From the NCBI GenBank assembly GCA_041744215.1, contig JBGTLG010000033.1, positions 32,001 through 96,000 of the forward strand: a stretch of DNA of 64,000 nucleotides. Reading direction: 5' to 3'. Source of the DNA: Fimbriimonadales bacterium (GTDB lineage Bacteria > Armatimonadota > Fimbriimonadia > Fimbriimonadales > ATM1). The notes beneath the pieces are model-generated. The model was not told where the DNA came from and ran no database searches. It worked only from the letters and a program-made list of their open reading frames with translations. A program made the translations under genes and the position numbers. Positions 1 to 64,000 of this stretch are shown one piece after another (the stretch's first letter is position 1; each line of letters begins with the position of its first letter).

Positions 1-748
1 CGGTGCGATTGCCTTCCGGATTGATCAGAGCGTCGTCGAATCTTGCGGATCCAGCAATGTGCTTTGCATGGCCGTCCGCGAAGATCATCGTGCCCCCAGT
101 TGTGTGCCACCTGCGATAGAAGTTCCAGGGAGGATCGCAATCATAACCGTATCGGTCACAAGCGTCCTGCGTGTTTCTTCGATCGAATGCCGCGAACATT
201 TCGTCACGAATGATACGAGTGTCAGAAGGCGCCACAAACTCAGATTCCTTGACGATCTTAGTGTAGCCATAGGGAACGTTGTTCGCGCTCGATTCATCTT
301 CGACGACAGAAAACGCGCACTTGGTAAAGCGATAGCTGCTCCCATACGCTTCCCAATAGCTGCGCGCCCCCGGCACGTCTACTTCCGTGTATGGACCACC
401 TTGATCCAACGGGCACTTGAAGATCGGCATGAGCCGCGTGAGTGGCTGCCCGCCAACGGAAGTAACTGAACCGCCCACGTAGGGCGCGAGTTGCGTTTCG
501 ACCCCCTTATGTCCCGGCTGCCTAGCATGTGGATTCGACATGTATGCATAGAAGATCGGGAACGTCCCGTCGTAGTCACCCAGGTAGAGCATCAGCGCTG
601 TACCGACTTGCCTAGCGTTCGACAGGCACGCGGTTCGCTTGGCGGCCTCCTTCGCCTGCGAGAAAACAGGAAAGAGAATGGCCGCGAGGATCGCGATTAT
701 CGCGATCACGACGAGAAGTTCGATCAGCGTAAACCCTCGTTTTTTCAT
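1..748 (-). CDS. Prepilin-type N-terminal cleavage/methylation domain protein (DUF1559 / H-X9-DG family); 3' end runs off the window
   Basis: Not in the ORF track; read manually. ATG at 748 with GGAGG RBS, translating [49 protein letters not shown]...; C-terminal MIFADGHAK motif near position 60-90. Confidence 0.93.
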
Positions 749-760
749 TTCATTTGCCTC

Positions 761-800
761 CAAAAGCCAAGGGTCGCTCCGCGGTTGCGGAACGACCCTT
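761..800 (-). terminator. Expression-platform hairpin of the TPP riboswitch (terminator-like)
   Basis: AAGGGTCGTTCCGC-AACC-GCGGAGCGACCCTT stem (769-800) followed by GGCTTTT and then the RBS. Confidence 0.7.
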
Positions 801-813
801 GAGTCTCGGTGCT

Positions 814-904
814 CCGCTTTCCTACGCCGGTTTGAACCGGATCAGGTTCCGAGGGTCTTCCGGTCAAGCCGGAACTCTCAGCCCACACAGGGCTCCCCTA
901 GCGG
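814..904 (-). ncRNA. TPP (thiamine pyrophosphate) riboswitch aptamer
   Basis: Minus strand reads CCGCT-AGGGGAGCCC...GGGCTGAGAG...ACCCTCGGAACCTGATCCGGTTCAAACCGGCGTAGGAA-AGCGG. It contains the TPP hallmarks GGGG, CUGAGA, ACCC, GAACCUGAUC and GCGUAGG, with P1 formed by CCGCT/AGCGG. Confidence 0.93.
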
Positions 905-1040
905 GAACGGCGCCTTGGCGCTTAGGTCTATTCTACTCCTATTCAGAAGGCGGGGTTCGGGAAGGTCGCTCACACAAGCCGGTCGAGCAGGCATTAATAC
1001 GGGTTTTCGTCAGCCACCTGCCGAAAGACGGGCTCGGCTG

Positions 1041-1069
1041 TTGACGCTGCCGCGAAAGTTTGATACAGT
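1041..1069 (+). promoter_or_regulatory. Putative sigma70 promoter for the PEP-CTERM gene
   Basis: TTGACG-17 bp-TACAGT. Confidence 0.5.
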
Positions 1070-1140
1070 AAGGGCTCAATGCTGAGGGGACCATGGTTTC
1101 CAAGGTGTTGTGGATCGAAGAGGAAGGAGACTGAAAAGCA

Positions 1141-1851
1141 ATGAGCACAAGAATGATTGGCCTTTGCGCGCTAAGCGCTGGGTCGTTGGTAATCAGTGCG
1201 CACGCTGCGCTGATCGAGGACTTTGAACACGGCAACATCGGGCTGTACACCCAGGCGGGCGGCAGCCTCAGCAATGCATCGATTGTCGCGCACGCTGCGC
1301 ATTCGGGCAATGCAGGCGTCGAATTCGCGCTGGGGAGTGGGCCACAGTGGTATTACCGTACAGACATTGGTACAGCTCCAGGAGCTAACCCGTACTACGG
1401 GTACGTCCGATTCACCGAAACGCTAACGAACAAGCGTGTTTACCTTGGCGTCGGGGCGGCGGCGACCGGGACCTACTCGGTTGTCGCGGCACCGAACACG
1501 GGCCAGCTACTACTTCAGCAAAACACGCCCTACAACACATTCACGACAATTGGAACGGTAGCCGCGACCTATGCTCCAAATACTTGGTATAGGATCGAAC
1601 TCCTATGGGAAGCTAGTGGCAACATGACCGGCTTCCTTTATGACGAGACGGGAACGAACCTGCTCGCGCAAACGAACACCGCTGCGACCGGGTTCACGAC
1701 GCCGGGCGGGATCGCTTTCCGAGGGTTCGCCTTGACCGCTGGCACGGGGCTATCCCAGCTGGACGACATCGGGGTCGTTCCAGAGCCGGCATCAATTCTG
1801 TTGGTCGGCGCTGGCTTGGCTCTCCTTGCCAGGCGACGACGCGCCCGCTAA
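1141..1851 (+). CDS. PEP-CTERM sorting domain surface protein (beta-sandwich/lectin-like body)
   Basis: Signal peptide; C-terminal VPEPASILLVGAGLALLARRRRAR; AAGGAG RBS. Confidence 0.92.
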   Translation: MSTRMIGLCALSAGSLVISAHAALIEDFEHGNIGLYTQAGGSLSNASIVAHAAHSGNAGVEFALGSGPQWYYRTDIGTAPGANPYYGYVRFTETLTNKRVYLGVGAAATGTYSVVAAPNTGQLLLQQNTPYNTFTTIGTVAATYAPNTWYRIELLWEASGNMTGFLYDETGTNLLAQTNTAATGFTTPGGIAFRGFALTAGTGLSQLDDIGVVPEPASILLVGAGLALLARRRRAR

Positions 1852-1875
1852 AAGTCCCACTGAGTGTTGTTGACG

Positions 1876-1919
1876 ATTCGCCGGTCGGGGGAAAACCTGA
1901 CCGGCGAATTCGTTTTTTT
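1876..1919 (+). terminator. Rho-independent terminator
   Basis: ATTCGCCGGTCGGG...CCTGACCGGCGAAT stem followed by a T7 run. Confidence 0.8.
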
Positions 1920-1973
1920 GATCTGAATCCTTTGCGGCTTTCGGAGCCTCTTCCTTGTAGAATGGAGCACCCC

Positions 1974-2522
1974 ATGAAGATAACCCCGACAGAATTGAAA
2001 CAAAAGTTAGACGCTGACGAACGCATTCAGGTCATCGATGTGCGCTCGGCAGGCGAGTTTGCCGCTGGCCACGTCCCTGGAGCAATCAATATGCCCCTTG
2101 AGCAGGTGGAATCGAGGCTTGCCGACCTACAAGGCTCTGCCCCAGTGGTGTTGGTCTGCCAGTCAGGGCGTCGAGCGGCGATGTGCAAGGATTTGATTGA
2201 GCACCACCGCGACGACTTGATTGTTCTTGATGGCGGCACGAGTGCCTGGGAGGGCGCCGGTTTTGAGATGGTTGGCGCGAGCGCGACGCGTTGGGCGATC
2301 GAGAGGCAGGTGCGGCTGGCAGCCGGGTTGCTGATCTTGACCGGCACGGTGCTTTCGGTCCTTGTTGCACCAGCATGGGTGTATCTCGCGATGTTTGTTG
2401 GAGCAGGGCTAACGTTTGCGGGCATGACGAATGTCTGTGGAATGGCAGCGATGTTCGCTGCGATGCCGTGGAACAAAGCGAAGAAAGCGAAACCAGTCAC
2501 GAACGCCCCGGCCCCCAGGTAG
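1974..2522 (+). CDS. Rhodanese domain + DUF2892 membrane protein (YgaP-like sulfurtransferase)
   Basis: IDVRSAGEFAAGHVPGA, active-site loop CQSGRR, C-terminal ERQVRLAAG...GMTNVCGMA...MPWN. Confidence 0.9.
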   Translation: MKITPTELKQKLDADERIQVIDVRSAGEFAAGHVPGAINMPLEQVESRLADLQGSAPVVLVCQSGRRAAMCKDLIEHHRDDLIVLDGGTSAWEGAGFEMVGASATRWAIERQVRLAAGLLILTGTVLSVLVAPAWVYLAMFVGAGLTFAGMTNVCGMAAMFAAMPWNKAKKAKPVTNAPAPR

Positions 2523-2532
2523 GAGATAGAAC

Positions 2533-3975
2533 TTGATACTGAAGAGATTTTACGACGACAATCTTGCGCAAGCAAGTTTCTTGGCAGGATGTGGCGCAAC
2601 TCGCGAAGCGATTGTGATCGATGCGAACCGCGACGTCGAACAATACATCCGCGCCGCCGCCGCGGAAGGTCTGCGGATAGCAGCGGTAACTGAAACTCAC
2701 ATTCATGCCGACTACGTCTCTGGATCGCGGGAGTTAGCGGACAGGACAAGCTCACAGCTCTATCTATCTGATGAAGGTGATGCCGAGTGGAAGTATGGGT
2801 TTGCAGACCAAGCAAACGTAACGCTTGTTAGTGACGGCGATTCGATTCGCGTGGGAAAGGTCCGACTTGATGTCGTCAAGACGCCCGGGCATACCCCCGA
2901 GCACATTGCGTTTGTCGTGACCGACACTGCCGCCTCGGACGTCCCCCTCGGCGCATTCACAGGCGACTTCATCTTCGTGGGTGATGTAGGGCGACCAGAC
3001 CTATTGGAGCGGGCCGCTGGCTTTGAGGGGACAATGGAAAAGGGTGCACGGGTTCTCTACCAGTCGTTAGAAAAGTTCAAGTCTTCGCTTCCAGATTCAC
3101 TACTTCTGTGGCCGGCGCACGGCGCAGGATCCGCATGTGGCAAGAGTTTGGGTGGCGTGCCGGTCAGCACGCTCGGCTATGAGAAAGTTGCGAACTGGGG
3201 ACTGAGAGCCGCCAGCGAGGACGCTTTCACAGAGACGGTCTTGGAAGGCCAGCCCGAGCCGCCGAGATACTTCAAAGAGATGAAGAGGATCAACAAGATG
3301 GGTCCTCAGATCATCGGAGGATTCAAGACCCCCCCCAGATTGGGAGGAAACATTATCTTTGATCTGCTTGAACGAAATGAGTTTGTGATCGATGTACGTT
3401 CTGCAGGCGACGTCGCGACGGGCTATGTTCCTGGAACCATCAACATCCCGCTGGGGAAATCATTTACGACATGGGCTGGGTGGTTTTGTCCTTACGATAA
3501 GCCAGTTTATCTGATCGCAGATTCTGAAGCTTCGGCCGCACAGGCTTCGCGCGACCTTGCGATGATCGGCTTGGATGACGTTCGCGGATGGATGGGAATC
3601 GATGCGATCCGTCAGTTTGAAAACCGGCATGGCGAATTGGCCATGGTCGCACAGGTTTCCTCGCGCGAGATGCGTTCGAGATCGGAGGCAGGGGAGGCAT
3701 TCGTGCTCGATGTTCGCGGCGCGACGGAGTTTCAGGACGGGCACGTTCCGGGAGCGTTGAATATTCCTCTCGGATACATAGAGGAGCGAGTCGCGGAATT
3801 GCCGATTCGCCCATTGATCGTGCATTGCGGCGGCGGCGCGCGTTCGGCGATCGCCGCTACGGTTTTGCAAAAGGCTGGTGTTGACGCAGTCGCGAACCTG
3901 CCGGGGGGATTCCCGGAGTATCGCGATCTAGGCTTTCCCGTCGAGTCTGGGGTTCCTGTCGGAACCGCTCACTGA
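2533..3975 (+). CDS. MBL-fold persulfide dioxygenase fused to two rhodanese domains (CstB-like)
   Basis: ETHIHADYVSG, TPGHTPEH, GDVGRPDL, PAHGAGSACGK motifs; terminal rhodanese HCGGGAR. Confidence 0.9.
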   Translation: MILKRFYDDNLAQASFLAGCGATREAIVIDANRDVEQYIRAAAAEGLRIAAVTETHIHADYVSGSRELADRTSSQLYLSDEGDAEWKYGFADQANVTLVSDGDSIRVGKVRLDVVKTPGHTPEHIAFVVTDTAASDVPLGAFTGDFIFVGDVGRPDLLERAAGFEGTMEKGARVLYQSLEKFKSSLPDSLLLWPAHGAGSACGKSLGGVPVSTLGYEKVANWGLRAASEDAFTETVLEGQPEPPRYFKEMKRINKMGPQIIGGFKTPPRLGGNIIFDLLERNEFVIDVRSAGDVATGYVPGTINIPLGKSFTTWAGWFCPYDKPVYLIADSEASAAQASRDLAMIGLDDVRGWMGIDAIRQFENRHGELAMVAQVSSREMRSRSEAGEAFVLDVRGATEFQDGHVPGALNIPLGYIEERVAELPIRPLIVHCGGGARSAIAATVLQKAGVDAVANLPGGFPEYRDLGFPVESGVPVGTAH

Positions 3976-4005
3976 GCAGAAGCCGTTTCCGAATAGAATG
4001 TCGGC

Positions 4006-4512
4006 GTGGAATTCGACCGGCTAGCCAACCGACACAAAGATGCGGTTTATCGTCAACTGCTGCGGATGTGCGGAAATCATGACGACGCGGAGGATGTGTT
4101 AGCCGAGTCACTCGTCCATGCATACCGAGCATTGCCGAAGCTTCAAGCGCCGGAGGCATTTCAAGCATGGCTGACTCAGATTGGTCGCCGAGCCTGCGGC
4201 AGACTGAGGAAGCGAGCCGCTGCCAGGCGTACGGTAGCGCTCGCGGAGTTGGAAGAGCATGGCCTCGAGATTTCTGCGCCCGGCGCAAGTCCGGAAGAGG
4301 TGGCGATGGAGAGAGAACTCAAGAGATGCTTGCTCTCTTCGCTCGAGAAGCTCCCTCCGCAGTACCGCGAGGTGTACGAACTTCGTGAACTCGATGGACT
4401 GACGGCGGAAGAAGTGTCTGTGCGAACAGGGCTAACGGTTGGGAACATCAAGTCTAGGCTCCATCGAGCTAGGGCGAGGATTCGTGAGGAAATGGACCAA
4501 GCGATGTCGTGA
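4006..4512 (+). CDS. ECF RNA polymerase sigma factor
   Basis: Region 2 DAEDVLAE...FQAWL; region 4 LPPQYREVYELRELDGLT...GNIKSRLHRAR. Confidence 0.9.
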   Translation: MEFDRLANRHKDAVYRQLLRMCGNHDDAEDVLAESLVHAYRALPKLQAPEAFQAWLTQIGRRACGRLRKRAAARRTVALAELEEHGLEISAPGASPEEVAMERELKRCLLSSLEKLPPQYREVYELRELDGLTAEEVSVRTGLTVGNIKSRLHRARARIREEMDQAMS

Positions 4513-4631
4513 ATCCCGGGCGTCGATGTTCGATTTCCAGCTGAATCGAGTTGGGGAGGGTGGCCGTCACTTGCATACCTGTTCCGACAAAACGAGGCAT
4601 CGATCGGCTCCCCGGGAGATGCGAATCCGCG

Positions 4632-5951
4632 ATGAGCATTGAGCCAGCGAACCTAACGACTTGGCCTAGTGACGTCGAGCTGGCGATCCAGTTCTTCCTC
4701 CAGCTTGGCGTGATCCTTGTCATTTGCAGGATCGTGGGAAAGCTCGGCCAGAAGCTTGGCCAGGCGCAGGTCGTCGGAGAGATGATTGCGGGTGTCCTGC
4801 TCGGTCCATCGCTGCTTGGAGCATTGTCCCCAACTGCAGAGAGCTTTTTGTTTCCCAAGTCGATAACGATTGGGGTAGGCAGTGCTGCGACAACGGTAAC
4901 ACACCCATCGATGAGCATACTGTATGTTGCTGCTCAGCTTGGACTTATACTCTACATGTTCATCGTTGGGCTTGAGTTTAACGTCTCAATGTTGCGAGAC
5001 CGCGCCAAAAGCGCAGCTTGGGTTTCATTTGCAGGAATCGCTTTGCCGTTTGCCCTTGGTGCGATCGTTGCGCTATTAGTCTCCGATAGCTCCCCGCTGT
5101 TTACTGACAAGATTAGCGTTTGGGGAAGTGCGCTTTTCATGGGATCGGCGATGTGCATAACGGCATTTCCTATGCTGGCACGCATCCTCTACGAGCATGG
5201 TATCGCGCAGACCTCGATGGGAACGCTTGCGTTAACCGCAGGTGCGATCAACGATGCATTTGCTTGGTGTTTACTCGCAATCGTCTTGGCCGTTTCGAAA
5301 GGTGACCCAACAATCGCGTGGTTGGCGATTGGTGGCGGGACTCTGTTCGCCGTAGGGATGTTTACCTTCGGCAGACACCTGCTTCGGTTCTTGGGGCGCC
5401 GTGCAGAGGTGCGTGGTGAGGCGACACACACGTTGCTTGCTGCCGCGTTCATCGTACTGCTAGCTTCCGCTTTCGTCACGGATTCAATCGGCATCTATGC
5501 GGTTTTTGGGGCTTTTGTCGCGGGGGCTGTGATGCCCCGCGGACTCCTCGCAGAAAGGCTGAAGAAGAATTGCGAGAGCGTGACGACGGTCTTGCTCCTG
5601 CCTTTGTTCTTTACTTACTCGGGTTTGAACACCAGCATTGGTCTACTGGACTCTCCTTATCTTTGGGGGCTGACAGCGCTTTTGATCGGGGTTGCAGTGG
5701 CGGGCAAAGGGCTTGGCTGCATGCTCGCCGCGAAGTCCACTGGCGAGAGCTGGCGTGACGCTGCAACCATCGGCACACTAATGAACGCTCGTGGTCTGAT
5801 CGAGTTGATACTGCTGAACATTGGATTGGAGGCTGGAATAATCACACCGACACTCTTTACCATGCTCGTCTTGATGGCAATCATAACAACTTTGATGGCT
5901 TCTCCGCTCTTTCACTTGCTGAACCGCGGGCGTACAACTGCTATCGCCTAA
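4632..5951 (+). CDS. Cation:proton antiporter (CPA2/Kef-type Na+/H+ exchanger)
   Basis: VVGEMIAGVLLGPS, ITAFPMLARIL, MNARGLIELI motifs; many transmembrane helices. Confidence 0.9.
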   Translation: MSIEPANLTTWPSDVELAIQFFLQLGVILVICRIVGKLGQKLGQAQVVGEMIAGVLLGPSLLGALSPTAESFLFPKSITIGVGSAATTVTHPSMSILYVAAQLGLILYMFIVGLEFNVSMLRDRAKSAAWVSFAGIALPFALGAIVALLVSDSSPLFTDKISVWGSALFMGSAMCITAFPMLARILYEHGIAQTSMGTLALTAGAINDAFAWCLLAIVLAVSKGDPTIAWLAIGGGTLFAVGMFTFGRHLLRFLGRRAEVRGEATHTLLAAAFIVLLASAFVTDSIGIYAVFGAFVAGAVMPRGLLAERLKKNCESVTTVLLLPLFFTYSGLNTSIGLLDSPYLWGLTALLIGVAVAGKGLGCMLAAKSTGESWRDAATIGTLMNARGLIELILLNIGLEAGIITPTLFTMLVLMAIITTLMASPLFHLLNRGRTTAIA

Positions 5952-7675
5952 TCGCTCGCGTCTTTGATCCGCTGGTTGAGTTCTACATTTGTGTAGATTA
6001 GGCTGCCTTCGCGCGGCGCGCCGACATTGAGACGGGGCTTGTTGATATCCAGTTTCGCTCTGACCCAACCTTCACCAACCATCACCTCAAGTGCCTGAAG
6101 AGTCTGATTCAGCCACAATTGAACCTCGTTCTTGTCAGAAGACTTTGCAAGCATCGCAGTTGCGAGGTTTACGACCCTAACGATCTCTTTCTCACGTTCT
6201 AAGCACTTTATCAAGATGTCGAACAACCCATAGACTGGCAGCCGCTTCGCGCCGCGTATGTAGCACGGTATGGCCTTGATCGTGCCGTCCTCATACGAGG
6301 GAATCGTCGTCTTGTCGGCATTCTCTACATTTAGCCGCAAAATGTTATTGTTTGCAAGCTTCCACTCGTAATCGGCATCGAAGAATATCTGCGAAACTTG
6401 GCGCGCGCCTGCGAGATCCAGTCCACCCACCCCGACTTGTCCAAGATTGTCATCGGTGAAGCCACCTGTACCGAGCCATTGGAACGCGCGTTGCGGAGTT
6501 AATTCAAGGCCAGCATCGCGGGCGATTTCGGTGGTGTATTCCTCGAGATCGGTGAAGATTCCATTGGCTGAGTACCAAAAGTCGGCAAATCGAATGTGCT
6601 GCCCAATCCGGCGCTGCTGCAGCTCCTGATACTGGAGTTTAAGCCAGTCGCTATCGTGGTCTCCCTTATCCAGTTCCAGCAATGTGTAGGCACACTCGCG
6701 CGCACCAGTATGCGTCAGCGTTAGGCCAGCAGCAAGAATGGGATCTGCAAAACCTGCTGATTCGCCGACGAGAAACCAGTTCTCGCCGTACATACGCTCT
6801 GCAATGAACGACCAATCTTTGGTTGCCCGAACCTCACCGTCGCGAGTCGCATTTGCCGTCAGCTCTTGCACCAGCGGCTCTTGTGCGAGCGCCCAATCAT
6901 AAAGTTCCTTCGGCGATTTGCTGCAAGACTTAAAGTATTCAGCCGGACAAATGAAGCCTATGCTTGTTCTCGTCGGACCGAGCGGAATGAACCAGATCCA
7001 CCCGGTACCGATACTCAGGACGAGAACTCGCGTTGCGCCCGTGCCCACCTTCACAGCCCATTCGGCATTCTCCCAGTAATCCCAAAACGCGACGTTTCGC
7101 AGTTTTGTCGGCGCCTCGATCTCAACTCCCATTGCTCTGCGGACAATCCCTGCGTTTCCGGAACAGTCGATGTAAAAGCGCGCAGTTACTACCTGACCAT
7201 TTTCCAGCCGCAGCCCGTCAATGCGATCACCGCTGTTGAGTATTTCGGCAACCTTGGTTTCTTCAAAGACTTCGGCACCCAAATCTTCCGCGTGATCGAG
7301 GAGGATTTTGTCGTATACCGCTCGATCGACCTGGAACGCCAAACGCTTTCGCTGGCCCTCGTACTTCCCAGGGCGCGGATCATCTTTGTATTCGTTCATC
7401 GGCATAAAGCCGAAGTCCCAGAGCTTATCTGAATTGCCCCACCGATAGGTCGCGCCGATCTTAATCGGAAAGTTGGCAGCTTCGACTTTTTCCCAGCAGC
7501 CCATCTCGTCTAGGATCTTGCTAATCGGCGGCAGGTGGCTTTCTCCAACGTGCTCCCGCGGGAACCTCTCTCGCTCATAAACCGCGACCCGAAGCTCAGG
7601 TCGGTACTTCTTGAGCAACGACGCCGTTGTCGAACCGCCGGGTCCCCCGCCGATGATCGCTACATCCCAATCCAT
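5948..7675 (-). CDS. Flavin-dependent halogenase family protein
   Basis: GGGPGG FAD motif, FPREHVGES, conserved Lys in FPIKIG, WxWxIP motif (GWIWFIP), GESAGFADP. Confidence 0.85.
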   Translation of the reverse strand: MDWDVAIIGGGPGGSTTASLLKKYRPELRVAVYERERFPREHVGESHLPPISKILDEMGCWEKVEAANFPIKIGATYRWGNSDKLWDFGFMPMNEYKDDPRPGKYEGQRKRLAFQVDRAVYDKILLDHAEDLGAEVFEETKVAEILNSGDRIDGLRLENGQVVTARFYIDCSGNAGIVRRAMGVEIEAPTKLRNVAFWDYWENAEWAVKVGTGATRVLVLSIGTGWIWFIPLGPTRTSIGFICPAEYFKSCSKSPKELYDWALAQEPLVQELTANATRDGEVRATKDWSFIAERMYGENWFLVGESAGFADPILAAGLTLTHTGARECAYTLLELDKGDHDSDWLKLQYQELQQRRIGQHIRFADFWYSANGIFTDLEEYTTEIARDAGLELTPQRAFQWLGTGGFTDDNLGQVGVGGLDLAGARQVSQIFFDADYEWKLANNNILRLNVENADKTTIPSYEDGTIKAIPCYIRGAKRLPVYGLFDILIKCLEREKEIVRVVNLATAMLAKSSDKNEVQLWLNQTLQALEVMVGEGWVRAKLDINKPRLNVGAPREGSLIYTNVELNQRIKDASD

Positions 7676-7789
7676 GCTGTCTGGTCCACCATCCTGAATA
7701 GCTTGAGCAATTGTGGTGCCATTATGCCCGCCAAAGAGGCCTGTCGCCCTCCTGGGTTGCCATTGCGACTCGCACGCAGGGTTCGGGCC

Positions 7790-9247
7790 TTAGACGTCGA
7801 GCCTCTGGCCGAGATCGATCACAATCGGCGCGAGAGACTGCACGTCCTCGACAGTTGTCCTAAAGTTCACGATACATGCGCGGAGAAAAAAGCTCCCATC
7901 GATAATCGCGTTCGAGACGAACGCGCGACCTTCCACTTGCATTTGCGCGAGAATCCGTTGATTGAGTTCGTCTGCGTCGCTTCCATTCTGAGGCAGGTAG
8001 CGGAAGGTGACAATGCTAAGCCTACAAGTACGAATCTCAATCTGTGAATGCATGGCCAGTGAGTCGCGCATGGCTTTGGTAAGTGCGATATCTCGGCGGA
8101 TCGCGTCAACATGGCCCTGCCTGCCCAAGTGCAGTAGCGACATCCAGACTTTCAGCGCACGAAAACCGCGGGAGTTCTGTAGGCCATGCTCATAGAAGTT
8201 GACGCGTTCGTCCTCGGCATGGAAGTAGTAATAGGGTGGACGGAAACTAAATGCGGCCTCAAGCGCGGCAGGATCTTTCACTAACACACAACCTGCTTCA
8301 AGCGGCGCGTAGAACCATTTGTGCGGATCGAGCGCGACGGAATCAGCTTGAGAAATCGCTCGATAGTCTTCGGCTGCTTCGGGCAATGCCGCGACGGGCG
8401 CGCCATACGCCCCGTCGACGTGCAGCCAGATCTGTTCGCGCCTACAAACTTTCGCGATGTCGATGAGGGGGTCCACCGCTCCGGTGCTCACGGTTCCTGC
8501 GGTCGCCACAACGAGAAACGGCTCCATACCGCCCTTTCGGTCAGCTTCGATTAATGTCGAAAGCGCATCGCAGTCCATTCGTTCGTCGATCGTTCGCACA
8601 TAACGGATCGAATGAGTACCCAGCCCAGCGACGTCAGCGGCCTTTTGCAGCCAAGTGTGCGTCGCTTCGGAGGTGTAAACGGTAAGCTTTCGGTCACCGA
8701 TTCCATCCTCGCGCGCCGTCTCGCCAAGATACGCGCGGCGCGCAGCAAAGAAACCGAGGAAGTTCGCCATGTTTCCTCCACTGACAAGCATCCCACCACA
8801 CGGAGTTGGGTAACCGATAAACTCTGCAAGCCACTGGACAGTCTGCAGTTCGATCGCGCTCGCCATCGGTGAGAGCGTCCATCCGCCACAGTTCGGATTC
8901 ATCGCTGACGCGAGCAGATCGGAAAGCAAGCCAACTGGAGAAGGAGACGCGGTAATGTATCCCCAAAATCGCGGGTGGCCGTTGAACAGGGAATTCTGCT
9001 CAAGTAAGGTCACGGCCTTTTCAAACAAGTCGCCAATTGGTGCGCCTTCGTCTGGTAGCGACCGCCTTCCTAACTCCTTCCAAACCCGGGCAGGATCGTC
9101 GCCTGGTGTGACAGGGAGATCACGAATGCGCTCCATATGCGCTGCAACCGCATCAACGAGCGCGTGACCAGTTGCCCGGAACTCCTCAGTATCAATGTCT
9201 GCGGGAGAACGAGCAAGAATGAGATCTGACGTGTCGTCAGTTTGCAT
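7790..9247 (-). CDS. PLP-dependent group II decarboxylase (aromatic-L-amino-acid/DAB decarboxylase family)
   Basis: HPRFWGYI, SGGNMAN, TAGTVSTGAVD, LHVDGAYG, PLP-lysine in DPHKW. Confidence 0.9.
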   Translation of the reverse strand: MQTDDTSDLILARSPADIDTEEFRATGHALVDAVAAHMERIRDLPVTPGDDPARVWKELGRRSLPDEGAPIGDLFEKAVTLLEQNSLFNGHPRFWGYITASPSPVGLLSDLLASAMNPNCGGWTLSPMASAIELQTVQWLAEFIGYPTPCGGMLVSGGNMANFLGFFAARRAYLGETAREDGIGDRKLTVYTSEATHTWLQKAADVAGLGTHSIRYVRTIDERMDCDALSTLIEADRKGGMEPFLVVATAGTVSTGAVDPLIDIAKVCRREQIWLHVDGAYGAPVAALPEAAEDYRAISQADSVALDPHKWFYAPLEAGCVLVKDPAALEAAFSFRPPYYYFHAEDERVNFYEHGLQNSRGFRALKVWMSLLHLGRQGHVDAIRRDIALTKAMRDSLAMHSQIEIRTCRLSIVTFRYLPQNGSDADELNQRILAQMQVEGRAFVSNAIIDGSFFLRACIVNFRTTVEDVQSLAPIVIDLGQRLDV

Positions 9248-9340
9248 TCTGCTATTTCACCTGATTTGCTTCTCTCCTCGTTCGGCGTGCAATCCTCGCA
9301 CTTCGAAGCACTCAATCGCAGTGCCTACTTAAGAGAGAGT

Positions 9341-9364
9341 GCCGGGCTCCCGAAGGAGCCCGGC
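9341..9364 (-). terminator. Terminator hairpin downstream of flgE
   Basis: Perfect stem GCCGGGCTCC-CGAA-GGAGCCCGGC followed by a pyrimidine run on the minus strand. Confidence 0.7.
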
Positions 9365-9392
9365 CTGGTAGCGGCATCAGGGGGAAGAGTCC

Positions 9393-10670
9393 CTAACGCT
9401 TCATGTTCAGAAGGTCTTGGAGCATTTCGTCAACAGTCGTGACGACTCGCGTATTCGCTTGGAAGCCACGCTGCGTGACAATGAGTTCTGTGAACTCATT
9501 TCCAAGGTCAACGTTCGATTGCTCAAGGAAGCCGGCGTTGATTGCGCCACGTCCGTTCGTTCGCGGTGCGCCGACGACGGGGATTCCCGAGTTCTCGGTT
9601 CCTCGCCAAAGGTTGTTACCGAGTCTCTCGAGGCCAGCGGGGTTGGGGAAAATCGCCATAGCAATTCTTCCGAGCGCCCGTGTCAAGCCGTTCGTAAAGA
9701 GTCCGGTAATCGTTCCGTCGATGCCGATTGCAAACGATGCGAGCGAACCTGGCGGGAAGCCATTCTGCTCAGTCATCTGCACCTGCGTCTCGGTTTCGAG
9801 CTGGCTGATGTTGCCGAATCCGAGCGTCACGTTGAACGCGGGAGCTCCATTAGCCGCTGTCGGAACCATGATCTCTTGATCGACACCCGTATCGATCATC
9901 TTGCCTTCTGCATCGAAGTAGATCAAGCTTCCAGTAGCGCTGCTTCCGATCGAAGTTGTACCTTCGAACGCTTCCCATTCCCAGCTCGACACCGCTCCAG
10001 GGGGGGGTGTACCCGCAGGCGGAACGGTGTGGTTCCGGAACGTCAGAGCGATCTCGTGGGTGCCTCCGAGCTGATCGTAGACGCGAAATGTCGTGTCCCA
10101 GGACTCGCCGGGAGCGGCGCCCGCTGCAAGATTGCCTGCGAAGTTCGCTCTTGAGGTGACTTGGACGGCGTTGAGCGAGCCGAGCGGAATGTTGATTGTG
10201 CTGCCCGCAGCAACCTGCGAGTTTGTGTCAATTACACCTTGCGCATCTGCGGACCATCCTAGCAGTCGCTCGCCCGTGGTTCTTTGAACGAGGTTTCCGC
10301 TAGCGTCGATGTCAAAGCCGCCATCACGTGAGTAGGCTATTCGTTCGCCGTTGCTGACGAGAAACAGCCCGTTACCTTGAATCGCAAGGTCGGTAGCGCG
10401 ATTCGTCGCTTGCAGTGATCCTTGCTCAATGTTGGTGTCAGTCCCGCCAACAAGAACTCCGAGGCCATACTGGACAGGGTTCGTACCTCCCAAGCCGCCG
10501 GATACCGGGCGCGTTGCGCCACGGATCGTTTGCGAGATCATCTCTTGAAACGTCACGCGACTCGATTTGAATGCCGTAGTATTGACATTGGCAAGGTTGT
10601 TACCAATGACGTTCATTCTCGTTTGCTGAGCTTTGATGCTGGCGACGCCAGCAAGTAGCGCTTGCAACAT
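9393..10670 (-). CDS. flgE: Flagellar hook protein FlgE
   Basis: VIGNNLANVNTTAFKSSRVTF N-terminus; LEQSNVDLGNEFTELIVTQRGFQAN C-terminus. Confidence 0.95.
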   Translation of the reverse strand: MLQALLAGVASIKAQQTRMNVIGNNLANVNTTAFKSSRVTFQEMISQTIRGATRPVSGGLGGTNPVQYGLGVLVGGTDTNIEQGSLQATNRATDLAIQGNGLFLVSNGERIAYSRDGGFDIDASGNLVQRTTGERLLGWSADAQGVIDTNSQVAAGSTINIPLGSLNAVQVTSRANFAGNLAAGAAPGESWDTTFRVYDQLGGTHEIALTFRNHTVPPAGTPPPGAVSSWEWEAFEGTTSIGSSATGSLIYFDAEGKMIDTGVDQEIMVPTAANGAPAFNVTLGFGNISQLETETQVQMTEQNGFPPGSLASFAIGIDGTITGLFTNGLTRALGRIAMAIFPNPAGLERLGNNLWRGTENSGIPVVGAPRTNGRGAINAGFLEQSNVDLGNEFTELIVTQRGFQANTRVVTTVDEMLQDLLNMKR

Positions 10671-10789
10671 GGTTTTGTTTCCTCCGTTGTTGTTCGCGCG
10701 TTACTCGTCGCTTGCAGTGGCTACGCCGAAACGCAGCCCTCCTCACGTTGCAGACCTCCGGCCCCGATCCTTCGAGGCGCGGTCCAGCC

Positions 10790-11167
10790 TTACACGAATA
10801 CCGCGCTGTCTATGTTCGTAAACACGTTCTCTTTGAGTTGTTCTTTGGCGACCGCAGTGATTACCGTTCGGTTCTTCACGCTGACCACCAAAGCGATGTC
10901 GTCGAGCATCACGAGCGATTCCCTGCTTCCCTTTTCGGCAGCGCGATCAATTCCGTCTCTCACGCGGCTCCAGTCATTCTCTGCAAGGTCGATCCCCCGG
11001 CTCTTGAGGCGCGTCTGAGCGTGCCCCGATACTTTGAGCCCGAGTTCTCTCTCCAACAGTTGGCCGAAGTCGACGCCTTGCGCGATGCGCTGCGGCTGCG
11101 TTGTCGGCCTCTGAACTTGCGTTTCGACGAGTTGTCGTATCTGCGGGTTGTTAATGGGTTCTGCCAT
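10790..11167 (-). CDS. Flagellar operon protein (TIGR02530 family)
   Basis: SGHAQTRLKSRGI...VVSVKNRTVITA...ENVFTNIDSAV; lies between flgD and flgE. Confidence 0.9.
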   Translation of the reverse strand: MAEPINNPQIRQLVETQVQRPTTQPQRIAQGVDFGQLLERELGLKVSGHAQTRLKSRGIDLAENDWSRVRDGIDRAAEKGSRESLVMLDDIALVVSVKNRTVITAVAKEQLKENVFTNIDSAVFV

Positions 11168-11220
11168 GATGCGGTTTCCTTCGATTTTAGGTAGGGCACG
11201 ACTAACCGTGACCTACCTGC

Positions 11221-11598
11221 TCAGCTGACCACCCTCACAATGTTGTCCATCGCGAAACGGTGGCCCTCGATTGTCACGTAGACCTTTCCTCGATCAATTT
11301 CGACTGTCTCGACAACGCCACGCATGGGAAGTCCGCCATCTGGGCGCACGTCGACCGTGCGGCCAATGTAGTTGGCGGCTTGCGCCATTTGCATCGTTGA
11401 TCCGAGCCTGTCGATTCCCTGAACAGTTCCTATCTGCGCGAGTTGCGCAAAGAAGTCACGTTCATTCATCGGTTCGAGTGGATTTTGCGTTGTTAGCTGA
11501 GCGACCAACAGGCGCATGAACATCTGTTGATCCATGTAGTTGCTCTTACCGTCTGGCGGCGCGGGAAGTGCATAGGTTGAGAGCGCATTGATTTCCAT
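11221..11598 (-). CDS. flgD: Flagellar hook capping protein FlgD
   Basis: FMRLLVAQLTTQNPLEPM...FFAQLAQ. Confidence 0.92.
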   Translation of the reverse strand: MEINALSTYALPAPPDGKSNYMDQQMFMRLLVAQLTTQNPLEPMNERDFFAQLAQIGTVQGIDRLGSTMQMAQAANYIGRTVDVRPDGGLPMRGVVETVEIDRGKVYVTIEGHRFAMDNIVRVVS

Positions 11599-11607
11599 GA
11601 TCTTCTC

Positions 11608-13206
11608 CTACACACTCATGTCGAATGCGCTCATCGAATACGATGCCGCGCTTAGGGTTCCCGACTGCGCAGCGCTCGCGTCGATGTCTGGCCGCCATGC
11701 TGGTCCAGATGCCTGATTGCTGTCTTGCGCCTGAGACTGTCCGTGACTCTGCCCTCCGACCGACATCGAACCAAGTTCGAGGCCATGATCAGCAAGGGCC
11801 TGCGCGAGCATCGCTCGATTCGCATCGACGAACTGCCTTACCTCCGAGTTTGTCGCCGCTATCTGCGCATCCACGCGCCCATTGACCGACTTCACAGTGA
11901 TGTCGATCGAGCCGAGCTCGGGAGGATCCAGTCGAATCGTCACAGTTTGCGGTTTTCGACTTTCAACCATTTGATGGATGCGATCGATAACGCGGGTCAT
12001 GACCGCGGTGGTTAGCTTAGCGTCGGCGACTGCCGTTTGTGCGTTCGCCGCATCAGAACGTGCTGCCCCTTGTTGCGCTCCTACGGACAGCGTGCGGGCA
12101 ACGTCCGTCACCGACGACTCCGTTGTGAACGTCTCTCCGCGCGGCAACAGGATCTGTGGCTGCTTGTCGATGCGATCTTGCCCAAGAATGCGCTCCATCA
12201 GGCTCGAAAGTGGCAGCTTGACCGTTGGCCGCTGCGAGCGGATTGCGTCGACAAACGATTCCGTTTGCGACGTATCTTCGCTAGCCGACTGATTCTGCAT
12301 AGCCATCCTGACCTTTTCGGTCAGTGAAGCGACAACCTTTTCAATGGGGTTGTTCGCTACGATCGCTGAATCTCGGAGCGCGATAAGTGTCACTTTCGCT
12401 TCAGGCGCGACACGATCGAGCATACGTTGAAGCCTGTCCAAGATCTTGATGCTCGGACGGTCTTCGCGCAGCTTCTCGAACGGAGACACGCGAGGAGCAT
12501 CTGCAATCGGCACTGCCGGCGCATGGGGCTTCGCGCTTTCCGTATCATTGCGAATGCCGCGATCACTCCTGCCAAATGGCGTCGTGTCGAAGGGGCGCAT
12601 CGGACCGGAAGGGGTCGTAACTACGCCGTCTTCACTCGCTGATTCGGCGACGAAAGTCTCTCCGTTAGGAAGAGTTACCGTCAACGCCTTTCCAGCTGCT
12701 GAAGCGAGAGCAGGCTCATTGCGCAAGAAGAGATCGGTTCCCTCGGGTTTCGCATAGAGCACCGGTGGCTTCCGCTCACCCTGAGAATTGGAATCGTACT
12801 TCGGGTTAGTGAGGTGGAGATCGAGCCCCTTGCCGACGAACAGATTCGGACCGGGCTGCAGAATGGGAGGTCGCGTGTCCGCGGCTGACGCGGTGCGCAA
12901 CTCGACACCCTTCAAGGGTTTGTCAGTGTCCCACTCTTCGTCCGGCTGTTTCTGGTCAGCAATCGGCTGTTTCCCTGGTGCCTCGAAGAATGACTTATTC
13001 GGTTGTAGTATCGGCGGAGATTCAGGCTGGGCGAGCTCCGCTTCGAGCAATCCGGCAATCGCTTCATCGATCGCCATACTTGCCGCCGTCGGTGGCAACG
13101 CCTTCGCTTGAACCTCAGGTGTGAGCCCTGCCGCTACCTTAGCGTCGTCGGTTGCCCGGGAACCAATCCCGAACAGTCCGAGCGCGCTCGCAAGGTTGAC
13201 TTGCAT
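11608..13206 (-). CDS. fliK: Flagellar hook-length control protein FliK
   Basis: Low-complexity N-terminus; C-terminal IRLDPPELGSIDI; directly upstream of flgD. Confidence 0.88.
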   Translation of the reverse strand: MQVNLASALGLFGIGSRATDDAKVAAGLTPEVQAKALPPTAASMAIDEAIAGLLEAELAQPESPPILQPNKSFFEAPGKQPIADQKQPDEEWDTDKPLKGVELRTASAADTRPPILQPGPNLFVGKGLDLHLTNPKYDSNSQGERKPPVLYAKPEGTDLFLRNEPALASAAGKALTVTLPNGETFVAESASEDGVVTTPSGPMRPFDTTPFGRSDRGIRNDTESAKPHAPAVPIADAPRVSPFEKLREDRPSIKILDRLQRMLDRVAPEAKVTLIALRDSAIVANNPIEKVVASLTEKVRMAMQNQSASEDTSQTESFVDAIRSQRPTVKLPLSSLMERILGQDRIDKQPQILLPRGETFTTESSVTDVARTLSVGAQQGAARSDAANAQTAVADAKLTTAVMTRVIDRIHQMVESRKPQTVTIRLDPPELGSIDITVKSVNGRVDAQIAATNSEVRQFVDANRAMLAQALADHGLELGSMSVGGQSHGQSQAQDSNQASGPAWRPDIDASAAQSGTLSAASYSMSAFDMSV

Positions 13207-13253
13207 AGCAACACCTCCATTGAGTGTTCAAAGGTGATTCTCGGCAGGACACG

Positions 13254-14000
13254 ATGGCCAGGTTAGGGCTGATGCGACCACGAGGTGTAAGATGGGGCGT
13301 GCGACTTCTTGGAATTCTGATTTTGGCTGTCTGCTTGGCCGCTTGCGGCCGCGCACCCACCGGGGGGAAAGGAGACGAGGTTAAGGGCCAAGTCGCGGCA
13401 GCGACAGCGGCAGATCCGCGAGCGCTCGAAATCATCCGTCAATCCGAACAAGCCTATCTGGACCTGAAAACGTACACGGACGACATCATGATCGCAGCGG
13501 ACGGGAGGGAGCTTCGCCCGAGAACGGGGTTCGCACGAACCGCCTTTGAGCGCGGCGGAAGCTTCTTGATTGAAGTCGCTGCGAAAGATCCGTACGGCGA
13601 CGGTATGGCCAGGGATCGCGTTTGGATTGAAGAAGGGACGGAGTTTATCCAGACTGCTCTTGGAGGACGGGTTAGCAGCGAGAAGCCCTTGCAAGAGGGT
13701 CTTCGCACAATCTCTGCTTCTTCCGCCGAAACCTCTCTCATCGTCCCCACGCTTCTGTTCGCTGAAAAATTTCATGGGGACACGTTCTTCGACAGATTGA
13801 AGACCCCCAGCCTCGGAGAAGAAATGGTGCTCGGTGGAAACCGCCACTACAAAATCACGGATTCAACCGGGGTGACCGTATTGATTGATGTGGAGACACT
13901 CCTCATTCGTCGGGTGCTGCTAGGAGGGGGAAAAGGGATGCTGGATTACACCGCCTATGCAGACGCGCCGATCGGGCCGGAGAGCTTCAGACGGCAGTAG
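13254..14000 (+). CDS. Putative lipoprotein, LolA-like/DUF2092-like fold
   Basis: Lipobox LAAC; ALEIIRQSEQAYLDLKTY and VLIDVETLLIRRV resemble LolA-like proteins; start uncertain. Confidence 0.55.
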   Translation: MARLGLMRPRGVRWGVRLLGILILAVCLAACGRAPTGGKGDEVKGQVAAATAADPRALEIIRQSEQAYLDLKTYTDDIMIAADGRELRPRTGFARTAFERGGSFLIEVAAKDPYGDGMARDRVWIEEGTEFIQTALGGRVSSEKPLQEGLRTISASSAETSLIVPTLLFAEKFHGDTFFDRLKTPSLGEEMVLGGNRHYKITDSTGVTVLIDVETLLIRRVLLGGGKGMLDYTAYADAPIGPESFRRQ

Positions 14001-14041
14001 ATCGAGGCGGCGCGGCCGCCGCCATGTGTCAAAATCCAGGC

Positions 14042-15145
14042 ATGGCACCGCCGATTCGCCCACACCTTCGGTCGCTGACGGCGTATTCACCGGGCAAGCC
14101 AATCGAAGAGGTGCAGCGCGAGCGCGGACTGACGCGCATCACCAAACTCGCAAGCAACGAAAATCCCCTTGGAGCATCATCGAAGGCGATTACGGCGATT
14201 CGTGACGCGGCAGCAGGTTCACACTTCTATCCCGATGCGAGCGGGCTCGCTTTGCGAAACGCGCTTTCACGGCACACAGGCGTACCCGCACAACAAATAG
14301 CATTGGGCAACGGCAGTGACGAACTGATTCACTATCTGTGCATCCTTCTGTTAGAACCCGGCTCGAACATGATCATGGGCGATCCCGGGTTCATGAGATA
14401 TGAATGTGGAGCTCAGATTCAAGAGGCTGAACCGAGGAAGATTCCGCTGGATCAAGATGATCGTCACGACTTGGAGGCGATGGCAAATGCAATCGATACG
14501 AACACTCGAATTGTGTTCATCGCAAACCCGAACAATCCCACGGGCACGATCATCGAGCGGTCGGAGTTCGAACGTTTCCTCGACCGAGTGCCCGCGCACG
14601 TCGTTGTAGTGCTCGATGAGGCTTACTTCGAGTTCGCAGACAGTTCGGAGTTCCCTTCCTCCGCAAAGTATGTACTCGCAGACGAGCGGGTCATCGGGTT
14701 ACGCACTTTTAGCAAGACTCACGGGCTGGCAGGAATGCGAATCGGCTACGCATTTCTGACAAAAGACATCGCGGAAGTTTGGGACAAAGTCCGGGAACCT
14801 TTCAACGTCAATTCCCTCGCGCAGATCGCAGCGATTGCGGCGCTCGAAGATACGGATCACTTGCACAAGTCTATCGACGTTAATCGTCGAGCACTCAATC
14901 GCATCTCACTGCTTCTCGAAAAGTATGGCGGACGACCAAGGAAGAGCCACGCAAACTTCGTTTGGGCGGATTTTGGACGCCCAGTCGCAGGGCTCTGCGA
15001 AGCCTTGCTCGGCGAAGGCGTAATCGTTAGATCAGGGGCGATTTTTGGGAGACCTAATTTTGTTCGGGTTTCGTCAGGAACGGATGAAAACCTCGATCAC
15101 TTGGAAGAGGCGCTGGCAAACGTTGCCGCGGGAGCGCTGTCATGA
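14042..15145 (+). CDS. hisC: Histidinol-phosphate (aromatic) aminotransferase
   Basis: KLASNENPLG, GNGSDE, NPNNPTG, DEAY, RTFSKTHGLAGMRIGY. Confidence 0.93.
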   Translation: MAPPIRPHLRSLTAYSPGKPIEEVQRERGLTRITKLASNENPLGASSKAITAIRDAAAGSHFYPDASGLALRNALSRHTGVPAQQIALGNGSDELIHYLCILLLEPGSNMIMGDPGFMRYECGAQIQEAEPRKIPLDQDDRHDLEAMANAIDTNTRIVFIANPNNPTGTIIERSEFERFLDRVPAHVVVVLDEAYFEFADSSEFPSSAKYVLADERVIGLRTFSKTHGLAGMRIGYAFLTKDIAEVWDKVREPFNVNSLAQIAAIAALEDTDHLHKSIDVNRRALNRISLLLEKYGGRPRKSHANFVWADFGRPVAGLCEALLGEGVIVRSGAIFGRPNFVRVSSGTDENLDHLEEALANVAAGALS

Positions 15146-16179
15146 TCGTACTGATGCGGCCCGGCGCGCCGCGTGAGGAGATTGAGCGGCTTCGTGCATC
15201 ATTGCTCACCGCAGGCTGCGATGTGCGCGAGATCGAGACAGGTGGCGCTTGCGTGCTGCTCGCCGACCGATTCTGGCCTTCCCCTCCCACTGATCTAATC
15301 AGTCAACTCGGCGCCTCTGACTATGTTGAACGGGTGGTACATACGGGCAAACCGTATCAGATGGTGTCTCTAAACGCGCGGTCGAGTCGCAGCAGAATTC
15401 CATTTGGATCGACAGAATTTGGCAGCGCAGAGCCGACGTTGATCGCCGGCCCTTGCACCGTCGTAGACGACGGTACGTTGCTGACAACTGCAACGAGCGT
15501 TAAGGCGGCTGGTGCGACAGGGTTGCGTGGAGGCGCGTACAAACCTGCGACTTCCCCCTATTCCTTCCAAGGCCTTGGTGAAGATGCGCTGCAGCTGCTG
15601 CGCTCGGTTGCCGATGAGGTTGGACTTGGCGTTGTCACTGAAGTGATGGACGTGCGGCGCGTCGATGAGGTAGCCCGCTATGCAGACGTTCTCCAAATCG
15701 GCGCGCGAAACATGCAGAACTTCGACCTGCTTCGCGAGGTCGGCAGGCAGCGAAAGCCGGTTCTTCTAAAGCGAGCTATGTCAGCGACCATCGACGAGTG
15801 GCTCTGCGCCGCGGAGTACATTGCGCGAGAGGGTAACGAAGCGATCATCCTATGTGAGCGAGGGATTAGGACGTTCGAGCGCGCAACTCGCACAACTTTG
15901 GACGTAAGCGCTATTGCAGTCGCGAGAACTCTCACGCATTTGCCGATCATCGCGGATCCAAGTCATGCCGCAGGATATCGGCGATATGTAAAGCCGCTGG
16001 CCCTTGCTGCGATCGCCGCAGGCGCTAATGGGCTTATCATCGAGGTGCATCCGCATCCAGAGCAAGCGATCAAAGACGGCGCGCAGACGGTATCCACAGC
16101 TGATTTCGCAGAGATCGCTGAGTTGGCGCGACGCGTCTCCCAAGCAACAAGAGCGCACGGCGATGCCGTAGCGCTGTGA
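15142..16179 (+). CDS. aroF: DAHP synthase type I-beta family (atypical KPAT motif)
   Basis: IAGPC, GGAYKP-TSPYSFQGLG, QIGARNMQNF, LCERGIRTF, DPSH. Confidence 0.85.
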   Translation: MIVLMRPGAPREEIERLRASLLTAGCDVREIETGGACVLLADRFWPSPPTDLISQLGASDYVERVVHTGKPYQMVSLNARSSRSRIPFGSTEFGSAEPTLIAGPCTVVDDGTLLTTATSVKAAGATGLRGGAYKPATSPYSFQGLGEDALQLLRSVADEVGLGVVTEVMDVRRVDEVARYADVLQIGARNMQNFDLLREVGRQRKPVLLKRAMSATIDEWLCAAEYIAREGNEAIILCERGIRTFERATRTTLDVSAIAVARTLTHLPIIADPSHAAGYRRYVKPLALAAIAAGANGLIIEVHPHPEQAIKDGAQTVSTADFAEIAELARRVSQATRAHGDAVAL

Positions 16180-16185
16180 AAAAAG

Positions 16186-16262
16186 TGGTAGCGGAGGTCG
16201 GACTCGAACCGACGACCCTGCGGGTATGAACCGCATGCTCTAACCAGCTGAGCTACTCCGCC
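16186..16262 (-). tRNA. tRNA-Met (CAT), elongator-type
   Basis: GGCGGAGTAGCTCAGCTGGTTAGAGCATGCGGTTCATACCCGCAGGGTCGTCGGTTCGAGTCCGACCTCCGCTACCA; cloverleaf with encoded CCA. Confidence 0.95.
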
Positions 16263-16284
16263 TTGGAAGCGGCATTTTACCCTG

Positions 16285-16887
16285 TCAGTTTCGCCCGTAC
16301 CCGGCGATTGCCAGCAGGCGTTTGTACTGTTCTGGAGTGTCCATGTCCAAGAACTCATCGGGCGAATCGAACTCTACCAGTCGCCGTTTCCCGCTGTTCA
16401 CGAAGTCTCGCAGAGTTCTTCCCTCCGAAATCAGCTGCCTTAGAGGTAGCGTCGAGGCGAGCCTCAGAAACACCGGGTGCCTGGCTCGATCTGCTGCAAA
16501 GGGTTGTACGATGTCCGACGAATCATCAAGCGAAGCGATGAGCCGCGCAATAGACTCTGCAGTGAGCAACGGCATGTCAACCGGGCAGAGCCCGAGCCAA
16601 CGAGCCCGACAATCGTCGAGCGCCTCCAACACGGAGCCAATCATGCCACGCTCCGGCTCGAGATTGATGATGTAGCGATATCCTAACAGAAATGCTTCGC
16701 GCGCGAGTTCGTGGTCGTCGGGTCGTCCAATCACTCTTATCTGCGTCAAACCGGCATCGTAGAACGCTGAGCCCAGCCGGGCGAGGACAGTTGTATTGCC
16801 AAACGGAAGCATGGGTTTGTTGGCACCCATGCGCTCGCTACGGCCCGCAGCAAGCAGATAAACCTCAACAGAATCACTCGACGACAT
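16285..16887 (-). CDS. Nucleotidyltransferase family protein (MocA/MobA-like)
   Basis: LLAAGRSERMGANKPML, CPVDMP, DMDTPEQY. Confidence 0.85.
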   Translation of the reverse strand: MSSSDSVEVYLLAAGRSERMGANKPMLPFGNTTVLARLGSAFYDAGLTQIRVIGRPDDHELAREAFLLGYRYIINLEPERGMIGSVLEALDDCRARWLGLCPVDMPLLTAESIARLIASLDDSSDIVQPFAADRARHPVFLRLASTLPLRQLISEGRTLRDFVNSGKRRLVEFDSPDEFLDMDTPEQYKRLLAIAGYGRN

Positions 16888-17344
16888 TTCGAATGTAGCG
16901 GATCTGCCCCGCGTGGTAGTAGTCGTGTTCAATCAGCATAAGAAACAGATCATGTGCCCGCATACGTTTTCCGCCCCACGTCGAAACTTGCGATGCAAGC
17001 TGCTCGCATGGCAACTCGCGAAGGTGGCGAAGCTGCAACTCGTGCGCCGCTTGAAGCTGCACAAGCATGGTTTCCATATCGTGCTTGGAGTGGGATTGCG
17101 CAACCGTAGTCCAGTTCTCAACTCCCCCACCGAATGCGGCGCTTAGCTGGACGTGCTTGTCGCCTGTAACGTGGTAGACGATGTCTCTGACGGAACCGTC
17201 CATCCAATCGAAGCCGCGATGGGTCGCCGGTGCATGGAAAAAAGCGGATTCGGATAGGTCCTTCAACGCTGACAGTAGGCTGTGCCAGGGGCTTTCTTTG
17301 TATGCTCGAATCGTTAGCGTTTCGAGTGCCTCCTTCGACCACAT
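16874..17344 (-). CDS. DinB family protein
   Basis: SVRDIVYHV...EHDYYHAGQI His triad. Confidence 0.8.
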   Translation of the reverse strand: MWSKEALETLTIRAYKESPWHSLLSALKDLSESAFFHAPATHRGFDWMDGSVRDIVYHVTGDKHVQLSAAFGGGVENWTTVAQSHSKHDMETMLVQLQAAHELQLRHLRELPCEQLASQVSTWGGKRMRAHDLFLMLIEHDYYHAGQIRYIRNVVE

Positions 17345-17346
17345 CG

Positions 17347-17865
17347 CTATTTGTCAACCCTGAATTCGTCAATCAGCTCATATGCCTTCAACTCGTCGCC
17401 CCAACCAATGACGTCGACGGGCTTTTCTTCAAGCTGCTTGTACACCTCGAAGAAGTGCATGATCTCTTTCTTGGTGTGATCTGCCAGATCGGCGATCGAT
17501 CTCACTTCGACAAATCGAGGATCTCGGAGCGCAACACAGAGAATTTTGTCATCGCGCCCCTTGTCATCACTCATTCCGAGGACGCCGATGGGCCTCGCCT
17601 CGACAACGCATCCGGGAAACGTCGGATGCGAGATTAGTACAAGTACATCCAAAGGGTCGCCGTCGGAGTAGAGCGTACCGGGGATGTAACCGTAATCGCA
17701 GGGGTAGTACAGCGGTGAGAACAGCACACGATCGAGTTTCACAACCCCGGAATGCTCATCGACTTCGTATTTGTTTGATCCACCCTTTGGAATTTCAATA
17801 ATCGTGTTGACGACGTGGGGAGGCTGTGGACCAATGCCGACTTGACTGAGGCTCATCGGGTCCAA
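17347..17865 (-). CDS. ppa: Inorganic pyrophosphatase
   Basis: EIPKGGSNKYE, YPCDYGYIP, DGDPLDVLV. Confidence 0.95.
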   Translation of the reverse strand: MDPMSLSQVGIGPQPPHVVNTIIEIPKGGSNKYEVDEHSGVVKLDRVLFSPLYYPCDYGYIPGTLYSDGDPLDVLVLISHPTFPGCVVEARPIGVLGMSDDKGRDDKILCVALRDPRFVEVRSIADLADHTKKEIMHFFEVYKQLEEKPVDVIGWGDELKAYELIDEFRVDK

Positions 17866-17914
17866 TGATACCCACGCGCATCCTATTGATCTCCTCTAAC
17901 GTACTGACAATGCA

Positions 17915-18589
17915 ATGAGAGAGTTCTTTCGAGGGCACTTGCTCCTGCTCGGGACGCCAAAGCTTTGGGGCTTCATTTGGAAGCCTATGGCGTTCGCGCT
18001 TCTTGTTTATGCGGCGGCGATTACTGTTGCCGTAGCTTGGATCGTCCCAGCTCTCGTCCGAAAGATAGACTTGCCGGACTCGGCATCGCGTGTCTTGGAA
18101 TCGCTGGGTAGCATCGGCGTTGGGGCTATCGCCGCATTTGCAGCTCTGCCGATCTACTTGATTATCTCAGGTCTGTTCAGCAGCCTTCTCTGGGACAAAC
18201 TGTCACTCGCCGTAGAGCAGCATGTTTATGGCAGCGCGCCGACTCAGCGCGTAGGCTGTGGCACCCAGATCACCGACTCTGTCTCGCGTTCGGCCTTTTC
18301 CGGTGGATTGTTTATTGTATCACTCTGTTTTTGTTGGACTGGACCTGTCGCGGGAGCCGTGTATGCCGGATGGATTGGTCTGCTCGACTTTTCTGCCAGC
18401 GCATATCTAAGGCGCGGTATCGCTTTCGGCGAGGAGTTTCGAAAAGTCTGGCGCCCGCAAGGCGCGAAAGGTTTTGCGCTAATGTGCGGCTTAACGAGTC
18501 TACTTCCCTTTTTGTTCGTTTTGCTCTTGCCCGGCATGGTGGCAGGCGCAACAATTCTGTGCCGCGAAGGCGAGCGAAATCAACCGTAG
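17915..18589 (+). CDS. EI24/CysZ-like membrane protein
   Basis: Helical hairpin pattern with DKLSLAVE and LDFSASAYLRR; hydrophobic. Confidence 0.65.
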   Translation: MREFFRGHLLLLGTPKLWGFIWKPMAFALLVYAAAITVAVAWIVPALVRKIDLPDSASRVLESLGSIGVGAIAAFAALPIYLIISGLFSSLLWDKLSLAVEQHVYGSAPTQRVGCGTQITDSVSRSAFSGGLFIVSLCFCWTGPVAGAVYAGWIGLLDFSASAYLRRGIAFGEEFRKVWRPQGAKGFALMCGLTSLLPFLFVLLLPGMVAGATILCREGERNQP

Positions 18590-21500
18590 ATCTCGCGATA
18601 GTGACAATTTTTAAACTTCTTTCCGCTCCCGCATGGGCAAGGATCGTTTCGTTTTGCCTTCGTGAAATCGACTGCGCCGTTCGAGCCATTTGGTTGCGGA
18701 ACAGCATCGATGCTGTCAGCTTCCAGCCGCTGCATCCTCGGAGCCTGTGGCGCGACTGGCTGCTGCTGCTGAATAACTGCCCGATAGATATGCGTCACCA
18801 CGAAGTCGCGAATCGCACGCAGCGTATCTTCAAAAACGGTATGTGATTCCTTGCGAAAGGCTATAAGCGGGTCGACCTGTCCGTAGCCGCGCAGCCCGAT
18901 CCCCTCGCGAAGCCGTTCGATTGCTTGCAAGTGCTCGGTCCACTTCTGTGTAATGGATTGCAGAAGGACAATACGCTCTACTTCCGAGAATGGCTCGTCG
19001 CCAAACTCATCCAGCTTCTTTTGGTAGGCTTCTCGCGCCCACCCCAACACTTTCTCCCTAATCTGCTCAGCATTCATAAGTTGCTGGAACTCATCGAGCG
19101 TCCCGTAGTCCATCACGGGGAAGATGGTCATGATCTCGCGATAGAGAATCTCGTAGTCCCACTTGGTTACTTCGATTCCGTCAGGTTGATGCCCTGCGAT
19201 CATCTCGTTCAACGCTTCGTCAACGTACTCCTGAATCGTCGGCCGTGCGTCTTGTCCAAGAAGGAATCTTCTCCGCGAGCTATAGATGTGCTCTCGCTGA
19301 GCGTTGAGAACGTCGTCGTATTCCAGAACATGCTTTCGGTACTCGAAGAAGTGGAGTTCGATTCGCTTTTGCGTCTTCTCTATCATCGAACTCAGGAACT
19401 TCGCGTTCACTTCTTCAAAATCGGGCCATGCACGCAGCAACGGATTCTCAAGCATCTTCGGATTAAAGATTTTCCAAAGCTGGTCCTCAAGCGAGACGAA
19501 GTAGCGACTCTCGCCGGGGTCGCCTTGACGCCCTGCGCGACCTCGAAGCTGATTGTCGATTCGGCGGCTTTCGTGCCGCTCAGTCCCAAGGATGAACAAC
19601 CCGCCGAGGTTCCTCACTACATCCGCCAGCGCGGCTCGCTCTTGATCATCGAGCGGCAACGGCGGAGCGGCGCGTTCCTTCCCTCCACGTCTGTGCGAAG
19701 CAAATGTCTCAGATGCAAAGGAAGTGTCTGCCTTTTCGGATGCAGTAACTTCGTCTGTTTTGATTCTGCCACCAAGCAGAATGTCAACACCGCGGCCCGC
19801 CATGTTTGTAGCGATGGTCACCTGCCCCTTGCGCCCCGCTTCGGCGATGATCAAAGCTTCCTTTTCATGGAACTTTGCGTTCAAGACGTTATGAGGTATC
19901 CCGTGCCGCAACGCTTCATCAAGATTGGGTTTATCGCCTTGTTCGAGCCCAAACTGCGCAAGCAGCCAATTTTGCATCTCATCGCCAAGCGGATCAGTCG
20001 GCAGCGACATCATGCGCGCGGCCTCTTGGAAGCTCTTCATTTTCGCTTCCTTGATCGAAACGGAAATGGCTTCCATTGCTTCGCCTTTCGTCTTCTTGTC
20101 GACACCCTTTTCGTGCTCGCACGCATGCATGATGCGATCTGCAAGCACGAGAATCTGAAGTCGATCCGCTGTCAATCGTGACGAAACCCGCTCAGACATC
20201 TCGATTGATCGAGTTCCGACGAGAACAGGCTGCTGCTTCGAATACAGTCTGAGGATTTCGCGCGCGATCGCTCGAAACTTCGCTTCCTCCGTCTTGAAGA
20301 TTACGTCCGCGTGGTCACTGCGAACCATATCGCGGTGGGTCGGCACCGCAAAAACAGACAACCCGTAAATCTTCGCAAACTCGTCTTCTTCCGTTTTCGC
20401 TGTGCCGGTCATTCCCGCAAGTTTCTCGTAAAGTCGGAACAAGTTCTGGAAGGTAATCACCGCGACCGTTTGGCTCTCTCGCTGAACGGTCACGCCCTCC
20501 TTCGCTTCGAGAGCCTGGTGGAGACCTTCGCCCATGCGTCGACCAAACATAAGCCGCCCAGTATTCTCATCGACGAGAACGACTTCGTTTTCCTTTACAA
20601 CGTACTCAACATCCTTTTCAAAAAGTCCATGCGCCTTGATGGATGCATTAACGTAGTGCATCAGATCGGGATGCTCGGCCAGATTGTCGATGCCAAGCAA
20701 TCGCTCAACTTCGTCATAGCCCCGCTCTGTAAGCGATGCGTTGTGATTCTTTTTGTCAACTGCGTAATGGGCCTCAGCGTCCTCTTTGTCGCCCGCCCGA
20801 AGTTTTCTTACAACCTCATTGAGCTTGCTATAAATCGATACGTCTTCTGCGCTTGCGCCTGAAATGATATGCGGCGTCCTCGCCTCATCGATGAGAATGC
20901 TGTCAACTTCGTCGACGATGGCGTAACTGAGATCGCGCATCGACAGATCCTCAACCCGGAAAGCCATGTTGTCTCGCAAATAGTCGAACCCAAACTCGTG
21001 ATTCGTTCCATACGTAATGTCCGCCATGTAAGCGGCGCGGCGCGAACACTCAACCAGGTTCGCATACCTCGGGTCGGGATGCTGCGCTCCCGGCGAATAC
21101 AGGTAGCTGCCACCAAGCTCATCAGAGTCAGGCGATTGACCTTGGATGATTCCGACAGACAGTCCCAGGTGGTGATAAATCGGACCCATCCAAACAGCGT
21201 CTCTTCGCGCGAGGTAGTCGTTCACCGTAACCAAGTGCACACCTCGTCCCGACAGAGCATTGAGATAGATGGGCAAAGTGGCAACCAGCGTCTTTCCTTC
21301 ACCGGTTTTCATCTCAGCTATCGAGCCTTCGTGAAGAATGATTCCGCCGAGCAACTGCACGTCGAAGTGGCGCATGTGGAGGAGCCGCTTGCTAACTTCC
21401 CTGACAATGCCAAACGCCTCAGGAAGGAGGTCGTCCATCTTTTCGCCGCCCGCAAGCCGCTCTTTCAGAACCGGTGTTTGCGCGGCGAGTTCATCCAAGG

Positions 21501-21615
21501 ACATCGCCTCATACTTCGGCTCGAGTGCGTTGATCTTCTCAACTGTCGGCCAGAGCCGCTTGGTCTCTTCGCCACTTTTGTCGAACCACTTTCGAAAAAC
21601 CTGGTCAATTTTCAT
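18580..21615 (-). CDS. secA: Preprotein translocase ATPase SecA
   Basis: MKTGEGKT, DEVDSILIDEARTP, TNMAGRG, RRIDNQLRGRAGRQGDPG, C-terminal RNDPCPCGSGKKFKNCH; start re-called at ATG 21615. Confidence 0.97.
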   Translation of the reverse strand: MKIDQVFRKWFDKSGEETKRLWPTVEKINALEPKYEAMSLDELAAQTPVLKERLAGGEKMDDLLPEAFGIVREVSKRLLHMRHFDVQLLGGIILHEGSIAEMKTGEGKTLVATLPIYLNALSGRGVHLVTVNDYLARRDAVWMGPIYHHLGLSVGIIQGQSPDSDELGGSYLYSPGAQHPDPRYANLVECSRRAAYMADITYGTNHEFGFDYLRDNMAFRVEDLSMRDLSYAIVDEVDSILIDEARTPHIISGASAEDVSIYSKLNEVVRKLRAGDKEDAEAHYAVDKKNHNASLTERGYDEVERLLGIDNLAEHPDLMHYVNASIKAHGLFEKDVEYVVKENEVVLVDENTGRLMFGRRMGEGLHQALEAKEGVTVQRESQTVAVITFQNLFRLYEKLAGMTGTAKTEEDEFAKIYGLSVFAVPTHRDMVRSDHADVIFKTEEAKFRAIAREILRLYSKQQPVLVGTRSIEMSERVSSRLTADRLQILVLADRIMHACEHEKGVDKKTKGEAMEAISVSIKEAKMKSFQEAARMMSLPTDPLGDEMQNWLLAQFGLEQGDKPNLDEALRHGIPHNVLNAKFHEKEALIIAEAGRKGQVTIATNMAGRGVDILLGGRIKTDEVTASEKADTSFASETFASHRRGGKERAAPPLPLDDQERAALADVVRNLGGLFILGTERHESRRIDNQLRGRAGRQGDPGESRYFVSLEDQLWKIFNPKMLENPLLRAWPDFEEVNAKFLSSMIEKTQKRIELHFFEYRKHVLEYDDVLNAQREHIYSSRRRFLLGQDARPTIQEYVDEALNEMIAGHQPDGIEVTKWDYEILYREIMTIFPVMDYGTLDEFQQLMNAEQIREKVLGWAREAYQKKLDEFGDEPFSEVERIVLLQSITQKWTEHLQAIERLREGIGLRGYGQVDPLIAFRKESHTVFEDTLRAIRDFVVTHIYRAVIQQQQPVAPQAPRMQRLEADSIDAVPQPNGSNGAVDFTKAKRNDPCPCGSGKKFKNCHYREIYG

Positions 21616-21684
21616 ATAAATCGCGACGCGCGGTAGCGGGGAGGGCTCTCCGGACGTGAACTTAGAGTATACCTGTGGGCCAAG

Positions 21685-22371
21685 TTGAACCGACCCAAAA
21701 GTCCCCCCAATCAATGCTGGCTCGATGCCCAAAACGCGCAGGTGATTGCCTGTACGGCCTGTCCCAGGCTACGATCACACTGCCAGCAGGTTGGTCGACT
21801 GAAACGGGCGTCATTTCGTGATGACGTCTACCATTCTCGGCCAGTTCCAAGTTTCGGAGACCCCAACGCGAGGGTGTTGATTGTCGGATTGGCCCCCGCG
21901 GCCCACGGAGCCAACCGAACCGGAAGGATGTTTACCGGCGACCAAAGTGGTGAGTGGCTCTACCGAGCTCTGCATCGTGCAGGGTTTGCGAATCAGCCGT
22001 CCTCCTGCAGCGCGTCAGACGGATTACTGTTGACCGATTGCCTAATCACTGCTGTCTGTCGGTGCGCGCCACCTAACAACAAACCGGATCGCGATGAGAT
22101 CCAGAATTGTTCGACGTTTCTCACTGAGACGATCGAGCGAACGCCCTGGCAGATGCTGATTGCATTGGGCGGACTCGCATGGATCGAAAGTGCGAGAGCG
22201 TTGCAGATTCGGCCTGCAAAATTCGCACACCTTGCAGAAACGGAATTGCAAGATGGACGACTCTTGCTCGGGTCATATCATCCCAGCCAGCAAAACACGT
22301 TTACCAGGCGACTGACAGAGCCAATGCTCGACGCTGTTTTCTCGCGCGCAAGATCGCTCCTCAAATCCTAA
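21685..22371 (+). CDS. Uracil-DNA glycosylase, family 5 (UdgB-like)
   Basis: [34 protein letters not shown]. Confidence 0.92.
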
Positions 22372-23185
22372 CGACTTTTCGCCCGAGTCTTTCTGCGCGA
22401 TCGGCAAGACGCTCCATCACTCCTCCGGGACGCGCCCTCACCACGCGCACTTCATCAGACAGTCCCACAACCATTTCGTCGCGTATCTGGTTGTTTCTGC
22501 CCACAAAGCCGTCATCGGGCCGAAATGGGCTGACCACGAGATCGGTTTCTGGGTCAAATTTGTATCTCCAGAGCCGCGCCGCAGGAAACGGCTCCTCGTC
22601 GAGATTCTCACCAAGAGCCGCGAAAAGGCCCCGATCCAAAACAAGAATCCTTGGCGCTCCCCACCGAAGCGGAACGACGGCCGCTCGCATATACGAACTG
22701 GTGTTTGCGCCAGTGACGAGTGTCATGGGGTGCAGGACGCCATTCTCAACGTTAGATTCGACGAGGTCTTCAGTAGTCCTATCTGAGTCCCGGCTTGCCA
22801 GTACGCAAAAAGTTTTGGTTTCCAGCACCGCGTGATTGCCATAGAGGAAGACGTAAGCGGGCGGCGAGGTGCAAAACGGCTCAAGCCGTCTGGGATAGAG
22901 CGCTGATTGAATCGTGACAATTCGCACTGCCTTGTCCGCGATTCTTTCCTTCAAGCTGACGACTTTTTCGGCGATTCGAGAAGCTCCGGCAGAGAGCGCT
23001 TTCGCCGCAGCCGGTTTTAGCGCGTACTCTTCGATGAGTGTTTCCTCCCCAAGGCTTAAAAAGTGCTCAGGTGAGCGCCCGCTGATTGCGTTCCGAGCGA
23101 GGATGCGCGAAATCCCAGAAGAGCCCAGCGAAGGAGTAAGACAGAGTGCGTACTCGAAATCTGAATTGGGATCAAACTTTTTCAA
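22361..23185 (-). CDS. dprA: DprA/Smf-like DNA-processing protein (divergent)
   Basis: YPRRL...[15 protein letters not shown]...[12 protein letters not shown]; adjacent to radC. Confidence 0.65.
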
Positions 23186-23897
23186 TCTGACTCATAGCTC
23201 CCGTTAGAATTGCGACCGCCCTATCACCTGTCTGCGACATTTGCTCAACAACTTCATCGTGCGAGAGCGTCGATTGATGCAAGCCGGCCGCAAGGTTTGA
23301 TACAACTGCAAGACACGCGTAGCGAATCCCTGCTTCGCGCATCGCAACTGCCTCGGTTCCCGCCGTCATCCCGACAACATCGACACCAACCATTTGGTAA
23401 GCGGCAATCTCTGCCGGCGTCTCGTATCGCGGCCCATTGACGCAGAGGTACACACCGCCATCTTCGACGTCGATGCTCGCTTCTCCCGCAGCGCGAAGGA
23501 GAGCGTTGCGAGCTTTAGGATCGAAAGCCTCCGTCATGTCGGTGTGTTGCGGGGAATCTGCGAAACGGACCGTTTCACGGCCGGAAACGTCGATCAAGTC
23601 CGAACAAACACTCAGAGTCCCAGGGAGCCAATCCGCGCGAAGACTTCCAACCGCGGCGCTCGAAAAACAGTACTCAACCCCCAGAATCACCAGGGCTTCG
23701 GACATCGCCGTGTAGTTCACGAGGTGGGGAGGGGTCTTGTGCCCAGACCCGTGCCTTGCGAGAATCAACGTCGCGTCCTCAAGCTCCTTGGCCCGAACCA
23801 AGCCATAGCGCGTGGGGACGTGAACGGGCCGGGCTCCCTCCTCAAGAAGGCGCGAACCAATGCCCGTCCCACCGATAATCGCCACTCGCGTCGCCAT
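23172..23897 (-). CDS. MTA/purine nucleoside phosphorylase (MTAP family)
   Basis: IIGGTG, RHGSGH, GPRYETPAE, VVGMT, VSNLAAG. Confidence 0.9.
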   Translation of the reverse strand: MATRVAIIGGTGIGSRLLEEGARPVHVPTRYGLVRAKELEDATLILARHGSGHKTPPHLVNYTAMSEALVILGVEYCFSSAAVGSLRADWLPGTLSVCSDLIDVSGRETVRFADSPQHTDMTEAFDPKARNALLRAAGEASIDVEDGGVYLCVNGPRYETPAEIAAYQMVGVDVVGMTAGTEAVAMREAGIRYACLAVVSNLAAGLHQSTLSHDEVVEQMSQTGDRAVAILTGAMSQIEKV

Positions 23898-23951
23898 CTG
23901 CCGCTTAGTCTACACGCAGGAGATCGCGACTCTCCGGCGAATAGGATTCGC

Positions 23952-24608
23952 GTGTCCAGCGAATTGATACAGAAGCTCAAGAAAGTCGGAGTGAGCGCCA
24001 TGTCTCCTGTGGAACTGCTTGCCATCGCGATTGTGAATGACGAAAGCGACGCGGATGCCGCAATACTGCGCGCCCGCGACATACTGCAGTTTGCAGGGGG
24101 CATTCGCGCGCTTGCCTCCGCACCTCCAACGACATTCGAAGAGCACGCCGGGCTCTCTGGCCTCCGTTTGAGTCAGTTGTTCGCAATTCTCGAGCTGGGA
24201 CGCCGAACAGTCGAAGCCGGGCGCGGAGAGCGCCAAGAGATAAAGGGTCCGGATGACGTTTATGATCGCTTTTTGTATCTGCGTGACGAGCGAAAGGAGC
24301 ATTTTTGCGCGGTGCTGGTCGATGCAAAGAACCGCGTTATCCGTGACCAAGTCGTTCACATTGGAACCGTTTCAGCGTCCGTCGTCGGAGTAAAGGAGTT
24401 TTTCAAGGAGGCAGTCCGAGAAGGTGCCGCGGCAATCATTGCGGTTCACAATCATCCGAGCGGAGATCCCACTCCGAGCAGAGAGGATTTCGAGGTTACG
24501 CGCGTGCTTGCCGAGGCCGGCCGGCTGCTTGAGATTCCACTTCTCGACCATGTGATCGTCGGGGAAACCGAGTTCCGATCGATGCAACGCTTAGGCGCAA
24601 TAGGTTAA
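23952..24608 (+). CDS. radC: RadC/JAB domain protein
   Basis: HNHPSGDPTPSREDF, LLDHVIVG; start re-called at GTG 23952. Confidence 0.92.
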   Translation: MSSELIQKLKKVGVSAMSPVELLAIAIVNDESDADAAILRARDILQFAGGIRALASAPPTTFEEHAGLSGLRLSQLFAILELGRRTVEAGRGERQEIKGPDDVYDRFLYLRDERKEHFCAVLVDAKNRVIRDQVVHIGTVSASVVGVKEFFKEAVREGAAAIIAVHNHPSGDPTPSREDFEVTRVLAEAGRLLEIPLLDHVIVGETEFRSMQRLGAIG

Positions 24609-24617
24609 AACTCACAT

Positions 24618-25241
24618 ATGCCAACTAACCTCTCCGATATCGCCGAAGTGTTGCGCGGGAAGATCGAGCTGCAGCACGCCGCCCGCGAGCGAGCGCTGGC
24701 CGAAGGCCGAAAAGTGATCCAACTCTGCTCTAAGTCCATTAAGCACATTCACAGAGGGCAGCGCGAGGATGCCAAAAAGTACATGGATGAAGCCGACACG
24801 ATCATCAAGTCGGCCCTCGAAGTACTGGAGCAGTTCCCCACCCTAAAATTCGCACCCTACTTTCAGGACGCGGTCAAGGAGTACGTTGAAGCTCGGACGC
24901 TCTTCGCTCTCACCGAACACGCGCCACTGCCCAGCGCGGAGGAACTTGGGGTGGAGCCACAAGCCTATCTGAACGGGCTGTGCGAAGCTGCAAGCGAGTG
25001 CCGCCGCTACTCGTTGGATGCTCTCCGAAGAGGCGATGAAACCACGGCGCGACATCTCGCCGAGGAAATGGAAGACATCTACGACGAACTGATCACATTC
25101 GACTACCCCGACGCTCTGACGAGCAATCTCCGGCGCAGCGTAGACGCACTTCGCGCAGTGCTCGAACGGACGCAAAGCGACCTCGCAGTGACAGGGATGC
25201 AGCTCGAATTGATTGATCACCTCAAAGCGGCCAAGGCCTGA
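24618..25241 (+). CDS. Translin/Trax (C3PO) family protein
   Basis: All-helical; KEYVEA and YLNGLCEAASECRR correspond to translin-family QEYVEA/YLLGLAD..GELRR. Confidence 0.8.
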   Translation: MPTNLSDIAEVLRGKIELQHAARERALAEGRKVIQLCSKSIKHIHRGQREDAKKYMDEADTIIKSALEVLEQFPTLKFAPYFQDAVKEYVEARTLFALTEHAPLPSAEELGVEPQAYLNGLCEAASECRRYSLDALRRGDETTARHLAEEMEDIYDELITFDYPDALTSNLRRSVDALRAVLERTQSDLAVTGMQLELIDHLKAAKA

Positions 25242-25499
25242 TCAAGCAACGATGTTTACCAACCTTGAGACGTCGCGCCACAAGTTGCGATGAGTAATAC
25301 GGATTGGTTTGACGAACACCGCGGCAGGTCCGACAAGAGTAGTTAGCACGGGTCATCCTCTCCCGCTTCGACCTGTCGCGCGCAGGAACCGACCGGAGAA
25401 AGCCGTCAGTTGATGCCCAAATCAGTTTGAACGCAGATGAGGGATCACGGCAGTACTCGGTTCGCCATACGTGGTCTCGCCTATGCCAAGATAGCGGTG

Positions 25500-25904
25500 G
25501 TGAAAGTTCTTCTCTTGAAGTTTTGCGATTACGCTGGTCGGCTCGATGGCGGCAAAGGCTGTCTGATGGGCATGTTCGACACTATTGGAGGCTCGCAGTA
25601 CCCGTTGACTCATCCGACGTTTTTCATCTGCGTTGAGTTTGAGTTCGACCCGTTCGAGAGCGGTTCCCATACAAAGATCAAACTCGTATTGATGGACGAA
25701 GATGGTCACGAGATGATGGGCATTGAGGGCGAGTTCCCTATTCCAAAGTCGATCGGAGGACGCCCGGCAACGATGTTCGAGACGTTTCGCGTCGATGGGA
25801 TGGCCTTTCCCCGTCCGGGCGCATACCGACTAGACGTGCTGCATAACGGCGAGCCGATAGCCGAGGCGCGGCTGTCCCTTGTCGAGGGACCGGCGCCGGG
25901 TTAG
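25500..25904 (+). CDS. Conserved hypothetical beta-sandwich protein (DUF6941-like)
   Basis: CDYA...GKGCLMGMFD...FPRPGAY pattern. Confidence 0.65.
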   Translation: MKVLLLKFCDYAGRLDGGKGCLMGMFDTIGGSQYPLTHPTFFICVEFEFDPFESGSHTKIKLVLMDEDGHEMMGIEGEFPIPKSIGGRPATMFETFRVDGMAFPRPGAYRLDVLHNGEPIAEARLSLVEGPAPG

Positions 25905-25906
25905 AG

Positions 25907-26788
25907 ATGCGCGTTCGCTTCTTTCGGGGGCTAAAAGACCGGCTTGACCGGCTGTTTGGGCGCGGCGTCGTCGACGAGGAACTCTTCGAGGATTTGGAGG
26001 AGGCCCTGCTATCAGCGGATGTCGGCATCACCGTCGCCAGCGAGATCCTGAACGCAGTCCGGCAGCGCGTCCGTTCCGAGCGATTGACGGAACCCGCGGC
26101 GGTGCGCGTTGCACTGACTGAGGAAATCACGCGCAAACTCGAAGACGAAGAAGTGCCTTTGGTCGTTGCTGCTGCGGGGCCGACCGTGTATCTCTTCTTG
26201 GGTGTCAACGGCGCAGGCAAGACCACAACGATTGCAAAGCTCGCGCAGCGCTTGCGAAGCGAAGGCAAGCGCGTTCTGATTGCAGCTGCAGACACTTTCC
26301 GCGCAGCTGCAATTGAACAGCTTGAGATTTGGTCCGAGCGAGTTGGTGCAGATATCGTCAAAGGCGCGCCTGGCGGCGATCCAGGCGCTGTTGTGTATGA
26401 TGCGATTACTGCAGCAAAATCGAGAGGTGTCGATTTTGTTTTGGCGGACACCGCTGGGCGACAACATACGCGATCCAATCTGATGCAAGAGTTAGAAAAG
26501 ATCGGGCGCGTCGCGGAGAAAGCGCTCGGCCGCCCGATCGACGAGATCCTCCTGGTTATCGATGGAAACACCGGTCAAAACGCAATTCGCCAAGCGGAGG
26601 AGTTTGGGAAGGTAGCCGGAATCACCGGAGTCGTCGTCACCAAGCTGGATGGGACAGCGCGGGGAGGGGCGCTGTTGGGCGTCAAGGATCGACTCGGAAT
26701 ACCCATCAAGCTTATCGGCATCGGCGAAAAGGCAGCAGATTTGAAGACCTTTGATGCGAAGGAGTATGCAGAGGCGCTACTCGAATGA
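25907..26788 (+). CDS. ftsY: Signal recognition particle receptor FtsY
   Basis: GVNGAGKTTT, DTFRAAA, DTAGR, TKLDGTARGG. Confidence 0.96.
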   Translation: MRVRFFRGLKDRLDRLFGRGVVDEELFEDLEEALLSADVGITVASEILNAVRQRVRSERLTEPAAVRVALTEEITRKLEDEEVPLVVAAAGPTVYLFLGVNGAGKTTTIAKLAQRLRSEGKRVLIAAADTFRAAAIEQLEIWSERVGADIVKGAPGGDPGAVVYDAITAAKSRGVDFVLADTAGRQHTRSNLMQELEKIGRVAEKALGRPIDEILLVIDGNTGQNAIRQAEEFGKVAGITGVVVTKLDGTARGGALLGVKDRLGIPIKLIGIGEKAADLKTFDAKEYAEALLE

Positions 26789-27690
26789 GGGTGTGGATAG
26801 CGGTCGCAGCACTCGTCGCGGCTGGGTGCGGAGGCGGCGACTACGTTCCCCGGCCAACGTTCTCGATGCTGATTCCAGAAGGGCGCGAGCAGTGGAAAGC
26901 CGAGCTGGCGTCCGGATTCAAGGACACCCTCGCAGCATATGGATATGAGACGAAGTTGATATCGTTCTCTGCGTATGATCCGGATATCGTCGTGAAGGCG
27001 GCGCAACAGGCACAAAGAGGAGAGCGCGCCCCGATTTGTGTCGTGTTTACCCGCCGTGCACAAGTAAAGCATGTAGTGTCTGCATTAAAGAGTGAAGGCC
27101 ATGAGGTGGTAACAGTTGGCGCAGACGATGCGATGGTAACTCGGACGGGACACGTTGGTATGTCTGCAGAGCGCATGGCATATGTTTGGAAGATTCGTGT
27201 ATCGCAACTCGAACAAATGCCGAAGCGAGTGTTGTTCGTTTTTGGTAGCGAACCGATCAAAACAGAGCGCGTACAAGGTGCAGTTTTCTCGCGCTCCGGG
27301 AAAGGCACAGAGTTCGACTCTCGGTTTCGTGAAACTGGGGCTGTCACTCAGGAGGACGCAGAGTGGGCCGAACTTATCGTACCGATAGGAGAAGACGCGT
27401 TTGCAGCATGCACAAAGTATCTGCCGAAACCGCTGTACCCCGTATCCGGTTCAGAGCGAGTGTTAGAGGCGATCGGAACCGGAACAGTAAGGCAAGCGAT
27501 AACGGATGAGCCGTTCCAGATGGGCGTTCGAGCAGCCCAACTGGTGCGGGATTATCACCTCAATGCGGTGCGTAACCCAATCATCAGCCTTCCGTATGAA
27601 GAGGTTGATGCCGAGACGCTCCAGTATTATCGCGACCGAAGATACCGATTGCCTCCGATGATCAGGACCGCAGGACGCGAGGCGGAATAA
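26785..27690 (+). CDS. Lipoprotein, periplasmic sugar-binding-protein type I-like fold
   Basis: Lipobox AAGC; ITDEPFQMGVRAAQ resembles the Q.P..MG motif of RbsB-type proteins. Confidence 0.55.
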   Translation: MRVWIAVAALVAAGCGGGDYVPRPTFSMLIPEGREQWKAELASGFKDTLAAYGYETKLISFSAYDPDIVVKAAQQAQRGERAPICVVFTRRAQVKHVVSALKSEGHEVVTVGADDAMVTRTGHVGMSAERMAYVWKIRVSQLEQMPKRVLFVFGSEPIKTERVQGAVFSRSGKGTEFDSRFRETGAVTQEDAEWAELIVPIGEDAFAACTKYLPKPLYPVSGSERVLEAIGTGTVRQAITDEPFQMGVRAAQLVRDYHLNAVRNPIISLPYEEVDAETLQYYRDRRYRLPPMIRTAGREAE

Positions 27691-27691
27691 A

Positions 27692-27979
27692 GTGGAGGGA
27701 TTCGCTGGAATATTGACTATAACCTATGATTTTCCAGGTGCCCAGACGTTGAAGGACAAGCGGCGCGCCCTGAAGAGCCTCCTCGACAAAGTGCGCCGGG
27801 CCCGTTATGTCAGCATCAGCGAGGTAGGGTTTCAGAATCGCATCCGCTCGTCAGTCGTTGTCGCGGCAATCGTTGGACCTAACAAGCGTACAGTCGATCG
27901 TGAGCGAGCCGCCGTGGAATCGATGCTTTGTGAGTCGCATGAAGCGGAGGCAGTGGAGGTCGTTTGGGAATGGCTGTGA
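27692..27979 (+). CDS. DUF503 family protein (YlxP-like)
   Basis: PGAQTLKDKRRALKSL...VSISEVG. Confidence 0.85.
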   Translation: MEGFAGILTITYDFPGAQTLKDKRRALKSLLDKVRRARYVSISEVGFQNRIRSSVVVAAIVGPNKRTVDRERAAVESMLCESHEAEAVEVVWEWL

Positions 27980-29526
27980 GCGTATCGCCAATCAGGTTGA
28001 CAAAGACAAACTTCACCGCAGGTTTGCAGTGTGAAAAGCGACTATACTTCGAGAAGTATCGCAAAGAGCTACGCGTGATCACAGCGGCGGATCAACTTCG
28101 GTTCGACGAAGGAAACGAAGTAGGGCGCCTCGCTCAGAAGTTGTTTCCTAACGGTGCTTTGGTCAACGTTCCAGCATGGGATCCAGCCGGTGCGGAGGAG
28201 CGCACTCGTCAGCTGATCGATAGCGGTAAGAACACGTTGTTTGAATCGGCGTTCGGTGTTGGAAGGCTCTCGGTTCGAGTTGATGTGTTGCGACGCGAAG
28301 CATCGACGGACGGCGCCCAGGGCTCACTCTTCGATTCTCCTTCGGGCGGCTGGGAAGTCATCGAAGTGAAGTCTGGCACCTCACCTCGCGACGGAAAAGA
28401 CCCGAAGCCAGAGTACTTGATTGATGTCGCATTCCAAGTTTATGTTTTGCGTCAGGCAGGAGAACAAGTCGACCGGGCGAGCTTGCTCCTTCTCAACCGT
28501 GACTTCATCCATCAAGGCGTCGCCCCTTCGACAGCTGAACTCTTCGAGAAGGTAGACGTGACAGATCTCGTCGAAGATCTGGTCCCAACCATCAGCGCAG
28601 ATGTCGAGCGGATGGTGGCGATTCTCGACGCAGGCTCGGAACCTCCCATCGAGATCGGCCCCCAGTGCGATGACCCGTACCACTGTCCGTTTTACGACCA
28701 TTGCCACCCGACTCCGCTGCCGATCGACCACCTTATGAACCTCCCCCGGATCGATATGAACCAGTACCGACTTCTTCGAGGGGCGGGAATCGAACGAATC
28801 CAGGACATCCCCGACAGCATGATTAAGCATTCGACCCAGGACATGGTCCGGGAGGCGTTGCGGACTGGCAAGCGGCGAATCGACACGGCGATGGCGGAGG
28901 AGTTCGACAAAGTGAGGTTCCCCATCCACTTCGTGGACTTTGAAACCGCGCAGTACGCGCTGCCGAGGCACGTCGCGACCGGCCCGTATGACTTCTTGCC
29001 AGTGCAGTGGTCGAATCACGTTCTCGACGAAAGCGGAAACTTGTCGCACGACGAATTCATCTACGTCGGCTTTGGCGATCCAAGGCCAGAGTTCATCGAG
29101 AGCCTGTCTCGCACGGTTAACGGCGCGGGCTCAATCGTCGTTTACTCGAACTTCGAAGAGCAGCGGTTAAGAGACTTGCTATCGTTCGACGAATCCTCCG
29201 CAAAGCCATTGTACGAATTCTTCTCTGATCGCGTCGTCGATTTGCTGAAGATCATTCGCGCTTACGTCTACTACCCGGAATTCTGCGGAAGCTTCAGCAT
29301 CAAACGGGTTCTTCCTGCGATGGTTCCTTCCTTGTCTTACGCCGGACTGAATATCCAGCAAGGTGAAATGGCAACAACGATGTACCGCAAGATGATTGAT
29401 CCTAAATGCCCGCCAAACGAGCGGGAGCAGATACGAAGAGACCTTCTTGAGTATTGCAAGCTCGATACGCTGGCGATGGTAGAGCTGTATAAAGAGTTGC
29501 GACGGCTCATAATGGAAGAGAGATGA
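27964..29526 (+). CDS. DUF2779 domain protein (Cas4/RecB-like nuclease + RNase H-like exonuclease domain)
   Basis: [45 protein letters not shown]. Confidence 0.8.
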
Positions 29527-30704
29527 TTCAGCTTCCGCCCGACGCGAAAGGCCGCTTTGGTGACTACGGCGGCAGGTATGTGCCTGAAACGCTTGTGCCA
29601 GCGCTCGATGAGCTTTCGGCGACCTTCGAGCAGGCCTGGGAAGATTCAGGGTTTCAGGAAGAGCTGGCCTGGCACTACAAGCACACCGTCGGCAGGCCGA
29701 CGCCGATTACGCCCGCCAGGCGGCTTGGGGAGGAGTTCGGGTGCGAGGTCTTCATTAAGCGGGAGGATTTGTGTCACACCGGCGCCCATAAGTTGAACAA
29801 TGCGATCGGGCAGGCGCTTCTGGCGGTTCGGATGGGGAAGCGGCGGATCATCGCCGAGACGGGCGCGGGGCAGCACGGGGTCGCGACGGCGACGGCTTGT
29901 GCAATGTTCGGGCTCGGGTGCGTGGTCTACATGGGTTCGGAGGACGTCGAGCGACAGAAGATCAACGTGTTTCGTATGCGGTTGCTCGGCGCGGAAGTGA
30001 TTCCGGTGACGAGCGGTACGAAGACGCTCAAAGATGCAACGAACGAAGCGATGCGCGATTGGGTTACAAACGTTCGCGACACTCATTACATCGTCGGTTC
30101 ATGCGTCGGGCCGCATCCTTATCCGGTTATGGTCCGGCAGTTTCAGCGCGTTATCGGTGACGAAGCGCGCGCGCAAATGCTTGAGCATCCTGGACGCTTG
30201 CCTGACGTTGCAATCGCTTGCGTCGGCGGAGGCTCGAACGCAATCGGTTTCTTTCACGCGTTTCTTCCTGATGCAAGCGTTCGGCTGGTCGGCGCGGAGG
30301 CGGGCGGACACGGCCTCGAGTCCGGCGAGCACGCTGCGCCATTAACCGCGGGGTCACCGGGCGTTTTGCACGGATCGTTTTCTTATCTTATGCAAGACGA
30401 GGACGGGCAGGTTGTCGGAACGCATTCCGTTTCTGCCGGATTGGACTATCCGGGAGTCGGACCTGAACATTCTTTTTTGAAGGACACGGGCCGTGCGGAA
30501 TATCATGCCGTGACCGACGAAGAGGCTTTGGACGCCTTTGTTTGGCTTTCCCGGCTCGAAGGGATCATTCCCGCTTTCGAGTGCGCTCACGCGTTTGCTT
30601 TGCTTAAGAAGCTCGACATTAAGGCCGGATCGACGGTGTTGGTCAACCTGAGCGGGCGGGGGGACAAGGACATGGAGTCCGCTTCGAAGCTGCTCAAGCT
30701 TTGA
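29523..30704 (+). CDS. trpB: Tryptophan synthase beta chain
   Basis: [48 protein letters not shown]. Confidence 0.97.
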
Positions 30705-30802
30705 TCTTTCGGTCCCGAGGGTTTTCGGGGCTTGTCGGATTGTGTCAGTTTTGGCTTTGGCGGCGGCATGCAACTTTGCTTGGTTGACGCCGGAATGTTA
30801 AC

Positions 30803-30847
30803 GACTCATCAGACTCACTAGACTCACTGGACTCATCGAACTCATCA
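30803..30847. repeat. Five tandem 9-bp repeats (consensus GACTCAYYR)
   Basis: gactcatca gactcacta gactcactg gactcatcg aactcatca; a sixth dispersed copy near 30877. Confidence 0.8.
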
Positions 30848-31093
30848 CTGTTTGTTATTGTTAACGGGACTGTTTGAACTCATCGGCTCGGCAGAGTTTG
30901 CGGCTTACGTGTCGTTAGCTCAATCGTTCGGATGCAGGAACTCTGCCGGTTAAGTCTTGAGAGGGCCGAAAGTCAACCTGTTGTGAGATTGCGATTCAGG
31001 AGGTTGTTGAAGAATCTGTCAGTGCTACCCGGTCGGTTTCCGACGAGCCCCGCATTGCCGCCGATGCAGGCTGCACCCGGTAAACGTCAACTC

Positions 31094-31366
31094 CTAACCT
31101 TCGACCAATTCAAATTCGCGACCGATTTCGTCGCCATAAACGTCGATCTGCTCGCCGGACACCGGCTCGCGACACTTGTAGACGTACCCGCAAATCCTCG
31201 ATTGCCCGTCTACGACTCTCACAAACACCATCCGCCCTTCGCACAATCCCACGTAGCCGCCCCTTTCGTAGACGGTGACCTGAACACCGTCGGACACACG
31301 CCTAAACTGCGTGCCAACTGAGTACTCGGGTATGCCGAGTTTCGCGCGTTCTTCATCGAGGTCCAT
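31094..31366 (-). CDS. Hypothetical protein
   Basis: [18 protein letters not shown]... 90 aa with a plausible composition; no family recognised. Confidence 0.45.
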
Positions 31367-31432
31367 TGCTGCGACAATTATGCACTTTCCGGTCGCGTCG
31401 CGGAGCGATGCAGAGCGAGTACAATCGACCCG

Positions 31433-33115
31433 ATGGGCGAGGGTTGGATCAACCAGCTTCACTATGGCGATAACCTCGAAGTCATGCGGGAGAAGATCCC
31501 GGATGAAGTCGCGGACCTCGTCTACCTCGACCCGCCGTTTAACTCACAGCGGAACTACAACGTCTTATTCAAACAGGTGAAGGGCGATCCGGCTCCGGCG
31601 CAGATTATGGCGTTCGAGGACACTTGGCGATGGAGCCCTATGCTCTACGACGAGTTTATGGAAGACGGGCGCAACGCCAAACTCTTCGACCTCGTGCAGA
31701 GCCTCTACCAAATCTTGGGCGATTCCGAGATGATGGCGTATGTCGTCATGATGGCGCCGCGATTGCTCGAACTTCATCGCAAGCTCAAACCAACGGGCTC
31801 GCTTTACCTGCATTGCGATCCGGTCGCAAGCCACTATCTGAAGATTCTGCTCGACGTTATCTTCGAGCCTCAAAACTTTCGGAATGAGATTACATGGAAG
31901 CGACAGAGCGCCCACAGCGACGCGAAACTCAAGTTTCCTGATGTTGCGGACGTCATCTTGTTCTATTCGAAGAGCAGCCAGACGAAATTCGCGCCCGTGT
32001 TTACTGATCACAATCCCGAATATATAGCAGGCTTCTATCGCTATGACGACAATGATGGGAGAGGCTCTTATCGGAAGGACAACATCGCGAGTCCTAATCC
32101 GCGCCCTAACCTAATGTATGAGTGGAAAGGATTTCCGCATCCGGCTAAGGGGTGGCGGTTCGAGAGAAACACCATGGAAAAGCTGGACTCGGAGGGAAGA
32201 ATCTGGTATCCGAGGCATCCAGACGGATCACCCGACACGTCGAAGCGGCCCCAGGTTAAGCGATACCTTGCAGAGATGAAAGGCTCCATCGTTACGAACG
32301 TCTGGACAGACATAAGCCCCGTTCAATATGCGAGTAGGGAGAGTCGCGGGTATCCAACGCAGAAGCCCCTTGCGTTACTGGAGCGGATCGTCGCTGCGAG
32401 CAGCAAGGAGGGCGACGTCGTACTCGATCCGTTTTGCGGCTGCGGTACTGCCGTGGTCGCTGCCGAGCGAATGGGAAGGCGCTGGATCGGCATCGACGTT
32501 ACGTACCTTGCCATTTCCGAAATCGTCTACCGCCTGACCACAGAAACGACTGCGGTTCGCGACAAGGATTACGAACTGCGCGGGACGCCTAAGGACGAGA
32601 TGTCCGCGCTCAAGTTCTTTGAGGAAACCGCGCCGTACAATCACAAACCCTTCGAAATGTGGGCAGTGCATCTTGTCGAAGGCGAACCCCAGGAAAAGAA
32701 GGGCGGCGACAAGGGCATCGACGGTCGTATTCCGTTTCGAGGCATAGATAAGCAACTTCGCTGGGGCATGATACAGGTGAAAGGCGGTAGCAGCGGGCCA
32801 GCACACGTGCGCGACTTCGCGCGCGTCCTCGACCGCGAGAAGGCGCTGTTGGGGCTGTTTATCTGCTTCCGGATCACGAAGGAGATGCGGGAAGAGGCAG
32901 AAAAGATGGGCTATGCGGCATCCCTCGGCGGCAGCCGCAAGGTGCCCCGGTTGCAGATTCTTACGATCAAGGACCTGCTCGAAAAGAAGAAGGAGTTCGT
33001 AATCCCGGAGGGCTACCGATTGCCGAGGTCGAAGGGTGTTGGGAAGGGGATGAGGGCCAACCAAATCGCCATCAGCTATGAAGAGGCGGAGGTCGCCGGC
33101 ACCGATGAGAACTGA
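31433..33115 (+). CDS. N6A/N4C DNA methyltransferase (beta class) with C-terminal Mrr-like restriction endonuclease domain
   Basis: YLDPPF catalytic motif precedes YPTQKP...[11 protein letters not shown] motif; C-terminal GGDKGIDG...IQVKGG PD-(D/E/Q)xK motif. Confidence 0.88.
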
Positions 33116-33250
33116 GCGAGGAGGAGGCGCCAACTGGCAGATGCCCCCCCCAAGTCTCGGCGCGGTCGTTAGAGGCAGAGATTGGAAGGCGTCCAATGAT
33201 TCACGTTTTGTGTGGTCTGCGACACGGGAGTAGTTACGCGTTCGTGTTGA

Positions 33251-35254
33251 TTACAATGTGCAGTCTTCGCTTATACCGTTTTGAACCCCAAGTTTATCAA
33301 AAAGGATCTTGTTTCGCTGGTTAGCTAGGCGCAAAAGTTTGTGATAGGGCAATAGCTCAAAGTAGGCCATTAGCGTCTCGTGATGCTTGTACCAGCAGCC
33401 CCGGTCGGGCGCCCTGCGAAAGTCCTCCTTCCTCAGCATCTCTTCGATCGCTTTGCTTTCATCACAGACGATATATGCGAACACTGGTGTTTCCCGCAGG
33501 GCTTGCTCAAGCGGCCTTCCTCTCCAGTCCTTGATATTGCCATTCCGTATTGCTTCTATGTGCCGGACCAGCTCCTGATATGGGGTTTCCCTATAGTCCG
33601 TGAGCCCGGGTTTCTTGAACTCGAACAGGATGATTGCGGATGGCGCCTCCCAATTGTCTGTATACGCGAAGCTATGGTCCAGAATCAGAATGTCGGGGCG
33701 GACATCGCTGTTGGCGGCCACCCGACCTTTCCGCGACCTGAGCCCTACGTCGGATGCAATGTATTCCGAGTAAGCCAAGCGCTCATCAAGCAACCAGAGG
33801 TTGTGGCGGTCGTACTCCACTTCATCGTTGGTCTTTCTTCGGGGGAAAATGAGACCGTGGATTACGGACTCAAGATCGTAGTCTTTTTCGCTGTCGGCTT
33901 CTAAAGCACGCTGAAGGAAGTCCAACACGACTTTCCTCATGGCAACATGCTCTGCGAGCGCTGCTTGCCCAGTCTCGCTTACGAGTTCCAATAAGCGCTT
34001 GGTTCGATTACGGATTTCTTCGCGAGAGGGGTCGCCCTCACCTGCTAGAACCTCACGAGCTTCGCGAGCGATTCTTTGCTTTAGTTCGTGCAACGCGCGA
34101 TCCAACGCGGCTAACATGTCATCGGTAGTCGCGTCCGGATTAAGCGCGCAGGCCACTCGTTCGAGTTTCTTTCGTAGCGGCGCGTAGATCGGATGCTCCA
34201 CTATCAGCTTCCGAAGCTTTACTTCCAGAAGAGTGCGGGCACTTTCGAGGTCGGTCCCAATATGTTCGTACACGTCTTGAATCACTTGTCTTCGAATTGT
34301 GGACAAGTCGATGGGAGCAAGTCCCGCTTCATCATCCGCCGATGCATCGGTTTCAGGGATTTCAAGCCTTGACCGATCTGGCGCCATGTGATCATCCAGG
34401 TATCTGCCCGCAACGAAAGCCTCGTAGAAATATCCGTCCGAGCCGCCTAGTTTCCCGGCTAAATTGGGGACGTATCGAGAGAGATTCTCAGTCTTGATGG
34501 CCCGACTGTTCGCGACGTACCTTAAACGATGACCCTGATTGTATGAGCTGCGTCGCCTATATGCAGAAAGCACGAATGTCTCCCCGCCTACATCGATACG
34601 CTTGTCTGGGAACCGATCACCGTCCTGCGCACCGGAAAAATCGTTGAGCCGAAGCGCTTCACCTTGATCGCGAATGACGACATCAGGGGAGTTGTCAGAG
34701 TGTACTAGCATGAAGCGATCCAGAATCTGCTCTGCGATCTCTGTCAAAGTGCGAGGCGAGTTCTCGGCGTACTCCTGCCTAAGTTCACGAAGCACTACAC
34801 GCGTGCGTGTGTCTTGATCAGGGACAAGCTGCTCTTCGATCTGCGACCTATCAAGTTCTGGATCGCGTCCGAAAACGAAAGCGCGCTTTCGAAACTCGCC
34901 ATCGTTATAAACACTCTCAATCTCGGCTCTCTCGAACACCTTCAGCCACGAAAGGCGCCCGATCCCTTGCCCGCCTATTTCCGCCTTATACGGGGAGTCC
35001 GTTTCCAGGAATGAGTCTAGATTCTCGTCTGTGAACCCAATGCCATTGTCGGTGATTTCCACGTGTGCGATGTCACCGGCAATGCCCGCAAACATCGGAG
35101 GGTTTCGTACGATGTTGACCTCTACCTTTCCATCTTCTCGTTTGGTCGCTTGAATGGCCTCTATGGAGTTAACAATCGCCTCCACTACCGGGACCATGGT
35201 TCGCCTGGGGGCCACCCTGACCTTCTCTAGTCTCCTACGGAAATTCTGTTTCAT
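33251..35254 (-). CDS. GHKL (HSP90/MORC-like) ATPase fused to a C-terminal PD-(D/E)xK nuclease
   Basis: EAIVNS, DNGIG, GGQGIGR GHKL motifs; NLWLLDERL, RPDILI, EFKKPG nuclease motifs. Confidence 0.82.
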   Translation of the reverse strand: MKQNFRRRLEKVRVAPRRTMVPVVEAIVNSIEAIQATKREDGKVEVNIVRNPPMFAGIAGDIAHVEITDNGIGFTDENLDSFLETDSPYKAEIGGQGIGRLSWLKVFERAEIESVYNDGEFRKRAFVFGRDPELDRSQIEEQLVPDQDTRTRVVLRELRQEYAENSPRTLTEIAEQILDRFMLVHSDNSPDVVIRDQGEALRLNDFSGAQDGDRFPDKRIDVGGETFVLSAYRRRSSYNQGHRLRYVANSRAIKTENLSRYVPNLAGKLGGSDGYFYEAFVAGRYLDDHMAPDRSRLEIPETDASADDEAGLAPIDLSTIRRQVIQDVYEHIGTDLESARTLLEVKLRKLIVEHPIYAPLRKKLERVACALNPDATTDDMLAALDRALHELKQRIAREAREVLAGEGDPSREEIRNRTKRLLELVSETGQAALAEHVAMRKVVLDFLQRALEADSEKDYDLESVIHGLIFPRRKTNDEVEYDRHNLWLLDERLAYSEYIASDVGLRSRKGRVAANSDVRPDILILDHSFAYTDNWEAPSAIILFEFKKPGLTDYRETPYQELVRHIEAIRNGNIKDWRGRPLEQALRETPVFAYIVCDESKAIEEMLRKEDFRRAPDRGCWYKHHETLMAYFELLPYHKLLRLANQRNKILFDKLGVQNGISEDCTL

Positions 35255-35475
35255 AGACCTTCCCTTCGCTCGGGCAATTCGTCGTTGATCTCAATGGCAG
35301 CGCATGCTGCACATCTGGCTGCATCCAATCAATAATACCAACTGAGGGGTTTCTGGTGACCTTTTTTTGGGCGGCGGGGGCTCTAACCTACACACCTAAC
35401 TGGAGGTGCCTCTATGAAGGCGCGACTCTCAATGGCGTTCCGTTTGGCTCCAGCGCGAAGTCTGCGCGCGCAGAT

Positions 35476-35751
35476 CTACTTGTCTTTCTCGAAAATCTGA
35501 TTGAACGGCCAAACTGTTTTGAAGTCGTAGCCAAGCTTCTCGAAGTCGGCCCTTGTCATGGGTCTAGTTCTGCCGTTTTCATCTTTGGTCAATAGGCAGC
35601 TCTGAACCCGTCCGGAAAGGATCGCCGCAACATCTGCCGAAAACCGGGGATCGACGCCAAGAAGCTCCTCCGCCTGCTTGGCAGTTCTTACCTTGTTCTC
35701 CTTTTTTCCCTTTATCACTTCTTGTTCCACCACGCTCGTGTCCGCTCTCAT
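35476..35751 (-). CDS. Hypothetical protein
   Basis: 91 aa ORF upstream of the GHKL gene on the same strand; no family recognised. Confidence 0.35.
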   Translation of the reverse strand: MRADTSVVEQEVIKGKKENKVRTAKQAEELLGVDPRFSADVAAILSGRVQSCLLTKDENGRTRPMTRADFEKLGYDFKTVWPFNQIFEKDK

Positions 35752-35857
35752 TCAGACCGAGGAACCCCGCCCTATGCGTCTCATTGCACCTGAGTCTTTT
35801 GATGCAAAGGGCGCGCACGCGCACCAACCTTTGTGGTCAGTTGCTCTACGTTCCCTT

Positions 35858-35895
35858 CAGTTTACTGAATCGAAGAACGCCCACTTGCCCCAACG
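35858..35895. repeat. 38-bp direct repeat, copy 1
   Basis: CAGTTTACTGAATCGAAGAACGCCCACTTGCCCCAACG, identical to 36387-36424. Confidence 0.92.
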
Positions 35896-35957
35896 GATCC
35901 CGGGGCATATAAATGGGGCTCACGTAGAATGGCGGCAAGGTGTACACTGGTGGCGTT

Positions 35958-36266
35958 ATGATGAAGCTAATGTTAGGTTGGCTACTTGCGATCGCTATCG
36001 CTGTGGTGGTGTTCGGTCTTGCGGTGGATCACCCGGTCGCCAATGGGATTTATCTGGCGGCGATGACGGTGTTCGCGGCCGGTGCGACGTTCGGCGGGGT
36101 GGTTATGGCGTGGCTTATGGTCCGCGCGGCTCTTCGGGGTGACCTGTTCCGGGACACTCGCAGCCGCATGGGTCGGGACGTAGGTTTCGGGAAGGGCGGT
36201 CCTGCCCCGGTTGTTCGGACGGACGAGGAAGCGCTCCAGGAGTTCCTTGATCGAAGCCGTTATTAG
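35958..36266 (+). CDS. Small membrane protein (2 transmembrane helices)
   Basis: Two hydrophobic segments and a charged tail; lies between the 38-bp repeats. Confidence 0.55.
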   Translation: MMKLMLGWLLAIAIAVVVFGLAVDHPVANGIYLAAMTVFAAGATFGGVVMAWLMVRAALRGDLFRDTRSRMGRDVGFGKGGPAPVVRTDEEALQEFLDRSRY

Positions 36267-36283
36267 GTGTAGGATCTGCGGGG

Positions 36284-36386
36284 TTAGACGTGTTCTCTGA
36301 CGAGTCCTACGACTTGGCCGATCAGTTCGCATCTTAGGGTTTCGAGGGGCGGATAGTCGGGGTTGTCGCTTTTCAGGATGGGCTCG
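36284..36386 (-). pseudogene. C-terminal fragment of an S24 (LexA/phage CI-like) peptidase
   Basis: EPILKSDNPDYPPLETLRCELIGQVVGLVREHV* matches the S24 tail L.S.NP.Y..I...IG.VV; truncated exactly at the repeat. Confidence 0.65.
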
Positions 36387-36424
36387 CAGTTTACTGAATC
36401 GAAGAACGCCCACTTGCCCCAACG
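36387..36424. repeat. 38-bp direct repeat, copy 2 (continues into a long hairpin ending at 36463)
   Basis: Identical to 35858-35895. Confidence 0.92.
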
Positions 36425-36564
36425 ACGGACGCTCCTAACGTCGCGTCCGTCGATTGGGCAAGTCGTTTGAGGCAGGTGACCCTCCGGCAGATCGCGGTCT
36501 CTGGTTAAGGGCCGAGAGGAGCGTAAAGCCACCCGGCCCTGGTCAGCTAAGAGGAACTTCGCTT

Positions 36565-37335
36565 CTACTTCTTTCTTCGCCGCGCGGCCAGAGCCGCAAG
36601 GCCGATGCCGAGGATCGCCAAGCTTGCAGGCTCGGGGACCGCATACCCGACGCCCGTTTCGCCGGAAAAGGCAGCGCGGATATGAAGCTGCGCTGGGTTG
36701 GCCATCGGATCGTATAGCGCTGGGATCCAGCCGGTGGGTCGGTCGATGAAATCCAAATGACCTCGCATCACGCCGCTTTGGCCTATCAACTGGTTTCGGA
36801 TAGCGATCTCGCCGCCAACAATTGTGCCGACGCCCTCGAGCACGTAGGCGTCGAAATCCGAATATCCGTACAGCGAAACGGCATCGAGTTCGAGCGCCCA
36901 CAGCACGCCGAACGGCATACCGAGGGAGGGGATCGAGCCCATGATGACGAGGTCTGGACCTGCTGCGTCGGCGCCCGTACCGGTTAGGCTTACGTCTATC
37001 ACTCCGCCCGGGCCGGCGTATGGCGCGTCTTGGCCGGTGAATATGACTTGCATCCCGAAGTCGCCGCCGAACTCGCCAGCGGCGTTGAAGATCGGATGGA
37101 CCGGCGGGGCCGGCCAGGTTGGCCAATAGGCAGTCACCTCGGTATCCAATGATCCGAGAGTGTAAGAAAGCAGATCGGGCGCCACGCCCCTTGTGCTCCA
37201 CTCTGGCATCGGCACCGTCCTATTGAACGCACCGAAGTTTATGTCGTGGCCGGTTATCGTTGGTGTGAGCGGCGCGGCCATCGCGGCCGATCCCATCAAT
37301 GCTGCCGACGCCCATAAGAAGGCTCTGCTTATCAT
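36565..37335 (-). CDS. PEP-CTERM sorting domain surface protein
   Basis: Signal peptide; C-terminal VPEPASLAILGIGLAALAARRRKK; AAGGAG RBS. Confidence 0.92.
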   Translation of the reverse strand: MISRAFLWASAALMGSAAMAAPLTPTITGHDINFGAFNRTVPMPEWSTRGVAPDLLSYTLGSLDTEVTAYWPTWPAPPVHPIFNAAGEFGGDFGMQVIFTGQDAPYAGPGGVIDVSLTGTGADAAGPDLVIMGSIPSLGMPFGVLWALELDAVSLYGYSDFDAYVLEGVGTIVGGEIAIRNQLIGQSGVMRGHLDFIDRPTGWIPALYDPMANPAQLHIRAAFSGETGVGYAVPEPASLAILGIGLAALAARRRKK

Positions 37336-37722
37336 CGTTTTCTCTCCTTGGCCTCCGGATAAAAATCCCGTTTGGCCTTAGGGCCTCAATCCGGCCCGGT
37401 TACAGGGTATCACAACTGGCATCGACGTGGGCTGTGGGTGCGCAAAACTGGTAATTCTACCGTGGCGCAGGGCGGCGTTCCTCTTGGGTGATGCGGTTTT
37501 CGGATGACGTTGTTGTTGGCGTTGGGATTCGTGTAATTCGGGGGGTCTTGAGAATGGAAGCGGTGCGATGTGCAGATGGCCAAACCTCGCTCCGATCTCA
37601 ATGGCACTCGCCTGATCCTCGAACAACCGCGCTGGTATCTGTCGCCCGTAAAATTGCCATCGTTTGGCATAGGCATATAGATTGCTATATAATCAGGGTT
37701 CACTATCTGGTTGGGGGCAGGC

Positions 37723-38472
37723 ATGATCACAATTCTTTTAGCAGCAACTTTCGGGGTGACTCTCGCACAGGGAGGCCCGGAGTCCTTCTTCTGCTCGTCC
37801 GTTCGTTTCGGATACACGGGGACCATTTCGGTTTACAACACGTTTGCCGAAGCTCAATCGGGTAGGAATCCTCGGCACTCCTCTGTCGTGGTTCCTAACC
37901 GCGACGGCGCGATCTACATAGTTCGCAACCGTCCGACTTTCTATGAGGACTTCAATGCGTTTTTGACGTTTTGGAGTTCGCATGAAGGGCAGAACCCAAA
38001 CAACACAAACTTAGGTTTTATTCAGATGTATGACGACGACGCGTCGAACTGGCTCAACCAGAAGGGCTACTGGAATAGAAGCAAGACCACTTTTACTGTT
38101 GAGGCGATGGGCCGGAACGCTACTTATCCGTCCGGCGCGAACCCGGGCGACTATGCGCGCCTGTGGAATGCTGGTGCGGTGCAAGGCAGCGGCGAATCGA
38201 CGAAAGGCACGTTTTTGCGCTACGAGTACAAGTTCATCGTGACTGGAGTTCAAGGCACGGACGACGATCAAGATGGGTTTTTCGAGTACCGCGGTCCCGA
38301 TGGTCAGTTTTCCGGATACTTCAAGGGGATTTTCGAGAACGAGAGCGCATCTTCGCCAGGATCAAACGGCTTCTACGTTGTTGAACTTTCATTCAATAAC
38401 ACGAGTTGGTCAGTTGCAAACAACTTTACGAAGAACAACGCGTTCGGTTCGTCTCGCACTCAGGGTAACTGA
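37723..38472 (+). CDS. Secreted hypothetical protein (aromatic/Asn-rich, beta-rich)
   Basis: Signal peptide; long ORF; downstream hairpin. Confidence 0.7.
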   Translation: MITILLAATFGVTLAQGGPESFFCSSVRFGYTGTISVYNTFAEAQSGRNPRHSSVVVPNRDGAIYIVRNRPTFYEDFNAFLTFWSSHEGQNPNNTNLGFIQMYDDDASNWLNQKGYWNRSKTTFTVEAMGRNATYPSGANPGDYARLWNAGAVQGSGESTKGTFLRYEYKFIVTGVQGTDDDQDGFFEYRGPDGQFSGYFKGIFENESASSPGSNGFYVVELSFNNTSWSVANNFTKNNAFGSSRTQGN

Positions 38473-38479
38473 GCCACAA

Positions 38480-38509
38480 ATAGGGCGTGGACGAATTGCC
38501 GCGCCCTAT
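38480..38509. terminator. Hairpin between convergent genes
   Basis: ATAGGGCGTGG...CCGCGCCCTAT. Confidence 0.6.
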
Positions 38510-38517
38510 ATGTCTTC

Positions 38518-41010
38518 TTAGTTCTTGACTGCCGACTCTTCTTCTCTCGGCGCGCTGCCGTCGGGGCCATCGGCTTTTTTGAAGACGATTTGGCCAGTGT
38601 CGTCGAGATCTGCGAGAATCGTATCGCCATCGGAGAACCTTCCGAAGAGAATTTCTTCGGAGAGTGGGTCTTCGATGTATCGCTGGACAGCGCGGCGCAA
38701 CGGGCGCGCGCCCATGTCGGGTTGATAGCCCTCTCTTGCGAGGAAATCTTTGACCGCTTGCGTCGCTTCGATTTTCATGTGGCTGCGCTCTGCCTGTTTG
38801 TTGACGCGGTCGAGCTGCAAATCGACGATCTGCAGAATCTCTTCGCGCGACAGGTGGTGGAACACGATGACTTCGTCGACGCGGTTGAGAAACTCGGGTC
38901 TAAAGAGCTTCTTCATTTCCGAAAGCATTTTGTTCTTCATCGCCTCGTAAACTTTTGGATCGTTAGGATCGAGTTTCGCTTCTCGGAATCCCATTCCGCG
39001 ATCTTCTTCGATCGGCTTGACGCCGACGTTTGAGGTCATGATGACGACTGTGTTTCGGAAGTCGACGACTCGACCTTGCGAATCGGTTAGCCGTCCGTCT
39101 TCAAGTACTTGCAGCAAGATGTTGAATACTTCGGGGTGCGCTTTTTCGATTTCATCGAGAAGCACGACGCAATACGGATTGCGACGCACCGCTTCGGTTA
39201 GCTGACCGCCGTCTTCGTGGCCGACATATCCTGGAGGCGCGCCGACGAGCCGGCTTACCGCGAATCGCTCCATGTATTCGGACATATCGATGCGCACGAG
39301 ATTGTTTTCGTTTTCGAAAAGATATTCGGCGAGTGCGCGAGCCATCTCGGTTTTGCCAATTCCTGTTGGTCCGAGGAAGATGAACGAACCCATCGGACGT
39401 TTCGGGTCTTTGAGTCCGCTGCGCGCGCGTCGGACTGCGCGCGACACGGCGGCGACTGCATCATGCTGCCCGATGACGCGCCGGTGCAGTTCGTCTTCCA
39501 TTTTTAGAAGCTTGTTGCTTTCTGTTTCGACCAATCGGGCGACGGGAATTCCCGTCCATGCTTGGACGATGTGCGCGACGTCGTCTTCGGTGATGATCGG
39601 GTCTTGCCTCGGCAAAGCTGCCCACTGCTCTTCTCGCTCTTCGATGCTCGCCTCAAGATCTTTGACTTCTTGATCGAGCTTTTCGCCGCGTGAATCGAGG
39701 TCTTGGTGCTTCTGAAGGTGCTCGAGTTCGATCTTCAGGCGTTCGAGCTTCTGCTTGTCCTGACGGATATCGAGCGGCGGAAGCGTTTGCATTAGGCGAG
39801 CGCGACTGGAGGCTTCGTCGATAAGGTCGATCGCTTTGTCGGGAAGCGTTCGATCGGTAATATATCTTTGCGAAAGCTGCACGGCGGCGTCTAGTGCGTC
39901 GTCGCGTATTTCAACTTTGTGGTGCGCCTCGTAGCGGTCGCGAAGCCCTTTGAGGATTTCTACTGCCTCGTCTTCGTTGGGCTCGCGAACCACCACTGGC
40001 TGGAACCGACGCTCAAGAGCGGCGTCCCGCTCGATGTACTTGCGGAACTCGTCTTGTGTCGTCGCGCCGATGCATTGGAGCTCTCCTCTTGCGAGTGCGG
40101 GTTTCATGATGTTTGAAGCATCGATTGCGCCTTCTGCGGCGCCCGCCCCGACGAGAGTATGTAGCTCGTCCACGAATAGGATGACCTCGCCATCCGCTTT
40201 GCGGACCTCCTCCATAACCCGCTTCATCCTCTCCTCGAACTCACCTCTGTATTTGGTGCCGGCGACGAGTGCCGCCAGGTCGAGAGCGACGATTCGCTTG
40301 TCACGGATTTGCTCTGGGACGTCGCCAGCGACGATTCGCTGTGCGAGTCCTTCGGCGATAGCTGTTTTGCCGACTCCCGGCTCTCCAATGAGACACGGGT
40401 TGTTCTTCGTTCGTCGGCTCAAAATTTGCATGACCCTTTCGATTTCGTTGGTTCGACCAACGACCGGGTCGAGTTTGCCTTGCCTCGCGTAGTCGGTTAG
40501 ATCGCGACCGAATTCGTCGAGGGTTTGGGTTTGGCTCCGCCCCGCTCTGCCGCCGCCGCCCGCTCGGCTTGGTGCCTCGTTGTCTTGAAGCTTCATCACT
40601 TCTTGACGGGCTTTTTCGAGGTCTACGCCAAGTTTTGCGAGTACGCGGCCGGCCAAGCCGTCGCCTTCCCGGATCAGACCGAGAAGAAGATGCTCGGTGC
40701 CTATGTAGTTGTTATTGAGGGTGCGCGCCTCGTCGTATGCCAAGTCGATCACTCTCTTTGCCCTCGGTGTGAGGGTCATCTCCTGCACCGATTTGTGATC
40801 ACCGCGCGGGAGCTGCTTTTCGACCTCGGTCCGGATTCGGCTAAGGCTGATCCCGATTTTTTCGAGAACACGCGCGGCAACGCTGTCGGGCTCGCGTACG
40901 AGGCCGAGCAAAAGGTGCTCCGTGCTCACGTAGCCCTCGCCGAACTTTTGCGCCTCTTCTTGGGCGTAAAAGACGACTTTTCTTGCGCGTTCTGTAAATC
41001 TCTGCCACAT
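38518..41010 (-). CDS. clpC: ATP-dependent Clp protease ATPase ClpC
   Basis: Tandem Clp-N repeats, GEPGVGKT and GPTGIGKT Walker A motifs; start MWQRFTERA. Confidence 0.96.
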
Positions 41011-41135
41011 ATCAGTTTTTGCGTCTTTGCGGGGTCTCACCGCGGTTCCGATGGTCGTTCCTACCTGAACCCGGTGACATTTCCGGGATTCCAAGGAGAA
41101 ATCTACCCCACGGACCCTTTCTTTAGGATTATCGG

Positions 41136-42155
41136 TCAGGGCTCTGCGCCCTGGGAGGTCAAGCCGAGGAATTGCCGAAAAAGCCGGCTCCGCCTGCGGT
41201 TTGTGGGCGGGTCGTCGTCCTCACCGAAGAGGATGAGGGTCAAGAGTGCGTCAAGCCTGCGTGGGTGATATTCACCAATGCCGCGCAAGGCACCGAGTCT
41301 GAGCCACCCGATCGCCCGGGTTGCAGCGTCAATGTTCATGCCTTCTTGGGCATCAATCTTCTTCCGAGCACCGTCAACGCCTTCCCTGATTCTCTGCTCG
41401 TAAAAGGCGCTTTTTGCTTGGCGCTCCTGATAGATAAGAACGTTTAGGCTGTCCGAAAGTTCCGACAGACGGTCGGTTGTGGTTGACACCTGGACGTACC
41501 CGGCGATGCCGAGGGACCTTTCGCCCAGGAGCCCTCGCACCTCAAAACCCTGGGCGTCCAGCTGCCTGACGGCCTCGGGCGCCGCCCCAGAGGCGGCTAA
41601 GCCGCCCAGATGGAGCATGACGCCGAGGCGGCGGCCCGCGCCTGCGTTGCTCGTGCTCGCTGCGAGGAAGCCGAACTCCGAGTCTTGGGCGAAGGTCAGC
41701 CGCTCCGCAAGCCGTGCCTCGGCCGATTGGGCTGCCGACAGCGATGACTCGATGGACAACCCGGCTGTGACCGCCTGGATGCGCAGGTGGTCCTCCTCGT
41801 TCACCATGATCGCTACGCCCCGATCCGGCGAGAGCAGGAGGTTCCTGCCGGGTTTGTTTGGGTCGAACTCGGGCGAAATGAGGCGACTTCCGACCAGAAC
41901 CGCTCGCTGCACCTCTGGGAGGTTCTGGACCTGTGTGAAGTTCCCAGCGAGGCCAGCCGCGAGGCACTCCCTTTCGATGGCTTCGAGTTCCGGGCGCGAC
42001 GCCGAATGTGTGAACGGATAGCCCGACAGATTGCGCATCAGACGGGCACGCGAAGAGATTACGACGTCGCTTTGCGGCGCGTCGCCTTGGAGCCACGCTG
42101 GCGCGACCGCTTGACGCAGCACTGCATCGAGCCAGGGGTCAAACTCTTGCGTCAC
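41136..42155 (-). CDS. mcsB: McsB-like protein arginine kinase (divergent)
   Basis: [25 protein letters not shown]; directly upstream of clpC. Confidence 0.8.
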
Positions 42156-42235
42156 GCTCGGCGCACCACGGGTTGACTTGGAGAGGTGATCGGCCGCATA
42201 ATCGGATCGGCCCATCCCCCTGAGGAAATAGTCGA

Positions 42236-42538
42236 ATGTTTCAACTTGTCGGTGTAGACGTTTACCTGAGATCTGAAGGTGTTCCCGAAGTTCCGCGCGA
42301 ACACGGTCCTTTCAAATTGATTTTCATATCCAATCGCGGCACTCGCGTTTGGCCAAACAAAATCGAAGGCTTTTCGATGATCGATTGGCCGCGGTGTCGG
42401 TATGAAGCGGACGGCGAGATTTCTGACAATGATGTCGAGGGACTGGTGAGCGCGCTTACCCACGGCGGCTTCACATGGACGAAGTGTCAGAAGCTCTATC
42501 GCAAAGACGGGGAGAACCAATACAGTCAGCCTTATTGA
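42236..42538 (+). CDS. Stand-alone homolog of the C-terminal domain of Thermus-type isocitrate dehydrogenase
   Basis: LVGVDVY...FKLIFISNRGTRVWP...DWPRCRY...WTKCQKL..DG...YSQ parallels the T. thermophilus IDH tail (VGVDVF, ISNRGTQVYP, RCRF, EKL). Confidence 0.75.
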   Translation: MFQLVGVDVYLRSEGVPEVPREHGPFKLIFISNRGTRVWPNKIEGFSMIDWPRCRYEADGEISDNDVEGLVSALTHGGFTWTKCQKLYRKDGENQYSQPY

Positions 42539-42569
42539 GGCGTGGGTCGTTTGACGAAGTAGAAAAGAT

Positions 42570-43568
42570 ATGCCATACGATGTTTGTTTGATTCGTGGAG
42601 ACGGGATTGGGCCGGAGATCACTGCGGCGACAGAAAAGATCATCGCAGCCGCGGGCGTTGCAATCAACTGGATCGAAGTCGATGCGGGATTGCGGTGTGT
42701 CGAAGCTGGTGAGCCGATTGTTCCGGACAGGACGCTGAAGAAGATCGAGGAAGTTGGGATCGCGCTCAAGGCGCCGATGACGACACCGATTGGGAAGGGT
42801 TCTGTTTCGCCGAATGTAACGCTACGGAAGCGACTGGATTTGTACGCTTGTGTGCGCCCTGCGAAGTCGTTACCGGGCGTGCCGACCCCTTTCGAGGGGC
42901 TCGACATCGTCATCTTCCGCGAAAACACAGAGGATCTCTACGCGCAGATCGAATACATGGAGACGCCGACGGTCGCGATGTCGACCAAACTCATTTCGGA
43001 GATGGGAGCGGAGAGGATTGCCCGCGCGGCGTTTGAGTATGCGCGGAAAAACCGTCGTCGCGCTGTGACATGCGTTCACAAAGCGAACATCATGAAGATT
43101 TCGGACGGCCTTTTTCTGCGCACTTTTCAGCGCGTTGCGGCCGAGTATCCTGACGTAGAGTCGTGGGACGTTATTGTGGATGCGCTCTGTATGCAGTTGG
43201 TGACGAAGTGGCGGATGTTCGATGTTTTGGTATTGCCAAACTTGTATGGCGATATAGTGAGCGATCTCGCTGCGGGCATGATGGGCGGTTTGGGTGTTGC
43301 GCCCGGCGCGAATTATGGAGACAAAGCCGCGATTTTTGAAGCGGTGCATGGCTCCGCGCCGAAATATCAAGGGCTCGACAAAGTGAATCCGATGGCGCTA
43401 TTGCTGTCCGGGACTTTGATGTTGCGGCACATCGGCGAAGACGCTGCGGCGATTCGGATCGAGAAAGCGGTCGAGACGACTTTGGTTAAGGGGATCAAGA
43501 CGTACGATTTGTTCGGCTCTGCTAAGACGAGCGAGTTCGCGGATGCGGTTTGTTCGGAACTGGGTTAG
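42570..43568 (+). CDS. icd: Isocitrate/isopropylmalate dehydrogenase family, probably isocitrate dehydrogenase
   Basis: GDGIGPEI, SPNVTLRK, RENTEDLY, HKANIMK, NLYGDIVSDLAAG, FEAVHGSAP. Confidence 0.85.
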   Translation: MPYDVCLIRGDGIGPEITAATEKIIAAAGVAINWIEVDAGLRCVEAGEPIVPDRTLKKIEEVGIALKAPMTTPIGKGSVSPNVTLRKRLDLYACVRPAKSLPGVPTPFEGLDIVIFRENTEDLYAQIEYMETPTVAMSTKLISEMGAERIARAAFEYARKNRRRAVTCVHKANIMKISDGLFLRTFQRVAAEYPDVESWDVIVDALCMQLVTKWRMFDVLVLPNLYGDIVSDLAAGMMGGLGVAPGANYGDKAAIFEAVHGSAPKYQGLDKVNPMALLLSGTLMLRHIGEDAAAIRIEKAVETTLVKGIKTYDLFGSAKTSEFADAVCSELG

Positions 43569-44740
43569 TTCGTCAGCTTATCGAGCGCCTTCTTGAGATT
43601 TGGCGACGGTTTGCCGTAGCTGTGCGCTTCCCCCAGAGTTGTTCGGATGAGGCCGGAAGAGCGATCATATTCGATCATAACGACCACTTTTGCGCGGCGC
43701 AGTACGAGTTTCGCGGTGGGAGTGAACTTCTTTGGAGCGGAGGCCTGATCTACGTCGGCGTCTTTAACTTCGACGGACTGCCTTCCATTGGAAACGGTGA
43801 TCGCGCCGATGCCGAGGTCCCAACGCAAAGGCGCGGCTTTGCCGCCGCCGAATGGCGAGTACTTCTTCACACTCCAGACTGTTCCAGAGTTTGGATCCAC
43901 GTATCCACCGAATGCGGCCACGTCGGTCTTTACCGATTCACCCATGCTGGGTTGGAATGCAGAAAAGCAGTAAGCAAGCGTCGATTCATTCGTTCCGATG
44001 AGATCGAGTACGGATTGCGGCACGGCGTTGACGTTCTGATTGATGTGCTGGGGTTTCGGGTTCCAGATCACCAATTCCGCCACCTCGACGTTGAGTGTGC
44101 TGGCTCCGAAGTTGGTGTAGACGTGGGCGGCGAAGTTGTAGATCGCCGCTTCGAGTGAAATCGAAACCTGAAACGATGTGGGCGGATTTGGGAGCCTGGG
44201 GTCACGAGTTAATCCGGTCAAGCGACCGGTGTTGTAGTCGATAAGAGCGGCGATGCGATGCTCAGGATGAAAGAAAATACTCTCATGGGTAGGCAGGTAA
44301 GCCAGAACATAGGCCGGAAAGCCATTCGCATTCAACTCCCGCACGAACTGCTTGACAACCACCGGCTGCGTGCACCCACTCGCTGCGACGTATTCAGTTC
44401 CGAGGGCCATGGCTAGATTGTCGCCAATAGCATTCTGGTGGTCCCATGACTCGGGCGGAGGGAATACGCGATCCGGAGGGGAATAGCTGAAGCCCACGAT
44501 GAGATGATCTGACCTGCGCAGGCGTACCCTGCCATCCGGGAAGGCAAAGACATACACGTCCGGAGTGTGATCTGCGCTCTCCAACTCAAACACGGGAACA
44601 TACAGATTCGAGTACGTTCCGTTTGCGGTCGCCGCCATGTCGCGGAAAGCCCGGGCTTTTGCGAGAGCGACTGCCTCGTCGTCCACCTGAACCAGAAACC
44701 CCGCAACGACCGCTGGGACCAATAGCGCAGTTATCATCAT
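43565..44740 (-). CDS. Secreted PepSY-like repeat protein, paralog 1
   Basis: Signal peptide, AGGAG RBS; IDYNTGRL and VDPNSGTV PepSY-type hairpin motifs; paralogous to the next two genes. Confidence 0.8.
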   Translation of the reverse strand: MMITALLVPAVVAGFLVQVDDEAVALAKARAFRDMAATANGTYSNLYVPVFELESADHTPDVYVFAFPDGRVRLRRSDHLIVGFSYSPPDRVFPPPESWDHQNAIGDNLAMALGTEYVAASGCTQPVVVKQFVRELNANGFPAYVLAYLPTHESIFFHPEHRIAALIDYNTGRLTGLTRDPRLPNPPTSFQVSISLEAAIYNFAAHVYTNFGASTLNVEVAELVIWNPKPQHINQNVNAVPQSVLDLIGTNESTLAYCFSAFQPSMGESVKTDVAAFGGYVDPNSGTVWSVKKYSPFGGGKAAPLRWDLGIGAITVSNGRQSVEVKDADVDQASAPKKFTPTAKLVLRRAKVVVMIEYDRSSGLIRTTLGEAHSYGKPSPNLKKALDKLTN

Positions 44741-44817
44741 GTATCTCCTGGCGCGTTCCTCGAGGCGCGGCCCGCAGGCTTCGCGGACCAAAGATAGGAC
44801 GTGCGACCAGGGGAAGG

Positions 44818-44862
44818 AAGACGAGCGAGTTCGGGGATGCGGTCTGCGCGGAGTTGGTTTAG
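44818..44862 (+). repeat. Duplicated icd 3' end (KTSEFGDAVCAELV*)
   Basis: Homologous to 43524-43568; first 16 bp identical. Confidence 0.9.
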
Positions 44863-46037
44863 CCCGTGAGCCGATCGAGCGCCTTCTTGAGATTCGGCGA
44901 CGGTTTGCCGTAGCTGTGCGCTTCTCGCAGGGTTGTGCGGAGGAGACCGCTTGTTCGGTCGTATTCGATCATGACAACGACTTTTGCGCGTCGGAGTACG
45001 AGTCTCGATGAAGCGTTGAAGGCTTTTGGTGCGGGAACTCGATCGACGTCAGCGTCCTTGACTTCGATCGAATGTCTTCCGTTCGAGGCAATAATCTCTC
45101 CGAGTCCCAGATCCCAACGAAGCGGCGCCAGCTTACCGCCGCCGCCGCCGAATGGCGTGTATTGCTTCACGCTCCAGACTGTGCCTGAATTTGGATCTAC
45201 GTAGCCCTCGAAAAAGGCGACGTCGGTCTTCGTCGATTCGCCCATGCTCGGTTGGAACGCCGAAAAGTAGTAAACGAGGGTCGATTCGTTCGTGCCGATG
45301 AGGTCGAGTACGGCTTGCGGCACGTTGTTCGCAGACTGATTGATGTCCTGCGGCTTCGGGTTCCAAATCACTAATTCTGCCCCATCGATGTTGAGGTTGC
45401 TTGCACCGTAGTTCGAGTAAACCCAGGACGCGAAGTTGTAGAGGGCGGTCTCCGGAGAAATCGAGGATTGGAGAGAGGCGGGTGGATTAGGGGTGTTCTC
45501 CGGACCGAAGTAACCGGTCAGGCGTCCGGTGCTTGGCTCAATCACAGCGAAGGCTTGATATCCACCGTCGAACGGAATTCCATTGTAAGTCGGGGCACAA
45601 TTGAAAACGTATCCCGGCCGACCGGAAACATTATTCTCCCGGCGGAGGCGCATCACCACAAAGTTGAGGGAATGCCCCGCTGCCGTCAAGTAGTTCATTG
45701 CCAATGCAACGGCCGCCGAGTCGCCAATTGCGTTCAGGCTATCCCACGTTTCAAGCGGTATAGCTTCGTCCAGCGGGGAAAAACTGAAGCCGACAACCAG
45801 GTGATTAGAGCGAAGCAGGATCACGCCGCCGTCCTTGAACTCGAAGACATACTTATCCGAACTGTGATCGGTGCCCCTCAATTCAAATACAGGACTGTAC
45901 AGATTCGAGTACGTTCGGTTTGCCGTCGCCGCCACGTCGCGGAACGCCCGGGCTTTTGCGAGAGCGACTGCCTCGTCGTCCACCTGAACCAGAAACCCCG
46001 CAACGACCGCTGGGATCAAAAGTGCAGTTATCATCAT
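44859..46037 (-). CDS. Secreted PepSY-like repeat protein, paralog 2
   Basis: N-terminus nearly identical to paralog 1, C-terminus nearly identical to paralog 3, divergent middle. Confidence 0.8.
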   Translation of the reverse strand: MMITALLIPAVVAGFLVQVDDEAVALAKARAFRDVAATANRTYSNLYSPVFELRGTDHSSDKYVFEFKDGGVILLRSNHLVVGFSFSPLDEAIPLETWDSLNAIGDSAAVALAMNYLTAAGHSLNFVVMRLRRENNVSGRPGYVFNCAPTYNGIPFDGGYQAFAVIEPSTGRLTGYFGPENTPNPPASLQSSISPETALYNFASWVYSNYGASNLNIDGAELVIWNPKPQDINQSANNVPQAVLDLIGTNESTLVYYFSAFQPSMGESTKTDVAFFEGYVDPNSGTVWSVKQYTPFGGGGGKLAPLRWDLGLGEIIASNGRHSIEVKDADVDRVPAPKAFNASSRLVLRRAKVVVMIEYDRTSGLLRTTLREAHSYGKPSPNLKKALDRLTG

Positions 46038-46114
46038 GTATCTACGGGCGCGTTCCTCGAGGCGCGGGCCCCAGGCTTCGCGGACCTAAGATAGGATGTG
46101 CGACCAGGGAACGG

Positions 46115-46159
46115 AAGACGAGCGAGTTCGGCGACGCGGTTTGCGCTGAAGTGGCTTAG
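46115..46159 (+). repeat. Duplicated icd 3' end (KTSEFGDAVCAEVA*)
   Basis: Homologous to 43524-43568; first 16 bp identical. Confidence 0.9.
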
Positions 46160-47325
46160 CCCGTGAGCCGATCGAGCGCCTTCTTGAGGTTCGGCGACGG
46201 TTTGCCGTAGCTGTGCGCTTCTCCCAGGGTTGTGCGGAGGAGACCGCTTGCTCGGTCATATTCGATCATGACAACGACTTTTGCGCGTCGGAGTACGAGT
46301 CTCGATGAAGCGTTGAAGGCTTTTGGTTCGGGAACTTGATCGACGTCAGCGTCCTTGACTTCGATCGATTGTTTTGCGTTGGAAACGGTGATCGCGCCGA
46401 TTCCGAGGTCCCAACGCAAAGGCGCGGCTTTGCCGCCGCCGAATGGGAAGTACTGCTTCACGCTCCAGACTGCGCCCGAGTTGGGATCGACATATCCGCC
46501 GTAACCGGAAATGTCCCGCTTCCCTTCCGCGTATCCGCTCGGCTGCACGGCCCAGAAGCAATAGACTAGAACCGAGTCGTTGGTTCCAATCAAGTCGAGT
46601 ACCGATTGAGGCAGACTATGGGATTCATAGCTGATATGCGACGGTTGTGGATTCCATATCACCAGTTCCGAAGTCTCCACGTTGATATTGCTGGCACCGT
46701 AAGTGGTGAAGACGTGCGCAGCAAAGTTATAAAGCGCCGTTTCATGTGGCACAGACGTCAGAAATGAAGCCGGTGGATTCGGCAATTCGGCGTCCCGTAC
46801 GAGAAACAAGAGGCGACCCGTGTTGTATTCCACCAAAGTTGATATTGCGTACTGAGGATGGTAGAGTACGCTGTTGTGAGCAGGAAGATGTGTCATTGAG
46901 TAAGCTACATACATGACTGCATGCAGATCTCGCTCAAAGTACTTGAGGACGCATGGCTGCGAGCAACCACTCGCTTCGATGTACTGGCCTGCAAGCGTCT
47001 GTGCAGCTGAATCGCCGATCGCGTTCTGGGCATCCCACGTATCGAGAACTGGCCGTGCCGCATCCGGCGGTGAGAAACTGAAACCGACGATGAGGTGATC
47101 CGAGCGGCGAATGCGCACTCCCCCATCTGCAAAATAGAAGTGATAAATCTCAGCGTTGTGATCGGTTTTTTCAAGCTCGAATACTGGAGAATATTGGTTC
47201 GAATATGTTCCGTTCGCGCTCGCCGCTGTCTCACGAAATGCTCGCGCTTTATTGAGCGCAGTTACTTCGTCGTCATAAACGAAGCCTGTGGACAACAAAA
47301 CTGGCAGCAGAACAATTGAGGTCAT
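46156..47325 (-). CDS. Secreted PepSY-like repeat protein, paralog 3 (translationally coupled to the upstream protease-like gene)
   Basis: ATGA overlap at 47322-47325, AGGAGG RBS, signal peptide MTSIVLLPVLL. Confidence 0.8.
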   Translation of the reverse strand: MTSIVLLPVLLSTGFVYDDEVTALNKARAFRETAASANGTYSNQYSPVFELEKTDHNAEIYHFYFADGGVRIRRSDHLIVGFSFSPPDAARPVLDTWDAQNAIGDSAAQTLAGQYIEASGCSQPCVLKYFERDLHAVMYVAYSMTHLPAHNSVLYHPQYAISTLVEYNTGRLLFLVRDAELPNPPASFLTSVPHETALYNFAAHVFTTYGASNINVETSELVIWNPQPSHISYESHSLPQSVLDLIGTNDSVLVYCFWAVQPSGYAEGKRDISGYGGYVDPNSGAVWSVKQYFPFGGGKAAPLRWDLGIGAITVSNAKQSIEVKDADVDQVPEPKAFNASSRLVLRRAKVVVMIEYDRASGLLRTTLGEAHSYGKPSPNLKKALDRLTG

Positions 47326-48677
47326 TGGCTTCCTCCTGGTGGATTGTTTGGCGTTCCCCCTCCGAAACTTGGCGGGTTGATCAGAATCCACTGGGTTCCT
47401 GTTCCCCCGTATACACCCATCAGTTTCATGTTCCCGTCTCCTACAATTCGAGGGTACGCCCTCGAAATCGATTCATACTGTCCAGCGCGTGGAATGACTC
47501 CGGCACTGATCAAGTCACCGATCACTTTTCCAACCGTCTTGCCGGCCGTCAAATCGCTAAAGAACTTCTCGGCCCAAATGGCGAGGTCAGTAATGTCTCC
47601 AGGGTTCAACGCAGGCGGCGGTCCGTGAGCAAACAATGAGAAGCTCCATCCTACATAGGCTCTATTCTTTGAACCCGATGTTATCGAACCGCCAGGTCCA
47701 AGGACAACATTTGCTATCTCAAAAGCAGCGGCAGGCGTTCTCCCGCTGTCGCGCCCAGTCGTGTCGCAAGCCATCAAGACGACAAGATTGTACGGCGGAG
47801 CGTTCGCCGGATTCGGATCAAGTACCCAGTCTTTGATGTTGGACCAAGTCGCTTCCAGTGGCTGCGGCTGCATAGCAACAGAAGGATAGACACCGCGCTG
47901 GTCGCCATGAGTAATGCCGACCAGCACCGTGCTCTTGCGTATCAGCTCGGTCAATTGTGATAGCGAGACGGATTGTGAATCATCGAACGGCTTTGGCTCT
48001 GCCGTGTGATTCATTCCTTCGAGCGCGCCACCGGCTATGTTGATGCACTCCTTAGCCTTCGAAGACTCCGGCGAACCCGGTGGCACGGCGGTTGCGACAA
48101 GTCCAGCTTTGTTGTACACCTTGATGTCCACTTCGACGACCAGTTCCTTCGTAGAGGTCTCCTGCACATACGTAACTCCGCCGTCGTATGAGACGAGCCA
48201 ATACCCCTCGAATTTCGCGCGAAGGCGGATTTTGCCCTGAGTGTTATCTGGGAAATGGGTCGAAGAGAAGCGCACTCCGTAGCCGTAGGTTGGAGTCGGC
48301 TCATAACTGACCTGCGGCATCGGAGGATCATTCTCGCCAGAGGGGTTTCCCGCTTCCTCCCCCAGGATCTTCAGCTCGAATTCCACAATGCGGACTCCGG
48401 CCCAGTTGTCAATCGCGAAGGGATCATAGCCAGGTGTTCCCATCGGAATCTCTCCCGCTCCAGCATGCACACCGAACTCGACGCTCGTTCCGCTGACAAG
48501 GGTGGGAGAGTGCGATGACAGGACATCCTCTCCACTTACGCTGACCGAGAGTCTTTTCCCTTTGTGATCAAGGGTTACCGCGCCCGGGGGCGGCGGATCG
48601 GGGGAACCACCTCCACCCGTTTGCCCGAACAATCCAGCGCCGAGTAGCGACGCAGCGACGATCCATCCTACTCTCAT
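47322..48677 (-). CDS. Secreted protein with a clan CD (caspase/CHAT/gingipain-like) peptidase domain
   Basis: Signal peptide; hydrophobic strand + HG (VLVGITHG) and strand + AC (LVVLMACDT) dyad; AYVGW, FFSDL..GKTV, IVGD. Confidence 0.7.
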   Translation of the reverse strand: MRVGWIVAASLLGAGLFGQTGGGGSPDPPPPGAVTLDHKGKRLSVSVSGEDVLSSHSPTLVSGTSVEFGVHAGAGEIPMGTPGYDPFAIDNWAGVRIVEFELKILGEEAGNPSGENDPPMPQVSYEPTPTYGYGVRFSSTHFPDNTQGKIRLRAKFEGYWLVSYDGGVTYVQETSTKELVVEVDIKVYNKAGLVATAVPPGSPESSKAKECINIAGGALEGMNHTAEPKPFDDSQSVSLSQLTELIRKSTVLVGITHGDQRGVYPSVAMQPQPLEATWSNIKDWVLDPNPANAPPYNLVVLMACDTTGRDSGRTPAAAFEIANVVLGPGGSITSGSKNRAYVGWSFSLFAHGPPPALNPGDITDLAIWAEKFFSDLTAGKTVGKVIGDLISAGVIPRAGQYESISRAYPRIVGDGNMKLMGVYGGTGTQWILINPPSFGGGTPNNPPGGSQ

Positions 48678-48689
48678 CAATATAGTACA

Positions 48690-48722
48690 AGTATAAGAGA
48701 GAGAGAGAGAGAGAGAGAGCAA
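48690..48722 (-). promoter_or_regulatory. Putative phase-variable promoter with a (CT)12 microsatellite spacer
   Basis: TTGCTC (-35, 48722-48717), 21-bp CT spacer, TATACT (-10, 48695-48690); (AG)12 at 48696-48719 on the plus strand. Confidence 0.65.
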
Positions 48723-48730
48723 CAGTATTT

Positions 48731-49612
48731 TTACTGGGTTTTAGGCTCATCAGGATCGGTTTTTGGGACGGCTTGCTGGCGATTAGAGAAGCAGACCGCC
48801 AGCGCGATTCCGCCGAGGGTGGCGATGGAGGCGACGATCAGACGCATCGTGATCTGCTCCGAGAGAAGGAGCGCACCTGCGAACGCCGTTAGGATTGGGA
48901 CCGAAAGCTGGACGATGGCGGCGCGTGTCGAGGTTAGGCTTGGCTGCACCGCGTACCACAAGATGTAGCCGAGACCCGACGTGACGACCCCTGAAACAAC
49001 CGCGTACACAACGCCGACGTTTGTGAACTCGATTTGCGAGAAGAGAACTGCGGACAATGCGATTGCGAAAGGCGCGGACCAGCGGAAGTTCTCTGCCGTT
49101 GCGAGGGCAGGATGCTCAGCGCCTCGTCCGCGCAAAGTGTATGCCCCCCACGCGATTCCGGCGATGGCCATGAACGCCGCACCGAGCGGATCAGGCGCTG
49201 ATAGGCCAGGCGAGACGAGATAGACCAAGCCGCAGAGCGCGATCAAAAGCCCCAACCATTCTTGAAGTCCCGGACGCTCCCCGCGCACGATCCCATAAGA
49301 GATCATCGTCGCTTGCACCATGCCGAAGAGAATCAGCGCGCCGACGCCGGATTCGAGCGAAACGTATGCGAACGAGAACGCGATCGCATACAGCGCAAGC
49401 ATAAAGCCGGAGATCGCATTGCCAGCACCCTTTTGTTTTGAGCGAAGCGAGAACAGTAGCCAAAGCGCGATTGCGCCAGAGACGAGCCGGATCGTGGTGA
49501 AGCTCGCCGCATCGATTTGTTCTTCGCGCAGAGCCAGCCGACAAAGAATCGAATTGCTCGCAAATGCGGCGAGAGCGAGAGCTGTCAGCAGACCTGCGCG
49601 AAGCGGTGACAA
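48731..49612 (-). CDS. DMT/EamA family transporter
   Basis: About 10 transmembrane helices; FASNSILCRLAL, SGLGYILWY. Confidence 0.88.
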   Translation of the reverse strand: MSPLRAGLLTALALAAFASNSILCRLALREEQIDAASFTTIRLVSGAIALWLLFSLRSKQKGAGNAISGFMLALYAIAFSFAYVSLESGVGALILFGMVQATMISYGIVRGERPGLQEWLGLLIALCGLVYLVSPGLSAPDPLGAAFMAIAGIAWGAYTLRGRGAEHPALATAENFRWSAPFAIALSAVLFSQIEFTNVGVVYAVVSGVVTSGLGYILWYAVQPSLTSTRAAIVQLSVPILTAFAGALLLSEQITMRLIVASIATLGGIALAVCFSNRQQAVPKTDPDEPKTQ

Positions 49613-50314
49613 TTAGCGAGCGATCTTTACGATCTCAAGTTCGAAAACGAGCGTGCTAAATGGCGGGACCGCGGGCGGCCGACCGGGTTCGCCGTACGCG
49701 AGCGGATATGGGATCGTGACTTTTCGTTTTCCGCCTTCTTTCATGCCAGTCAGACCTTGTGTGAAGCCTTTGATCACCGCAGTCTTGCCGAGCGTAACTT
49801 TGAACGTCTCTCCTCGATCGTGCGAGCTGTCGAGTTTGTGCCCGTTGAGGAAGGTGACAGTGTAATGCACCTCGAGGGCGTCGCCATCTTTTGCGGCCAC
49901 GCCGGAGCCTTCGGTCAATTGCTCGATCTCGATGCTCGGTTCTGCGCCCTGCTTGTCGACTCTGAGCAGCTGAATCTCAAAGACGAGCGTCGAGTTTGCG
50001 GGGATGGGTCCGTTGGATTTGTCTCCGTATCCGAGTTCGGGTGGAACGGACACCATTCGCTTGCCACCCGGCTTCATACCGAGGATCGCCTGCTCGAGCC
50101 CCGAGATGACGATCTCTTTGCCCAGTTCGAACGCCATTGGAGCCTTCCCCTTGGTCGTCCCGAATTCCACTCCGGTGGTCAGCGACCCACGGTAGTCAAG
50201 AGCGACGATATCGCCAGATTGGGCGGTTTCTCCCTTTCCTATAACCATGTCGATGTAGTTGATGGCTGCCGGAGTCTGAAGAATCACGGTGGCAGCGAAT
50301 ACGGAACTGATCAT
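49613..50314 (-). CDS. FKBP-type peptidyl-prolyl isomerase (two FKBP domains)
   Basis: GMKPGGKR..VPPELGYG...IPANSTLVFE, present twice. Confidence 0.93.
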   Translation of the reverse strand: MISSVFAATVILQTPAAINYIDMVIGKGETAQSGDIVALDYRGSLTTGVEFGTTKGKAPMAFELGKEIVISGLEQAILGMKPGGKRMVSVPPELGYGDKSNGPIPANSTLVFEIQLLRVDKQGAEPSIEIEQLTEGSGVAAKDGDALEVHYTVTFLNGHKLDSSHDRGETFKVTLGKTAVIKGFTQGLTGMKEGGKRKVTIPYPLAYGEPGRPPAVPPFSTLVFELEIVKIAR

Positions 50315-50355
50315 AGCGGAAGACTACCTGGGCAGCGTATGTAAACTGGCAGACT

Positions 50356-50910
50356 ATGGCGAAGATCTACACGAAGACGGGGGACGCGGGCGAGACTGGG
50401 CTGATTGGCGGCGACCGGGTTTCGAAGGGGAGTGCCCGGATGAACGCGATCGGCGAAGTCGACGAGGCTAATGCGGCGATCGGCTTAGCCGTCACCTCCG
50501 GCCTCGATGCAGACGTTGCTGCGGTTCTGCGCCGCATCCAATGGGAGCTTTTTGATTTGGGAGCAAGCCTGGCGACGGTCAAGTCGGGAGCCTATAGGAC
50601 GTCGAGCGTCGGGCAACGTCAGATCGAGCAGATCGAATCCGAGATCGACGGGTTCTCTTCGGAGAACCCTCCGCTGACGCACTTCATCCTGCCTGGCGGA
50701 TCGTTGCTGGGGGCCCACCTGCACCTTGCTCGAACCGTCGTTCGTCGAGCCGAGCGGGCGGTCGTCGGGCTGGCAGAGACGGAGGCTGTTCCTGCCGAAG
50801 CCATCATGTACCTGAATAGGCTCTCGGACTTGCTCTTCACACTTGCCCGTACCGTGAACAGGAGGTCGGGCGTCGAAGAATTGAAGTGGACGCCGGAGGT
50901 TAAGACGTGA
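50356..50910 (+). CDS. pduO: Cob(I)alamin adenosyltransferase, PduO type
   Basis: KIYTKTGDAGET, FILPGG, RRAER, YLNRLSD. Confidence 0.93.
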   Translation: MAKIYTKTGDAGETGLIGGDRVSKGSARMNAIGEVDEANAAIGLAVTSGLDADVAAVLRRIQWELFDLGASLATVKSGAYRTSSVGQRQIEQIESEIDGFSSENPPLTHFILPGGSLLGAHLHLARTVVRRAERAVVGLAETEAVPAEAIMYLNRLSDLLFTLARTVNRRSGVEELKWTPEVKT

Positions 50911-51668
50911 TTTCAGTTGTTGCTGCCTTGATTATGAGTTCGCCGTATGCGCTTACGGCGGAAGAACTGTGGACGAACACGCTTCAGAGGTATGAGACCG
51001 CTGTGGCTGTTAGGGGGACGATCGAGTTTGTTCAAACGGGCACAGCCGGGGACTTAGAGGGTCGCTCCGTCGTCGTGACCGAAGTGGCGGCAAAGCAGCC
51101 AAACCTGTTTTCAATTCGTCAGACGAAGCGAACGGGGCAAGCATCGGTGTTCATGGCAGCGAGCGACGGGAAACAGATGTCGTTCACTGCGCCCGCTGAC
51201 TGGCAACGGATCTCTTCGCGTGCACGCACCGTGTATGGGTGGGCTCCAGAAAAACTGGAAGGCGCGCTTGACAGCATTGCGACCCTTTTGCTCGATAGGC
51301 AATTGCCGATTGCACTTGCGGTTTACAATCCAGTCGATGTGAAACTGTTTTCTCGGGCGATTCGAAAACCGGTGATTGCGGATGAATTTGTGGACGGCGG
51401 AAGGACAGTCTATCGCTTGGAGGCAGACTTTGCGTTTTCCCGGTTTGGCCCTGCCGACCCAAGCAAGCGCAATTCGGTCGATGCTTGGATTCCGATCCAC
51501 CTCTACGTTACGAAAGCTGGGGACTTGCTGGCGATGGAGTATGCGGAAACACTGAGCTTTAAGGATCAGCGGACGGGGCTGAACATCTCCCTTCAGGTTG
51601 TCAATCGGTGGAACGTTAACCTCCAGGTGAATGTGCCGATCGACTCGTCAGTCTTTGCGGTGCAGTAG
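50907..51668 (+). CDS. Secreted LolA-like/DUF2092-like protein
   Basis: Signal peptide; KQPNLF, SDGKQ; paralog of the next gene. Confidence 0.6.
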   Translation: MISVVAALIMSSPYALTAEELWTNTLQRYETAVAVRGTIEFVQTGTAGDLEGRSVVVTEVAAKQPNLFSIRQTKRTGQASVFMAASDGKQMSFTAPADWQRISSRARTVYGWAPEKLEGALDSIATLLLDRQLPIALAVYNPVDVKLFSRAIRKPVIADEFVDGGRTVYRLEADFAFSRFGPADPSKRNSVDAWIPIHLYVTKAGDLLAMEYAETLSFKDQRTGLNISLQVVNRWNVNLQVNVPIDSSVFAVQ

Positions 51669-51734
51669 CCGTTTGGGTATCCTGATTCGAACTCGGCGCC
51701 CTGGCTCGGACGTCTTGGCGAGGGAATTCACTCT

Positions 51735-52481
51735 ATGTTTGCAATAATCGTCGCCGCCCTGATCAGCGCACCGCAAGACACGCCGCTCGATGGCAAGGCC
51801 ACGTTCGAGCGAATGCTCACGAAGTATTACAGCGCGAAGTCAATCAAGGGGACGATCGAGTTTAATCAGACCGTCGAAGGGGTTGGCAAGAGTACGATCT
51901 TGACGACAGTGCAAGCGCAGAAACCAAACCTGTTATTCATAGAGCAGACCAAGACCACCGGCGAAAAGGCGAGTTTCCGAGCGATTTGCGACGGAAAGCA
52001 GTTAGTGTTTACGGCGCCTCCCGATTGGACAAACTACCGCCCAGGCGCACGGATGGTGTTTGCAGAGGCCCCGGATTCCTTCTCGAATGCTATGGACTCG
52101 TTCGCTGTGTTGATGCTCGATCGCCAGCTTGCTTCTGGTCTCGCGCTTTACAATCCATATGAAGTCGTTACTTTCACAAAGCAGATAAAGAACATCCGAA
52201 TGGAAGCGGAAGTAACGCTATCCGGGACACCGGCTTGGCGGCTGTCGGCGGAGTATGGAATAGGTGTCGGTGGCCCCGGCACTGGCGAGCGCGCAGCTTA
52301 TGCGAAGGCGTGGTTCTATGTGAGCAAGAACTTTGACTTTTTAGGAATGGTCTATCAAGAGATCTTACAGGGAACAAACGAGCGGACGAGGCAGACCATC
52401 CGGTATCAGATAACGAATCAGTGGATTGTTAATCTTGTGGTGGATGCGCCCGTCGACGCGAGTTTGTTCCGAATACAATAA
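51735..52481 (+). CDS. Secreted LolA-like/DUF2092-like protein
   Basis: Signal peptide; QKPNLL, CDGKQ, LDRQL, VDASLF shared with the previous gene. Confidence 0.6.
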   Translation: MFAIIVAALISAPQDTPLDGKATFERMLTKYYSAKSIKGTIEFNQTVEGVGKSTILTTVQAQKPNLLFIEQTKTTGEKASFRAICDGKQLVFTAPPDWTNYRPGARMVFAEAPDSFSNAMDSFAVLMLDRQLASGLALYNPYEVVTFTKQIKNIRMEAEVTLSGTPAWRLSAEYGIGVGGPGTGERAAYAKAWFYVSKNFDFLGMVYQEILQGTNERTRQTIRYQITNQWIVNLVVDAPVDASLFRIQ

Positions 52482-52490
52482 CCAGCCGGC

Positions 52491-52961
52491 TCACCGCACG
52501 ATTTCTATGATTGCGTCCCATTCTTTTTTGGTGACGGGAGTGATGCTCAGCCTGTTTCCTCTCCTGAGCACAACCATCGAGGCGAGTTCAGGCATTTGCT
52601 TCATTTGCGCTAGCGAAAGTGGAGTTTCAAGCTTCTTTACCGGGGCGATCTCGACCAGCCACCAGCGCGGTTCGTCTCGATTCGACTTTGAATCATAGCC
52701 TTCCGATGCAGGATCGAACTGGGTGTCATCGGGGTAGGCCTGAGACGACACCTTTGCAATCCCTGCGATACCGGGCTCAGGGCAGCTGGAGTGATAGAAG
52801 AGGACGCCGTCTCCAACCGACATTAGGTCGCGCATGTAATTGCGTGCTTGGTAGTTGCGGACGCCGTCCCAGCGCCCCGCCCCTGATGGCTCGTCTAAGA
52901 GATCCTCGATCGAATAGCAGTCGGGTTCGGATTTGAATAGCCAGTACGATTTGGGGGGCAC
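52491..52961 (-). CDS. EVE domain protein
   Basis: YWLFKSEP, WDGVRNYQARN, FYHS, RLSITPV. Confidence 0.93.
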   Translation of the reverse strand: MPPKSYWLFKSEPDCYSIEDLLDEPSGAGRWDGVRNYQARNYMRDLMSVGDGVLFYHSSCPEPGIAGIAKVSSQAYPDDTQFDPASEGYDSKSNRDEPRWWLVEIAPVKKLETPLSLAQMKQMPELASMVVLRRGNRLSITPVTKKEWDAIIEIVR

Positions 52962-53034
52962 AATCGGTTTGTACCCCAGGTGTTGTGAGCGAGATAACTC
53001 GCGGGTGATGCGACCTGTGGGGTATGAAGCAGGA

Positions 53035-54675
53035 ATGCCAGACACGGAACATGGGCCGTCGCGTCCAAGCGGGGGCTCGTTCATTGTTCAGCGTCCTGAT
53101 CAAATCTTCACGCCGGAGGGCTTTGACTCAGATGCGCGCTTGATGGCTGATACCGCTTTGCAATTCGCCCGGAACGAGGTCATTCCAAATCTTGAGCGGC
53201 TCGACGCTCAAGAGGACAACCTTATGATGGACCTCGTTCGGAAGGCGTGCGAGTTAGGTTTTGGGGGACCCGACTCTCCTGAGCAGTTTGGCGGCTTAGG
53301 ATTACCGAAGACCGTTGCGACGCGCATCCTGGAGATGATCAGCCTAAACGGAAGCTTCAGCACAACGATCGGAGTGCATCAAGGGGTCGGCCAGATGCCA
53401 ATTGCGCTTTTTGGAACCGACGAGATTCAGCAGCGTTACCTGATTTCTCTGACATCCGGCGAATACATGGGCGCTTACGCGCTGAGCGAACCCAACAGCG
53501 GCACTGACGCAATGAGTGGTACCGCCAAAGCAGTCCGCGACGGGTCGGACTTTTTGCTTACCGGCACGAAGATGTGGATATCAAACGCGAAGTGGGCGGG
53601 CTCGTTCATTACATTCGCAAAAATCGACGGCGAACGGTTGACAGCGTTCGTGGTTGAGCGGGATATGCCAGGCGTTTCCGTATCGCGCGAGGAGCACAAG
53701 ATGGGGCTAAAGGGCTCATCGACCGCCCGCTTGTTGCTTGAGTCTGCGCGCGTTCCCGTGGCGAACGTCCTTTATCATGAGGGCCAGGGACACAAAGTTG
53801 CCTTCAATACTTTAAACATTGGTCGATGCAAGTTGGCCGCGATGGCTGCGGGCCAGGCTCGCTCGGCGCTGAGTCTTGGAGCGAGATACGCGAAGGAGCG
53901 AAAGCAGTTTGGCAAACCCATCGCGGAATTCGGACTGATCCAAGACAAGATCGCGCGGTCTGTCTCCTCTTTCTTTGCGGCAGAAAGCGCGCTCTACCGA
54001 ACTGCCGAACTGATCGATCAAGCGTTTGCAGCAGCGAATCCTGGTGGGGATCGGTTTGAAGAGAACCGCAAAGCTGCAGAAGAGTTTCAAATCGAATGCT
54101 CTCTGATCAAGATTTTTGCGACTGAAACATTAAGCTACATCGTTGACGAAGCACTGCAGATTCACGGTGGTTATGGCTTTACCGAGGAGTTTCCCGTTGG
54201 GCGACTTTACCGCGATGCGCGCGTAATGCGGATTTATGAAGGGACGAACGAGATCAATCGCATTTTTGCATTCGACCGAATCGTTAAGCGAGGAATACTC
54301 GATGAATTGCTAGACTCAGAACCCATTTCTGCGACACACGAATACTTGATCCAAGGAGCCAGAGCCGCTTGCAAGCGGCTGGATAGCCAGCAGGTACTGG
54401 CTTGTGCAAGCGATCTCGCGATGACGTTTTACGCGCAGCAATCCGCGAGGCAGCGCGCTCAGCAAATGCGATCGTCTGGAAACCCAAGAGCGGATCTCGC
54501 CGAGGCGGCTGCTTCGCACTTCGAAGCGATTGCCAACTCAAGCGCAGCAACCCGACTTGCCGAACTGCTGAGCCGATGCGGGGTAGCGGGCGAAGTGAAG
54601 ATTCCGCCAGGTGACTTCGCAGGCGCAGATTTGATATCGGAGGCCGCCTTCGATGCGGATGGGTACCCGTTTTAG
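53035..54675 (+). CDS. Acyl-CoA dehydrogenase
   Basis: YALSEPNSGTDA, EHKMGLKGSST, QIHGGYGF, RIYEGTNEI. Confidence 0.93.
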   Translation: MPDTEHGPSRPSGGSFIVQRPDQIFTPEGFDSDARLMADTALQFARNEVIPNLERLDAQEDNLMMDLVRKACELGFGGPDSPEQFGGLGLPKTVATRILEMISLNGSFSTTIGVHQGVGQMPIALFGTDEIQQRYLISLTSGEYMGAYALSEPNSGTDAMSGTAKAVRDGSDFLLTGTKMWISNAKWAGSFITFAKIDGERLTAFVVERDMPGVSVSREEHKMGLKGSSTARLLLESARVPVANVLYHEGQGHKVAFNTLNIGRCKLAAMAAGQARSALSLGARYAKERKQFGKPIAEFGLIQDKIARSVSSFFAAESALYRTAELIDQAFAAANPGGDRFEENRKAAEEFQIECSLIKIFATETLSYIVDEALQIHGGYGFTEEFPVGRLYRDARVMRIYEGTNEINRIFAFDRIVKRGILDELLDSEPISATHEYLIQGARAACKRLDSQQVLACASDLAMTFYAQQSARQRAQQMRSSGNPRADLAEAAASHFEAIANSSAATRLAELLSRCGVAGEVKIPPGDFAGADLISEAAFDADGYPF

Positions 54676-54706
54676 AGTTTGGCCCAGGAATTGCTCGCCG
54701 AAAGTC

Positions 54707-55012
54707 GTGATTCTGTCTCGGCCGCCGATCTCAGTGACGCTTCTGGTGAGTATCGCCTTGCTCGACCTGGTAGTCACTACAGTGCTCTTCTGCTTGGGGC
54801 TAATCGAAGAGATGAACCCTCTGATGCGGCCTCTGATTCACACTCACCCAGCCCTGTTTGTTGTCGTCAAACTCGCGACCATCGCAGCGGCGTTCATCGG
54901 ACTTCAGTGGTACCGGCGTCACGATGAAAAGTTTGTGCGGCTTGTCGCAGGCTACGGAGCAGTCGTCTACTCGGTCGTGTGGGTTGGCTGGTGCATCGGC
55001 GCACACCTGTAA
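54707..55012 (+). CDS. DUF5658-like small membrane protein
   Basis: LDLVVT...EEMNPLM...FVVVK. Confidence 0.7.
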   Translation: MILSRPPISVTLLVSIALLDLVVTTVLFCLGLIEEMNPLMRPLIHTHPALFVVVKLATIAAAFIGLQWYRRHDEKFVRLVAGYGAVVYSVVWVGWCIGAHL

Positions 55013-55028
55013 GGTGTAAACTCCCGGC

Positions 55029-56648
55029 ATGATTCTCGGGCCACAGGCCCCACCTCCCGTCGATTTCCTGCCTTTTCGGATCGGCGCGGAGGCTAACCTT
55101 GCTCAACAACGTCCGATCCTTCGACTCGGCGACGTGACCATTGAGGCAGACCGTGCCGAATTCGAAATCGACGAACGGCGCCAGACGTTTCGAGGTCGTG
55201 TACTGTTGCGCTACTTCGAAACGACTGTCGTCGCGGACGAAGCGATTGTCGACGCTGAGCGTGGAAAAGTCCTGCTGAACGGCAATCTAACTCTTACGGA
55301 TCCGTTCGGCATCATCAGAGCCACGACAATGGAGTTTGATGTTCGGGAGATCCGTGAGGATGGCGAGAATGATCGGTACGAGTTTCTTGGCGGAACTGCG
55401 CGGAACGTCGATGTAGAAGCGTTTGAGGGACGTTTTCGAGCAGACTTGCTCAGCGTCAGACCACGTATCGGGCGAGAGCCTGGCGCAATCACGATCCACA
55501 TGGAAGGTGTCACCGCGACTGCATGTGACCGCGAAACGCCGGACTTTGAGTTTCGATTCAAAGAACTACAGGTGCATCCCGGTGATGTCGCTCGATGGAA
55601 GGGCGCGGAGTTTCGCCTCGGCAAGGGCTTTAAGCTTCCCTTTCCCGACTACTATGCAACGATTGGCCGTCAGGAAGCTGGCTTGTTGCTTCCTCAGCCG
55701 ACGTTGTCATCCGGCTTTCGCGCGGGATATCGTTGGAGAAACTTGTTCGAGATTGGACCAGCGGCACAAGCCATGTTCGAGCAGTCTGCCGCATTCGACG
55801 CTGTACCGTCAGTAAACATGCACTTTGCGTATGCGCTCGACGGGAACCGATACGACAAGCGCAGACCGATTTTGATTCGCAATGAAGACGGCGAGAGGTT
55901 TAAGAATGGATACTGGGACAACGTTACCGTTCGCGAGATGCGGCACGAGGAAGAGAGCATAGCAGAAGGGGCGATGACCGCCTACATAGGACGGCGGACA
56001 AACGTCGGCTCGGTACAGCGTCTTGACACAAGTTTACGATTTGATCGAGAATGGTTTCTTGGCGTGCAGCATTCTGGAAAATTGGGCAATGCCTCATGGC
56101 AAGCCCAGTTGGACTACGGCGCGGTCCGTCCCCGTTTGTCCAGCGACGGCTTCCGCCGCTTCGAGGGATACGCGACCGTCCTCGTGCCCGATGTCAAGCT
56201 AACAGAGGATGTTTCGTTTCGCGTTCGAGGAGACCTCGGCACTTTTTTCGGCAATGCATCGGGCTACAGCTGGTTTCGGCCGATGGTCGGATTGGCCTAC
56301 TGTCCGTCGAAATCGCTACAGGTGAGCTTGTCGTACTTCAAGGCACAGGCATTTGGAACGCCACAGCTGGATATCGACAGGCTCTACTCATCCCACGCAA
56401 TCCATTTGCGAACGGATGTAAACCTCGCGGCAACCAATCTATCGGTGTTGCTGAAGTACGACTTCGATAGACAGCAATTGTACGACATCGAGATTGGCCT
56501 CAGTCAACTGATGCACTGTGTTCGCCCGTATGTCGCCTATCGAAGTAGCCCAGGTGCTATCAGTTTTGGAATTCAACTTGAAGCACAGAAACTCTTTGAG
56601 AGCTTGTCACAGAGGAATCCTCGCCGCAATCAACCACCAAAAACATAA
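55029..56648 (+). CDS. LptD-like outer membrane (LPS assembly) protein
   Basis: OstA-like N-terminus (IEADRAE), TACD..PDF motif, beta-barrel-like C-terminus ending in HC. Confidence 0.6.
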   Translation: MILGPQAPPPVDFLPFRIGAEANLAQQRPILRLGDVTIEADRAEFEIDERRQTFRGRVLLRYFETTVVADEAIVDAERGKVLLNGNLTLTDPFGIIRATTMEFDVREIREDGENDRYEFLGGTARNVDVEAFEGRFRADLLSVRPRIGREPGAITIHMEGVTATACDRETPDFEFRFKELQVHPGDVARWKGAEFRLGKGFKLPFPDYYATIGRQEAGLLLPQPTLSSGFRAGYRWRNLFEIGPAAQAMFEQSAAFDAVPSVNMHFAYALDGNRYDKRRPILIRNEDGERFKNGYWDNVTVREMRHEEESIAEGAMTAYIGRRTNVGSVQRLDTSLRFDREWFLGVQHSGKLGNASWQAQLDYGAVRPRLSSDGFRRFEGYATVLVPDVKLTEDVSFRVRGDLGTFFGNASGYSWFRPMVGLAYCPSKSLQVSLSYFKAQAFGTPQLDIDRLYSSHAIHLRTDVNLAATNLSVLLKYDFDRQQLYDIEIGLSQLMHCVRPYVAYRSSPGAISFGIQLEAQKLFESLSQRNPRRNQPPKT

Positions 56649-57700
56649 ATCAGCAGCGCGATCACTGCAAGTATCGCAACGACGATTAGCGTGACTTTGA
56701 ACCAGCTGACAGGCGCATCACCTGAAACTTCGCCCGTGCGCCCGTTGATCAAGAACGTGTAAGACTTCTTTTTGAACCGATATGATCCCAACCACACTGG
56801 CAGAAGGATGTGCTTAAACGTCACCCCGTCGTACTGAGTCTTAATCGAAGTGATCTGCTGCTGATCGCCACCGATATCCATGCGGATACTTGCTTGAATC
56901 GCGGGAAGCATCATCTCCTTGGCCTCATCAAAGCCATTTTCTAAACTGACTTGGTAACGCTCGGTGCGGAATCCGCTGAGGAACTCGTCTGCATAGGGAG
57001 TCAACTGATCCAAGTCCCAGTTCCTAAGGGCACGGCCATGTTTGGGAGGGATCGAATGGCTCCCGAGGACAAGCAGATCATCAAAAGAGTTCCAAACGAC
57101 GCCGGCCGCTGGAAACCAGCGAGTCTTTCGCACCTGTCGCGTTTGCGTGTTTCCCTGCGAGTCGCGGTATGTTTCAGTTACATAGTAGTACTCGCCACGC
57201 ATACCGGTGTACCAACTCGTCGTTTTAGCGTCGTATGTCCAATAAGGTACGTACATGCCCTGTAGCGCGCCCTCTTCAAGCGCGAATTTCTTGAGAGCGC
57301 TGGGTGCAAGCCAAAGTTTTTGGAGCCAAGATTTGTAAGCTTCCCTGGCTTCTTTTGATTTCAGCTTGAAAGGCAGGAGCGATTTAGGGTGGATTCGGGC
57401 TTCTGCAGGAACAGGGATGATCATGTTCGATCCACAGAAAGGGCACATGTCGGATACTGCCCTGGCTGACGCTGTATATTCGGCAGCGCACGCGCTGCAC
57501 TTTACGGTTTGTTGCCCATCCTCGACAGCTTCTTGCTCAGCGTTGAGAGCGTACTCGTGAAAGTCGAGCTCGACGATCTCGTCTTCGGATTGCGGAATGT
57601 GGTTGACAAAAGCGCAGTAGTCGCACTTCAGGTTTACTGTGCCGGGCTCAAATGAGAGTTGCGCGCCACATTGTTGACAAGGAAAGCGTTTGACAGACAT
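56630..57700 (-). CDS. Zn-ribbon membrane-anchored protein (SPFH partner)
   Basis: Four CxxC pairs, YVPYWTYD, KHILLPVW, INGRTGEVSG, C-terminal transmembrane helix. Confidence 0.8.
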   Translation of the reverse strand: MSVKRFPCQQCGAQLSFEPGTVNLKCDYCAFVNHIPQSEDEIVELDFHEYALNAEQEAVEDGQQTVKCSACAAEYTASARAVSDMCPFCGSNMIIPVPAEARIHPKSLLPFKLKSKEAREAYKSWLQKLWLAPSALKKFALEEGALQGMYVPYWTYDAKTTSWYTGMRGEYYYVTETYRDSQGNTQTRQVRKTRWFPAAGVVWNSFDDLLVLGSHSIPPKHGRALRNWDLDQLTPYADEFLSGFRTERYQVSLENGFDEAKEMMLPAIQASIRMDIGGDQQQITSIKTQYDGVTFKHILLPVWLGSYRFKKKSYTFLINGRTGEVSGDAPVSWFKVTLIVVAILAVIALLIYVFGG

Positions 57701-57763
57701 GAAGAAACAAACTCACTCAAGCCGATCGATACGTGAAGTCGAAGGATGCAAGCGAGATTTGCA

Positions 57764-58870
57764 CTATGGCTGTGGAGGCGGAGGAGGAACAGGCGGCGGA
57801 GTTCCACCGAAGACTTGTGCCAAGTCAGCAACTTGTCCAGCGGGAGCCCAGTTTTCCATGCCCGACTTCCACACAAGCGAGTCCCGAGTAAGGCTTCCTG
57901 ATGTGGCGAGTTCAATGAGCTGCTCCATTGGAAATGGACCCGTTTGGCGGCCTTCGACAGCAACAAAGTAGCCCGCGTTCGGTATCGGTGGCGGGGTTGG
58001 CTGCGTACCCGTTGGCTGATTCTGCTGGTTCATTCCCTGCGCCATCTGCTGAGCCATCGCGAAGCCCATCCCCATTCCCATCGCGTCGCTGGCAGTTCCA
58101 CCGCCAGGCTGGGTGAGCGACTCCGCCGCTTGATACTTGAGGAACTGATCCATGTTGCCGACGGCGCCCATGCTGCTTCGCTTATCGATCGCTTCTTCCA
58201 CTTCAGGTGGAAGCGAAATGTTTTCGATGAGCATCCTCGTAAGCTCAAGTCCATATTCCTGGCATTTCGGTGCGATTGCGCCGACAAGCGCGTCGCCCAT
58301 GTTCTTGTAGTTGCCTGCAAGATCGAGTACGGGAATGTTCGCCTGCCCGATGACGTCGGCGAATTGAGAAACTATCAGGTTTCGCAGTTGGCCGGTGACA
58401 TCGTCTTGAGAGAAGAGGCCGTCGGTGCCGACGATCTCCCGCAAGAACTGCGCTGCGTCCGACACACGTATCTCGTAGGTTCCAAAAGCTCGCACGCGAA
58501 CGATGCCAAAGTCTGGATCCCGCATCATGATTGGATTCATCGTTCCCCATTTGAGGTCCGTGAAGCGCTTCGTGTTAACGAAGTAGACTTCAGCGACAAA
58601 GGGACTGTTGAATCCGTACTTCCACCCCTTGAGAGTTGACAGGATCGGCAAGTTTTGCGTGGTCAGCTCGTAGCGGCCCGGTGCGAAGACGTCTGCAAGT
58701 TGACCCTCGTTGATGAAGACGGCGACCTGGCTCTCGCGGACGGTCAATTGCGCTCCATTCTTAATCTGATTGCCGTATCGCTCGAAGCGGTAAACCATGG
58801 TGTCGCTCGAATCATCTGTCCACTCGATGATGTCGATAAACTCGCCCTTTATCTTGTCCCACAATGACAT
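57764..58870 (-). CDS. SPFH (Band 7-like) domain protein with C-terminal GYF_2 domain
   Basis: FIDIIEW, LTVRESQ, KWGT, ENISLPPEVE; QTGPF...LVWKSGMENW. Confidence 0.88.
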   Translation of the reverse strand: MSLWDKIKGEFIDIIEWTDDSSDTMVYRFERYGNQIKNGAQLTVRESQVAVFINEGQLADVFAPGRYELTTQNLPILSTLKGWKYGFNSPFVAEVYFVNTKRFTDLKWGTMNPIMMRDPDFGIVRVRAFGTYEIRVSDAAQFLREIVGTDGLFSQDDVTGQLRNLIVSQFADVIGQANIPVLDLAGNYKNMGDALVGAIAPKCQEYGLELTRMLIENISLPPEVEEAIDKRSSMGAVGNMDQFLKYQAAESLTQPGGGTASDAMGMGMGFAMAQQMAQGMNQQNQPTGTQPTPPPIPNAGYFVAVEGRQTGPFPMEQLIELATSGSLTRDSLVWKSGMENWAPAGQVADLAQVFGGTPPPVPPPPPQP

Positions 58871-58975
58871 TGCGTTCTCCTTCCCTATTGGGGTTATCGA
58901 TTATACAACGCCGAAGGGGCTTTCGTTGCGGCAGTGAGTCTGAAGATTCGCCCCCCGCAACCGAAAATTATGGCT

Positions 58976-59755
58976 ATGCACCCGCAGATTTCTCCTCGCC
59001 GGGCCGGATTCACGCTCGTCGAACTCCTGGTCGTCATTGCCATTATTGCCATTGTCTCCGCCATCCTGTTTCCCGTGTTTCAACAAGCTAAAGCTGCCGC
59101 CAAGAAGTCTTCTTGTCTTAGCAATGTGCGGCAACTTGGGACGGCTGTTCAACTTTATGTTCAAGATTACGAGGCTTTGCCTCTCCACGAGCAACTCGAT
59201 GGCACAGCGTGGGGACTATCGCTTATAGAATCGACGTGGTCGGATTCAATCTTCCCTTACGTTTCGAAAACGGAGCTCTTTGTTTGCCCAATCGTCGATC
59301 AATCAATCACACGAAAACCGTGGCTGCACGTCATAAACAAAGCGTACGGCGGCTATGGATACAATTACCAGTATCTCGGCAACGGTTTAGTCCCGACATC
59401 AGTAACTGAGTCTGCCATTTCCTCGCCGACGGAAACAGTTTTGATTGCCGACACCAGAGGCGTCGTCGATGCACAGAACACGCCGAGAGCCGGTGTCTAC
59501 GTCGTCGACCCGCCGATCACCGCAGCGGCCGGGTCTGGCACGACCAGCGGCTTCTATGGAGTCGGCAGCGAGTGCGGTCCGGGAGTCGACGGCTGTAGAT
59601 CGAAACCCGACATTCGACACCTTCAATTCGCAATTGTTGCGTTCGTTGATACTCATACAAAAGGGATGAAGTTGTCTACGCTCGACGACTATGATCGTGA
59701 CGGCGTCGCAGACAACGGATATTGGAATGGCCACGCCGATCCGAACATCCGCTAA
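58976..59755 (+). CDS. Prepilin-type N-terminal cleavage/methylation domain protein (DUF1559 / H-X9-DG-like)
   Basis: [24 protein letters not shown]......FVDTHTK. Confidence 0.9.
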   Translation: MHPQISPRRAGFTLVELLVVIAIIAIVSAILFPVFQQAKAAAKKSSCLSNVRQLGTAVQLYVQDYEALPLHEQLDGTAWGLSLIESTWSDSIFPYVSKTELFVCPIVDQSITRKPWLHVINKAYGGYGYNYQYLGNGLVPTSVTESAISSPTETVLIADTRGVVDAQNTPRAGVYVVDPPITAAAGSGTTSGFYGVGSECGPGVDGCRSKPDIRHLQFAIVAFVDTHTKGMKLSTLDDYDRDGVADNGYWNGHADPNIR

Positions 59756-60438
59756 AGCTTGTGATTCGACAGCAGCTCAGCGCGAATGCGCGCGTGGAGC
59801 GCGGTTACCCACCCGGCTTCGCCGCGTAATGCGAAGCCGGGCTCCTCTCTGAAATCGACCGGTGAGATGATGATCCTTCTCTTTGCGGCAGGAGTGAGCG
59901 CACACAAGGTAAAGATCTCTTCTATTCCTGCGTCCCCCATCGCCAAGCAGCCTATTGAGACTGCCTTGCCATGAACAAAGATTTCCCCACCCATCTCGCT
60001 GCGCGCGACCTTTGAGTAAGTTACATCCTCTGCGTTCGGATAGTCAACAAAGACCGAGAGGTGATACTTGCTGTTCGGATTGAGATACGGAAGTCGATAA
60101 AATCCCTCAGGAACTTGCCGGTCGCCTTCTCTTCTTTTTGGGCCGAGTGATCCGCTTGCGGCCAAAATAGGAAAGGTTGCAATTCGTTGCGATTTCTGAC
60201 CGTCATCCTTAACCCAGATTTCGAGCCGCTTCTCGCGCTTGTACGCTATCAGAACAAGATTTGAGGGTGGCCATCGCAGCCCGTGGCTGCGAAACGCTGG
60301 CTCGTACTTGCTTTCAACTCTCTGACGAGTCTCCTGAAGGACGTCGGCGACCGACTTCTGGCGATTGGCATCGCCCATGCAGACGCAGACCAACGACAGC
60401 CCCGCAGCTGCAGCGACCTTACCGGCGCGAGATTTCAC
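59752..60438 (-). CDS. L,D-transpeptidase family protein (YafK/DpaA-like)
   Basis: GPKRREGDRQVPEGFY, IFVHGKAVSIGC. Confidence 0.88.
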   Translation of the reverse strand: MKSRAGKVAAAAGLSLVCVCMGDANRQKSVADVLQETRQRVESKYEPAFRSHGLRWPPSNLVLIAYKREKRLEIWVKDDGQKSQRIATFPILAASGSLGPKRREGDRQVPEGFYRLPYLNPNSKYHLSVFVDYPNAEDVTYSKVARSEMGGEIFVHGKAVSIGCLAMGDAGIEEIFTLCALTPAAKRRIIISPVDFREEPGFALRGEAGWVTALHARIRAELLSNHKL

Positions 60439-62020
60439 CCGCTACACCACCAGTCCCAATTGGCATTGGCACAACTACTGTGCCATCCGAGGAGCGCACC
60501 TGACCTTTACCGGCTTCCTCTCCAGACTCGATGTCGATCCACGTGTACTCGTAGTTCCCGCCTCGTCGAACAGGCATCACAATCGCTCCACGAATCTGCT
60601 CATCGGGTTCCGGAAGCACCAACGCGATGCAACCCGTATCGTCAGCTAACCCCCACGCGTGCATCCCTTCGTCGACTGTCGCAACTACATCTTGAAACCG
60701 GCGTCGAAGCCATTCGATCCGGTTAGCGAACCGGTTGAACGGATCGAAGAAGTTTGCTTCGACTGGAACTTTAGCAAAAATTGTTGAAGTGGCTGCGCCA
60801 CCAAACAGGGGTGCCCAAAGCGCTGCGCGAGCAGACTCTGTGTTCGGGGCGTCCGATTCTGCGATGGGCACAAGAGGGCGATTAGTTTGCGCTCGCATCG
60901 TGCGAAGTTCCGAAACGATAGACGCGGCCGTTTCGTGCGGCGTCGAGCGGTAGGTGACCGGGATCGAAGCATATCCAACGCGCGGCACGCGCCAGACGTC
61001 GGGCGCGCCGGGATGGACAGACATCGGGAGCAAAAACGTGTGAACTCCCGCAACCTCGTTTGACATCTCCTGAACCCAGTAGCCGGGAACATCCACTCCC
61101 GTGAAGAACTCGATGCCCGCAATGCTGCGAAAGTTTTGCAGCCGCGACAAGAGGTAGCGCAGACCGCGCTTGTAAAGCAGTCTCGCCTGGAGGTTTGTCC
61201 AGAACTCTTGCGGCTTATCGCACGGCCCTCCATTCGCTTTGTTGAACGGATTCTTCTCCCAGCCTTTGCCCGGAGTCAGTTCATCTGCTGAAGACAACGC
61301 CAGAATCACGTTCATATCCGTTAGCATCGCCGCGGTTAGGACGGACTCAAGCATCTCTGCCATTCGAAACGTGCGTTCGTCGGGAGAAATGCAAACGCCA
61401 GACAGATTTCGCCAGTTTTGACCCGCGTTGCTGCCCCAGAGGATCCGGATCACAGACGCGCCAGCCTTCTTCAAATCCGCCATTTGGTTCGCTATACGAT
61501 CCGCATCGGCAGCACTGTCGAGAACGTCCGACACGCCAGCAAGGAGGAGCGGAGATCGGTTTAGAGAAAAGTAGCGTGAGTTCCTCTCTACCTGCACAAA
61601 ACCGCCGGGACCGTTGTTTACACGAATTCCAAGCTTCCGGTATTCAATCGTCCCTTTTGTGTCTGCTACGCGGATGAAGATTCCGTATCCGCCGATGTTC
61701 CAAGGTGTGAACCGAACCTTCCAGATTAGCGAAGGGCTGTTCGCGGTTCCAATCTCATCCTGGGGAGGTCTTGGTACGACGAAACCGCTTACGATCGAGT
61801 ATGTGTTTTCTGCGCCTATGACTGTCGCGGTTACATCAACCTGATTCGGATTGAACGGATCGTTCCAGGTTCCACTTAACTCGAACGTGATCTCGACAGG
61901 CTCAAACTGGCGCACTGTCGCTGGAAAAGTCAGGTTTTTGATTTCGAGCGGGCCTTCTGATTTGAACGGATAGCTTTGGACCGGCAAAATCGCCGCTGCC
62001 GCTAACGCTGAAAGTATCAC
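60419..62020 (-). CDS. DUF5060 N-terminal domain + GH5-like TIM barrel secreted protein
   Basis: NDPFNP..VDV, WKVRFTP, NPFNKANGGPC, RYLLSR. Confidence 0.65.
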   Translation of the reverse strand: MILSALAAAAILPVQSYPFKSEGPLEIKNLTFPATVRQFEPVEITFELSGTWNDPFNPNQVDVTATVIGAENTYSIVSGFVVPRPPQDEIGTANSPSLIWKVRFTPWNIGGYGIFIRVADTKGTIEYRKLGIRVNNGPGGFVQVERNSRYFSLNRSPLLLAGVSDVLDSAADADRIANQMADLKKAGASVIRILWGSNAGQNWRNLSGVCISPDERTFRMAEMLESVLTAAMLTDMNVILALSSADELTPGKGWEKNPFNKANGGPCDKPQEFWTNLQARLLYKRGLRYLLSRLQNFRSIAGIEFFTGVDVPGYWVQEMSNEVAGVHTFLLPMSVHPGAPDVWRVPRVGYASIPVTYRSTPHETAASIVSELRTMRAQTNRPLVPIAESDAPNTESARAALWAPLFGGAATSTIFAKVPVEANFFDPFNRFANRIEWLRRRFQDVVATVDEGMHAWGLADDTGCIALVLPEPDEQIRGAIVMPVRRGGNYEYTWIDIESGEEAGKGQVRSSDGTVVVPMPIGTGGVAGEISRR

Positions 62021-62781
62021 ACCGGTTCTCCAAGGTACGCTTCGATCACACGCGGATCATTCCGAATCTCTTCTGGCAAGCCATGCGCAATCTCGGCGCC
62101 ATGATCGAGGACGAATATGCTTTCACATACGCCCATGACGACCTTCATGTCGTGTTCGATCAGAAGAATCGTCTGGCCGAACTCGTCTCTCAGGCGTCTG
62201 ATCTGCGCCATGAGGCCGATCTTCTCGAACGGGTTCATGCCCGCAGCAGGCTCATCGAGCAGGAGCAACTTTGGCTTGGTCGCCATAGCGCGAGCAATCT
62301 CCAAGCGACGCTGATTGCCATAATCGAGGTCGCGACTCCTCGTGTTTGCCTCATCGGCGAGGCCAAACGTTTCCAGGAGATGCATGGCATACTCGACTAG
62401 ACCGTCCGTTTCTCTGACCGCGCGCGGCAGCAGGGTGACCGCTTCTACCATCGTGCTGTGGTGACGCAAGAAACCTCCGAGTACGACGTTTTCGATTGCA
62501 GACAAGTCACCAAATAGCCTGATGTTCTGAAACGTCCTGCAGATGCCCCGGGCTGCGATCTGGTGAGACTTCAGCCCCACGATCGACGAGCCGTCGAAAA
62601 CAATGTCGCCGGAAGTCGGGCGATAGATACCTGTGATCAGATTGAAGCACGTCGTCTTCCCTGCTCCGTTGGGTCCGATTAGTCCGAACAGTTTGCCGGC
62701 AGGAACTTCAAACGAAACATCGTTCACGGCGACGAGACCGCCGAATCTAATCGTTGCTCGGGACACGGTAAGAAGACTCAC
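62017..62781 (-). CDS. livG: Branched-chain amino acid ABC transporter ATP-binding protein
   Basis: [37 protein letters not shown]. Confidence 0.92.
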
Positions 62782-64000
62782 GCCGCGATCTCCGTTCTCT
62801 TGTGTGGCAAGCCAAAGATTCGCTTGAGCCAGTCCCAGCTGAACTCGTGGTGGCCGAGCATGCCCTGCGGTCGGGTGAGCATGACAATCACGAGCATTGC
62901 CGCAAAAAGCGGGTACCTCAGGTTGCCCGCTTTGTAGCTGATATCAGCGAGGATGGCATGAGTAAAGGACACAGACTGAAGCAGATGGATCATTGGAATG
63001 GTTAGCGCCGCGACCAATCCTGCGCACAGAACGACCCAACCAAATCCTGCAAGATTCGGGATGCGCCGCTTTGTAAAGATCATTGCGATCGCGAGTCCCG
63101 CACACATAATCGTTAGGCTGACTTGCGTCATTGCTGGAACCTCAACCGACCAGATCCAATACGCGAGGTATCCGGCACCGAGCACACCAATCAGTCCCAT
63201 TCCTGCGAATGCGGTCTGCGTGCCGCCCGCTTGTGTGAGCGACAGACGCTTACGAATCTGAATTGCGACCGTTAAAGCAACGACTGCCGCAAGCACGAAC
63301 CCAAAGACGGCGAACCCGGAAACGTCGGGAAGATCTCTCAGTGATTCAGGCAGCAGGTAAAGAAAGAATCCGGCCATTGCCGCACCTGTGATGCTGCCGG
63401 CGCCGCCTATGACGACCATCGCCACGATTAGGAACGACTGGTTCATATCGAACTGCTTCAACGTAATGAAGCCTTCGTAGTGGGAAAACAGCGCGCCCGC
63501 CATGCCCGCGAATGCTGCGCCCAGTATGAACGCGGTCACTTTGGTGCGGGTTGTGTTGACACCCATCGCGCTTGCCGCGAGCTCGTCTTCGCGGACTGCA
63601 AGAAACGGCAGCCCATGCGCAGTCTTGAGCAGGTTCCTGCAAATTGCAATGACGAGAATAGCGAGACCAGCAATCATCCAGATTTGCGTCAACTTGATCG
63701 CTTCGGGCGAATTCGCCGCTCTGACGGTCAGTCCGTACGATCCCCCAAGCTTTTCCTGATTCTGAATAATGATGCGCACGATTTCGCCGAACCCTAAAGT
63801 CGCAACCGCAAGATAATCACCACGTAGTCTCAGCGACGGCAGCCCCACGACAAAACCTGCGATTCCCGCCGCGACCGCGCCAACGATGATCATCAGCAGC
63901 ACCCACACCCATCCTTCGATCGTGCCGGTGTTGTAATAATGGATGGTCACGAACGCGCTGCTGTAGGCGCCGATCTGATAGAAGGCAGCATGGCCAATCG
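62778..64000 (-). CDS. livM: Branched-chain amino acid ABC transporter permease (5' end outside the window)
   Basis: [39 protein letters not shown]. Confidence 0.9.

Follow-up and report, generated by a model that had tools for sequence, protein, structure and literature searches.

The start of the window (the whole stretch of DNA that was analysed, 64,000 nucleotides) carries, on the minus strand, a gene for a type IV prepilin-like protein with a TPP riboswitch in front of it. The features of the locus are as follows:

1..748, minus strand: type IV prepilin-like protein with a clade-specific head, 264 aa (ORF, Pfam/NCBIfam, alignment)
670..748, minus strand: prepilin leader (MKKRG), cleavage/methylation motif and hydrophobic N-terminal half of helix alpha-1 (PF07963/TIGR02532)
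757..761, minus strand: ribosome-binding site GGAGG, with the start codon 8 nt further on (read from the sequence)
760..809, minus strand: expression-platform hairpin (minimum-free-energy fold)
802..909, minus strand: TPP riboswitch aptamer (RF00059), full length (covariance-model match)
910..1140, no strand assigned: divergent intergenic region between the riboswitch and a PEP-CTERM-tailed ORF at 1141-1851 on the plus strand (promoter scan)

The gene starts at 748 (minus strand) and runs 47 nt past the window edge, with its last 15 codons and the stop codon at G000:C33:31954-32000 in contig numbering (ORF end, 31957; stop codon, 31954-31956, outside the window).

The covariance-model scan with RF00059 gave a match at 909..802 (minus strand) with 73.6 bits, compared to a gathering threshold of 54.3 (E 1.3e-12), and the alignment covers model positions 1-105 of 105. 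The aptamer core motifs CUGAGA and ACCUGAUC...GGCG, which belong to the pyrimidine- and pyrophosphate-sensing helices, are both present with maximal posterior probabilities. The scan, which the earlier note had called for, thus confirms its placement of a TPP aptamer upstream of the prepilin-like gene; the feature was there taken to end at 904, and the 5' end of the aptamer in fact lies 5 nt beyond, at 909. RF00059 has no other match anywhere in this Fimbriimonadales (Armatimonadota) genome, whose completeness is 93%.

The leader is predicted to fold with a minimum free energy of -84.7 kcal/mol (z -4.8), and none of 200 shuffled sequences was equally stable. The hairpin that follows the aptamer counts 16 bp. 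Its core stem has 14 bp, with 800-787 paired to 782-769 around a loop at 786-783, and widens to 809-760 in the minimum-free-energy fold; the outer pairs include the first two G of the GGAGG ribosome-binding site. After the core stem come four U (765-762), GGAGG (761-757) and the ATG at 748. The 3' strand of P1 (817-811) recurs as the heptamer 782-776. Judging from the sequence, 793-787 could pair with one or the other, which suggests an alternative pairing. As for the 'terminator-like hairpin' reported previously, the hairpin is real and very stable, while the terminator label was not returned by a simple terminator scan, because the U-run is only 4 bases long. By eye, some ortholog leaders have a hairpin followed by a U-run and others a hairpin that pairs with GGAGG; the aptamer is retained throughout although the expression platforms differ. 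The promoter scan of the divergent region returned a single sigma-70-like site, at 1041-1069 on the plus strand only, and none for the riboswitch transcript on the minus strand of 910..1140. Among the sequencing runs listed as containing this stretch there are three DNA runs, all from one study and one of them perhaps the source, and no RNA run.

The identification of the gene behind the riboswitch and ribosome-binding site as type IV prepilin-like, made from its GFTLIELL and FADGHAK motifs, is upheld by matches to PF07963 (N_methyl, Pfam, 1.1e-9) and TIGR02532 (NCBIfam, 1.9e-9). The N-terminus has the features of a class III signal: a short basic leader, F at +1, Glu at +5 and a hydrophobic helix. 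Position -1 of the cleavage site, which is A in most orthologs, is here occupied by G, and F6, T7, L8 and E10 are invariant in 29/29 sequences and, in a second alignment, in 34/34. The match to PF07596 (DUF1559) is marginal (23.6 bits, cut-off 23.3) and aligns residues 31-76 with no more than profile positions 2-46 (of 268). A literal H-X9-DG motif is present (H215...D225-G226), as is a C-terminal ...FADGHAK; among orthologs D225 is invariant and G226 nearly so, and several have G, S or D in place of H215. An NCBIfam search at E<=10 matched pilin-type N-terminal models only and no model for the H-X9-DG motif, which we take NCBIfam to contain. When compared to the known thiamine transport families (ThiT, PnuT, YkoE-type and the TonB-dependent OMthi), the protein gave no match, the pilin-type models being the only ones found.

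Over the first 65 residues, identity to paralogs within the same genome is 60-75%, and the C-terminal ..F-A-D-G-H-A-K.. motif is also common to the protein and its paralogs. When residues 60-264, on the other hand, were compared with the other 19 ORFs of the genome that carry a prepilin motif, no similarity was seen (best E 8e-4). Between families the head retains numerous aromatic and acidic positions, and H80, E84, D115, S138, R181 and D225 are invariant in 34 sequences from more than 10 families; Y55, Y90, Y131 and W214 are likewise invariant in the clade. A structure model was obtained with a pLDDT of 91 and a pTM of 0.85. The structural matches listed for it are all type IV pilins and pseudopilins, and are weak (Z at most 4.9, rmsd 3.9 A over 122 residues); Foldseek against the PDB returned nothing at E<=0.001 (best E 0.22), and in a profile search of solved structures the pilin match is confined to the N-terminal helix. 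The predicted fold is thus a pilin with an enlarged clade-specific head, from matches with Z below 5. The two-lobed solute-binding-protein fold suggested by the identifier SBP_bac_10 is absent among the structural matches listed. In the Protein Atlas, the clusters nearest to residues 60-264 are unnamed or labelled 'type II secretion system protein family' and come from Verrucomicrobiota and Lentisphaerota; we regard these as leads only.

The pairing of riboswitch and pilin-like gene is widely conserved. In the order Fimbriimonadales, 39 of 61 genomes carry an ortholog, and by coordinate comparison each of the 39 has an aptamer scoring above the cut-off immediately ahead of the gene and on its strand. 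When 29 of these loci were scanned with Rfam, 27 matched; the remaining two have the gene in tandem, and the aptamer stands ahead of the first of the copies. Across the phylum Armatimonadota, orthologs were found at E<=1e-72 in 110/301 genomes, and a further 35 loci were examined, with 34 aptamers above the cut-off. This brings the count to 73/74 loci (73 genomes) in which an aptamer above the Rfam cut-off lies directly upstream of the ortholog, answering in the affirmative whether orthologs keep the riboswitch; at the remaining locus the aptamer scores 52.6 bits, under the cut-off of 54.3. The downstream gene is not conserved in the order and is often convergent, and the ortholog stands alone; a 171-173-aa two-helix ORF lies 53 nt downstream in the genus of this genome only. 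The possibility that the gene was recently inserted ahead of a conventional thi operon is rejected for this order, since the downstream gene varies and the riboswitch stays with the pilin-like gene, TPK and the symporter being elsewhere.

The distribution of thiamine genes is complementary to that of the ortholog. Thiamine pyrophosphokinase (TPK) is present in 39/39 ortholog-bearing genomes of the order, while thiC, found in 16 of the 61 genomes, is present in none of the 39; in the genomes with thiC the aptamer precedes thiC (16/16). Genuine thiG is found in all 18 genomes of one family (f5) and nowhere else among the 61, and genuine thiE in the same 18 and on one small contig of genome G019. 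Among the 39 ortholog-bearing genomes, thiG is absent and thiE occurs in one, on a small contig. A genuine TPK is found in 0/18 f5 genomes. Profile searches of the genome studied here found no PnuT, ThiT, ThiN-type synthase or genuine ThiD, and no ThiL above the cut-off. All these absences are those seen when metagenome-assembled genomes were searched with Pfam and NCBIfam models. Two genomes have TPK and lack both thiC and the ortholog: G008 (91% complete), in which no aptamer was found, and G022, in which the aptamer precedes a 227-aa multi-pass membrane protein. The pilin-like protein is therefore not the sole solution. The complementarity to thiC led us to consider HMP as the cargo, and this was dropped, as TPK is always present and a genuine thiD, thiE, thiG or ThiN-type synthase was not found; for the same lack of genes, a precursor ligand (HMP/HET) is unlikely. 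Intact thiamine is the likely cargo, judging from this gene content.

In the genome studied here, the pilin-like gene adjoins no transporter. TPK overlaps the start of a gene for a 462-aa sodium:solute symporter (SSF, PF00474), and this pair is away from the pilin-like gene and has no riboswitch. The same arrangement is the pattern in the order, with the riboswitch at the pilin-like gene and TPK plus symporter elsewhere without one. An SSF homolog is present in 29/61 genomes (0/18 in f5) and adjoins TPK in 25 of the 29. It is missing (E<=1e-20) from 11 of the 19 ortholog-bearing genomes of a second family (f3), so the partner carrier is not fixed. We also surveyed 20 loci in nine other Armatimonadota families. 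Riboswitch operons with the order pilin-like gene, TPK, SSF symporter account for 9 of the 20, and others comprise the pilin-like gene followed by TPK (3/20), two pilin-like genes followed by SSF (1/20), and the pilin-like gene followed by a PF09819 YkoE-like permease (2/20). In the other 5/20 the pilin-like gene is alone behind the riboswitch.

Few signals point to genes of vitamin B1 metabolism as reliably as TPP riboswitches do. Because of the conservation of the riboswitch, the complementarity with thiC, thiE and thiG, the co-occurrence with TPK, and the operons with TPK and a transporter in other families, the pilin-like protein very probably takes part in thiamine acquisition in one way or another. 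The earlier note had proposed an uptake subunit that binds thiamine or a precursor. The link to thiamine acquisition survives on the strength of the riboswitch, the thi complementarity and the operons, whereas the precursor is disfavoured by the lack of thiD, thiE, thiG and ThiN. Our preferred reading, with a probability of roughly 0.55, is that the gene product captures thiamine specifically, with a type IV pilin as its scaffold. That the protein binds thiamine directly we hold at slightly better than even odds.

The host bacteria, judging from their gene content, do not synthesise thiamine and depend on TPK. When cellular TPP drops, the riboswitch, acting as an OFF switch, would permit expression of the gene, and prepilin peptidase would process the product. 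The pilin-like protein would then reside outside the inner membrane, where its N-terminal helix would anchor it or where it would be incorporated into a fibre of the type IV pilus or type II secretion-like kind. The enlarged clade-specific head would bind thiamine and pass it to an inner-membrane carrier, for which the likely candidate in this genome is the symporter translationally coupled to TPK; we infer such a hand-over from protein to symporter. TPK would trap the imported vitamin as TPP. That the protein acts at or through the outer membrane within a fibre is possible, though doubtful.

The strongest of the alternatives, which we nevertheless consider unlikely, is that the protein is an envelope enzyme and not a binder, converting environmental thiamine vitamers (TMP, TPP or damaged forms) to a form that the carrier accepts. 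A similar task falls to periplasmic phosphatases in NAD/NMN uptake. A catalytic or metal site could be made up of the six invariant polar residues of the head (H80, E84, D115, S138, R181, D225), the motif ..DGH.. near the C-terminus is common to paralogs with unrelated heads, hinting at a common chemistry, and operons with TPK and carriers are what one would expect for a salvage enzyme. However, the scaffold is that of a pilin, orthologs differ at the His of H-X9-DG, and sequence and fold searches detected no hydrolase or other enzyme family or fold, which counts as weak evidence.

The protein could also be an adhesin or motility pilin induced by thiamine starvation, which would aid attachment to, or movement towards, thiamine-producing neighbours without handling thiamine itself. 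The pilin scaffold with its invariant Glu+5 would suit such a role, as would the solitary position of the gene in this order and the machinery encoded in the genome, which has one Peptidase_A24 match (prepilin peptidase) and three secretins. We consider this highly improbable: the operons of other families, with TPK and thiamine-type carriers, fit a direct part in uptake, and the existence of a separate paralog behind a B12 riboswitch argues for ligand-specific proteins and not for general adhesion. This paralog, at G000:C15:75560-76336 of the same genome, lies behind an AdoCbl-II riboswitch that scores 48.7 bits (cut-off 36.5), and the pairing is kept in 19/32 relatives that have the paralog; the question whether other paralogs carry other riboswitches thus has a positive answer. 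Hardly credible is mere regulatory baggage, in which the riboswitch was retained before a protein without thiamine function (for example, a generic envelope protein whose cost is spared when TPP is plentiful). Nothing specific speaks in its favour, and the pairing exceeds the cut-off in 73/74 loci across many families and divergent expression platforms, is strictly complementary to thiC, and involves the sole TPP-controlled gene found in a thiamine auxotroph.

The reading as a thiamine-specific capture protein can be extended, more tentatively still than its action within a fibre, to the H-X9-DG/DUF1559 pilin-like proteins in general. A retractile fibre, of the type IV pilus or type II secretion-like kind, might carry them as exchangeable tips or subunits, each specific for one ligand. 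With this fibre, nutrients in short supply would pass the outer membrane through a secretin by a TonB-independent route, with one paralog here for thiamine and the AdoCbl-riboswitch paralog for cobalamin. Plug domains are scarce in the order (0-2 per genome, none in 28/61). If true, such a pilus-based route would explain the expansion of DUF1559 in Armatimonadota and in Planctomycetota-Verrucomicrobiota lineages with few TonB-dependent receptors.

In a thiamine-auxotrophic genome, the one TPP riboswitch that was found thus points at a pilin-like protein, in a pairing that is phylum-wide. One clade of the very large DUF1559/H-X9-DG family, for which no function is known, thereby gains a specific candidate ligand, with the B12-riboswitch paralog as a built-in specificity control. 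If thiamine is captured, the outer uptake step would be filled in for diderms with almost no TonB-dependent receptors, and the uses of the pilin scaffold would extend from DNA and adhesion to small-molecule nutrients. Armatimonadota of hot springs, soil and wastewater are known mostly from metagenomes, and their auxotrophies and cross-feeding could then be better read.

The closest relatives in sequence are the DUF1559 (PF07596, 'SBP_bac_10')/H-X9-DG prepilin-like proteins of Planctomycetota, Verrucomicrobiota and Armatimonadota, a family for which we know of no demonstrated function. They have the N-terminal 65 residues and the C-terminal motif in common with the pilin-like protein, and differ in that its head is clade-specific. 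Our literature search, which did not extend to subscription journals, found no paper tying DUF1559 to a riboswitch or to thiamine, nor a TPP riboswitch to a prepilin; judged by title and abstract, the papers that mention DUF1559 are not about thiamine. Direct control of a type IV pilin gene by a riboswitch has a parallel in Clostridioides difficile, where a c-di-GMP riboswitch precedes pilA1. The ligand there is a signalling nucleotide for motility and adhesion, while here it is a coenzyme in a vitamin-salvage context.

The minor pilin ComP of Neisseria is the substrate-binding pilin of DNA-uptake pili, and its chain 5hz7 is among the structural matches of our model (Z 3.5). Both proteins have a class III signal and Glu+5, and the pilin-fold head of ComP binds a cargo that is then imported. 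In ComP the cargo is DNA and not a vitamin, there is no riboswitch control, and the two proteins have no sequence similarity beyond helix alpha-1.

ThiV of SAR11 is a sodium:solute symporter behind a TPP riboswitch that is taken as an HMP carrier (PMC11452348). It resembles the system proposed here in that an SSF-family carrier is tied to vitamin B1 acquisition, the TPK-adjoining symporter also being PF00474. Compared by family and cargo, ThiV would carry HMP, whereas thiamine is likely here, where thiD and thiE were not found; the pilin-like protein has no counterpart in ThiV.

The closest overall parallel is the TPP-riboswitch thiamine uptake operon OMthi-pnuT-tnr3 of Bacteroidetes, which, according to PMC5613172, is often a single operon and sometimes split with the riboswitch retained. 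Both systems combine a riboswitch-controlled outer component (putative in our case), an inner-membrane carrier and a thiamine pyrophosphokinase (PMC5613172). Unlike the OMthi operon so described, the genome studied here keeps the riboswitch at the pilin-like gene only (PMC5613172). The Armatimonadota order of pilin-like gene, TPK and SSF mirrors the Bacteroidetes order of OMthi, PnuT and Tnr3, with a type IV pilin-like protein in the place of the TonB-dependent barrel and an SSF or YkoE-like carrier in the place of PnuT (PMC5613172).

A whole-genome search of the Fimbriimonadales genome (2.68 Mb, 42 contigs, 93% complete) returned one TPP riboswitch only, which lies ahead of the gene for a type IV prepilin-like protein (hereafter the pilin-like gene). 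Among named records, the nearest are metagenome-assembled genomes of Fimbriimonadales, at 88% identity.

Leader of the pilin-like gene (window positions)
909..802, minus strand: TPP aptamer, Rfam RF00059, full model length (73.6 bits against a gathering cut-off of 54.3, E 1.3e-12)
800-787 paired with 782-769, loop 786-783, minus strand: 14-bp leader stem 3' of the aptamer, read from the sequence
765-762, minus strand: four U, downstream of the 14-bp stem
761-757, minus strand: GGAGG ribosome-binding site (RBS), read from the sequence
748, minus strand: ATG start of the pilin-like gene, read from the sequence

Both conserved TPP-riboswitch cores are present in the RF00059 alignment of the aptamer, and in the ORF the prepilin N-terminal methylation domain is recognised by PF07963 (1.1e-9) and TIGR02532 (1.9e-9), confirming the order of aptamer, hairpin and RBS ahead of a prepilin-like gene proposed in the earlier note. 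The gene encodes 264 aa, with the coding end 44 nt past the window edge followed by a stop codon; its DUF1559 match is marginal (23.6 against 23.3 bits) and covers the N-terminal part only. The window corresponds to G000:C33:32001-96000, G000 being this genome.

The 176-nt leader was computed to fold into the aptamer and the hairpin (-84.7 kcal/mol, z-score -4.8; 0 of 200 shuffles were equally stable), with the hairpin reaching 809-760 and thereby covering the first two RBS bases. The 3'-strand heptamer of P1 (817-811) is repeated at 782-776, in the 3' arm of the hairpin, so that either copy is able to pair with 793-787; such alternative pairing would follow the usual OFF-switch logic. The short U-run kept the hairpin from being called in a simple terminator scan of the leader. 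The earlier label 'terminator-like' is thus borne out by the very high stability of the hairpin but not by its short U-run, and the hairpin also touches the RBS. Leaders inspected by eye vary among orthologs: some combine a hairpin with a U-run, and in others GGAGG is paired by a hairpin. This variation argues for selection on the regulated output and not on a particular sequence. A secreted protein of 236 aa (window 1141-1851, plus strand), ending in a PEP-CTERM-like sorting tail (VPEP...RRRRAR), is encoded divergently from the riboswitch; a sigma-70-like promoter match is found at 1041-1069. A tRNA gene lies directly 5' of the TPP riboswitch in many relatives of the same family (f1), but not in this genome, where one was found at window 16189-16262 (minus strand, 67.5 bits).

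In the order, 60 relatives were compared together with this genome (61 in all; the unpublished genome G011 was counted but excluded from alignments, and none of the claims rests on it). Full-length orthologs are present in 39 of the 61 (52-88% identity, E<=3e-66), clearly separated from paralog-level matches near 1e-27. By family, they occur in 16 of 19 f1 relatives and this genome, 3/3 of f2, 19/19 of f3, 0/1 of f4 and 0/18 of f5. At least one TPP aptamer was found in 56 of the 61 genomes, and exactly one in nearly every genome. By coordinates, orthologs keep the riboswitch directly upstream on the same strand in all 39 genomes that bear them, which answers a check proposed in the earlier note. 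The aptamer was recovered by Rfam at 27 of 29 such loci scanned, the two misses (G020 and G024) having two tandem gene copies with the aptamer ahead of the first.

The synthesis genes show the reverse distribution. thiC occurs in 16 genomes (15 of f5 and G003), with an aptamer preceding it in all 16; genuine thiG is limited to f5 (18/18), and genuine thiE to f5 (18/18) and one small contig of G019 (73% complete, 4% contamination). Thiamine pyrophosphokinase (TPK) is present in 39/39 ortholog-bearing genomes, while f5 has no genuine match. The distribution of the pilin-like gene is therefore complementary to that of the synthesis pathway, and the single riboswitch goes with one or the other, each in its own set of genomes. 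An odd partial pathway is seen in G003 (locus L137; f1, genus g2), where a TPP riboswitch precedes thiC and TPK is present; genuine thiE and thiG were not found in this genome.

Several further TPP riboswitches precede other genes. In G022, the thiC-less, TPK-bearing f4 genome, the single riboswitch lies ahead of a multi-pass membrane protein of 227 aa that has no match in Pfam (L153:2273-3223) and may be another undescribed thiamine carrier. Genus g17 has a second riboswitch ahead of 216-222-aa proteins (L150:3155-4706 in G028; L151:460-1281 in G038) with three N-terminal membrane helices in place of the prepilin signal; the segment after the helices shares 37% identity with the pilin-like protein, over residues 2-64 of the latter. 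These proteins look like relatives that lack the pilin-type anchor and are subject to the same type of switch. One extra riboswitch precedes a peptidase S10-like protein (L149:631-2240) on G014:C20, a possibly foreign contig of 7,985 bp in a bin that is 78% complete; another, on G052:C18, precedes a 231-aa protein that matches no Pfam family (L152:490-1481).

In this 93%-complete genome, thiC, genuine thiE and genuine thiG were not found, nor were a ThiN-type synthase, PnuT, ThiT, or thiL over its cut-off; the sole thiD match is partial (27 bits, within a 569-aa frame) and not genuine. TPK is present with both Pfam domains; the start of the adjoining gene, for a sodium:solute symporter of 462 aa (SSF; PF00474, 3e-8), overlaps the TPK stop codon.

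G000:C40:38481-40508 (locus L154:4479-6508), minus strand: TPK and SSF pair of this genome, no riboswitch

With TPK present and no synthesis genes found, the cell appears dependent on external intact thiamine. SSF homologs occur in 29 of the 61 genomes (17 of 19 f1 relatives, this genome, 3/3 of f2 and 8/19 of f3), and adjoin TPK in 25 of these 29; all 18 thiamine-synthesising f5 genomes lack one.

Within the order, the gene 3' of the ortholog varies and is often convergent, so the riboswitch governs essentially one gene; exceptions are genus g10, where two copies lie in tandem, and, possibly, the genus of this genome, which has a two-helix ORF of 171-173 aa downstream. A profile of 29 orthologs was then searched against 301 Armatimonadota genomes, of which 110 matched at E<=1e-72 (paralog-level matches lie near 1e-43), including every sampled member of several families. 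Contigs L041 and L042, which carry clear orthologs, are titled Methyloversatilis and Archangium and probably stem from mislabelled or mis-binned assemblies. Among 35 further loci (15 as returned by the search and 20 chosen to represent nine families), the aptamer is directly upstream and over cut-off in 34, the remaining one scoring 52.6 bits.

Gene order in the 20 chosen loci
9 loci: pilin-like gene, TPK, SSF symporter
3 loci: pilin-like gene, TPK only (one of them lies at a contig end)
1 locus: two pilin-like genes, SSF
2 loci: pilin-like gene, PF09819 (YkoE-type) permease
5 loci: pilin-like gene, unrelated genes

These tallies tie the pilin-like gene physically to two different thiamine-type carriers and a trapping kinase; in genomes with a split operon, of which this is one, it is the pilin-like gene that keeps the riboswitch. 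The genome comparisons establish the pilin-like gene, on sequence grounds, as the TPP-controlled member of a thiamine salvage set in auxotrophs. A rival account, very improbable, would treat the riboswitch pairing as regulatory baggage; over order and phylum loci combined, 73 of 74 carry an aptamer over cut-off.

The AlphaFold model, built on the alignment of 29 orthologs (pLDDT 91, pTM 0.85), combines a helix of 51 residues with a small sheet and long inserted loops. In a PDB profile search, matches were confined to helix alpha-1 of pilins, and Foldseek gave no match at E<=0.001; in an exhaustive structural search, pilins and pseudopilins ranked first with modest scores (PilA4, Z 4.9, rmsd 3.9 A over 122 residues; EpsG, 3.9; ComP, 3.5). 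The model points to a pilin-like scaffold that bears an enlarged head; no solute-binding-protein fold was recognised among the structural matches listed. Pilins require Glu +5 for fibre assembly, and this residue is invariant in the ortholog alignments; a single prepilin peptidase and three secretins are encoded in the genome. Compared with the other 19 prepilin-motif ORFs in this genome, the head (residues 60-264) shows similarity to none of them (best E 8e-4). In an alignment of 34 sequences drawn from more than ten families, the residues of the head that never vary are Y55, P64, H80, G82, E84, Y90, D115, G117, Y131, G136, S138, R181, W214, G218 and D225, held in motifs that include PIFxAY, HxGxE, YGSSY and WHxxGGxxxFADGHA. 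This aromatic- and acidic-rich set would suit a cationic aromatic ligand. Less probably, the same conserved head might belong to a vitamer-processing enzyme or, less probably still, the pilin scaffold to a starvation-induced adhesin.

The contig of the window encodes two more prepilin-like DUF1559 paralogs, at window 58970-59752 (plus strand) and G000:C33:29643-30413 (minus strand), the latter downstream of the riboswitch-controlled gene at a distance of 1.5 kb; the window riboswitch scan gave none over cut-off at either. The question, posed in the earlier note, whether other paralogs carry other riboswitches was answered positively on contig C15.

G000:C15:75375-75453: AdoCbl-II riboswitch RF01689, 48.7 bits against a cut-off of 36.5
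G000:C15:75375-76336 (locus L155:1535-2499), outside the window: AdoCbl-II riboswitch with paralog

This riboswitch, directly after a tRNA gene, is 106 nt 5' of a second pilin-like H-X9-DG paralog (259 aa), whose similarity to the thiamine-linked protein is limited to the first 72 residues. By coordinates, the pairing recurs in 19 of 32 relatives with the paralog, 9 of the 19 being over cut-off and the others weaker matches to the same model.

For the thiamine-linked protein, we hypothesize that low TPP would permit the anti-hairpin pairing and expression of the gene, and that the prepilin would then be processed. Its head would bind thiamine outside the inner membrane and hand it on to the symporter, with another carrier serving in genomes that lack the symporter; TPK would then trap the vitamin. 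The protein could be either a fibre-borne receptor or a membrane-anchored periplasmic one.

The TPP riboswitch itself is an ordinary RF00059 member; the novelty is the protein under its control, a pilin-type component within a thiamine salvage module governed by a TPP riboswitch. None of the papers searched connects TPP riboswitches or thiamine to prepilin-like or DUF1559 proteins, and vitamin uptake through a pilus-like fibre, if true, would be categorically new. In kind, the symporter is similar to the SSF carrier ThiV (PMC11452348). Genomes of the order have few Plug domains of TonB-dependent receptors, with 0-2 in each and none at all in 28 of the 61. According to PMC5613172, the first gene of the Bacteroidetes operon OMthi-pnuT-tnr3 encodes a TonB-dependent outer-membrane transporter; the pilin-like operon mirrors this gene order, and by analogy an outer-step role of the pilin-like protein is favoured.

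What the first reader, a model, noticed from the sequence alone, without database searches (positions are those of the whole stretch)
43524..46159. Three recoded copies of the icd 3' end delimit the cassettes (insertion with gene-tail replacement)
Seen: the last 45 bp of icd (43524-43568) recur at 44818-44862 and 46115-46159. The first 16 bp (AAGACGAGCGAGTTCG) are identical. The rest keeps frame and stop codon and differs largely at silent positions (gtt/gtc, tgt/tgc, gaa/gag, gat/gac, ctg/ttg), giving KTSEFADAVCSELG*, KTSEFGDAVCAELV* and KTSEFGDAVCAEVA*. Established: E. coli e14 and phage 21 integrate into icd and supply a replacement 3' end. Inference: each tail was under coding selection as a real icd end, so cassettes were added sequentially at a 16-bp core while icd stayed intact. 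No integrase is visible in the window, so any recombinase acts in trans or the process is homology-driven.
Basis: partly seen in the sequence, partly recalled or inferred. Interest (0 to 1): 0.8.

Follow-up and report, generated by a model that had tools for sequence, protein, structure and literature searches.

The report
Tandem gene copies duplicating icd's end
Three tandem copies of a secreted-protein gene lie beside the isocitrate dehydrogenase gene of a hot-spring bacterium, and each carries a 45-base duplicate of that gene's end, which is best read as local duplication and gene conversion rather than a phage-like insertion system.

Summary
The last 45 nt of the Iso_dh gene (43524-43568) recur at 44818-44862 and 46115-46159. 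The first 16 nt are identical, and that 16-mer occurs nowhere else in the 2.68-Mb genome.

The tails are not free-standing boundaries. They are the left ends of three ~1.3-kb head-to-tail units. Each unit is a diverged paralog (P1-P3, minus strand) of a rare Fimbriimonadia-restricted secreted protein with a PepSY/propeptide-like fold. The stop codon of each P overlaps the icd-frame stop (TTAG).

P3 is translationally coupled to an upstream gene Q, and the Q-P pair is conserved in other genera. A congener (G001) keeps a footprint of the same icd/P adjacency, but its breakpoint lies at a different position in the tail.

No recombinase is in the window, no att or attC structure is present, and the family is absent from the phage and plasmid collections. 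The units are a patchwork of gene-conversion tracts.

The most likely origin is segmental duplication with one breakpoint 45 nt inside icd, followed by unequal crossing-over and conversion. The spare tails vary in an icd-like way (wobble bias, invariant core; post hoc P about 0.004-0.05). A past as live icd ends, or import of units from other lineages, therefore stays open. This is an ordinary kind of event with a curious detail.

The parts
42236..42538 (+). Small ORF (100 aa) that matches the C-terminal domain of bacterial isocitrate dehydrogenase. It is encoded separately and upstream of the catalytic ORF.
   Evidence: Pfam PF18324, E 5.8e-17. NCBIfam NF006673 profile positions 374-478.
42570..43568 (+). 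icd-like gene (332 aa, Iso_dh family). Its best NCBIfam matches are isocitrate dehydrogenases, all below equivalog cut-offs because the C-terminal domain is a separate ORF.
   Evidence: Pfam PF00180, E 2.7e-100. NCBIfam NF006673, 388 bits against a cut-off of 509. It is 93% identical to the G001 orthologue.
43524..43568 (+). Tail 1, the live icd 3' end (KTSEFADAVCSELG*). The 16-nt core is 43524-43539.
   Evidence: The same peptide ends the nearest icd homologue, P0102.
43565..44740 (-). P1, a secreted PepSY-like paralog. Its TAA stop overlaps the icd TAG within TTAG.
   Evidence: ORF. It is 69% identical to P2. No Pfam or NCBIfam family was found.
44741..44817 (-). 'up1', a 77-nt leader of P1 with AGGAG ahead of the ATG. 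It ends at junction 1 (…GGGGAAGG|AAGACG…).
   Evidence: It differs from up2 at 8 of 77 positions. No match was found elsewhere in G000 or in four relatives, and it shows no similarity to the 3' end of Q.
44818..44862 (+). Tail 2, a spare copy of the icd end (KTSEFGDAVCAELV*). The core is 44818-44833.
   Evidence: A junction-spanning contig exists in run X1.
44859..46037 (-). P2 (392 aa). The model has three helix-plus-sheet modules and a C-terminal beta domain.
   Evidence: AlphaFold2 pLDDT 91.8. Foldseek top hits are the YpeB C-terminal domain (E 9.6e-7) and vibriolysin/fungalysin propeptides.
46038..46114 (-). 'up2', the leader of P2. It ends at junction 2 (…GGGAACGG|AAGACG…).
46115..46159 (+). 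Tail 3, a spare copy of the icd end (KTSEFGDAVCAEVA*). The core is 46115-46130.
   Evidence: A junction-spanning contig exists in run X1.
46156..47325 (-). P3 (389 aa), the paralog coupled to Q. Its 5' end and upstream sequence are unrelated to those of P1 and P2.
   Evidence: The ATGA stop/start overlap with Q is read from the sequence.
47322..48677 (-). Q (451 aa), a secreted protein with invariant His and Cys residues (THG … C). It is the upstream partner of P in a conserved two-gene module.
   Evidence: Q-P adjacency holds in all 5 other loci examined, one each from five genomes. The fold model is of low confidence. ESM Atlas gives only a lead to CHAT/caspase-like proteins.
48698..48743 (.). 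(GA)n microsatellite and AT-rich stretch upstream of Q, probably the module's promoter region. It is homologous to a (CT)n stretch upstream of the G001 module.
   Evidence: Sequence. blastn matches 48710-48743 to L017 4985-5018, 82% over 34 nt.
48731..49612 (-). EamA-family transporter gene, the right flank of the ~5.2-kb segment that is absent from this position in G001.
   Evidence: Pfam PF00892. Synteny with G001.

Best explanation
The three 'icd tails' are by-products of local segmental duplication. A two-gene module, Q followed by P (a putative secreted peptidase-like protein and a PepSY-like protein), already lay tail-to-tail against icd, with the P stop overlapping the icd stop.

One illegitimate duplication had its left breakpoint 45 nt inside icd and its right breakpoint about 77 nt upstream of a P start. 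It created a junction (leader|AAGACG…). Because the left copy keeps the full gene, icd stayed intact, and each further unit begins with a severed copy of the icd end. Unequal crossing-over then raised the copy number, copying that same junction.

The units have since diverged strongly in the centre of P. Short gene-conversion tracts keep overwriting their ends.

The spare tails have no function of their own. Their icd-like pattern of variation comes either from occasional re-copying from the live end (conversion, or unequal exchange at the core) or from chance in a 29-nt sample.

Shown: the anatomy, the single-origin junction, the mosaic, the ancestral icd/P adjacency, and the absence of recombinase and att structure.

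Inferred: the order of events and the recombination pathway.
For: 1. Homology covers whole units, with periods of 1294 and 1297 nt, and begins exactly at the core.

2. Both junctions have the same breakpoint, and their adjacent 77 nt differ at only 8 of 77 positions. One junction was formed and then copied.

3. The units are a conversion mosaic:
- alignment columns 101-150: all pairs 96-98% identical;
- columns 151-300: u2=u3 at 94-100%, while u1 is about 72%;
- columns 301-400: u1=u3 at 90-91%;
- columns 1151-1379: u1=u2 at 89-96%;
- columns 701-950: all pairs 36-64%.
By codons, pS is 0.03-0.04 for P2/P3 codons 321-393 and 0.13 for P1/P2 codons 1-40. Elsewhere it is mostly 0.6-0.9.

4. Q-P is a resident module. 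Q lies directly upstream of a P homologue in all 5 loci examined, one each from genomes G044, G050, G038, G013 and G010.

5. The icd/P adjacency predates this genome.
- In congener G001, the relocated P is followed by GCCAGCTCTG, which matches the antisense of G001's own icd end at 9 of 10 positions (local alignment 23 of 27 identities plus one gap). A 125-nt, 89.6% copy of an internal ClpC-like segment comes next.
- G001's EamA gene is cut short at residue 275 of 293 and ends LTRR*, like P's LT[RGN]*.
- That breakpoint in the tail is not at the 16-nt core.

6. The same behaviour occurs elsewhere. G044 has Q-P-P'. The two paralogs are 45% identical over the 291 residues that BLASTP aligns, with about 78 identical C-terminal residues (218 nt at 97%), and a relic of the P 3' end lies upstream of Q.

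7. There are no signs of mobility.
- No integrase, transposase or resolvase family was found in 59 of 61 window ORFs.
- The 3 PF00589 genes are on contigs C35, C15 and C27, not C33.
- No inverted repeats lie at the tails, and no conserved RNA or DNA hairpin was found (0 compensatory pairs).
- There are no P homologues in 72,556 plasmid or 50,697 phage records.

8. T2-T3 divergence (7 of 45) does not differ significantly from that of the adjacent non-coding leader (8 of 77; Fisher P=0.41). Simple same-age neutral decay is therefore not excluded.
Against: 1. The right end of unit 3 and the 77-nt leaders of units 1 and 2 share no detectable homology (21-28% identity over columns 1301-1379; local alignment no better than shuffles). 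The leader occurs nowhere else. A plain duplication of the present P3 unit does not explain where the leader came from.

2. The centre of P2 is 74% identical to P0002 from another organism, but only 29% to P3 and 41% to P1. The centre of P3 is 73% identical to P0007 and 62% to P0004. Each of those proteins appears to share a contig with one Q homologue, judged by matching longest-contig lengths. The paralog lineages are therefore older than this genome, or they were imported.

3. The spare tails vary like coding sequence.
- In the icd frame pS is 0.62 and pN 0.15. Four of the other five frames have pN/pS ratios above 1. The fifth is the P-frame caveat below.
- Third positions hold 6 of 10 variable sites (P=0.042).
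- No variable site falls in the core (P=0.004).
- For T2-T3 alone the combined P is 0.015.
- All these tests are post hoc on 26-45 nt.
- The antisense frame that continues P past its stop shares the wobble phase and scores the same (ratio 0.26).

4. Synonymous divergence among the tails (0.62) is as deep as between the icd genes of G000 and G001 (0.65).
Confidence: 0.55

Rival explanations
1. Stacking of allelic units from other lineages. Related strains or species each carry icd-tail-P-Q with a different, deeply diverged P type. DNA from such a donor recombined with a homologous anchor in icd on one side and an illegitimate join on the other (homology-facilitated illegitimate recombination; mechanism recalled, not tested). 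This placed the donor's live icd end and its P gene in front of the resident tail. Each spare tail was then once a real icd end, but without any site-specific machinery.
For: The P centres have closer relatives in other organisms than within the array: P2-P0002 74% against P2-P3 29%, and P3-P0007 73%.

Those organisms show one near P homologue each, apparently on the same contig as a Q homologue, judged by equal longest-contig lengths of 48436, 49190 and 1342751.

The tails show wobble bias and an invariant core, as in real alleles. In 8 orthologues the core differs from G000 at 1-6 of 16 positions and the rest of the tail at 6-17 of 29.

T2 and T3 carry the CAEL motif of the live ends of G001 and P0103. 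T1 carries CSELG, as does P0102. All pairwise distances among T1, T2, T3 and the G001 end are 6-8 of 26.

The leader of units 1 and 2 is foreign to the resident Q-P3 junction.

A DprA-like ORF (22361-23185) and a pilin-like ORF (58934-59755) are in the window. This is only weak support for natural competence.
Against: None of the 120 nearest icd cluster representatives ends in the T2 or T3 peptide. V at position 13 (T3) and V at the last position (T2) are seen in none of them.

The two junctions are copies of one junction. At most one illegitimate import is needed, and the rest is unequal exchange.

The donor loci could not be read.

The neutral model is not strongly rejected.
Confidence: 0.25
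2. Site-specific cassette integration. In it, 1.3-kb single-gene cassettes, each with a replacement icd end, integrate at the 16-nt core through a recombinase encoded elsewhere, as e14 does at icd or as integron cassettes do at attI.
For: The units are bounded by an exact 16-nt repeat that is unique in the genome. Each holds a single gene in the same orientation. Three tails for two added units plus a resident gene fits the n+1 rule. The genome has three tyrosine recombinases, one with a 499-aa open frame.
Against: The units are homologous throughout and are paralogs of the resident P3. No recombinase is in the window or on the contig. No inverted repeats or attC-like fold are present.

The core is simply a well-conserved, codon-biased stretch of icd. 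L032 (G008) has the identical 16-mer in its live gene.

The related G001 rearrangement broke the tail elsewhere. The family is absent from the phage and plasmid collections, and the core occurs at no other site.
Confidence: 0.05
3. Assembly artefact. Three co-occurring strains each have one P allele next to icd, and the assembler strung the alleles together.
For: The genome is a 42-contig metagenome-assembled genome. Related sequences are present at low depth in runs X2-X4.
Against: Leader-to-core junctions cannot arise from single-copy loci. Both junctions are present as error-free 200-nt contigs in a second assembly. Their depths (17.3 and 18.7) equal those of the single-copy flanks and of each unit body (16.7-17.1), not one third of it.
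Confidence: 0.03

Closest known systems
e14 prophage at icd in E. coli K-12 (live icd end supplied by the element; icdC pseudo-end at the far side)
   Same: A duplicated icd 3' end keeps the gene intact. The live and spare ends differ by synonymous and conservative changes. Recombination between them would give a chimeric but functional icd. This comes from passages of PMC13626634 read, which cites Hill et al. 1989.
   Different: e14 is a 15.1-kb element with its own site-specific excision system that responds to SOS. Here there is no recombinase. The units are 1.3-kb paralogs of a resident gene, there are three copies, and the repeat is only the edge of unit-long homology. The icd here is a 332-aa split form, not an orthologue of the E. 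coli type at equivalog level.
Tandem segmental duplication with a breakpoint inside a flanking gene, then unequal crossing-over and gene conversion (concerted evolution of tandem paralogs). This is general knowledge, recalled.
   Same: Units are head-to-tail. A truncated copy of the flanking gene sits at every junction. The junctions are identical, depth is uniform, and identity tracts form a mosaic.
   Different: The truncated copies are short (45 nt), remain in frame, and vary in a coding-like way. The rightmost unit lacks the leader that the others share.
Integron gene-cassette arrays
   Same: Both are a series of single-gene units in one orientation, separated by a short recurring boundary.
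   Different: There is no IntI nearby, no attC-type imperfect inverted repeat, and the cassettes are mutually homologous.
PepSY-domain proteins and M4/M36 protease propeptides (YpeB C-terminal domain 5boi; vibriolysin propeptide 3nqy_A). This concerns the P protein only.
   Same: The fold is shared: repeated helix-plus-four-strand modules. Foldseek gives E 9.6e-7 and 2.7e-5 with probability 1.00. P is partnered with a putative peptidase-like gene.
   Different: There is no Pfam PepSY hit at E<=0.01. TM-scores normalised to the query are 0.26-0.34. An extra C-terminal beta domain is present. An inhibitor or chaperone role is inferred, not tested.

Membership tests
e14-like integrative element using icd as attB | The element encodes, or is adjacent to, an integrase/excisionase. 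| tested here: not met
   59 of 61 window ORFs of at least 90 aa were scanned with Pfam, and none matched an integrase, transposase or resolvase family. PF00589 hits are on contigs C35, C15 and C27 only.
e14-like integrative element using icd as attB | The att core repeat flanks cargo that is not itself repeated. | tested here: not met
   The units are homologous over about 1.15 kb from the core onward.
e14-like integrative element using icd as attB | A replacement gene end keeps the target gene's frame and function. | tested here: met
   All three tails are in frame and stop at TAG. The stop is also P's own stop codon.
e14-like integrative element using icd as attB | Excision yields a circle and a restored or chimeric icd. 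| not testable with these tools
   Only contigs were available, and these drop rare forms. No core-to-core joint was listed.
Integron cassette array | IntI integrase with an adjacent attI and promoter. | tested here: not met
Integron cassette array | An attC site (imperfect inverted repeats that fold as a hairpin) at each cassette's 3' end. | tested here: not met
   No inverted repeat lies at the tails. The consensus fold is -7.3 kcal/mol with 0 compensatory pairs among 16.
Tandem duplication array with concerted evolution | Head-to-tail units with homology across the unit and a constant period. | tested here: met
   The periods are 1294 and 1297 nt.
Tandem duplication array with concerted evolution | The junctions are identical by descent. 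| tested here: met
   The breakpoint is the same in both, and 69 of 77 adjacent nt are identical.
Tandem duplication array with concerted evolution | Near-identity tracts form a mosaic between different pairs of copies. | tested here: met
Tandem duplication array with concerted evolution | The rightmost unit runs into the original flank through the same sequence as the other units' right ends. | tested here: not met
   Unit 3 lacks the 77-nt leader, and its 5' end is unrelated.
Isocitrate dehydrogenase (icd) | Iso_dh domain and an IDH-type equivalog score. | tested here: inconclusive
   PF00180 gives E 2.7e-100. The best NCBIfam models are IDH models, but all score below their cut-offs (388 against 509) because the C-terminal domain is a separate upstream ORF.
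PepSY domain family (P proteins) | Sequence match to Pfam PepSY, and a PepSY-like fold. | tested here: inconclusive
   No Pfam family was found at E<=0.01. The fold matches YpeB and protease propeptides.

The most novel reading that the evidence does not exclude
The array is a homology-driven add-and-drop device. Exchange at the invariant 16-nt core between the live icd end and coding-competent spare ends adds or sheds 1.3-kb P units, within the cell or with DNA taken up from other strains. Every exchange regenerates a working icd. The spare tails are therefore held under second-order coding selection, and an essential gene serves as the safe anchor for shuffling a hypervariable secreted-protein family.
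Probability: 0.12. Interest if true: 0.6.

Novelty: new member of a known kind. Interest (0 to 1): 0.3.

Why it matters
If the best explanation holds, this is a clear worked example of how tandem duplication next to an essential gene leaves in-frame pseudo-ends. It is also a caution against reading every duplicated gene end as an att site.

The side results have some value:
- A rare two-gene module restricted to Fimbriimonadia, a putative Cys/His peptidase-like protein with a PepSY-like partner. The partner gene repeatedly multiplies in tandem and undergoes conversion of its C-terminal domain.
- A footprint showing how the module moved 5 kb in a congener by duplication and reciprocal deletion.

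If the spare tails really are kept coding-competent, the locus would show selection acting on sequence that is only potentially expressed.

Tried and rejected
- Metagenome scans for P relatives (480 pattern matches, none confirmed) and for the tail pattern (0 matches) found nothing. Arrays in close strains could therefore not be surveyed.
Instead I ran tblastn against phages and plasmids, with no match.
The cluster look-up gave no context.
- Contigs of four runs showed no core-to-core deletion or circle joint. Contigs cannot show rare forms, so this says nothing either way.
- I tested the idea that the antisense tail is a terminator or structured 3' UTR of P. There was no covariation, and no terminator-like site lies at the tails (7 sites in the region against 4.9 expected, none at a tail).
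- I tested the idea that the 77-nt leader is a decayed 3' end of Q. The local alignment score was 14, against a shuffle mean of 13.5.
- The AlphaFold2 model of Q was too poor to search (pLDDT 51.7). ESM Atlas gave only a lead to CHAT and DUF6345.
- Earlier findings of this scan held nothing for this place or sequence. One query was malformed.
- A first literature query was malformed and was re-sent.

Full report
**What is there.** The window is part of contig C33 of a 42-contig, 2.68-Mb metagenome-assembled genome. Its nearest protein homologues are named Fimbriimonadales or Armatimonadetes by their sources. The public runs that hold the stretch are labelled hot-springs metagenome.

An Iso_dh-family gene, here called icd, runs 42570-43568 on the plus strand (PF00180, E 2.7e-100). 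Its best NCBIfam models are isocitrate dehydrogenases, all below cut-off. Three paralogous genes follow on the minus strand: P1 43565-44740, P2 44859-46037 and P3 46156-47325. After them come gene Q (47322-48677), a (GA)n tract and an EamA-family transporter gene.

The 16-nt core is identical in all three copies. The copies differ at 7, 8 and 7 positions, all between the core and the stop. With up to one mismatch, the core occurs only at these three places in the genome.

**The tails are the edges of 1.3-kb repeat units.** An alignment of the three stretches shows homology from the first base of the core across the whole P gene, with periods of 1294 and 1297 nt. To the left of the core, unit 1 is icd coding sequence. 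Units 2 and 3 there carry the 77-nt leader of the preceding P gene.

The two leader|core junctions have the same breakpoint, and the leaders differ at only 8 of 77 positions. One junction was therefore made and later copied.

In each unit the P stop codon (TAA, read on the minus strand) overlaps the icd-frame TAG within TTAG. The preserved stop in the spare tails therefore needs no icd selection.

**It is not an assembly artefact.** Logan contigs of run X1 include error-free 200-nt contigs across both junctions. Their depths are 17.3 and 18.7, the same as icd, the unit bodies and the right flank at 16.7-17.1. Three strain alleles strung together would each have a fraction of the flank depth and would have no leader|core junctions. 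X1 may be the source sample, so this is an independent assembler rather than independent data.

**What the genes are.** P has no Pfam or NCBIfam family. It is rare: a profile search found 88 cluster representatives among 1.84 billion. It was found in 9 of 61 related genomes and in 19 of 228 genomes of the class, counting G000.

With 50 aligned sequences, AlphaFold2 gives a confident model (pLDDT 91.8). It has three helix-plus-sheet modules and a C-terminal beta domain. Foldseek's best hits are the PepSY-containing YpeB C-terminal domain (E 9.6e-7) and the propeptides of vibriolysin and a fungal M36 protease.

Q ends in TGA overlapping the P3 ATG (ATGA). A Q homologue lies directly upstream of a P homologue in all 5 loci examined, one each from G044, G050, G038, G013 and G010. 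Q has invariant His and Cys residues (THG…C). ESM Atlas gives a lead to CHAT/caspase-like clusters, but the fold model was too poor to test this (pLDDT 51.7).

My reading of the module as a secreted peptidase-like protein with a PepSY-like partner is an inference.

**Comparison with a congener.** In G001, icd (93% identical) abuts the EamA gene directly, with a 4-nt TTAG overlap. About 5.2 kb (P1-P3 and Q) is therefore extra at this position in G000.

G001 has one P (57% identical to P2). It lies on the other side of the ClpC-like/McsB/icd block. A 43-codon remnant of Q and a homologous (CT)n promoter stretch precede it.

Directly after its stop comes GCCAGCTCTG. This matches the antisense of G001's own icd end at 9 of 10 positions (local alignment 23 of 27 plus one gap). 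A 125-nt, 89.6% copy of an internal ClpC-like segment follows.

G001's EamA protein stops at residue 275 of 293 and ends LTRR*, like P's LT[RGN]*. The four other EamA homologues found align to residues 280-285.

I read this as follows:
- The icd/P tail-to-tail adjacency is ancestral to both genomes.
- G001 reached its present order by duplication of module plus block, followed by reciprocal deletions.
- The break in the icd tail in that event lay about 10-14 nt from the stop, not at the 45-nt core.

This argues against a fixed recombination site.

G011 is flagged as unpublished. It supplied one of the 12 relatives' icd ends and one EamA hit. No conclusion rests on it.

**A mosaic of conversion tracts.** Identity was computed in 50-column windows:
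- all three units are 96-98% identical in columns 101-150;
- u2=u3 (94-100%) in columns 151-300;
- u1=u3 (90-91%) in columns 301-400;
- u1=u2 (89-96%) from column 1151 to the junction;
- all pairs fall to 36-64% in columns 701-950.

Codon analysis agrees. pS is 0.03-0.04 for P2/P3 codons 321-393, 0.13 for P1/P2 codons 1-40, and 0.27 for P1/P3 codons 281-320. Elsewhere it is mostly 0.6-0.9.

The same pattern appears independently in G044. There two tandem P paralogs are only 45% identical over the 291 residues that BLASTP aligns, yet they share about 78 identical C-terminal residues (218 nt at 97%). A relic of a P 3' end lies upstream of Q.

Local duplication, deletion and conversion are thus habits of this module.

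**No sign of a mobile element.** Pfam scans of 59 of the 61 non-overlapping ORFs of at least 90 aa in the window found no integrase, transposase or resolvase. The two ORFs not scanned are the truncated first ORF and the ClpC-like gene.

The three PF00589 genes of the genome are on other contigs. There are no inverted repeats at the tails, no conserved hairpin, no terminator-like site at a tail, and no P homologue in the plasmid or phage collections.

The core is simply a conserved, codon-biased piece of icd. In 8 orthologues it differs from G000 at 1-6 of 16 positions, and the rest of the tail at 6-17 of 29. L032 (G008), which was not part of that 8-orthologue set, has the identical 16-mer in its live gene.

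**Do the spare tails look like former live ends?** Partly.
- Six of the 10 variable sites are third codon positions (hypergeometric P=0.042).
- In the icd frame pS is 0.62 and pN 0.15 (ratio 0.24). Four other frames give ratios of 1.2-3.2.
- None of the 10 variable sites falls in the core (P=0.004).
- For T2 against T3 alone, the two effects combine to P=0.015.
- Distances among T1, T2, T3 and the live G001 end are all 6-8 of 26.
- Synonymous divergence among the tails equals that between the G000 and G001 icd genes (0.65).
- T2 and T3 carry the CAEL motif of the live ends of G001 and P0103. T1 carries CSELG, as does the nearest homologue P0102.

Several points count against this reading:
- The tests are post hoc on 26-45 nt.
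- The antisense frame that continues P beyond its stop shares the wobble phase and scores the same (0.26).
- T2-T3 divergence (7 of 45) is not significantly above that of the adjoining non-coding leader (8 of 77, P=0.41).
- None of the 120 nearest icd cluster representatives (of 184 hits at E<=1e-150) ends in the T2 or T3 peptide. Val at position 13 (T3) or at the last position (T2) occurs in none of them.

**What the simple duplication model leaves unexplained.**
- The leader shared by units 1 and 2 has no counterpart upstream of P3, where Q ends. It has no match elsewhere.
- The centres of P2 and P3 have closer relatives in other organisms than in the array: P2-P0002 74%, P3-P0007 73%, P2-P3 29%.
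- Those organisms seem to have one P beside one Q (contig identity judged only from equal contig lengths).

Either the paralogs are old and their ends are kept alike by conversion, or units were imported from other lineages through recombination anchored in icd.

**Verdict.** My estimates for each reading:

| Reading | Probability |
|---|---|
| In-situ segmental duplication, unequal crossing-over and gene conversion | about 0.55 |
| Import and stacking of allelic units by one-sided homologous recombination | about 0.25 |
| Site-specific cassette integration | about 0.05 |
| Assembly artefact | about 0.03 |

The e14 analogy holds for the outcome, an intact icd with spare in-frame ends (passages of PMC13626634), but not for the mechanism.

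Noticed in passing
window 42236-43568: The isocitrate dehydrogenase is split and permuted. A 100-aa ORF matches the C-terminal domain (profile positions 374-478 of NF006673) and lies upstream of the 332-aa catalytic ORF (positions 6-342). tblastx shows the same order in G001, G009 and G002.
   Followed up: partly
L017 6919-7042 (G001): A 125-nt, 89.6% copy of an internal segment of G001's own ClpC-like gene (L017 4539-4661) sits just after the relocated P gene. It is joined to about 10 nt of antisense icd end at a short TG…CAA microhomology.
   Followed up: yes
window 48698-48720 and L017 about 4985-5018: A (GA)n/(CT)n dinucleotide repeat lies in the presumed promoter region of the Q-P module in both congeners. 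Its length differs between them, so it could act as a slippage-based expression switch.
   Followed up: no
window 30705-38517: The stretch between a PALP-family gene and the ClpC-like gene has no counterpart at that position in G001. It holds an N6/N4 DNA methylase with a NACHT-associated inactive REase domain, a 667-aa HATPase_c protein and several ORFs without families. It may be a variable defence-type island.
   Followed up: no
window 43799 / 44646 (runs X2, X3): Low-depth contigs (3.3 and 4.5) join 44646 back to 43799 with 31 unmatched letters between. They may come from a related strain with a different or fused P arrangement.
   Followed up: no
L079 3866-7815 (G044): The order is Q-P-P', with a 218-nt, 97% identical patch (spacing 1294 nt) in otherwise 45%-identical paralogs. 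An 82-nt relic of a P 3' end lies upstream of Q.
   Followed up: partly
window 47322-48677: Q proteins keep the invariant residues H141, H224, T256-H257-G258 and C304 across 7 aligned sequences. This is reminiscent of clan CD (caspase/gingipain-like) peptidases, a motif resemblance recalled from memory. The only computed lead is ESM Atlas (CHAT 0.95, DUF6345 0.94).
   Followed up: partly

Follow-up and report, generated by a model that had tools for sequence, protein, structure and literature searches.

Organization of the icd-linked array

The window analysed here is a stretch of 64,000 nucleotides from the genome of a Fimbriimonadales bacterium. It contains an array of four genes at the 3' end of icd, comprising a gene for a candidate secreted cysteine peptidase and three genes for related partner proteins, p1 to p3 (Table 1). 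For icd itself, the top NCBIfam matches are isocitrate dehydrogenases, every one under its cut-off. The protease gene ends in a 4-nt overlap with the start of p3, and the array units are spaced by 1294 and 1297 bp, both as reported in the preliminary description. In the congener G001 the EamA transporter gene is the direct neighbor of icd; in the window it therefore forms the far border of the inserted DNA. No integrase or transposase gene adjoins the array.

Table 1. Features of the array and its borders (positions in the window)
Feature	Position	Strand	Remarks
icd (isocitrate/isopropylmalate dehydrogenase family), host gene, 3' end anchors array	42570..43568	+	PF00180, E 3e-100
Functional icd 3' tail, 14 codons and stop	43524..43568	+	first 16 bp identical across three copies
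p1, orphan partner, 391 aa with PepSY-like repeats; N-terminus hydrophobic, ribosome-binding site good	43565..44740	-	
Junction 1, p1 leader, near-identical to junction 2	44741..44817	.	
Displaced icd tail copy 2, differs from icd at 7 positions (4 synonymous)	44818..44862	+	
p2, orphan partner, 392 aa	44859..46037	-	
Junction 2, p2 leader, common origin with junction 1	46038..46114	.	
Displaced icd tail copy 3, differs from copy 2 at 7 positions (5 synonymous)	46115..46159	+	
p3, proposed cognate partner, 389 aa, three PepSY-like domains and C-terminal beta domain	46156..47325	-	model pLDDT 90
p3 PepSY-like domain 2 (residues 94-180), most variable domain	46786..47046	-	
Candidate secreted caspase/CHAT-fold cysteine peptidase, 451 aa	47322..48677	-	model pLDDT 84
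Hypervariable protease segment, residues 346-410	47448..47642	-	35-65% identity to close homologues
Cys304, predicted nucleophile	47766..47768	-	Cys in 149/153 sequences
His257, predicted general base	47907..47909	-	His in 152/153 sequences
Likely promoter, TTGCTC, 21-nt spacer with (CT)12 tract, TATACT	48690..48722	-	inferred role
EamA transporter	48731..49612	-	directly adjoins icd in congener G001

The 45-bp 3' end of icd occurs at 43524, 44818 and 46115, and no further copy was detected in the 2.68-Mb genome with up to 12 mismatches allowed. With pS values of 0.42-0.55 against pN values of 0.06-0.12, the spare ends have diverged as coding sequence does, which fits capture by recombination. 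A recombinase provided in trans may act on the 16-bp core. Junction 1 contains a decayed stretch that continues the icd end; judging from a weak resemblance, this junction may also retain part of the C-terminal tail of a protease. The array units are mosaic, with near-identical ends (87-98% for units 2/3 and 90-95% for units 1/2). The mutual identity of p1, p2 and p3 is 60-68%. The units had been described as having conserved ends and strongly divergent middles. This holds for the last domain (78-88%) and for residues 94-180 (only 33-48%); the N-termini, however, are unevenly kept, as residues 1-17 of p3 are 24% identical to those of p1 and p2, while p1 and p2 share 94%.

At each of the three junctions with an icd tail, contigs of run X1, possibly the source of this DNA, read through at even depth and with 0-2 differences. 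The array is accordingly neither a collapsed nor an inflated repeat. Among the contigs of four runs from one study, compared outside positions 48683-48729, none joined sequences in a way that left out a cassette. The X1 contigs have no cover over 46644-48947, which proves nothing. In runs X2 and X3, one low-depth contig joins 44646 to 43799, with different letters between.

The protease and its PepSY-like partners

The structural model of the 47322-48677 product agrees with the caspase-like fold proposed earlier. Its best match is SAVED-CHAT (Z 15.3, rmsd 3.6, 187 aligned residues), followed by metacaspase, legumain and caspases. For this model 54 Foldseek matches were obtained at E<=0.001, and the top 39 VIA rows are nearly all clan CD folds. 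A hydrophobic N-terminus is followed by an all-beta domain (~30-188) and a catalytic-type domain (~189-435), in which His257 follows strand 251-255 and Cys304 follows strand 298-301. The two residues, 47 positions apart, lie in a His-Gly and an Ala-Cys motif, and the dyad is retained in homologues down to ~25% identity. By modelled fold and dyad, the protein is thus a candidate clan CD-like cysteine peptidase.

Searches of Pfam and NCBIfam gave no match for the protease or the window's partners, a PDB sequence search with the protease profile gave none either, and PADLOC did not match any of the four proteins. For CHAT (PF12770) the protease gave no Pfam hit, and 1 of 31 family members was matched, at E 0.0017. 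Membership in DUF6345 (PF19872) was rejected, as the protease again gave no Pfam hit and no match was found at E<=0.001 in the genome or among the 31 members. The protease and partner families are both unannotated. The protease family comprises 810 clusters at 50% identity; it keeps a single homologous catalytic domain across all members, and exchange is limited to the 3' third of this domain.

In the model of p3, PepSY-like domains are placed at residues ~18-85, 94-180 and 188-295, and the C-terminal beta domain at 301-389. The PepSY-like fold assigned to the partners in the preliminary description is borne out by this model, with fold matches including YpeB (Z 14.0, rmsd 5.1, 210 aligned residues) and propeptides of M4 (Z 8.1) and M36 peptidases. 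PF03413 is matched by 10 of 38 partner family members at E<=0.05 (best E 1e-4), though by none of the window's three partners. Against PDB sequences, the partner profile gave only weak PepSY/M4 propeptide rows and Tni2 at E 1.2. No sign of positive selection was detected, with pN/pS <1 in every domain (0.23-0.66; pS near saturation). Both protease and partner presumably leave the cell by Sec.

Repeat tract and putative promoter

The dinucleotide tract at 48696-48719, (CT)12 in the promoter spacer or (AG)12 on the other strand, is the longest dinucleotide repeat in the genome. It is located upstream of the ATG and not in the likely coding region. Frameshift-type phase variation through an in-frame TTG at 48722 was rejected, because the homologues P0002 and P0003 begin at the equivalent of the ATG. 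The tract likely belongs to the spacer of a promoter. A consensus promoter scan did not call the TTGCTC/TATACT pair. The loss of two repeat units would give a spacer of 17 nt instead of 21 nt. Tracts of this kind recur at the starts of homologous proteases, in support of the phase variation proposed earlier: 17 of 51 protease starts have one, whereas among 1725 other genes in the genome studied here 13 do. In G138, the tracts of paralogous copies vary in length (T11, T9, T9). The consensus scan found no separate promoter for the orphans p1 and p2, so an off state of the operon could silence them too.

Distribution and allelic co-variation

The protease-partner pair was found in 68 of 401 Armatimonadota genomes, in a patchy and very diverse pattern, and two metagenome scans revealed no loci. 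Within the order, 28 of 29 intact proteases have a coupled downstream partner homologue (E<=0.01), and in 13 cases this result does not depend on the training set of the model. Coupling is looser outside the order, where the partner is located downstream at 12, upstream at 3 and was not detected at 3 of 18 loci. The module occupies other loci in relatives. G001 has no cassette at icd, and its partner gene is flanked by a 125-bp repeat from inside clpC. The icd site is therefore incidental and an icd-specific element was rejected; nor are the partners fixed orthologues, in line with the earlier expectation.

Orphan partners recur in many genomes, which supports the preliminary description. The protease is broken, truncated or missing at 12 of 27 partner loci; the count is based on the 30 best partner loci after manual correction (15 intact, 4 broken, 4 with a C-terminal stub, 4 without protease, 3 unjudgeable), and the breaks could be mistakes of metagenome assembly. 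Intact partners without a full protease nearby occur in G001, G010, G050, G063 and G144. Layouts with an orphan behind a protease stub are present in G151, G111 and G055, and also at a second locus in the genome studied here. This second locus adjoins phage-head-like genes, and its partner carries a C-terminal membrane anchor.

Sequence comparison of the alleles indicates that partners change along with proteases. The homologue P0004 is 94-96% identical to the local protease over residues 136-258 and 35% identical over 346-410; its partner (P0011/P0161), paired by frame overlap, is of the p2 type. Domain 2 of p2 is 78% identical to that of P0011, compared with 33-40% to those of p3 and p1. Thus, p2 matches an allele adjoining a different protease in another genome and not the local one. 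In three pairs only, identity over protease residues 346-410 (65, 58 and 35%) tracks the identity of partner domain 2 (76, 62 and 32%), whereas the identity of the protease N-terminal part does not; P0002/P0006 and P0003/P0007 were taken as pairs solely by the equal size of their longest contigs. In the four tandem pairs of G138, identity is 48-66% across the protease together with the initial 320 nt of the partner gene, and 82-94% across the 3' part of the latter. A single clade of p1, p2 and p3 was rejected (AU test, p about 1e-7). Old duplication followed by differential loss would likewise yield this non-monophyly. The same kind of test has been applied to Vibrio immunity arrays (PMC5361080).

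Proposed function and alternative explanations

The layout suggests a so far undescribed weapon-and-shield system between close kin. We consider it somewhat probable that the locus encodes a protease under phase variation together with its cognate inhibitor and with orphan inhibitors, acting like toxin-immunity arrays among close relatives. This view is supported by the retained dyad and the clan CD fold, the PepSY-like fold of the partner, the many partner loci without an intact protease, the allelic co-variation, the non-monophyly of p1, p2 and p3, the divergence of the icd tails and the repeats at protease starts. After export of both proteins by Sec, p3 would cover the substrate cleft and restrain the cell's own protease, and a relative's protease of a different allele would be harmful unless a matching partner is present. 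The orphans p1 and p2 would be the matching partners for proteases which the strain has lost or never had. Recombination with DNA from relatives would enlarge the array, with the icd end and the conserved 3' portion of the partner gene as anchors, and would push the older icd tail inward each time. Slippage of the (CT)n tract would toggle the operon on and off, and the 21-nt spacer as assembled would correspond to the off state.

Several findings count against such a toxin-immunity function: the ribosome-binding site of p2 is altered compared with that of p1, a similar orphan on contig C6 is frameshifted, and the variable partner domain differs by clade, being domain 2 here and the first quarter in G138. 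The pN/pS values below 1, the looser coupling outside the order and the negative promoter search for the orphans point the same way. A T6SS sheath gene (VipB) was not found in the 93%-complete genome, and no other dedicated delivery gene adjoins the module. The genome encodes three secretins and Omp85. With regard to inhibition, the known cases for PepSY-like folds concern metallopeptidases, and the non-inhibitors YpeB and YycH/YycI also have this fold; both points count against an inhibitor. In favor of inhibition, PepSY domains are described as likely protease-inhibitory (PMC7851659).

An adaptor role of the partner, as a subunit needed by the protease or as its chaperone, specificity adaptor or substrate, is in our view rather unlikely, although strict translational coupling and co-variation suit any allele-specific contact. 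The two proteins might, for example, form a receptor pair at the cell surface for self-recognition or adhesion. The extra partners would provide alternative specificities, and phase variation would conceal the surface structure from phages or predators. The membrane anchor of the second-locus partner would fit, and M4 propeptides of PepSY-like fold also aid folding, according to work cited in the same source (PMC7851659). However, an adaptor does not explain the intact partners without a full protease nearby, nor that p2 fits a foreign protease allele. The pair might also act on its own cell as a periplasmic toxin-antitoxin pair, either as a selfish addiction module whose orphans guard against incoming modules or as a guard killing the cell once phage or stress removes the inhibitor. 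SAVED-CHAT, the nearest fold, is a defence protease. Such a pair needs no delivery system, and the patchy distribution at changing loci and the neighboring phage-head-like genes agree with it. Nevertheless, we regard it as improbable: PADLOC matched none of the four proteins, no integrase or transposase gene stands beside the array, an on/off promoter suits addiction poorly, and a phage guard needs no allele-specific orphans.

We give little credence to an ordinary secreted peptidase with an accessory gene that arose by local tandem duplication and drift, with no allele-specific function. The common junction sequence points to one original duplication and the near-identical unit ends are in agreement, but the non-monophyly of the partners, the coding-style divergence of the spare icd tails, the occurrence of the p2 allele with another protease, the equal layout at unrelated loci and the repeat-bearing promoters all speak against it. 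Returning to the protease with its inhibitors, a wider form for the whole phylum is conceivable, though we hold it to be somewhat short of probable: phase-variable kin discrimination in Armatimonadota, where a caspase-fold protease exported by Sec would attack the envelope of relatives with neither a needle nor a two-partner system, and allele-specific PepSY inhibitor libraries would be gathered by recombination.

If true, a PepSY inhibitor acting on a cysteine peptidase would be a first. Exported caspase-fold proteases would form a new effector class in bacterial kin conflict, PepSY repeats against a cysteine peptidase a new immunity class, and on/off promoter switching would be added to such conflict, in a little-known phylum. 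Hundreds of naturally matched protease-inhibitor pairs would be available, which would reveal the evolution of specificity at a caspase-type cleft. The local protease and p3 on one side, and P0004 and p2 on the other, offer a natural cross-specificity comparison.

Comparison with known systems

No paper was found on the pairing of a caspase-fold protease with a PepSY partner; subscription journals were mostly outside the scope of the search, and supplementary toxin-immunity tables could still list it. The protease shares its fold and the His...Cys order with clan CD members such as CHAT (SAVED-CHAT, 8tl0), metacaspases, legumain and gingipains, but differs from them by the N-terminal all-beta domain, the separate PepSY-repeat partner and the lack of a Pfam, NCBIfam or PDB sequence match. 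DUF6345 is the nearest named cluster by language-model features (0.94), with a weak profile match across both motifs (E 6e-4, probability 30%). The partners share the PepSY fold with YpeB, M4/M36 propeptides and YcdB/YcdC (DUF4901); unlike these, they are stand-alone, consist of three repeats and a tail domain, and are coupled to a cysteine peptidase instead of a metallopeptidase.

In E. coli, e14 and phage 21 integrate in the icd 3' end. Here, too, spare copies of this end flank the added DNA, but no integrase is located nearby and the G001 partner is bounded by the clpC-internal repeat. As in phase-variable contingency loci, a simple repeat, rare elsewhere in the genome, is found in a putative promoter spacer. 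Polymorphic toxins differ by interchangeable, unrelated C-terminal toxin domains on a common trafficking part. The T6SS arrays of Vibrio cholerae and CDI/Rhs arrays consist of an effector with its cognate gene, orphans and effector stubs, and grow by recombination (PMC5361080; PMC8189183). In contrast to these, no T6SS sheath gene and no Rhs, VgrG or two-partner domain was found here, protease and partner each have their own predicted N-terminal export signal, the orphans form one homologous family, and the promoter repeats suggest phase variation, while toxicity is a proposal. The likeness consists in the gene order, where an effector-like gene and the cognate gene coupled to it precede orphans and truncated effector stubs, in orphans which resemble alleles from other strains more than one another, and in the growth by recombination proposed for the array.

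Organization of the array

Re-checking of the sequence confirmed all coordinates that the preliminary description had assigned to the protease-partner array. The 389-aa ORF of the cognate partner p3 overlaps the protease ORF by 4 nt and is followed by its paralogues p2 and then p1, all on the minus strand. The terminal 45 bp of the icd-family gene, which is convergent with the array, are present directly at the stop of each partner; in the whole genome this 45-mer is confined to these three sites. Contigs of sequencing run X1, a possible source of the window DNA, span every junction with even depth. The runs containing this DNA are hot-spring metagenomes from a single study.

Other features of the window are listed in the table. 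The stand-alone isocitrate dehydrogenase domain precedes the catalytic gene, which is the reverse of the order in the fused NADP-type enzyme and identical to that in the congener G001. The tandem secreted proteins (~250 aa each) have no Pfam match. The region between trpB and clpC is variable and differs in gene content in G001; it also contains a 667-aa ATPase-like ORF and a PEP-CTERM-like gene.

Coordinates of the array and of related features
Feature	Location	Strand
Protease ORF, 451 aa	window 47322-48677	minus
EamA transporter gene tail	window 48731-48790	
Isocitrate dehydrogenase C-terminal domain (PF18324)	window 42236-42538	
Two tandem paralogous secreted proteins	window 50907-52481	
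Variable region, trpB to clpC	window 30900-38500	
DNA methyltransferase (PADLOC type II/III matches)	window 31433-33115	
Perfect 38-bp direct repeat	window 35858, 36387	
Second module of the same genome	C6:85497-88855 (L135)	
Phage-head-like genes	C6:89020-92515	
(AG)10 tract	C25:40807	
Small secreted cysteine-rich protein gene	C25:40858-41361	
clpC-derived direct repeats, G001	L014:6539-6661, 8919-9042	
(CT)5, G001	L014:~7009-7019	
Partner 3' end remnant, G180	L077:4866-4947	
Four tandem pairs, G138	L078:6000-16520	

Protease and partner proteins

The protease has no sequence match in Pfam, NCBIfam, PADLOC or PDB. A profile search yielded 810 representatives at 50% clustering, and the homologues listed are the best 150 of these. 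Across 153 aligned sequences with ~25% identity, His257 is conserved in 152 and Cys304 in 149. The protease model (pLDDT 84) consists of an all-beta domain (~30-188) and an alpha/beta domain, for which SAVED-CHAT is the top structural match (Z 15.3, rmsd 3.6, 187 aligned). Metacaspases, legumain, MALT1, separase, gingipains and caspases were also matched. The caspase-like fold proposed earlier is thus borne out by the model, and the protein is a candidate clan CD-like peptidase. Membership of CHAT or DUF6345 was rejected in favor of a relationship only. A hydrophobic N-terminus and the absence of later membrane segments suggest that the protease is exported.

The partner model (pLDDT 90) comprises three PepSY-like domains and a C-terminal beta domain, in agreement with the fold previously suggested. 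Its best structural match is YpeB (Z 14.0, rmsd 5.1, 210 aligned), and other top matches are an uncharacterised Eubacterium protein and M4/M36 propeptides. A weak Pfam PepSY match was obtained for 10 of 38 family members.

Distribution

The host is a member of the order Fimbriimonadales in the phylum Armatimonadota. In the order (228 genomes) the protease was found in 45 genomes and the partner in 36; in the phylum (401 genomes) the protease was found in 68, where the weakest matches may be other clan CD proteins. The genes flanking the module differ between genomes. Of 38 protease rows in the order, 9 are stubs or halves of broken genes. Of the 29 intact proteases, 28 have a coupled downstream gene that scores E<=0.01 against the partner profile; 15 of these 28 belonged to the training set or were nearly identical to a member of it, and the other 13 are independent. 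The remaining protease is coupled to a secreted gene with a weak match. At the best 30 partner loci the protease is intact in 15, broken in 4, reduced to a C-terminal stub in 4 and absent in 4, with too little room to judge in 3; this tally was corrected by hand for rows in which the searched range extended beyond a partner lying upstream or ran across stop codons. Part of the broken genes may be assembly errors. Among 18 loci outside the order, the partner lies downstream in 12 and upstream in 3, and none was detected in 3.

Arrays also occur elsewhere: G050 has three orphan partners, G180 has one partner behind another, G151 and G111 show a protease-partner-stub-partner arrangement, and G138 carries four complete pairs. 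The partner remnant upstream of a G180 protease is the trace of an earlier displacement. The window's genome (G000) carries a distant second module on contig C6, adjoining phage-head-like genes. Its protease (359 aa, both motifs present) is followed by a PepSY-like partner that is membrane-anchored at its C-terminus, a C-terminal protease stub and a second partner, frameshifted and 39% identical.

Origin of the array and allele matching

In G001, icd directly adjoins EamA with no gene between them, so the module was inserted between these two genes in the window's genome. The EamA tail in the window differs from and exceeds that of G001, consistent with replacement of the stop by the insertion. 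Both internal junctions consist of one and the same sequence and therefore have a single origin. The icd tails behind the junctions differ chiefly at synonymous sites (pS 0.42-0.55, pN 0.06-0.12; 14 codons only), as if each spare tail had once served as a genuine icd end. Identity is 87-98% between units 2 and 3 across the 3' 300 nt, and 90-95% between units 1 and 2 across the 5' 180 nt. Unequal recombination with relatives' DNA, anchored in icd and the conserved partner end, explains the shared junctions, the coding-type tail divergence and the shared unit ends, and we infer that it accounts for the array. As a parallel in G001, 125-bp direct repeats (90% identical) from inside clpC enclose a membrane protein, a protease stub and a partner, followed by a PEP-CTERM-like gene fragment. 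This locus also contains a short (CT)5. No integrase was found near the array; a recombinase acting in trans on a 16-bp core of the icd tails is possible.

Among close homologues, residues 346-410 are the most variable protease segment; by caspase topology they include loops lining the substrate cleft. Compared with the local protease, the foreign protease P0004 shows 94-96% identity over 136-258 and 35% over 346-410. The foreign partner P0161 equals P0011 apart from an N-terminal extension, and its start is frame-compatible only with the last 15 residues of P0004; this partner therefore sits after a P0004-type protease. In the second PepSY-like domain (domain 2) it shares 78% identity with p2 and 32% with p3, so p2 is an allele accompanying a different protease 3' end elsewhere. 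In three foreign pairs, two of them matched up only by contigs of equal length, identity in protease 346-410 goes together with identity in partner domain 2. In G138 the divergent block comprises the protease and the first 320 nt of the partner, and the partner 3' part is 82-94% identical; the variable part is here the first quarter, not domain 2. In a tree of 9 partners, the more distant ones being left out, a single clade of p1, p2 and p3 was rejected (p-AU 1e-7 for the whole partner, 1e-4 for domain 2); this non-monophyly may also stem from old duplication with differential loss.

Repeat in the putative promoter

The hexamers TTGCTC and TATACT lie 21 nt apart just before the protease ATG, which has no ribosome-binding site. 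The spacer between them is filled by a (CT)12 tract, the longest dinucleotide repeat of the genome; with ten CT units it would measure 17 nt. A consensus promoter scan made no call for this putative promoter. Repeats lie within -200 to +60 at 17 of 51 protease starts (a few partial rows included) in 15 genomes. For comparison, they occur at 13 of 1725 other genes in G000 and, among 177 ORFs of the long loci, at 4 genes other than proteases. Seven tracts, with CT, G, C or T units, sit between -35- and -10-like hexamers. Three of the four G138 pairs have T9-T11 tracts after a TTGACT hexamer and thus possibly switch independently. G000 has only one further long dinucleotide tract, (AG)10 on contig C25; it lies just upstream of the cysteine-rich protein gene and is a candidate second contingency locus.

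Proposed function and comparison with known systems

On balance, we consider it probable that the exported protease is switchable in expression and would be held in check by p3, its cognate PepSY protein, while the orphans p1 and p2 would guard against proteases of kin. G000 has secretins and Omp85 and is therefore a diderm cell. Against this reading stand the altered ribosome-binding site of p2, pN/pS <1 and the failure to find a separate promoter for the orphan partners. YpeB, YycH and YycI share the PepSY-like fold and are not known to act as inhibitors. For M4 enzymes, PepSY is regarded as a likely inhibitor of the protease (PMC7851659); passages of PMC12419801 mention PepSY-like domains solely as ligand-binding modules. 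It is unlikely that the partner is instead an adaptor, chaperone or substrate of the protease.

A self-acting toxin-antitoxin or guard system, in which the protease would act on its own cell, seems quite improbable. Plain duplication is very doubtful.

The protease-partner array is a real, undescribed module; in the literature, supplements aside, no description of an exported caspase-like protease paired with a PepSY partner was found. The proposed inhibitor-based working resembles that of Vibrio effector-immunity arrays (PMC5361080, PMC8189183). However, described effector-immunity systems have a swappable unrelated toxin tip, which this module lacks, and G000 yielded no T6SS sheath gene; the module therefore lies outside the described systems.
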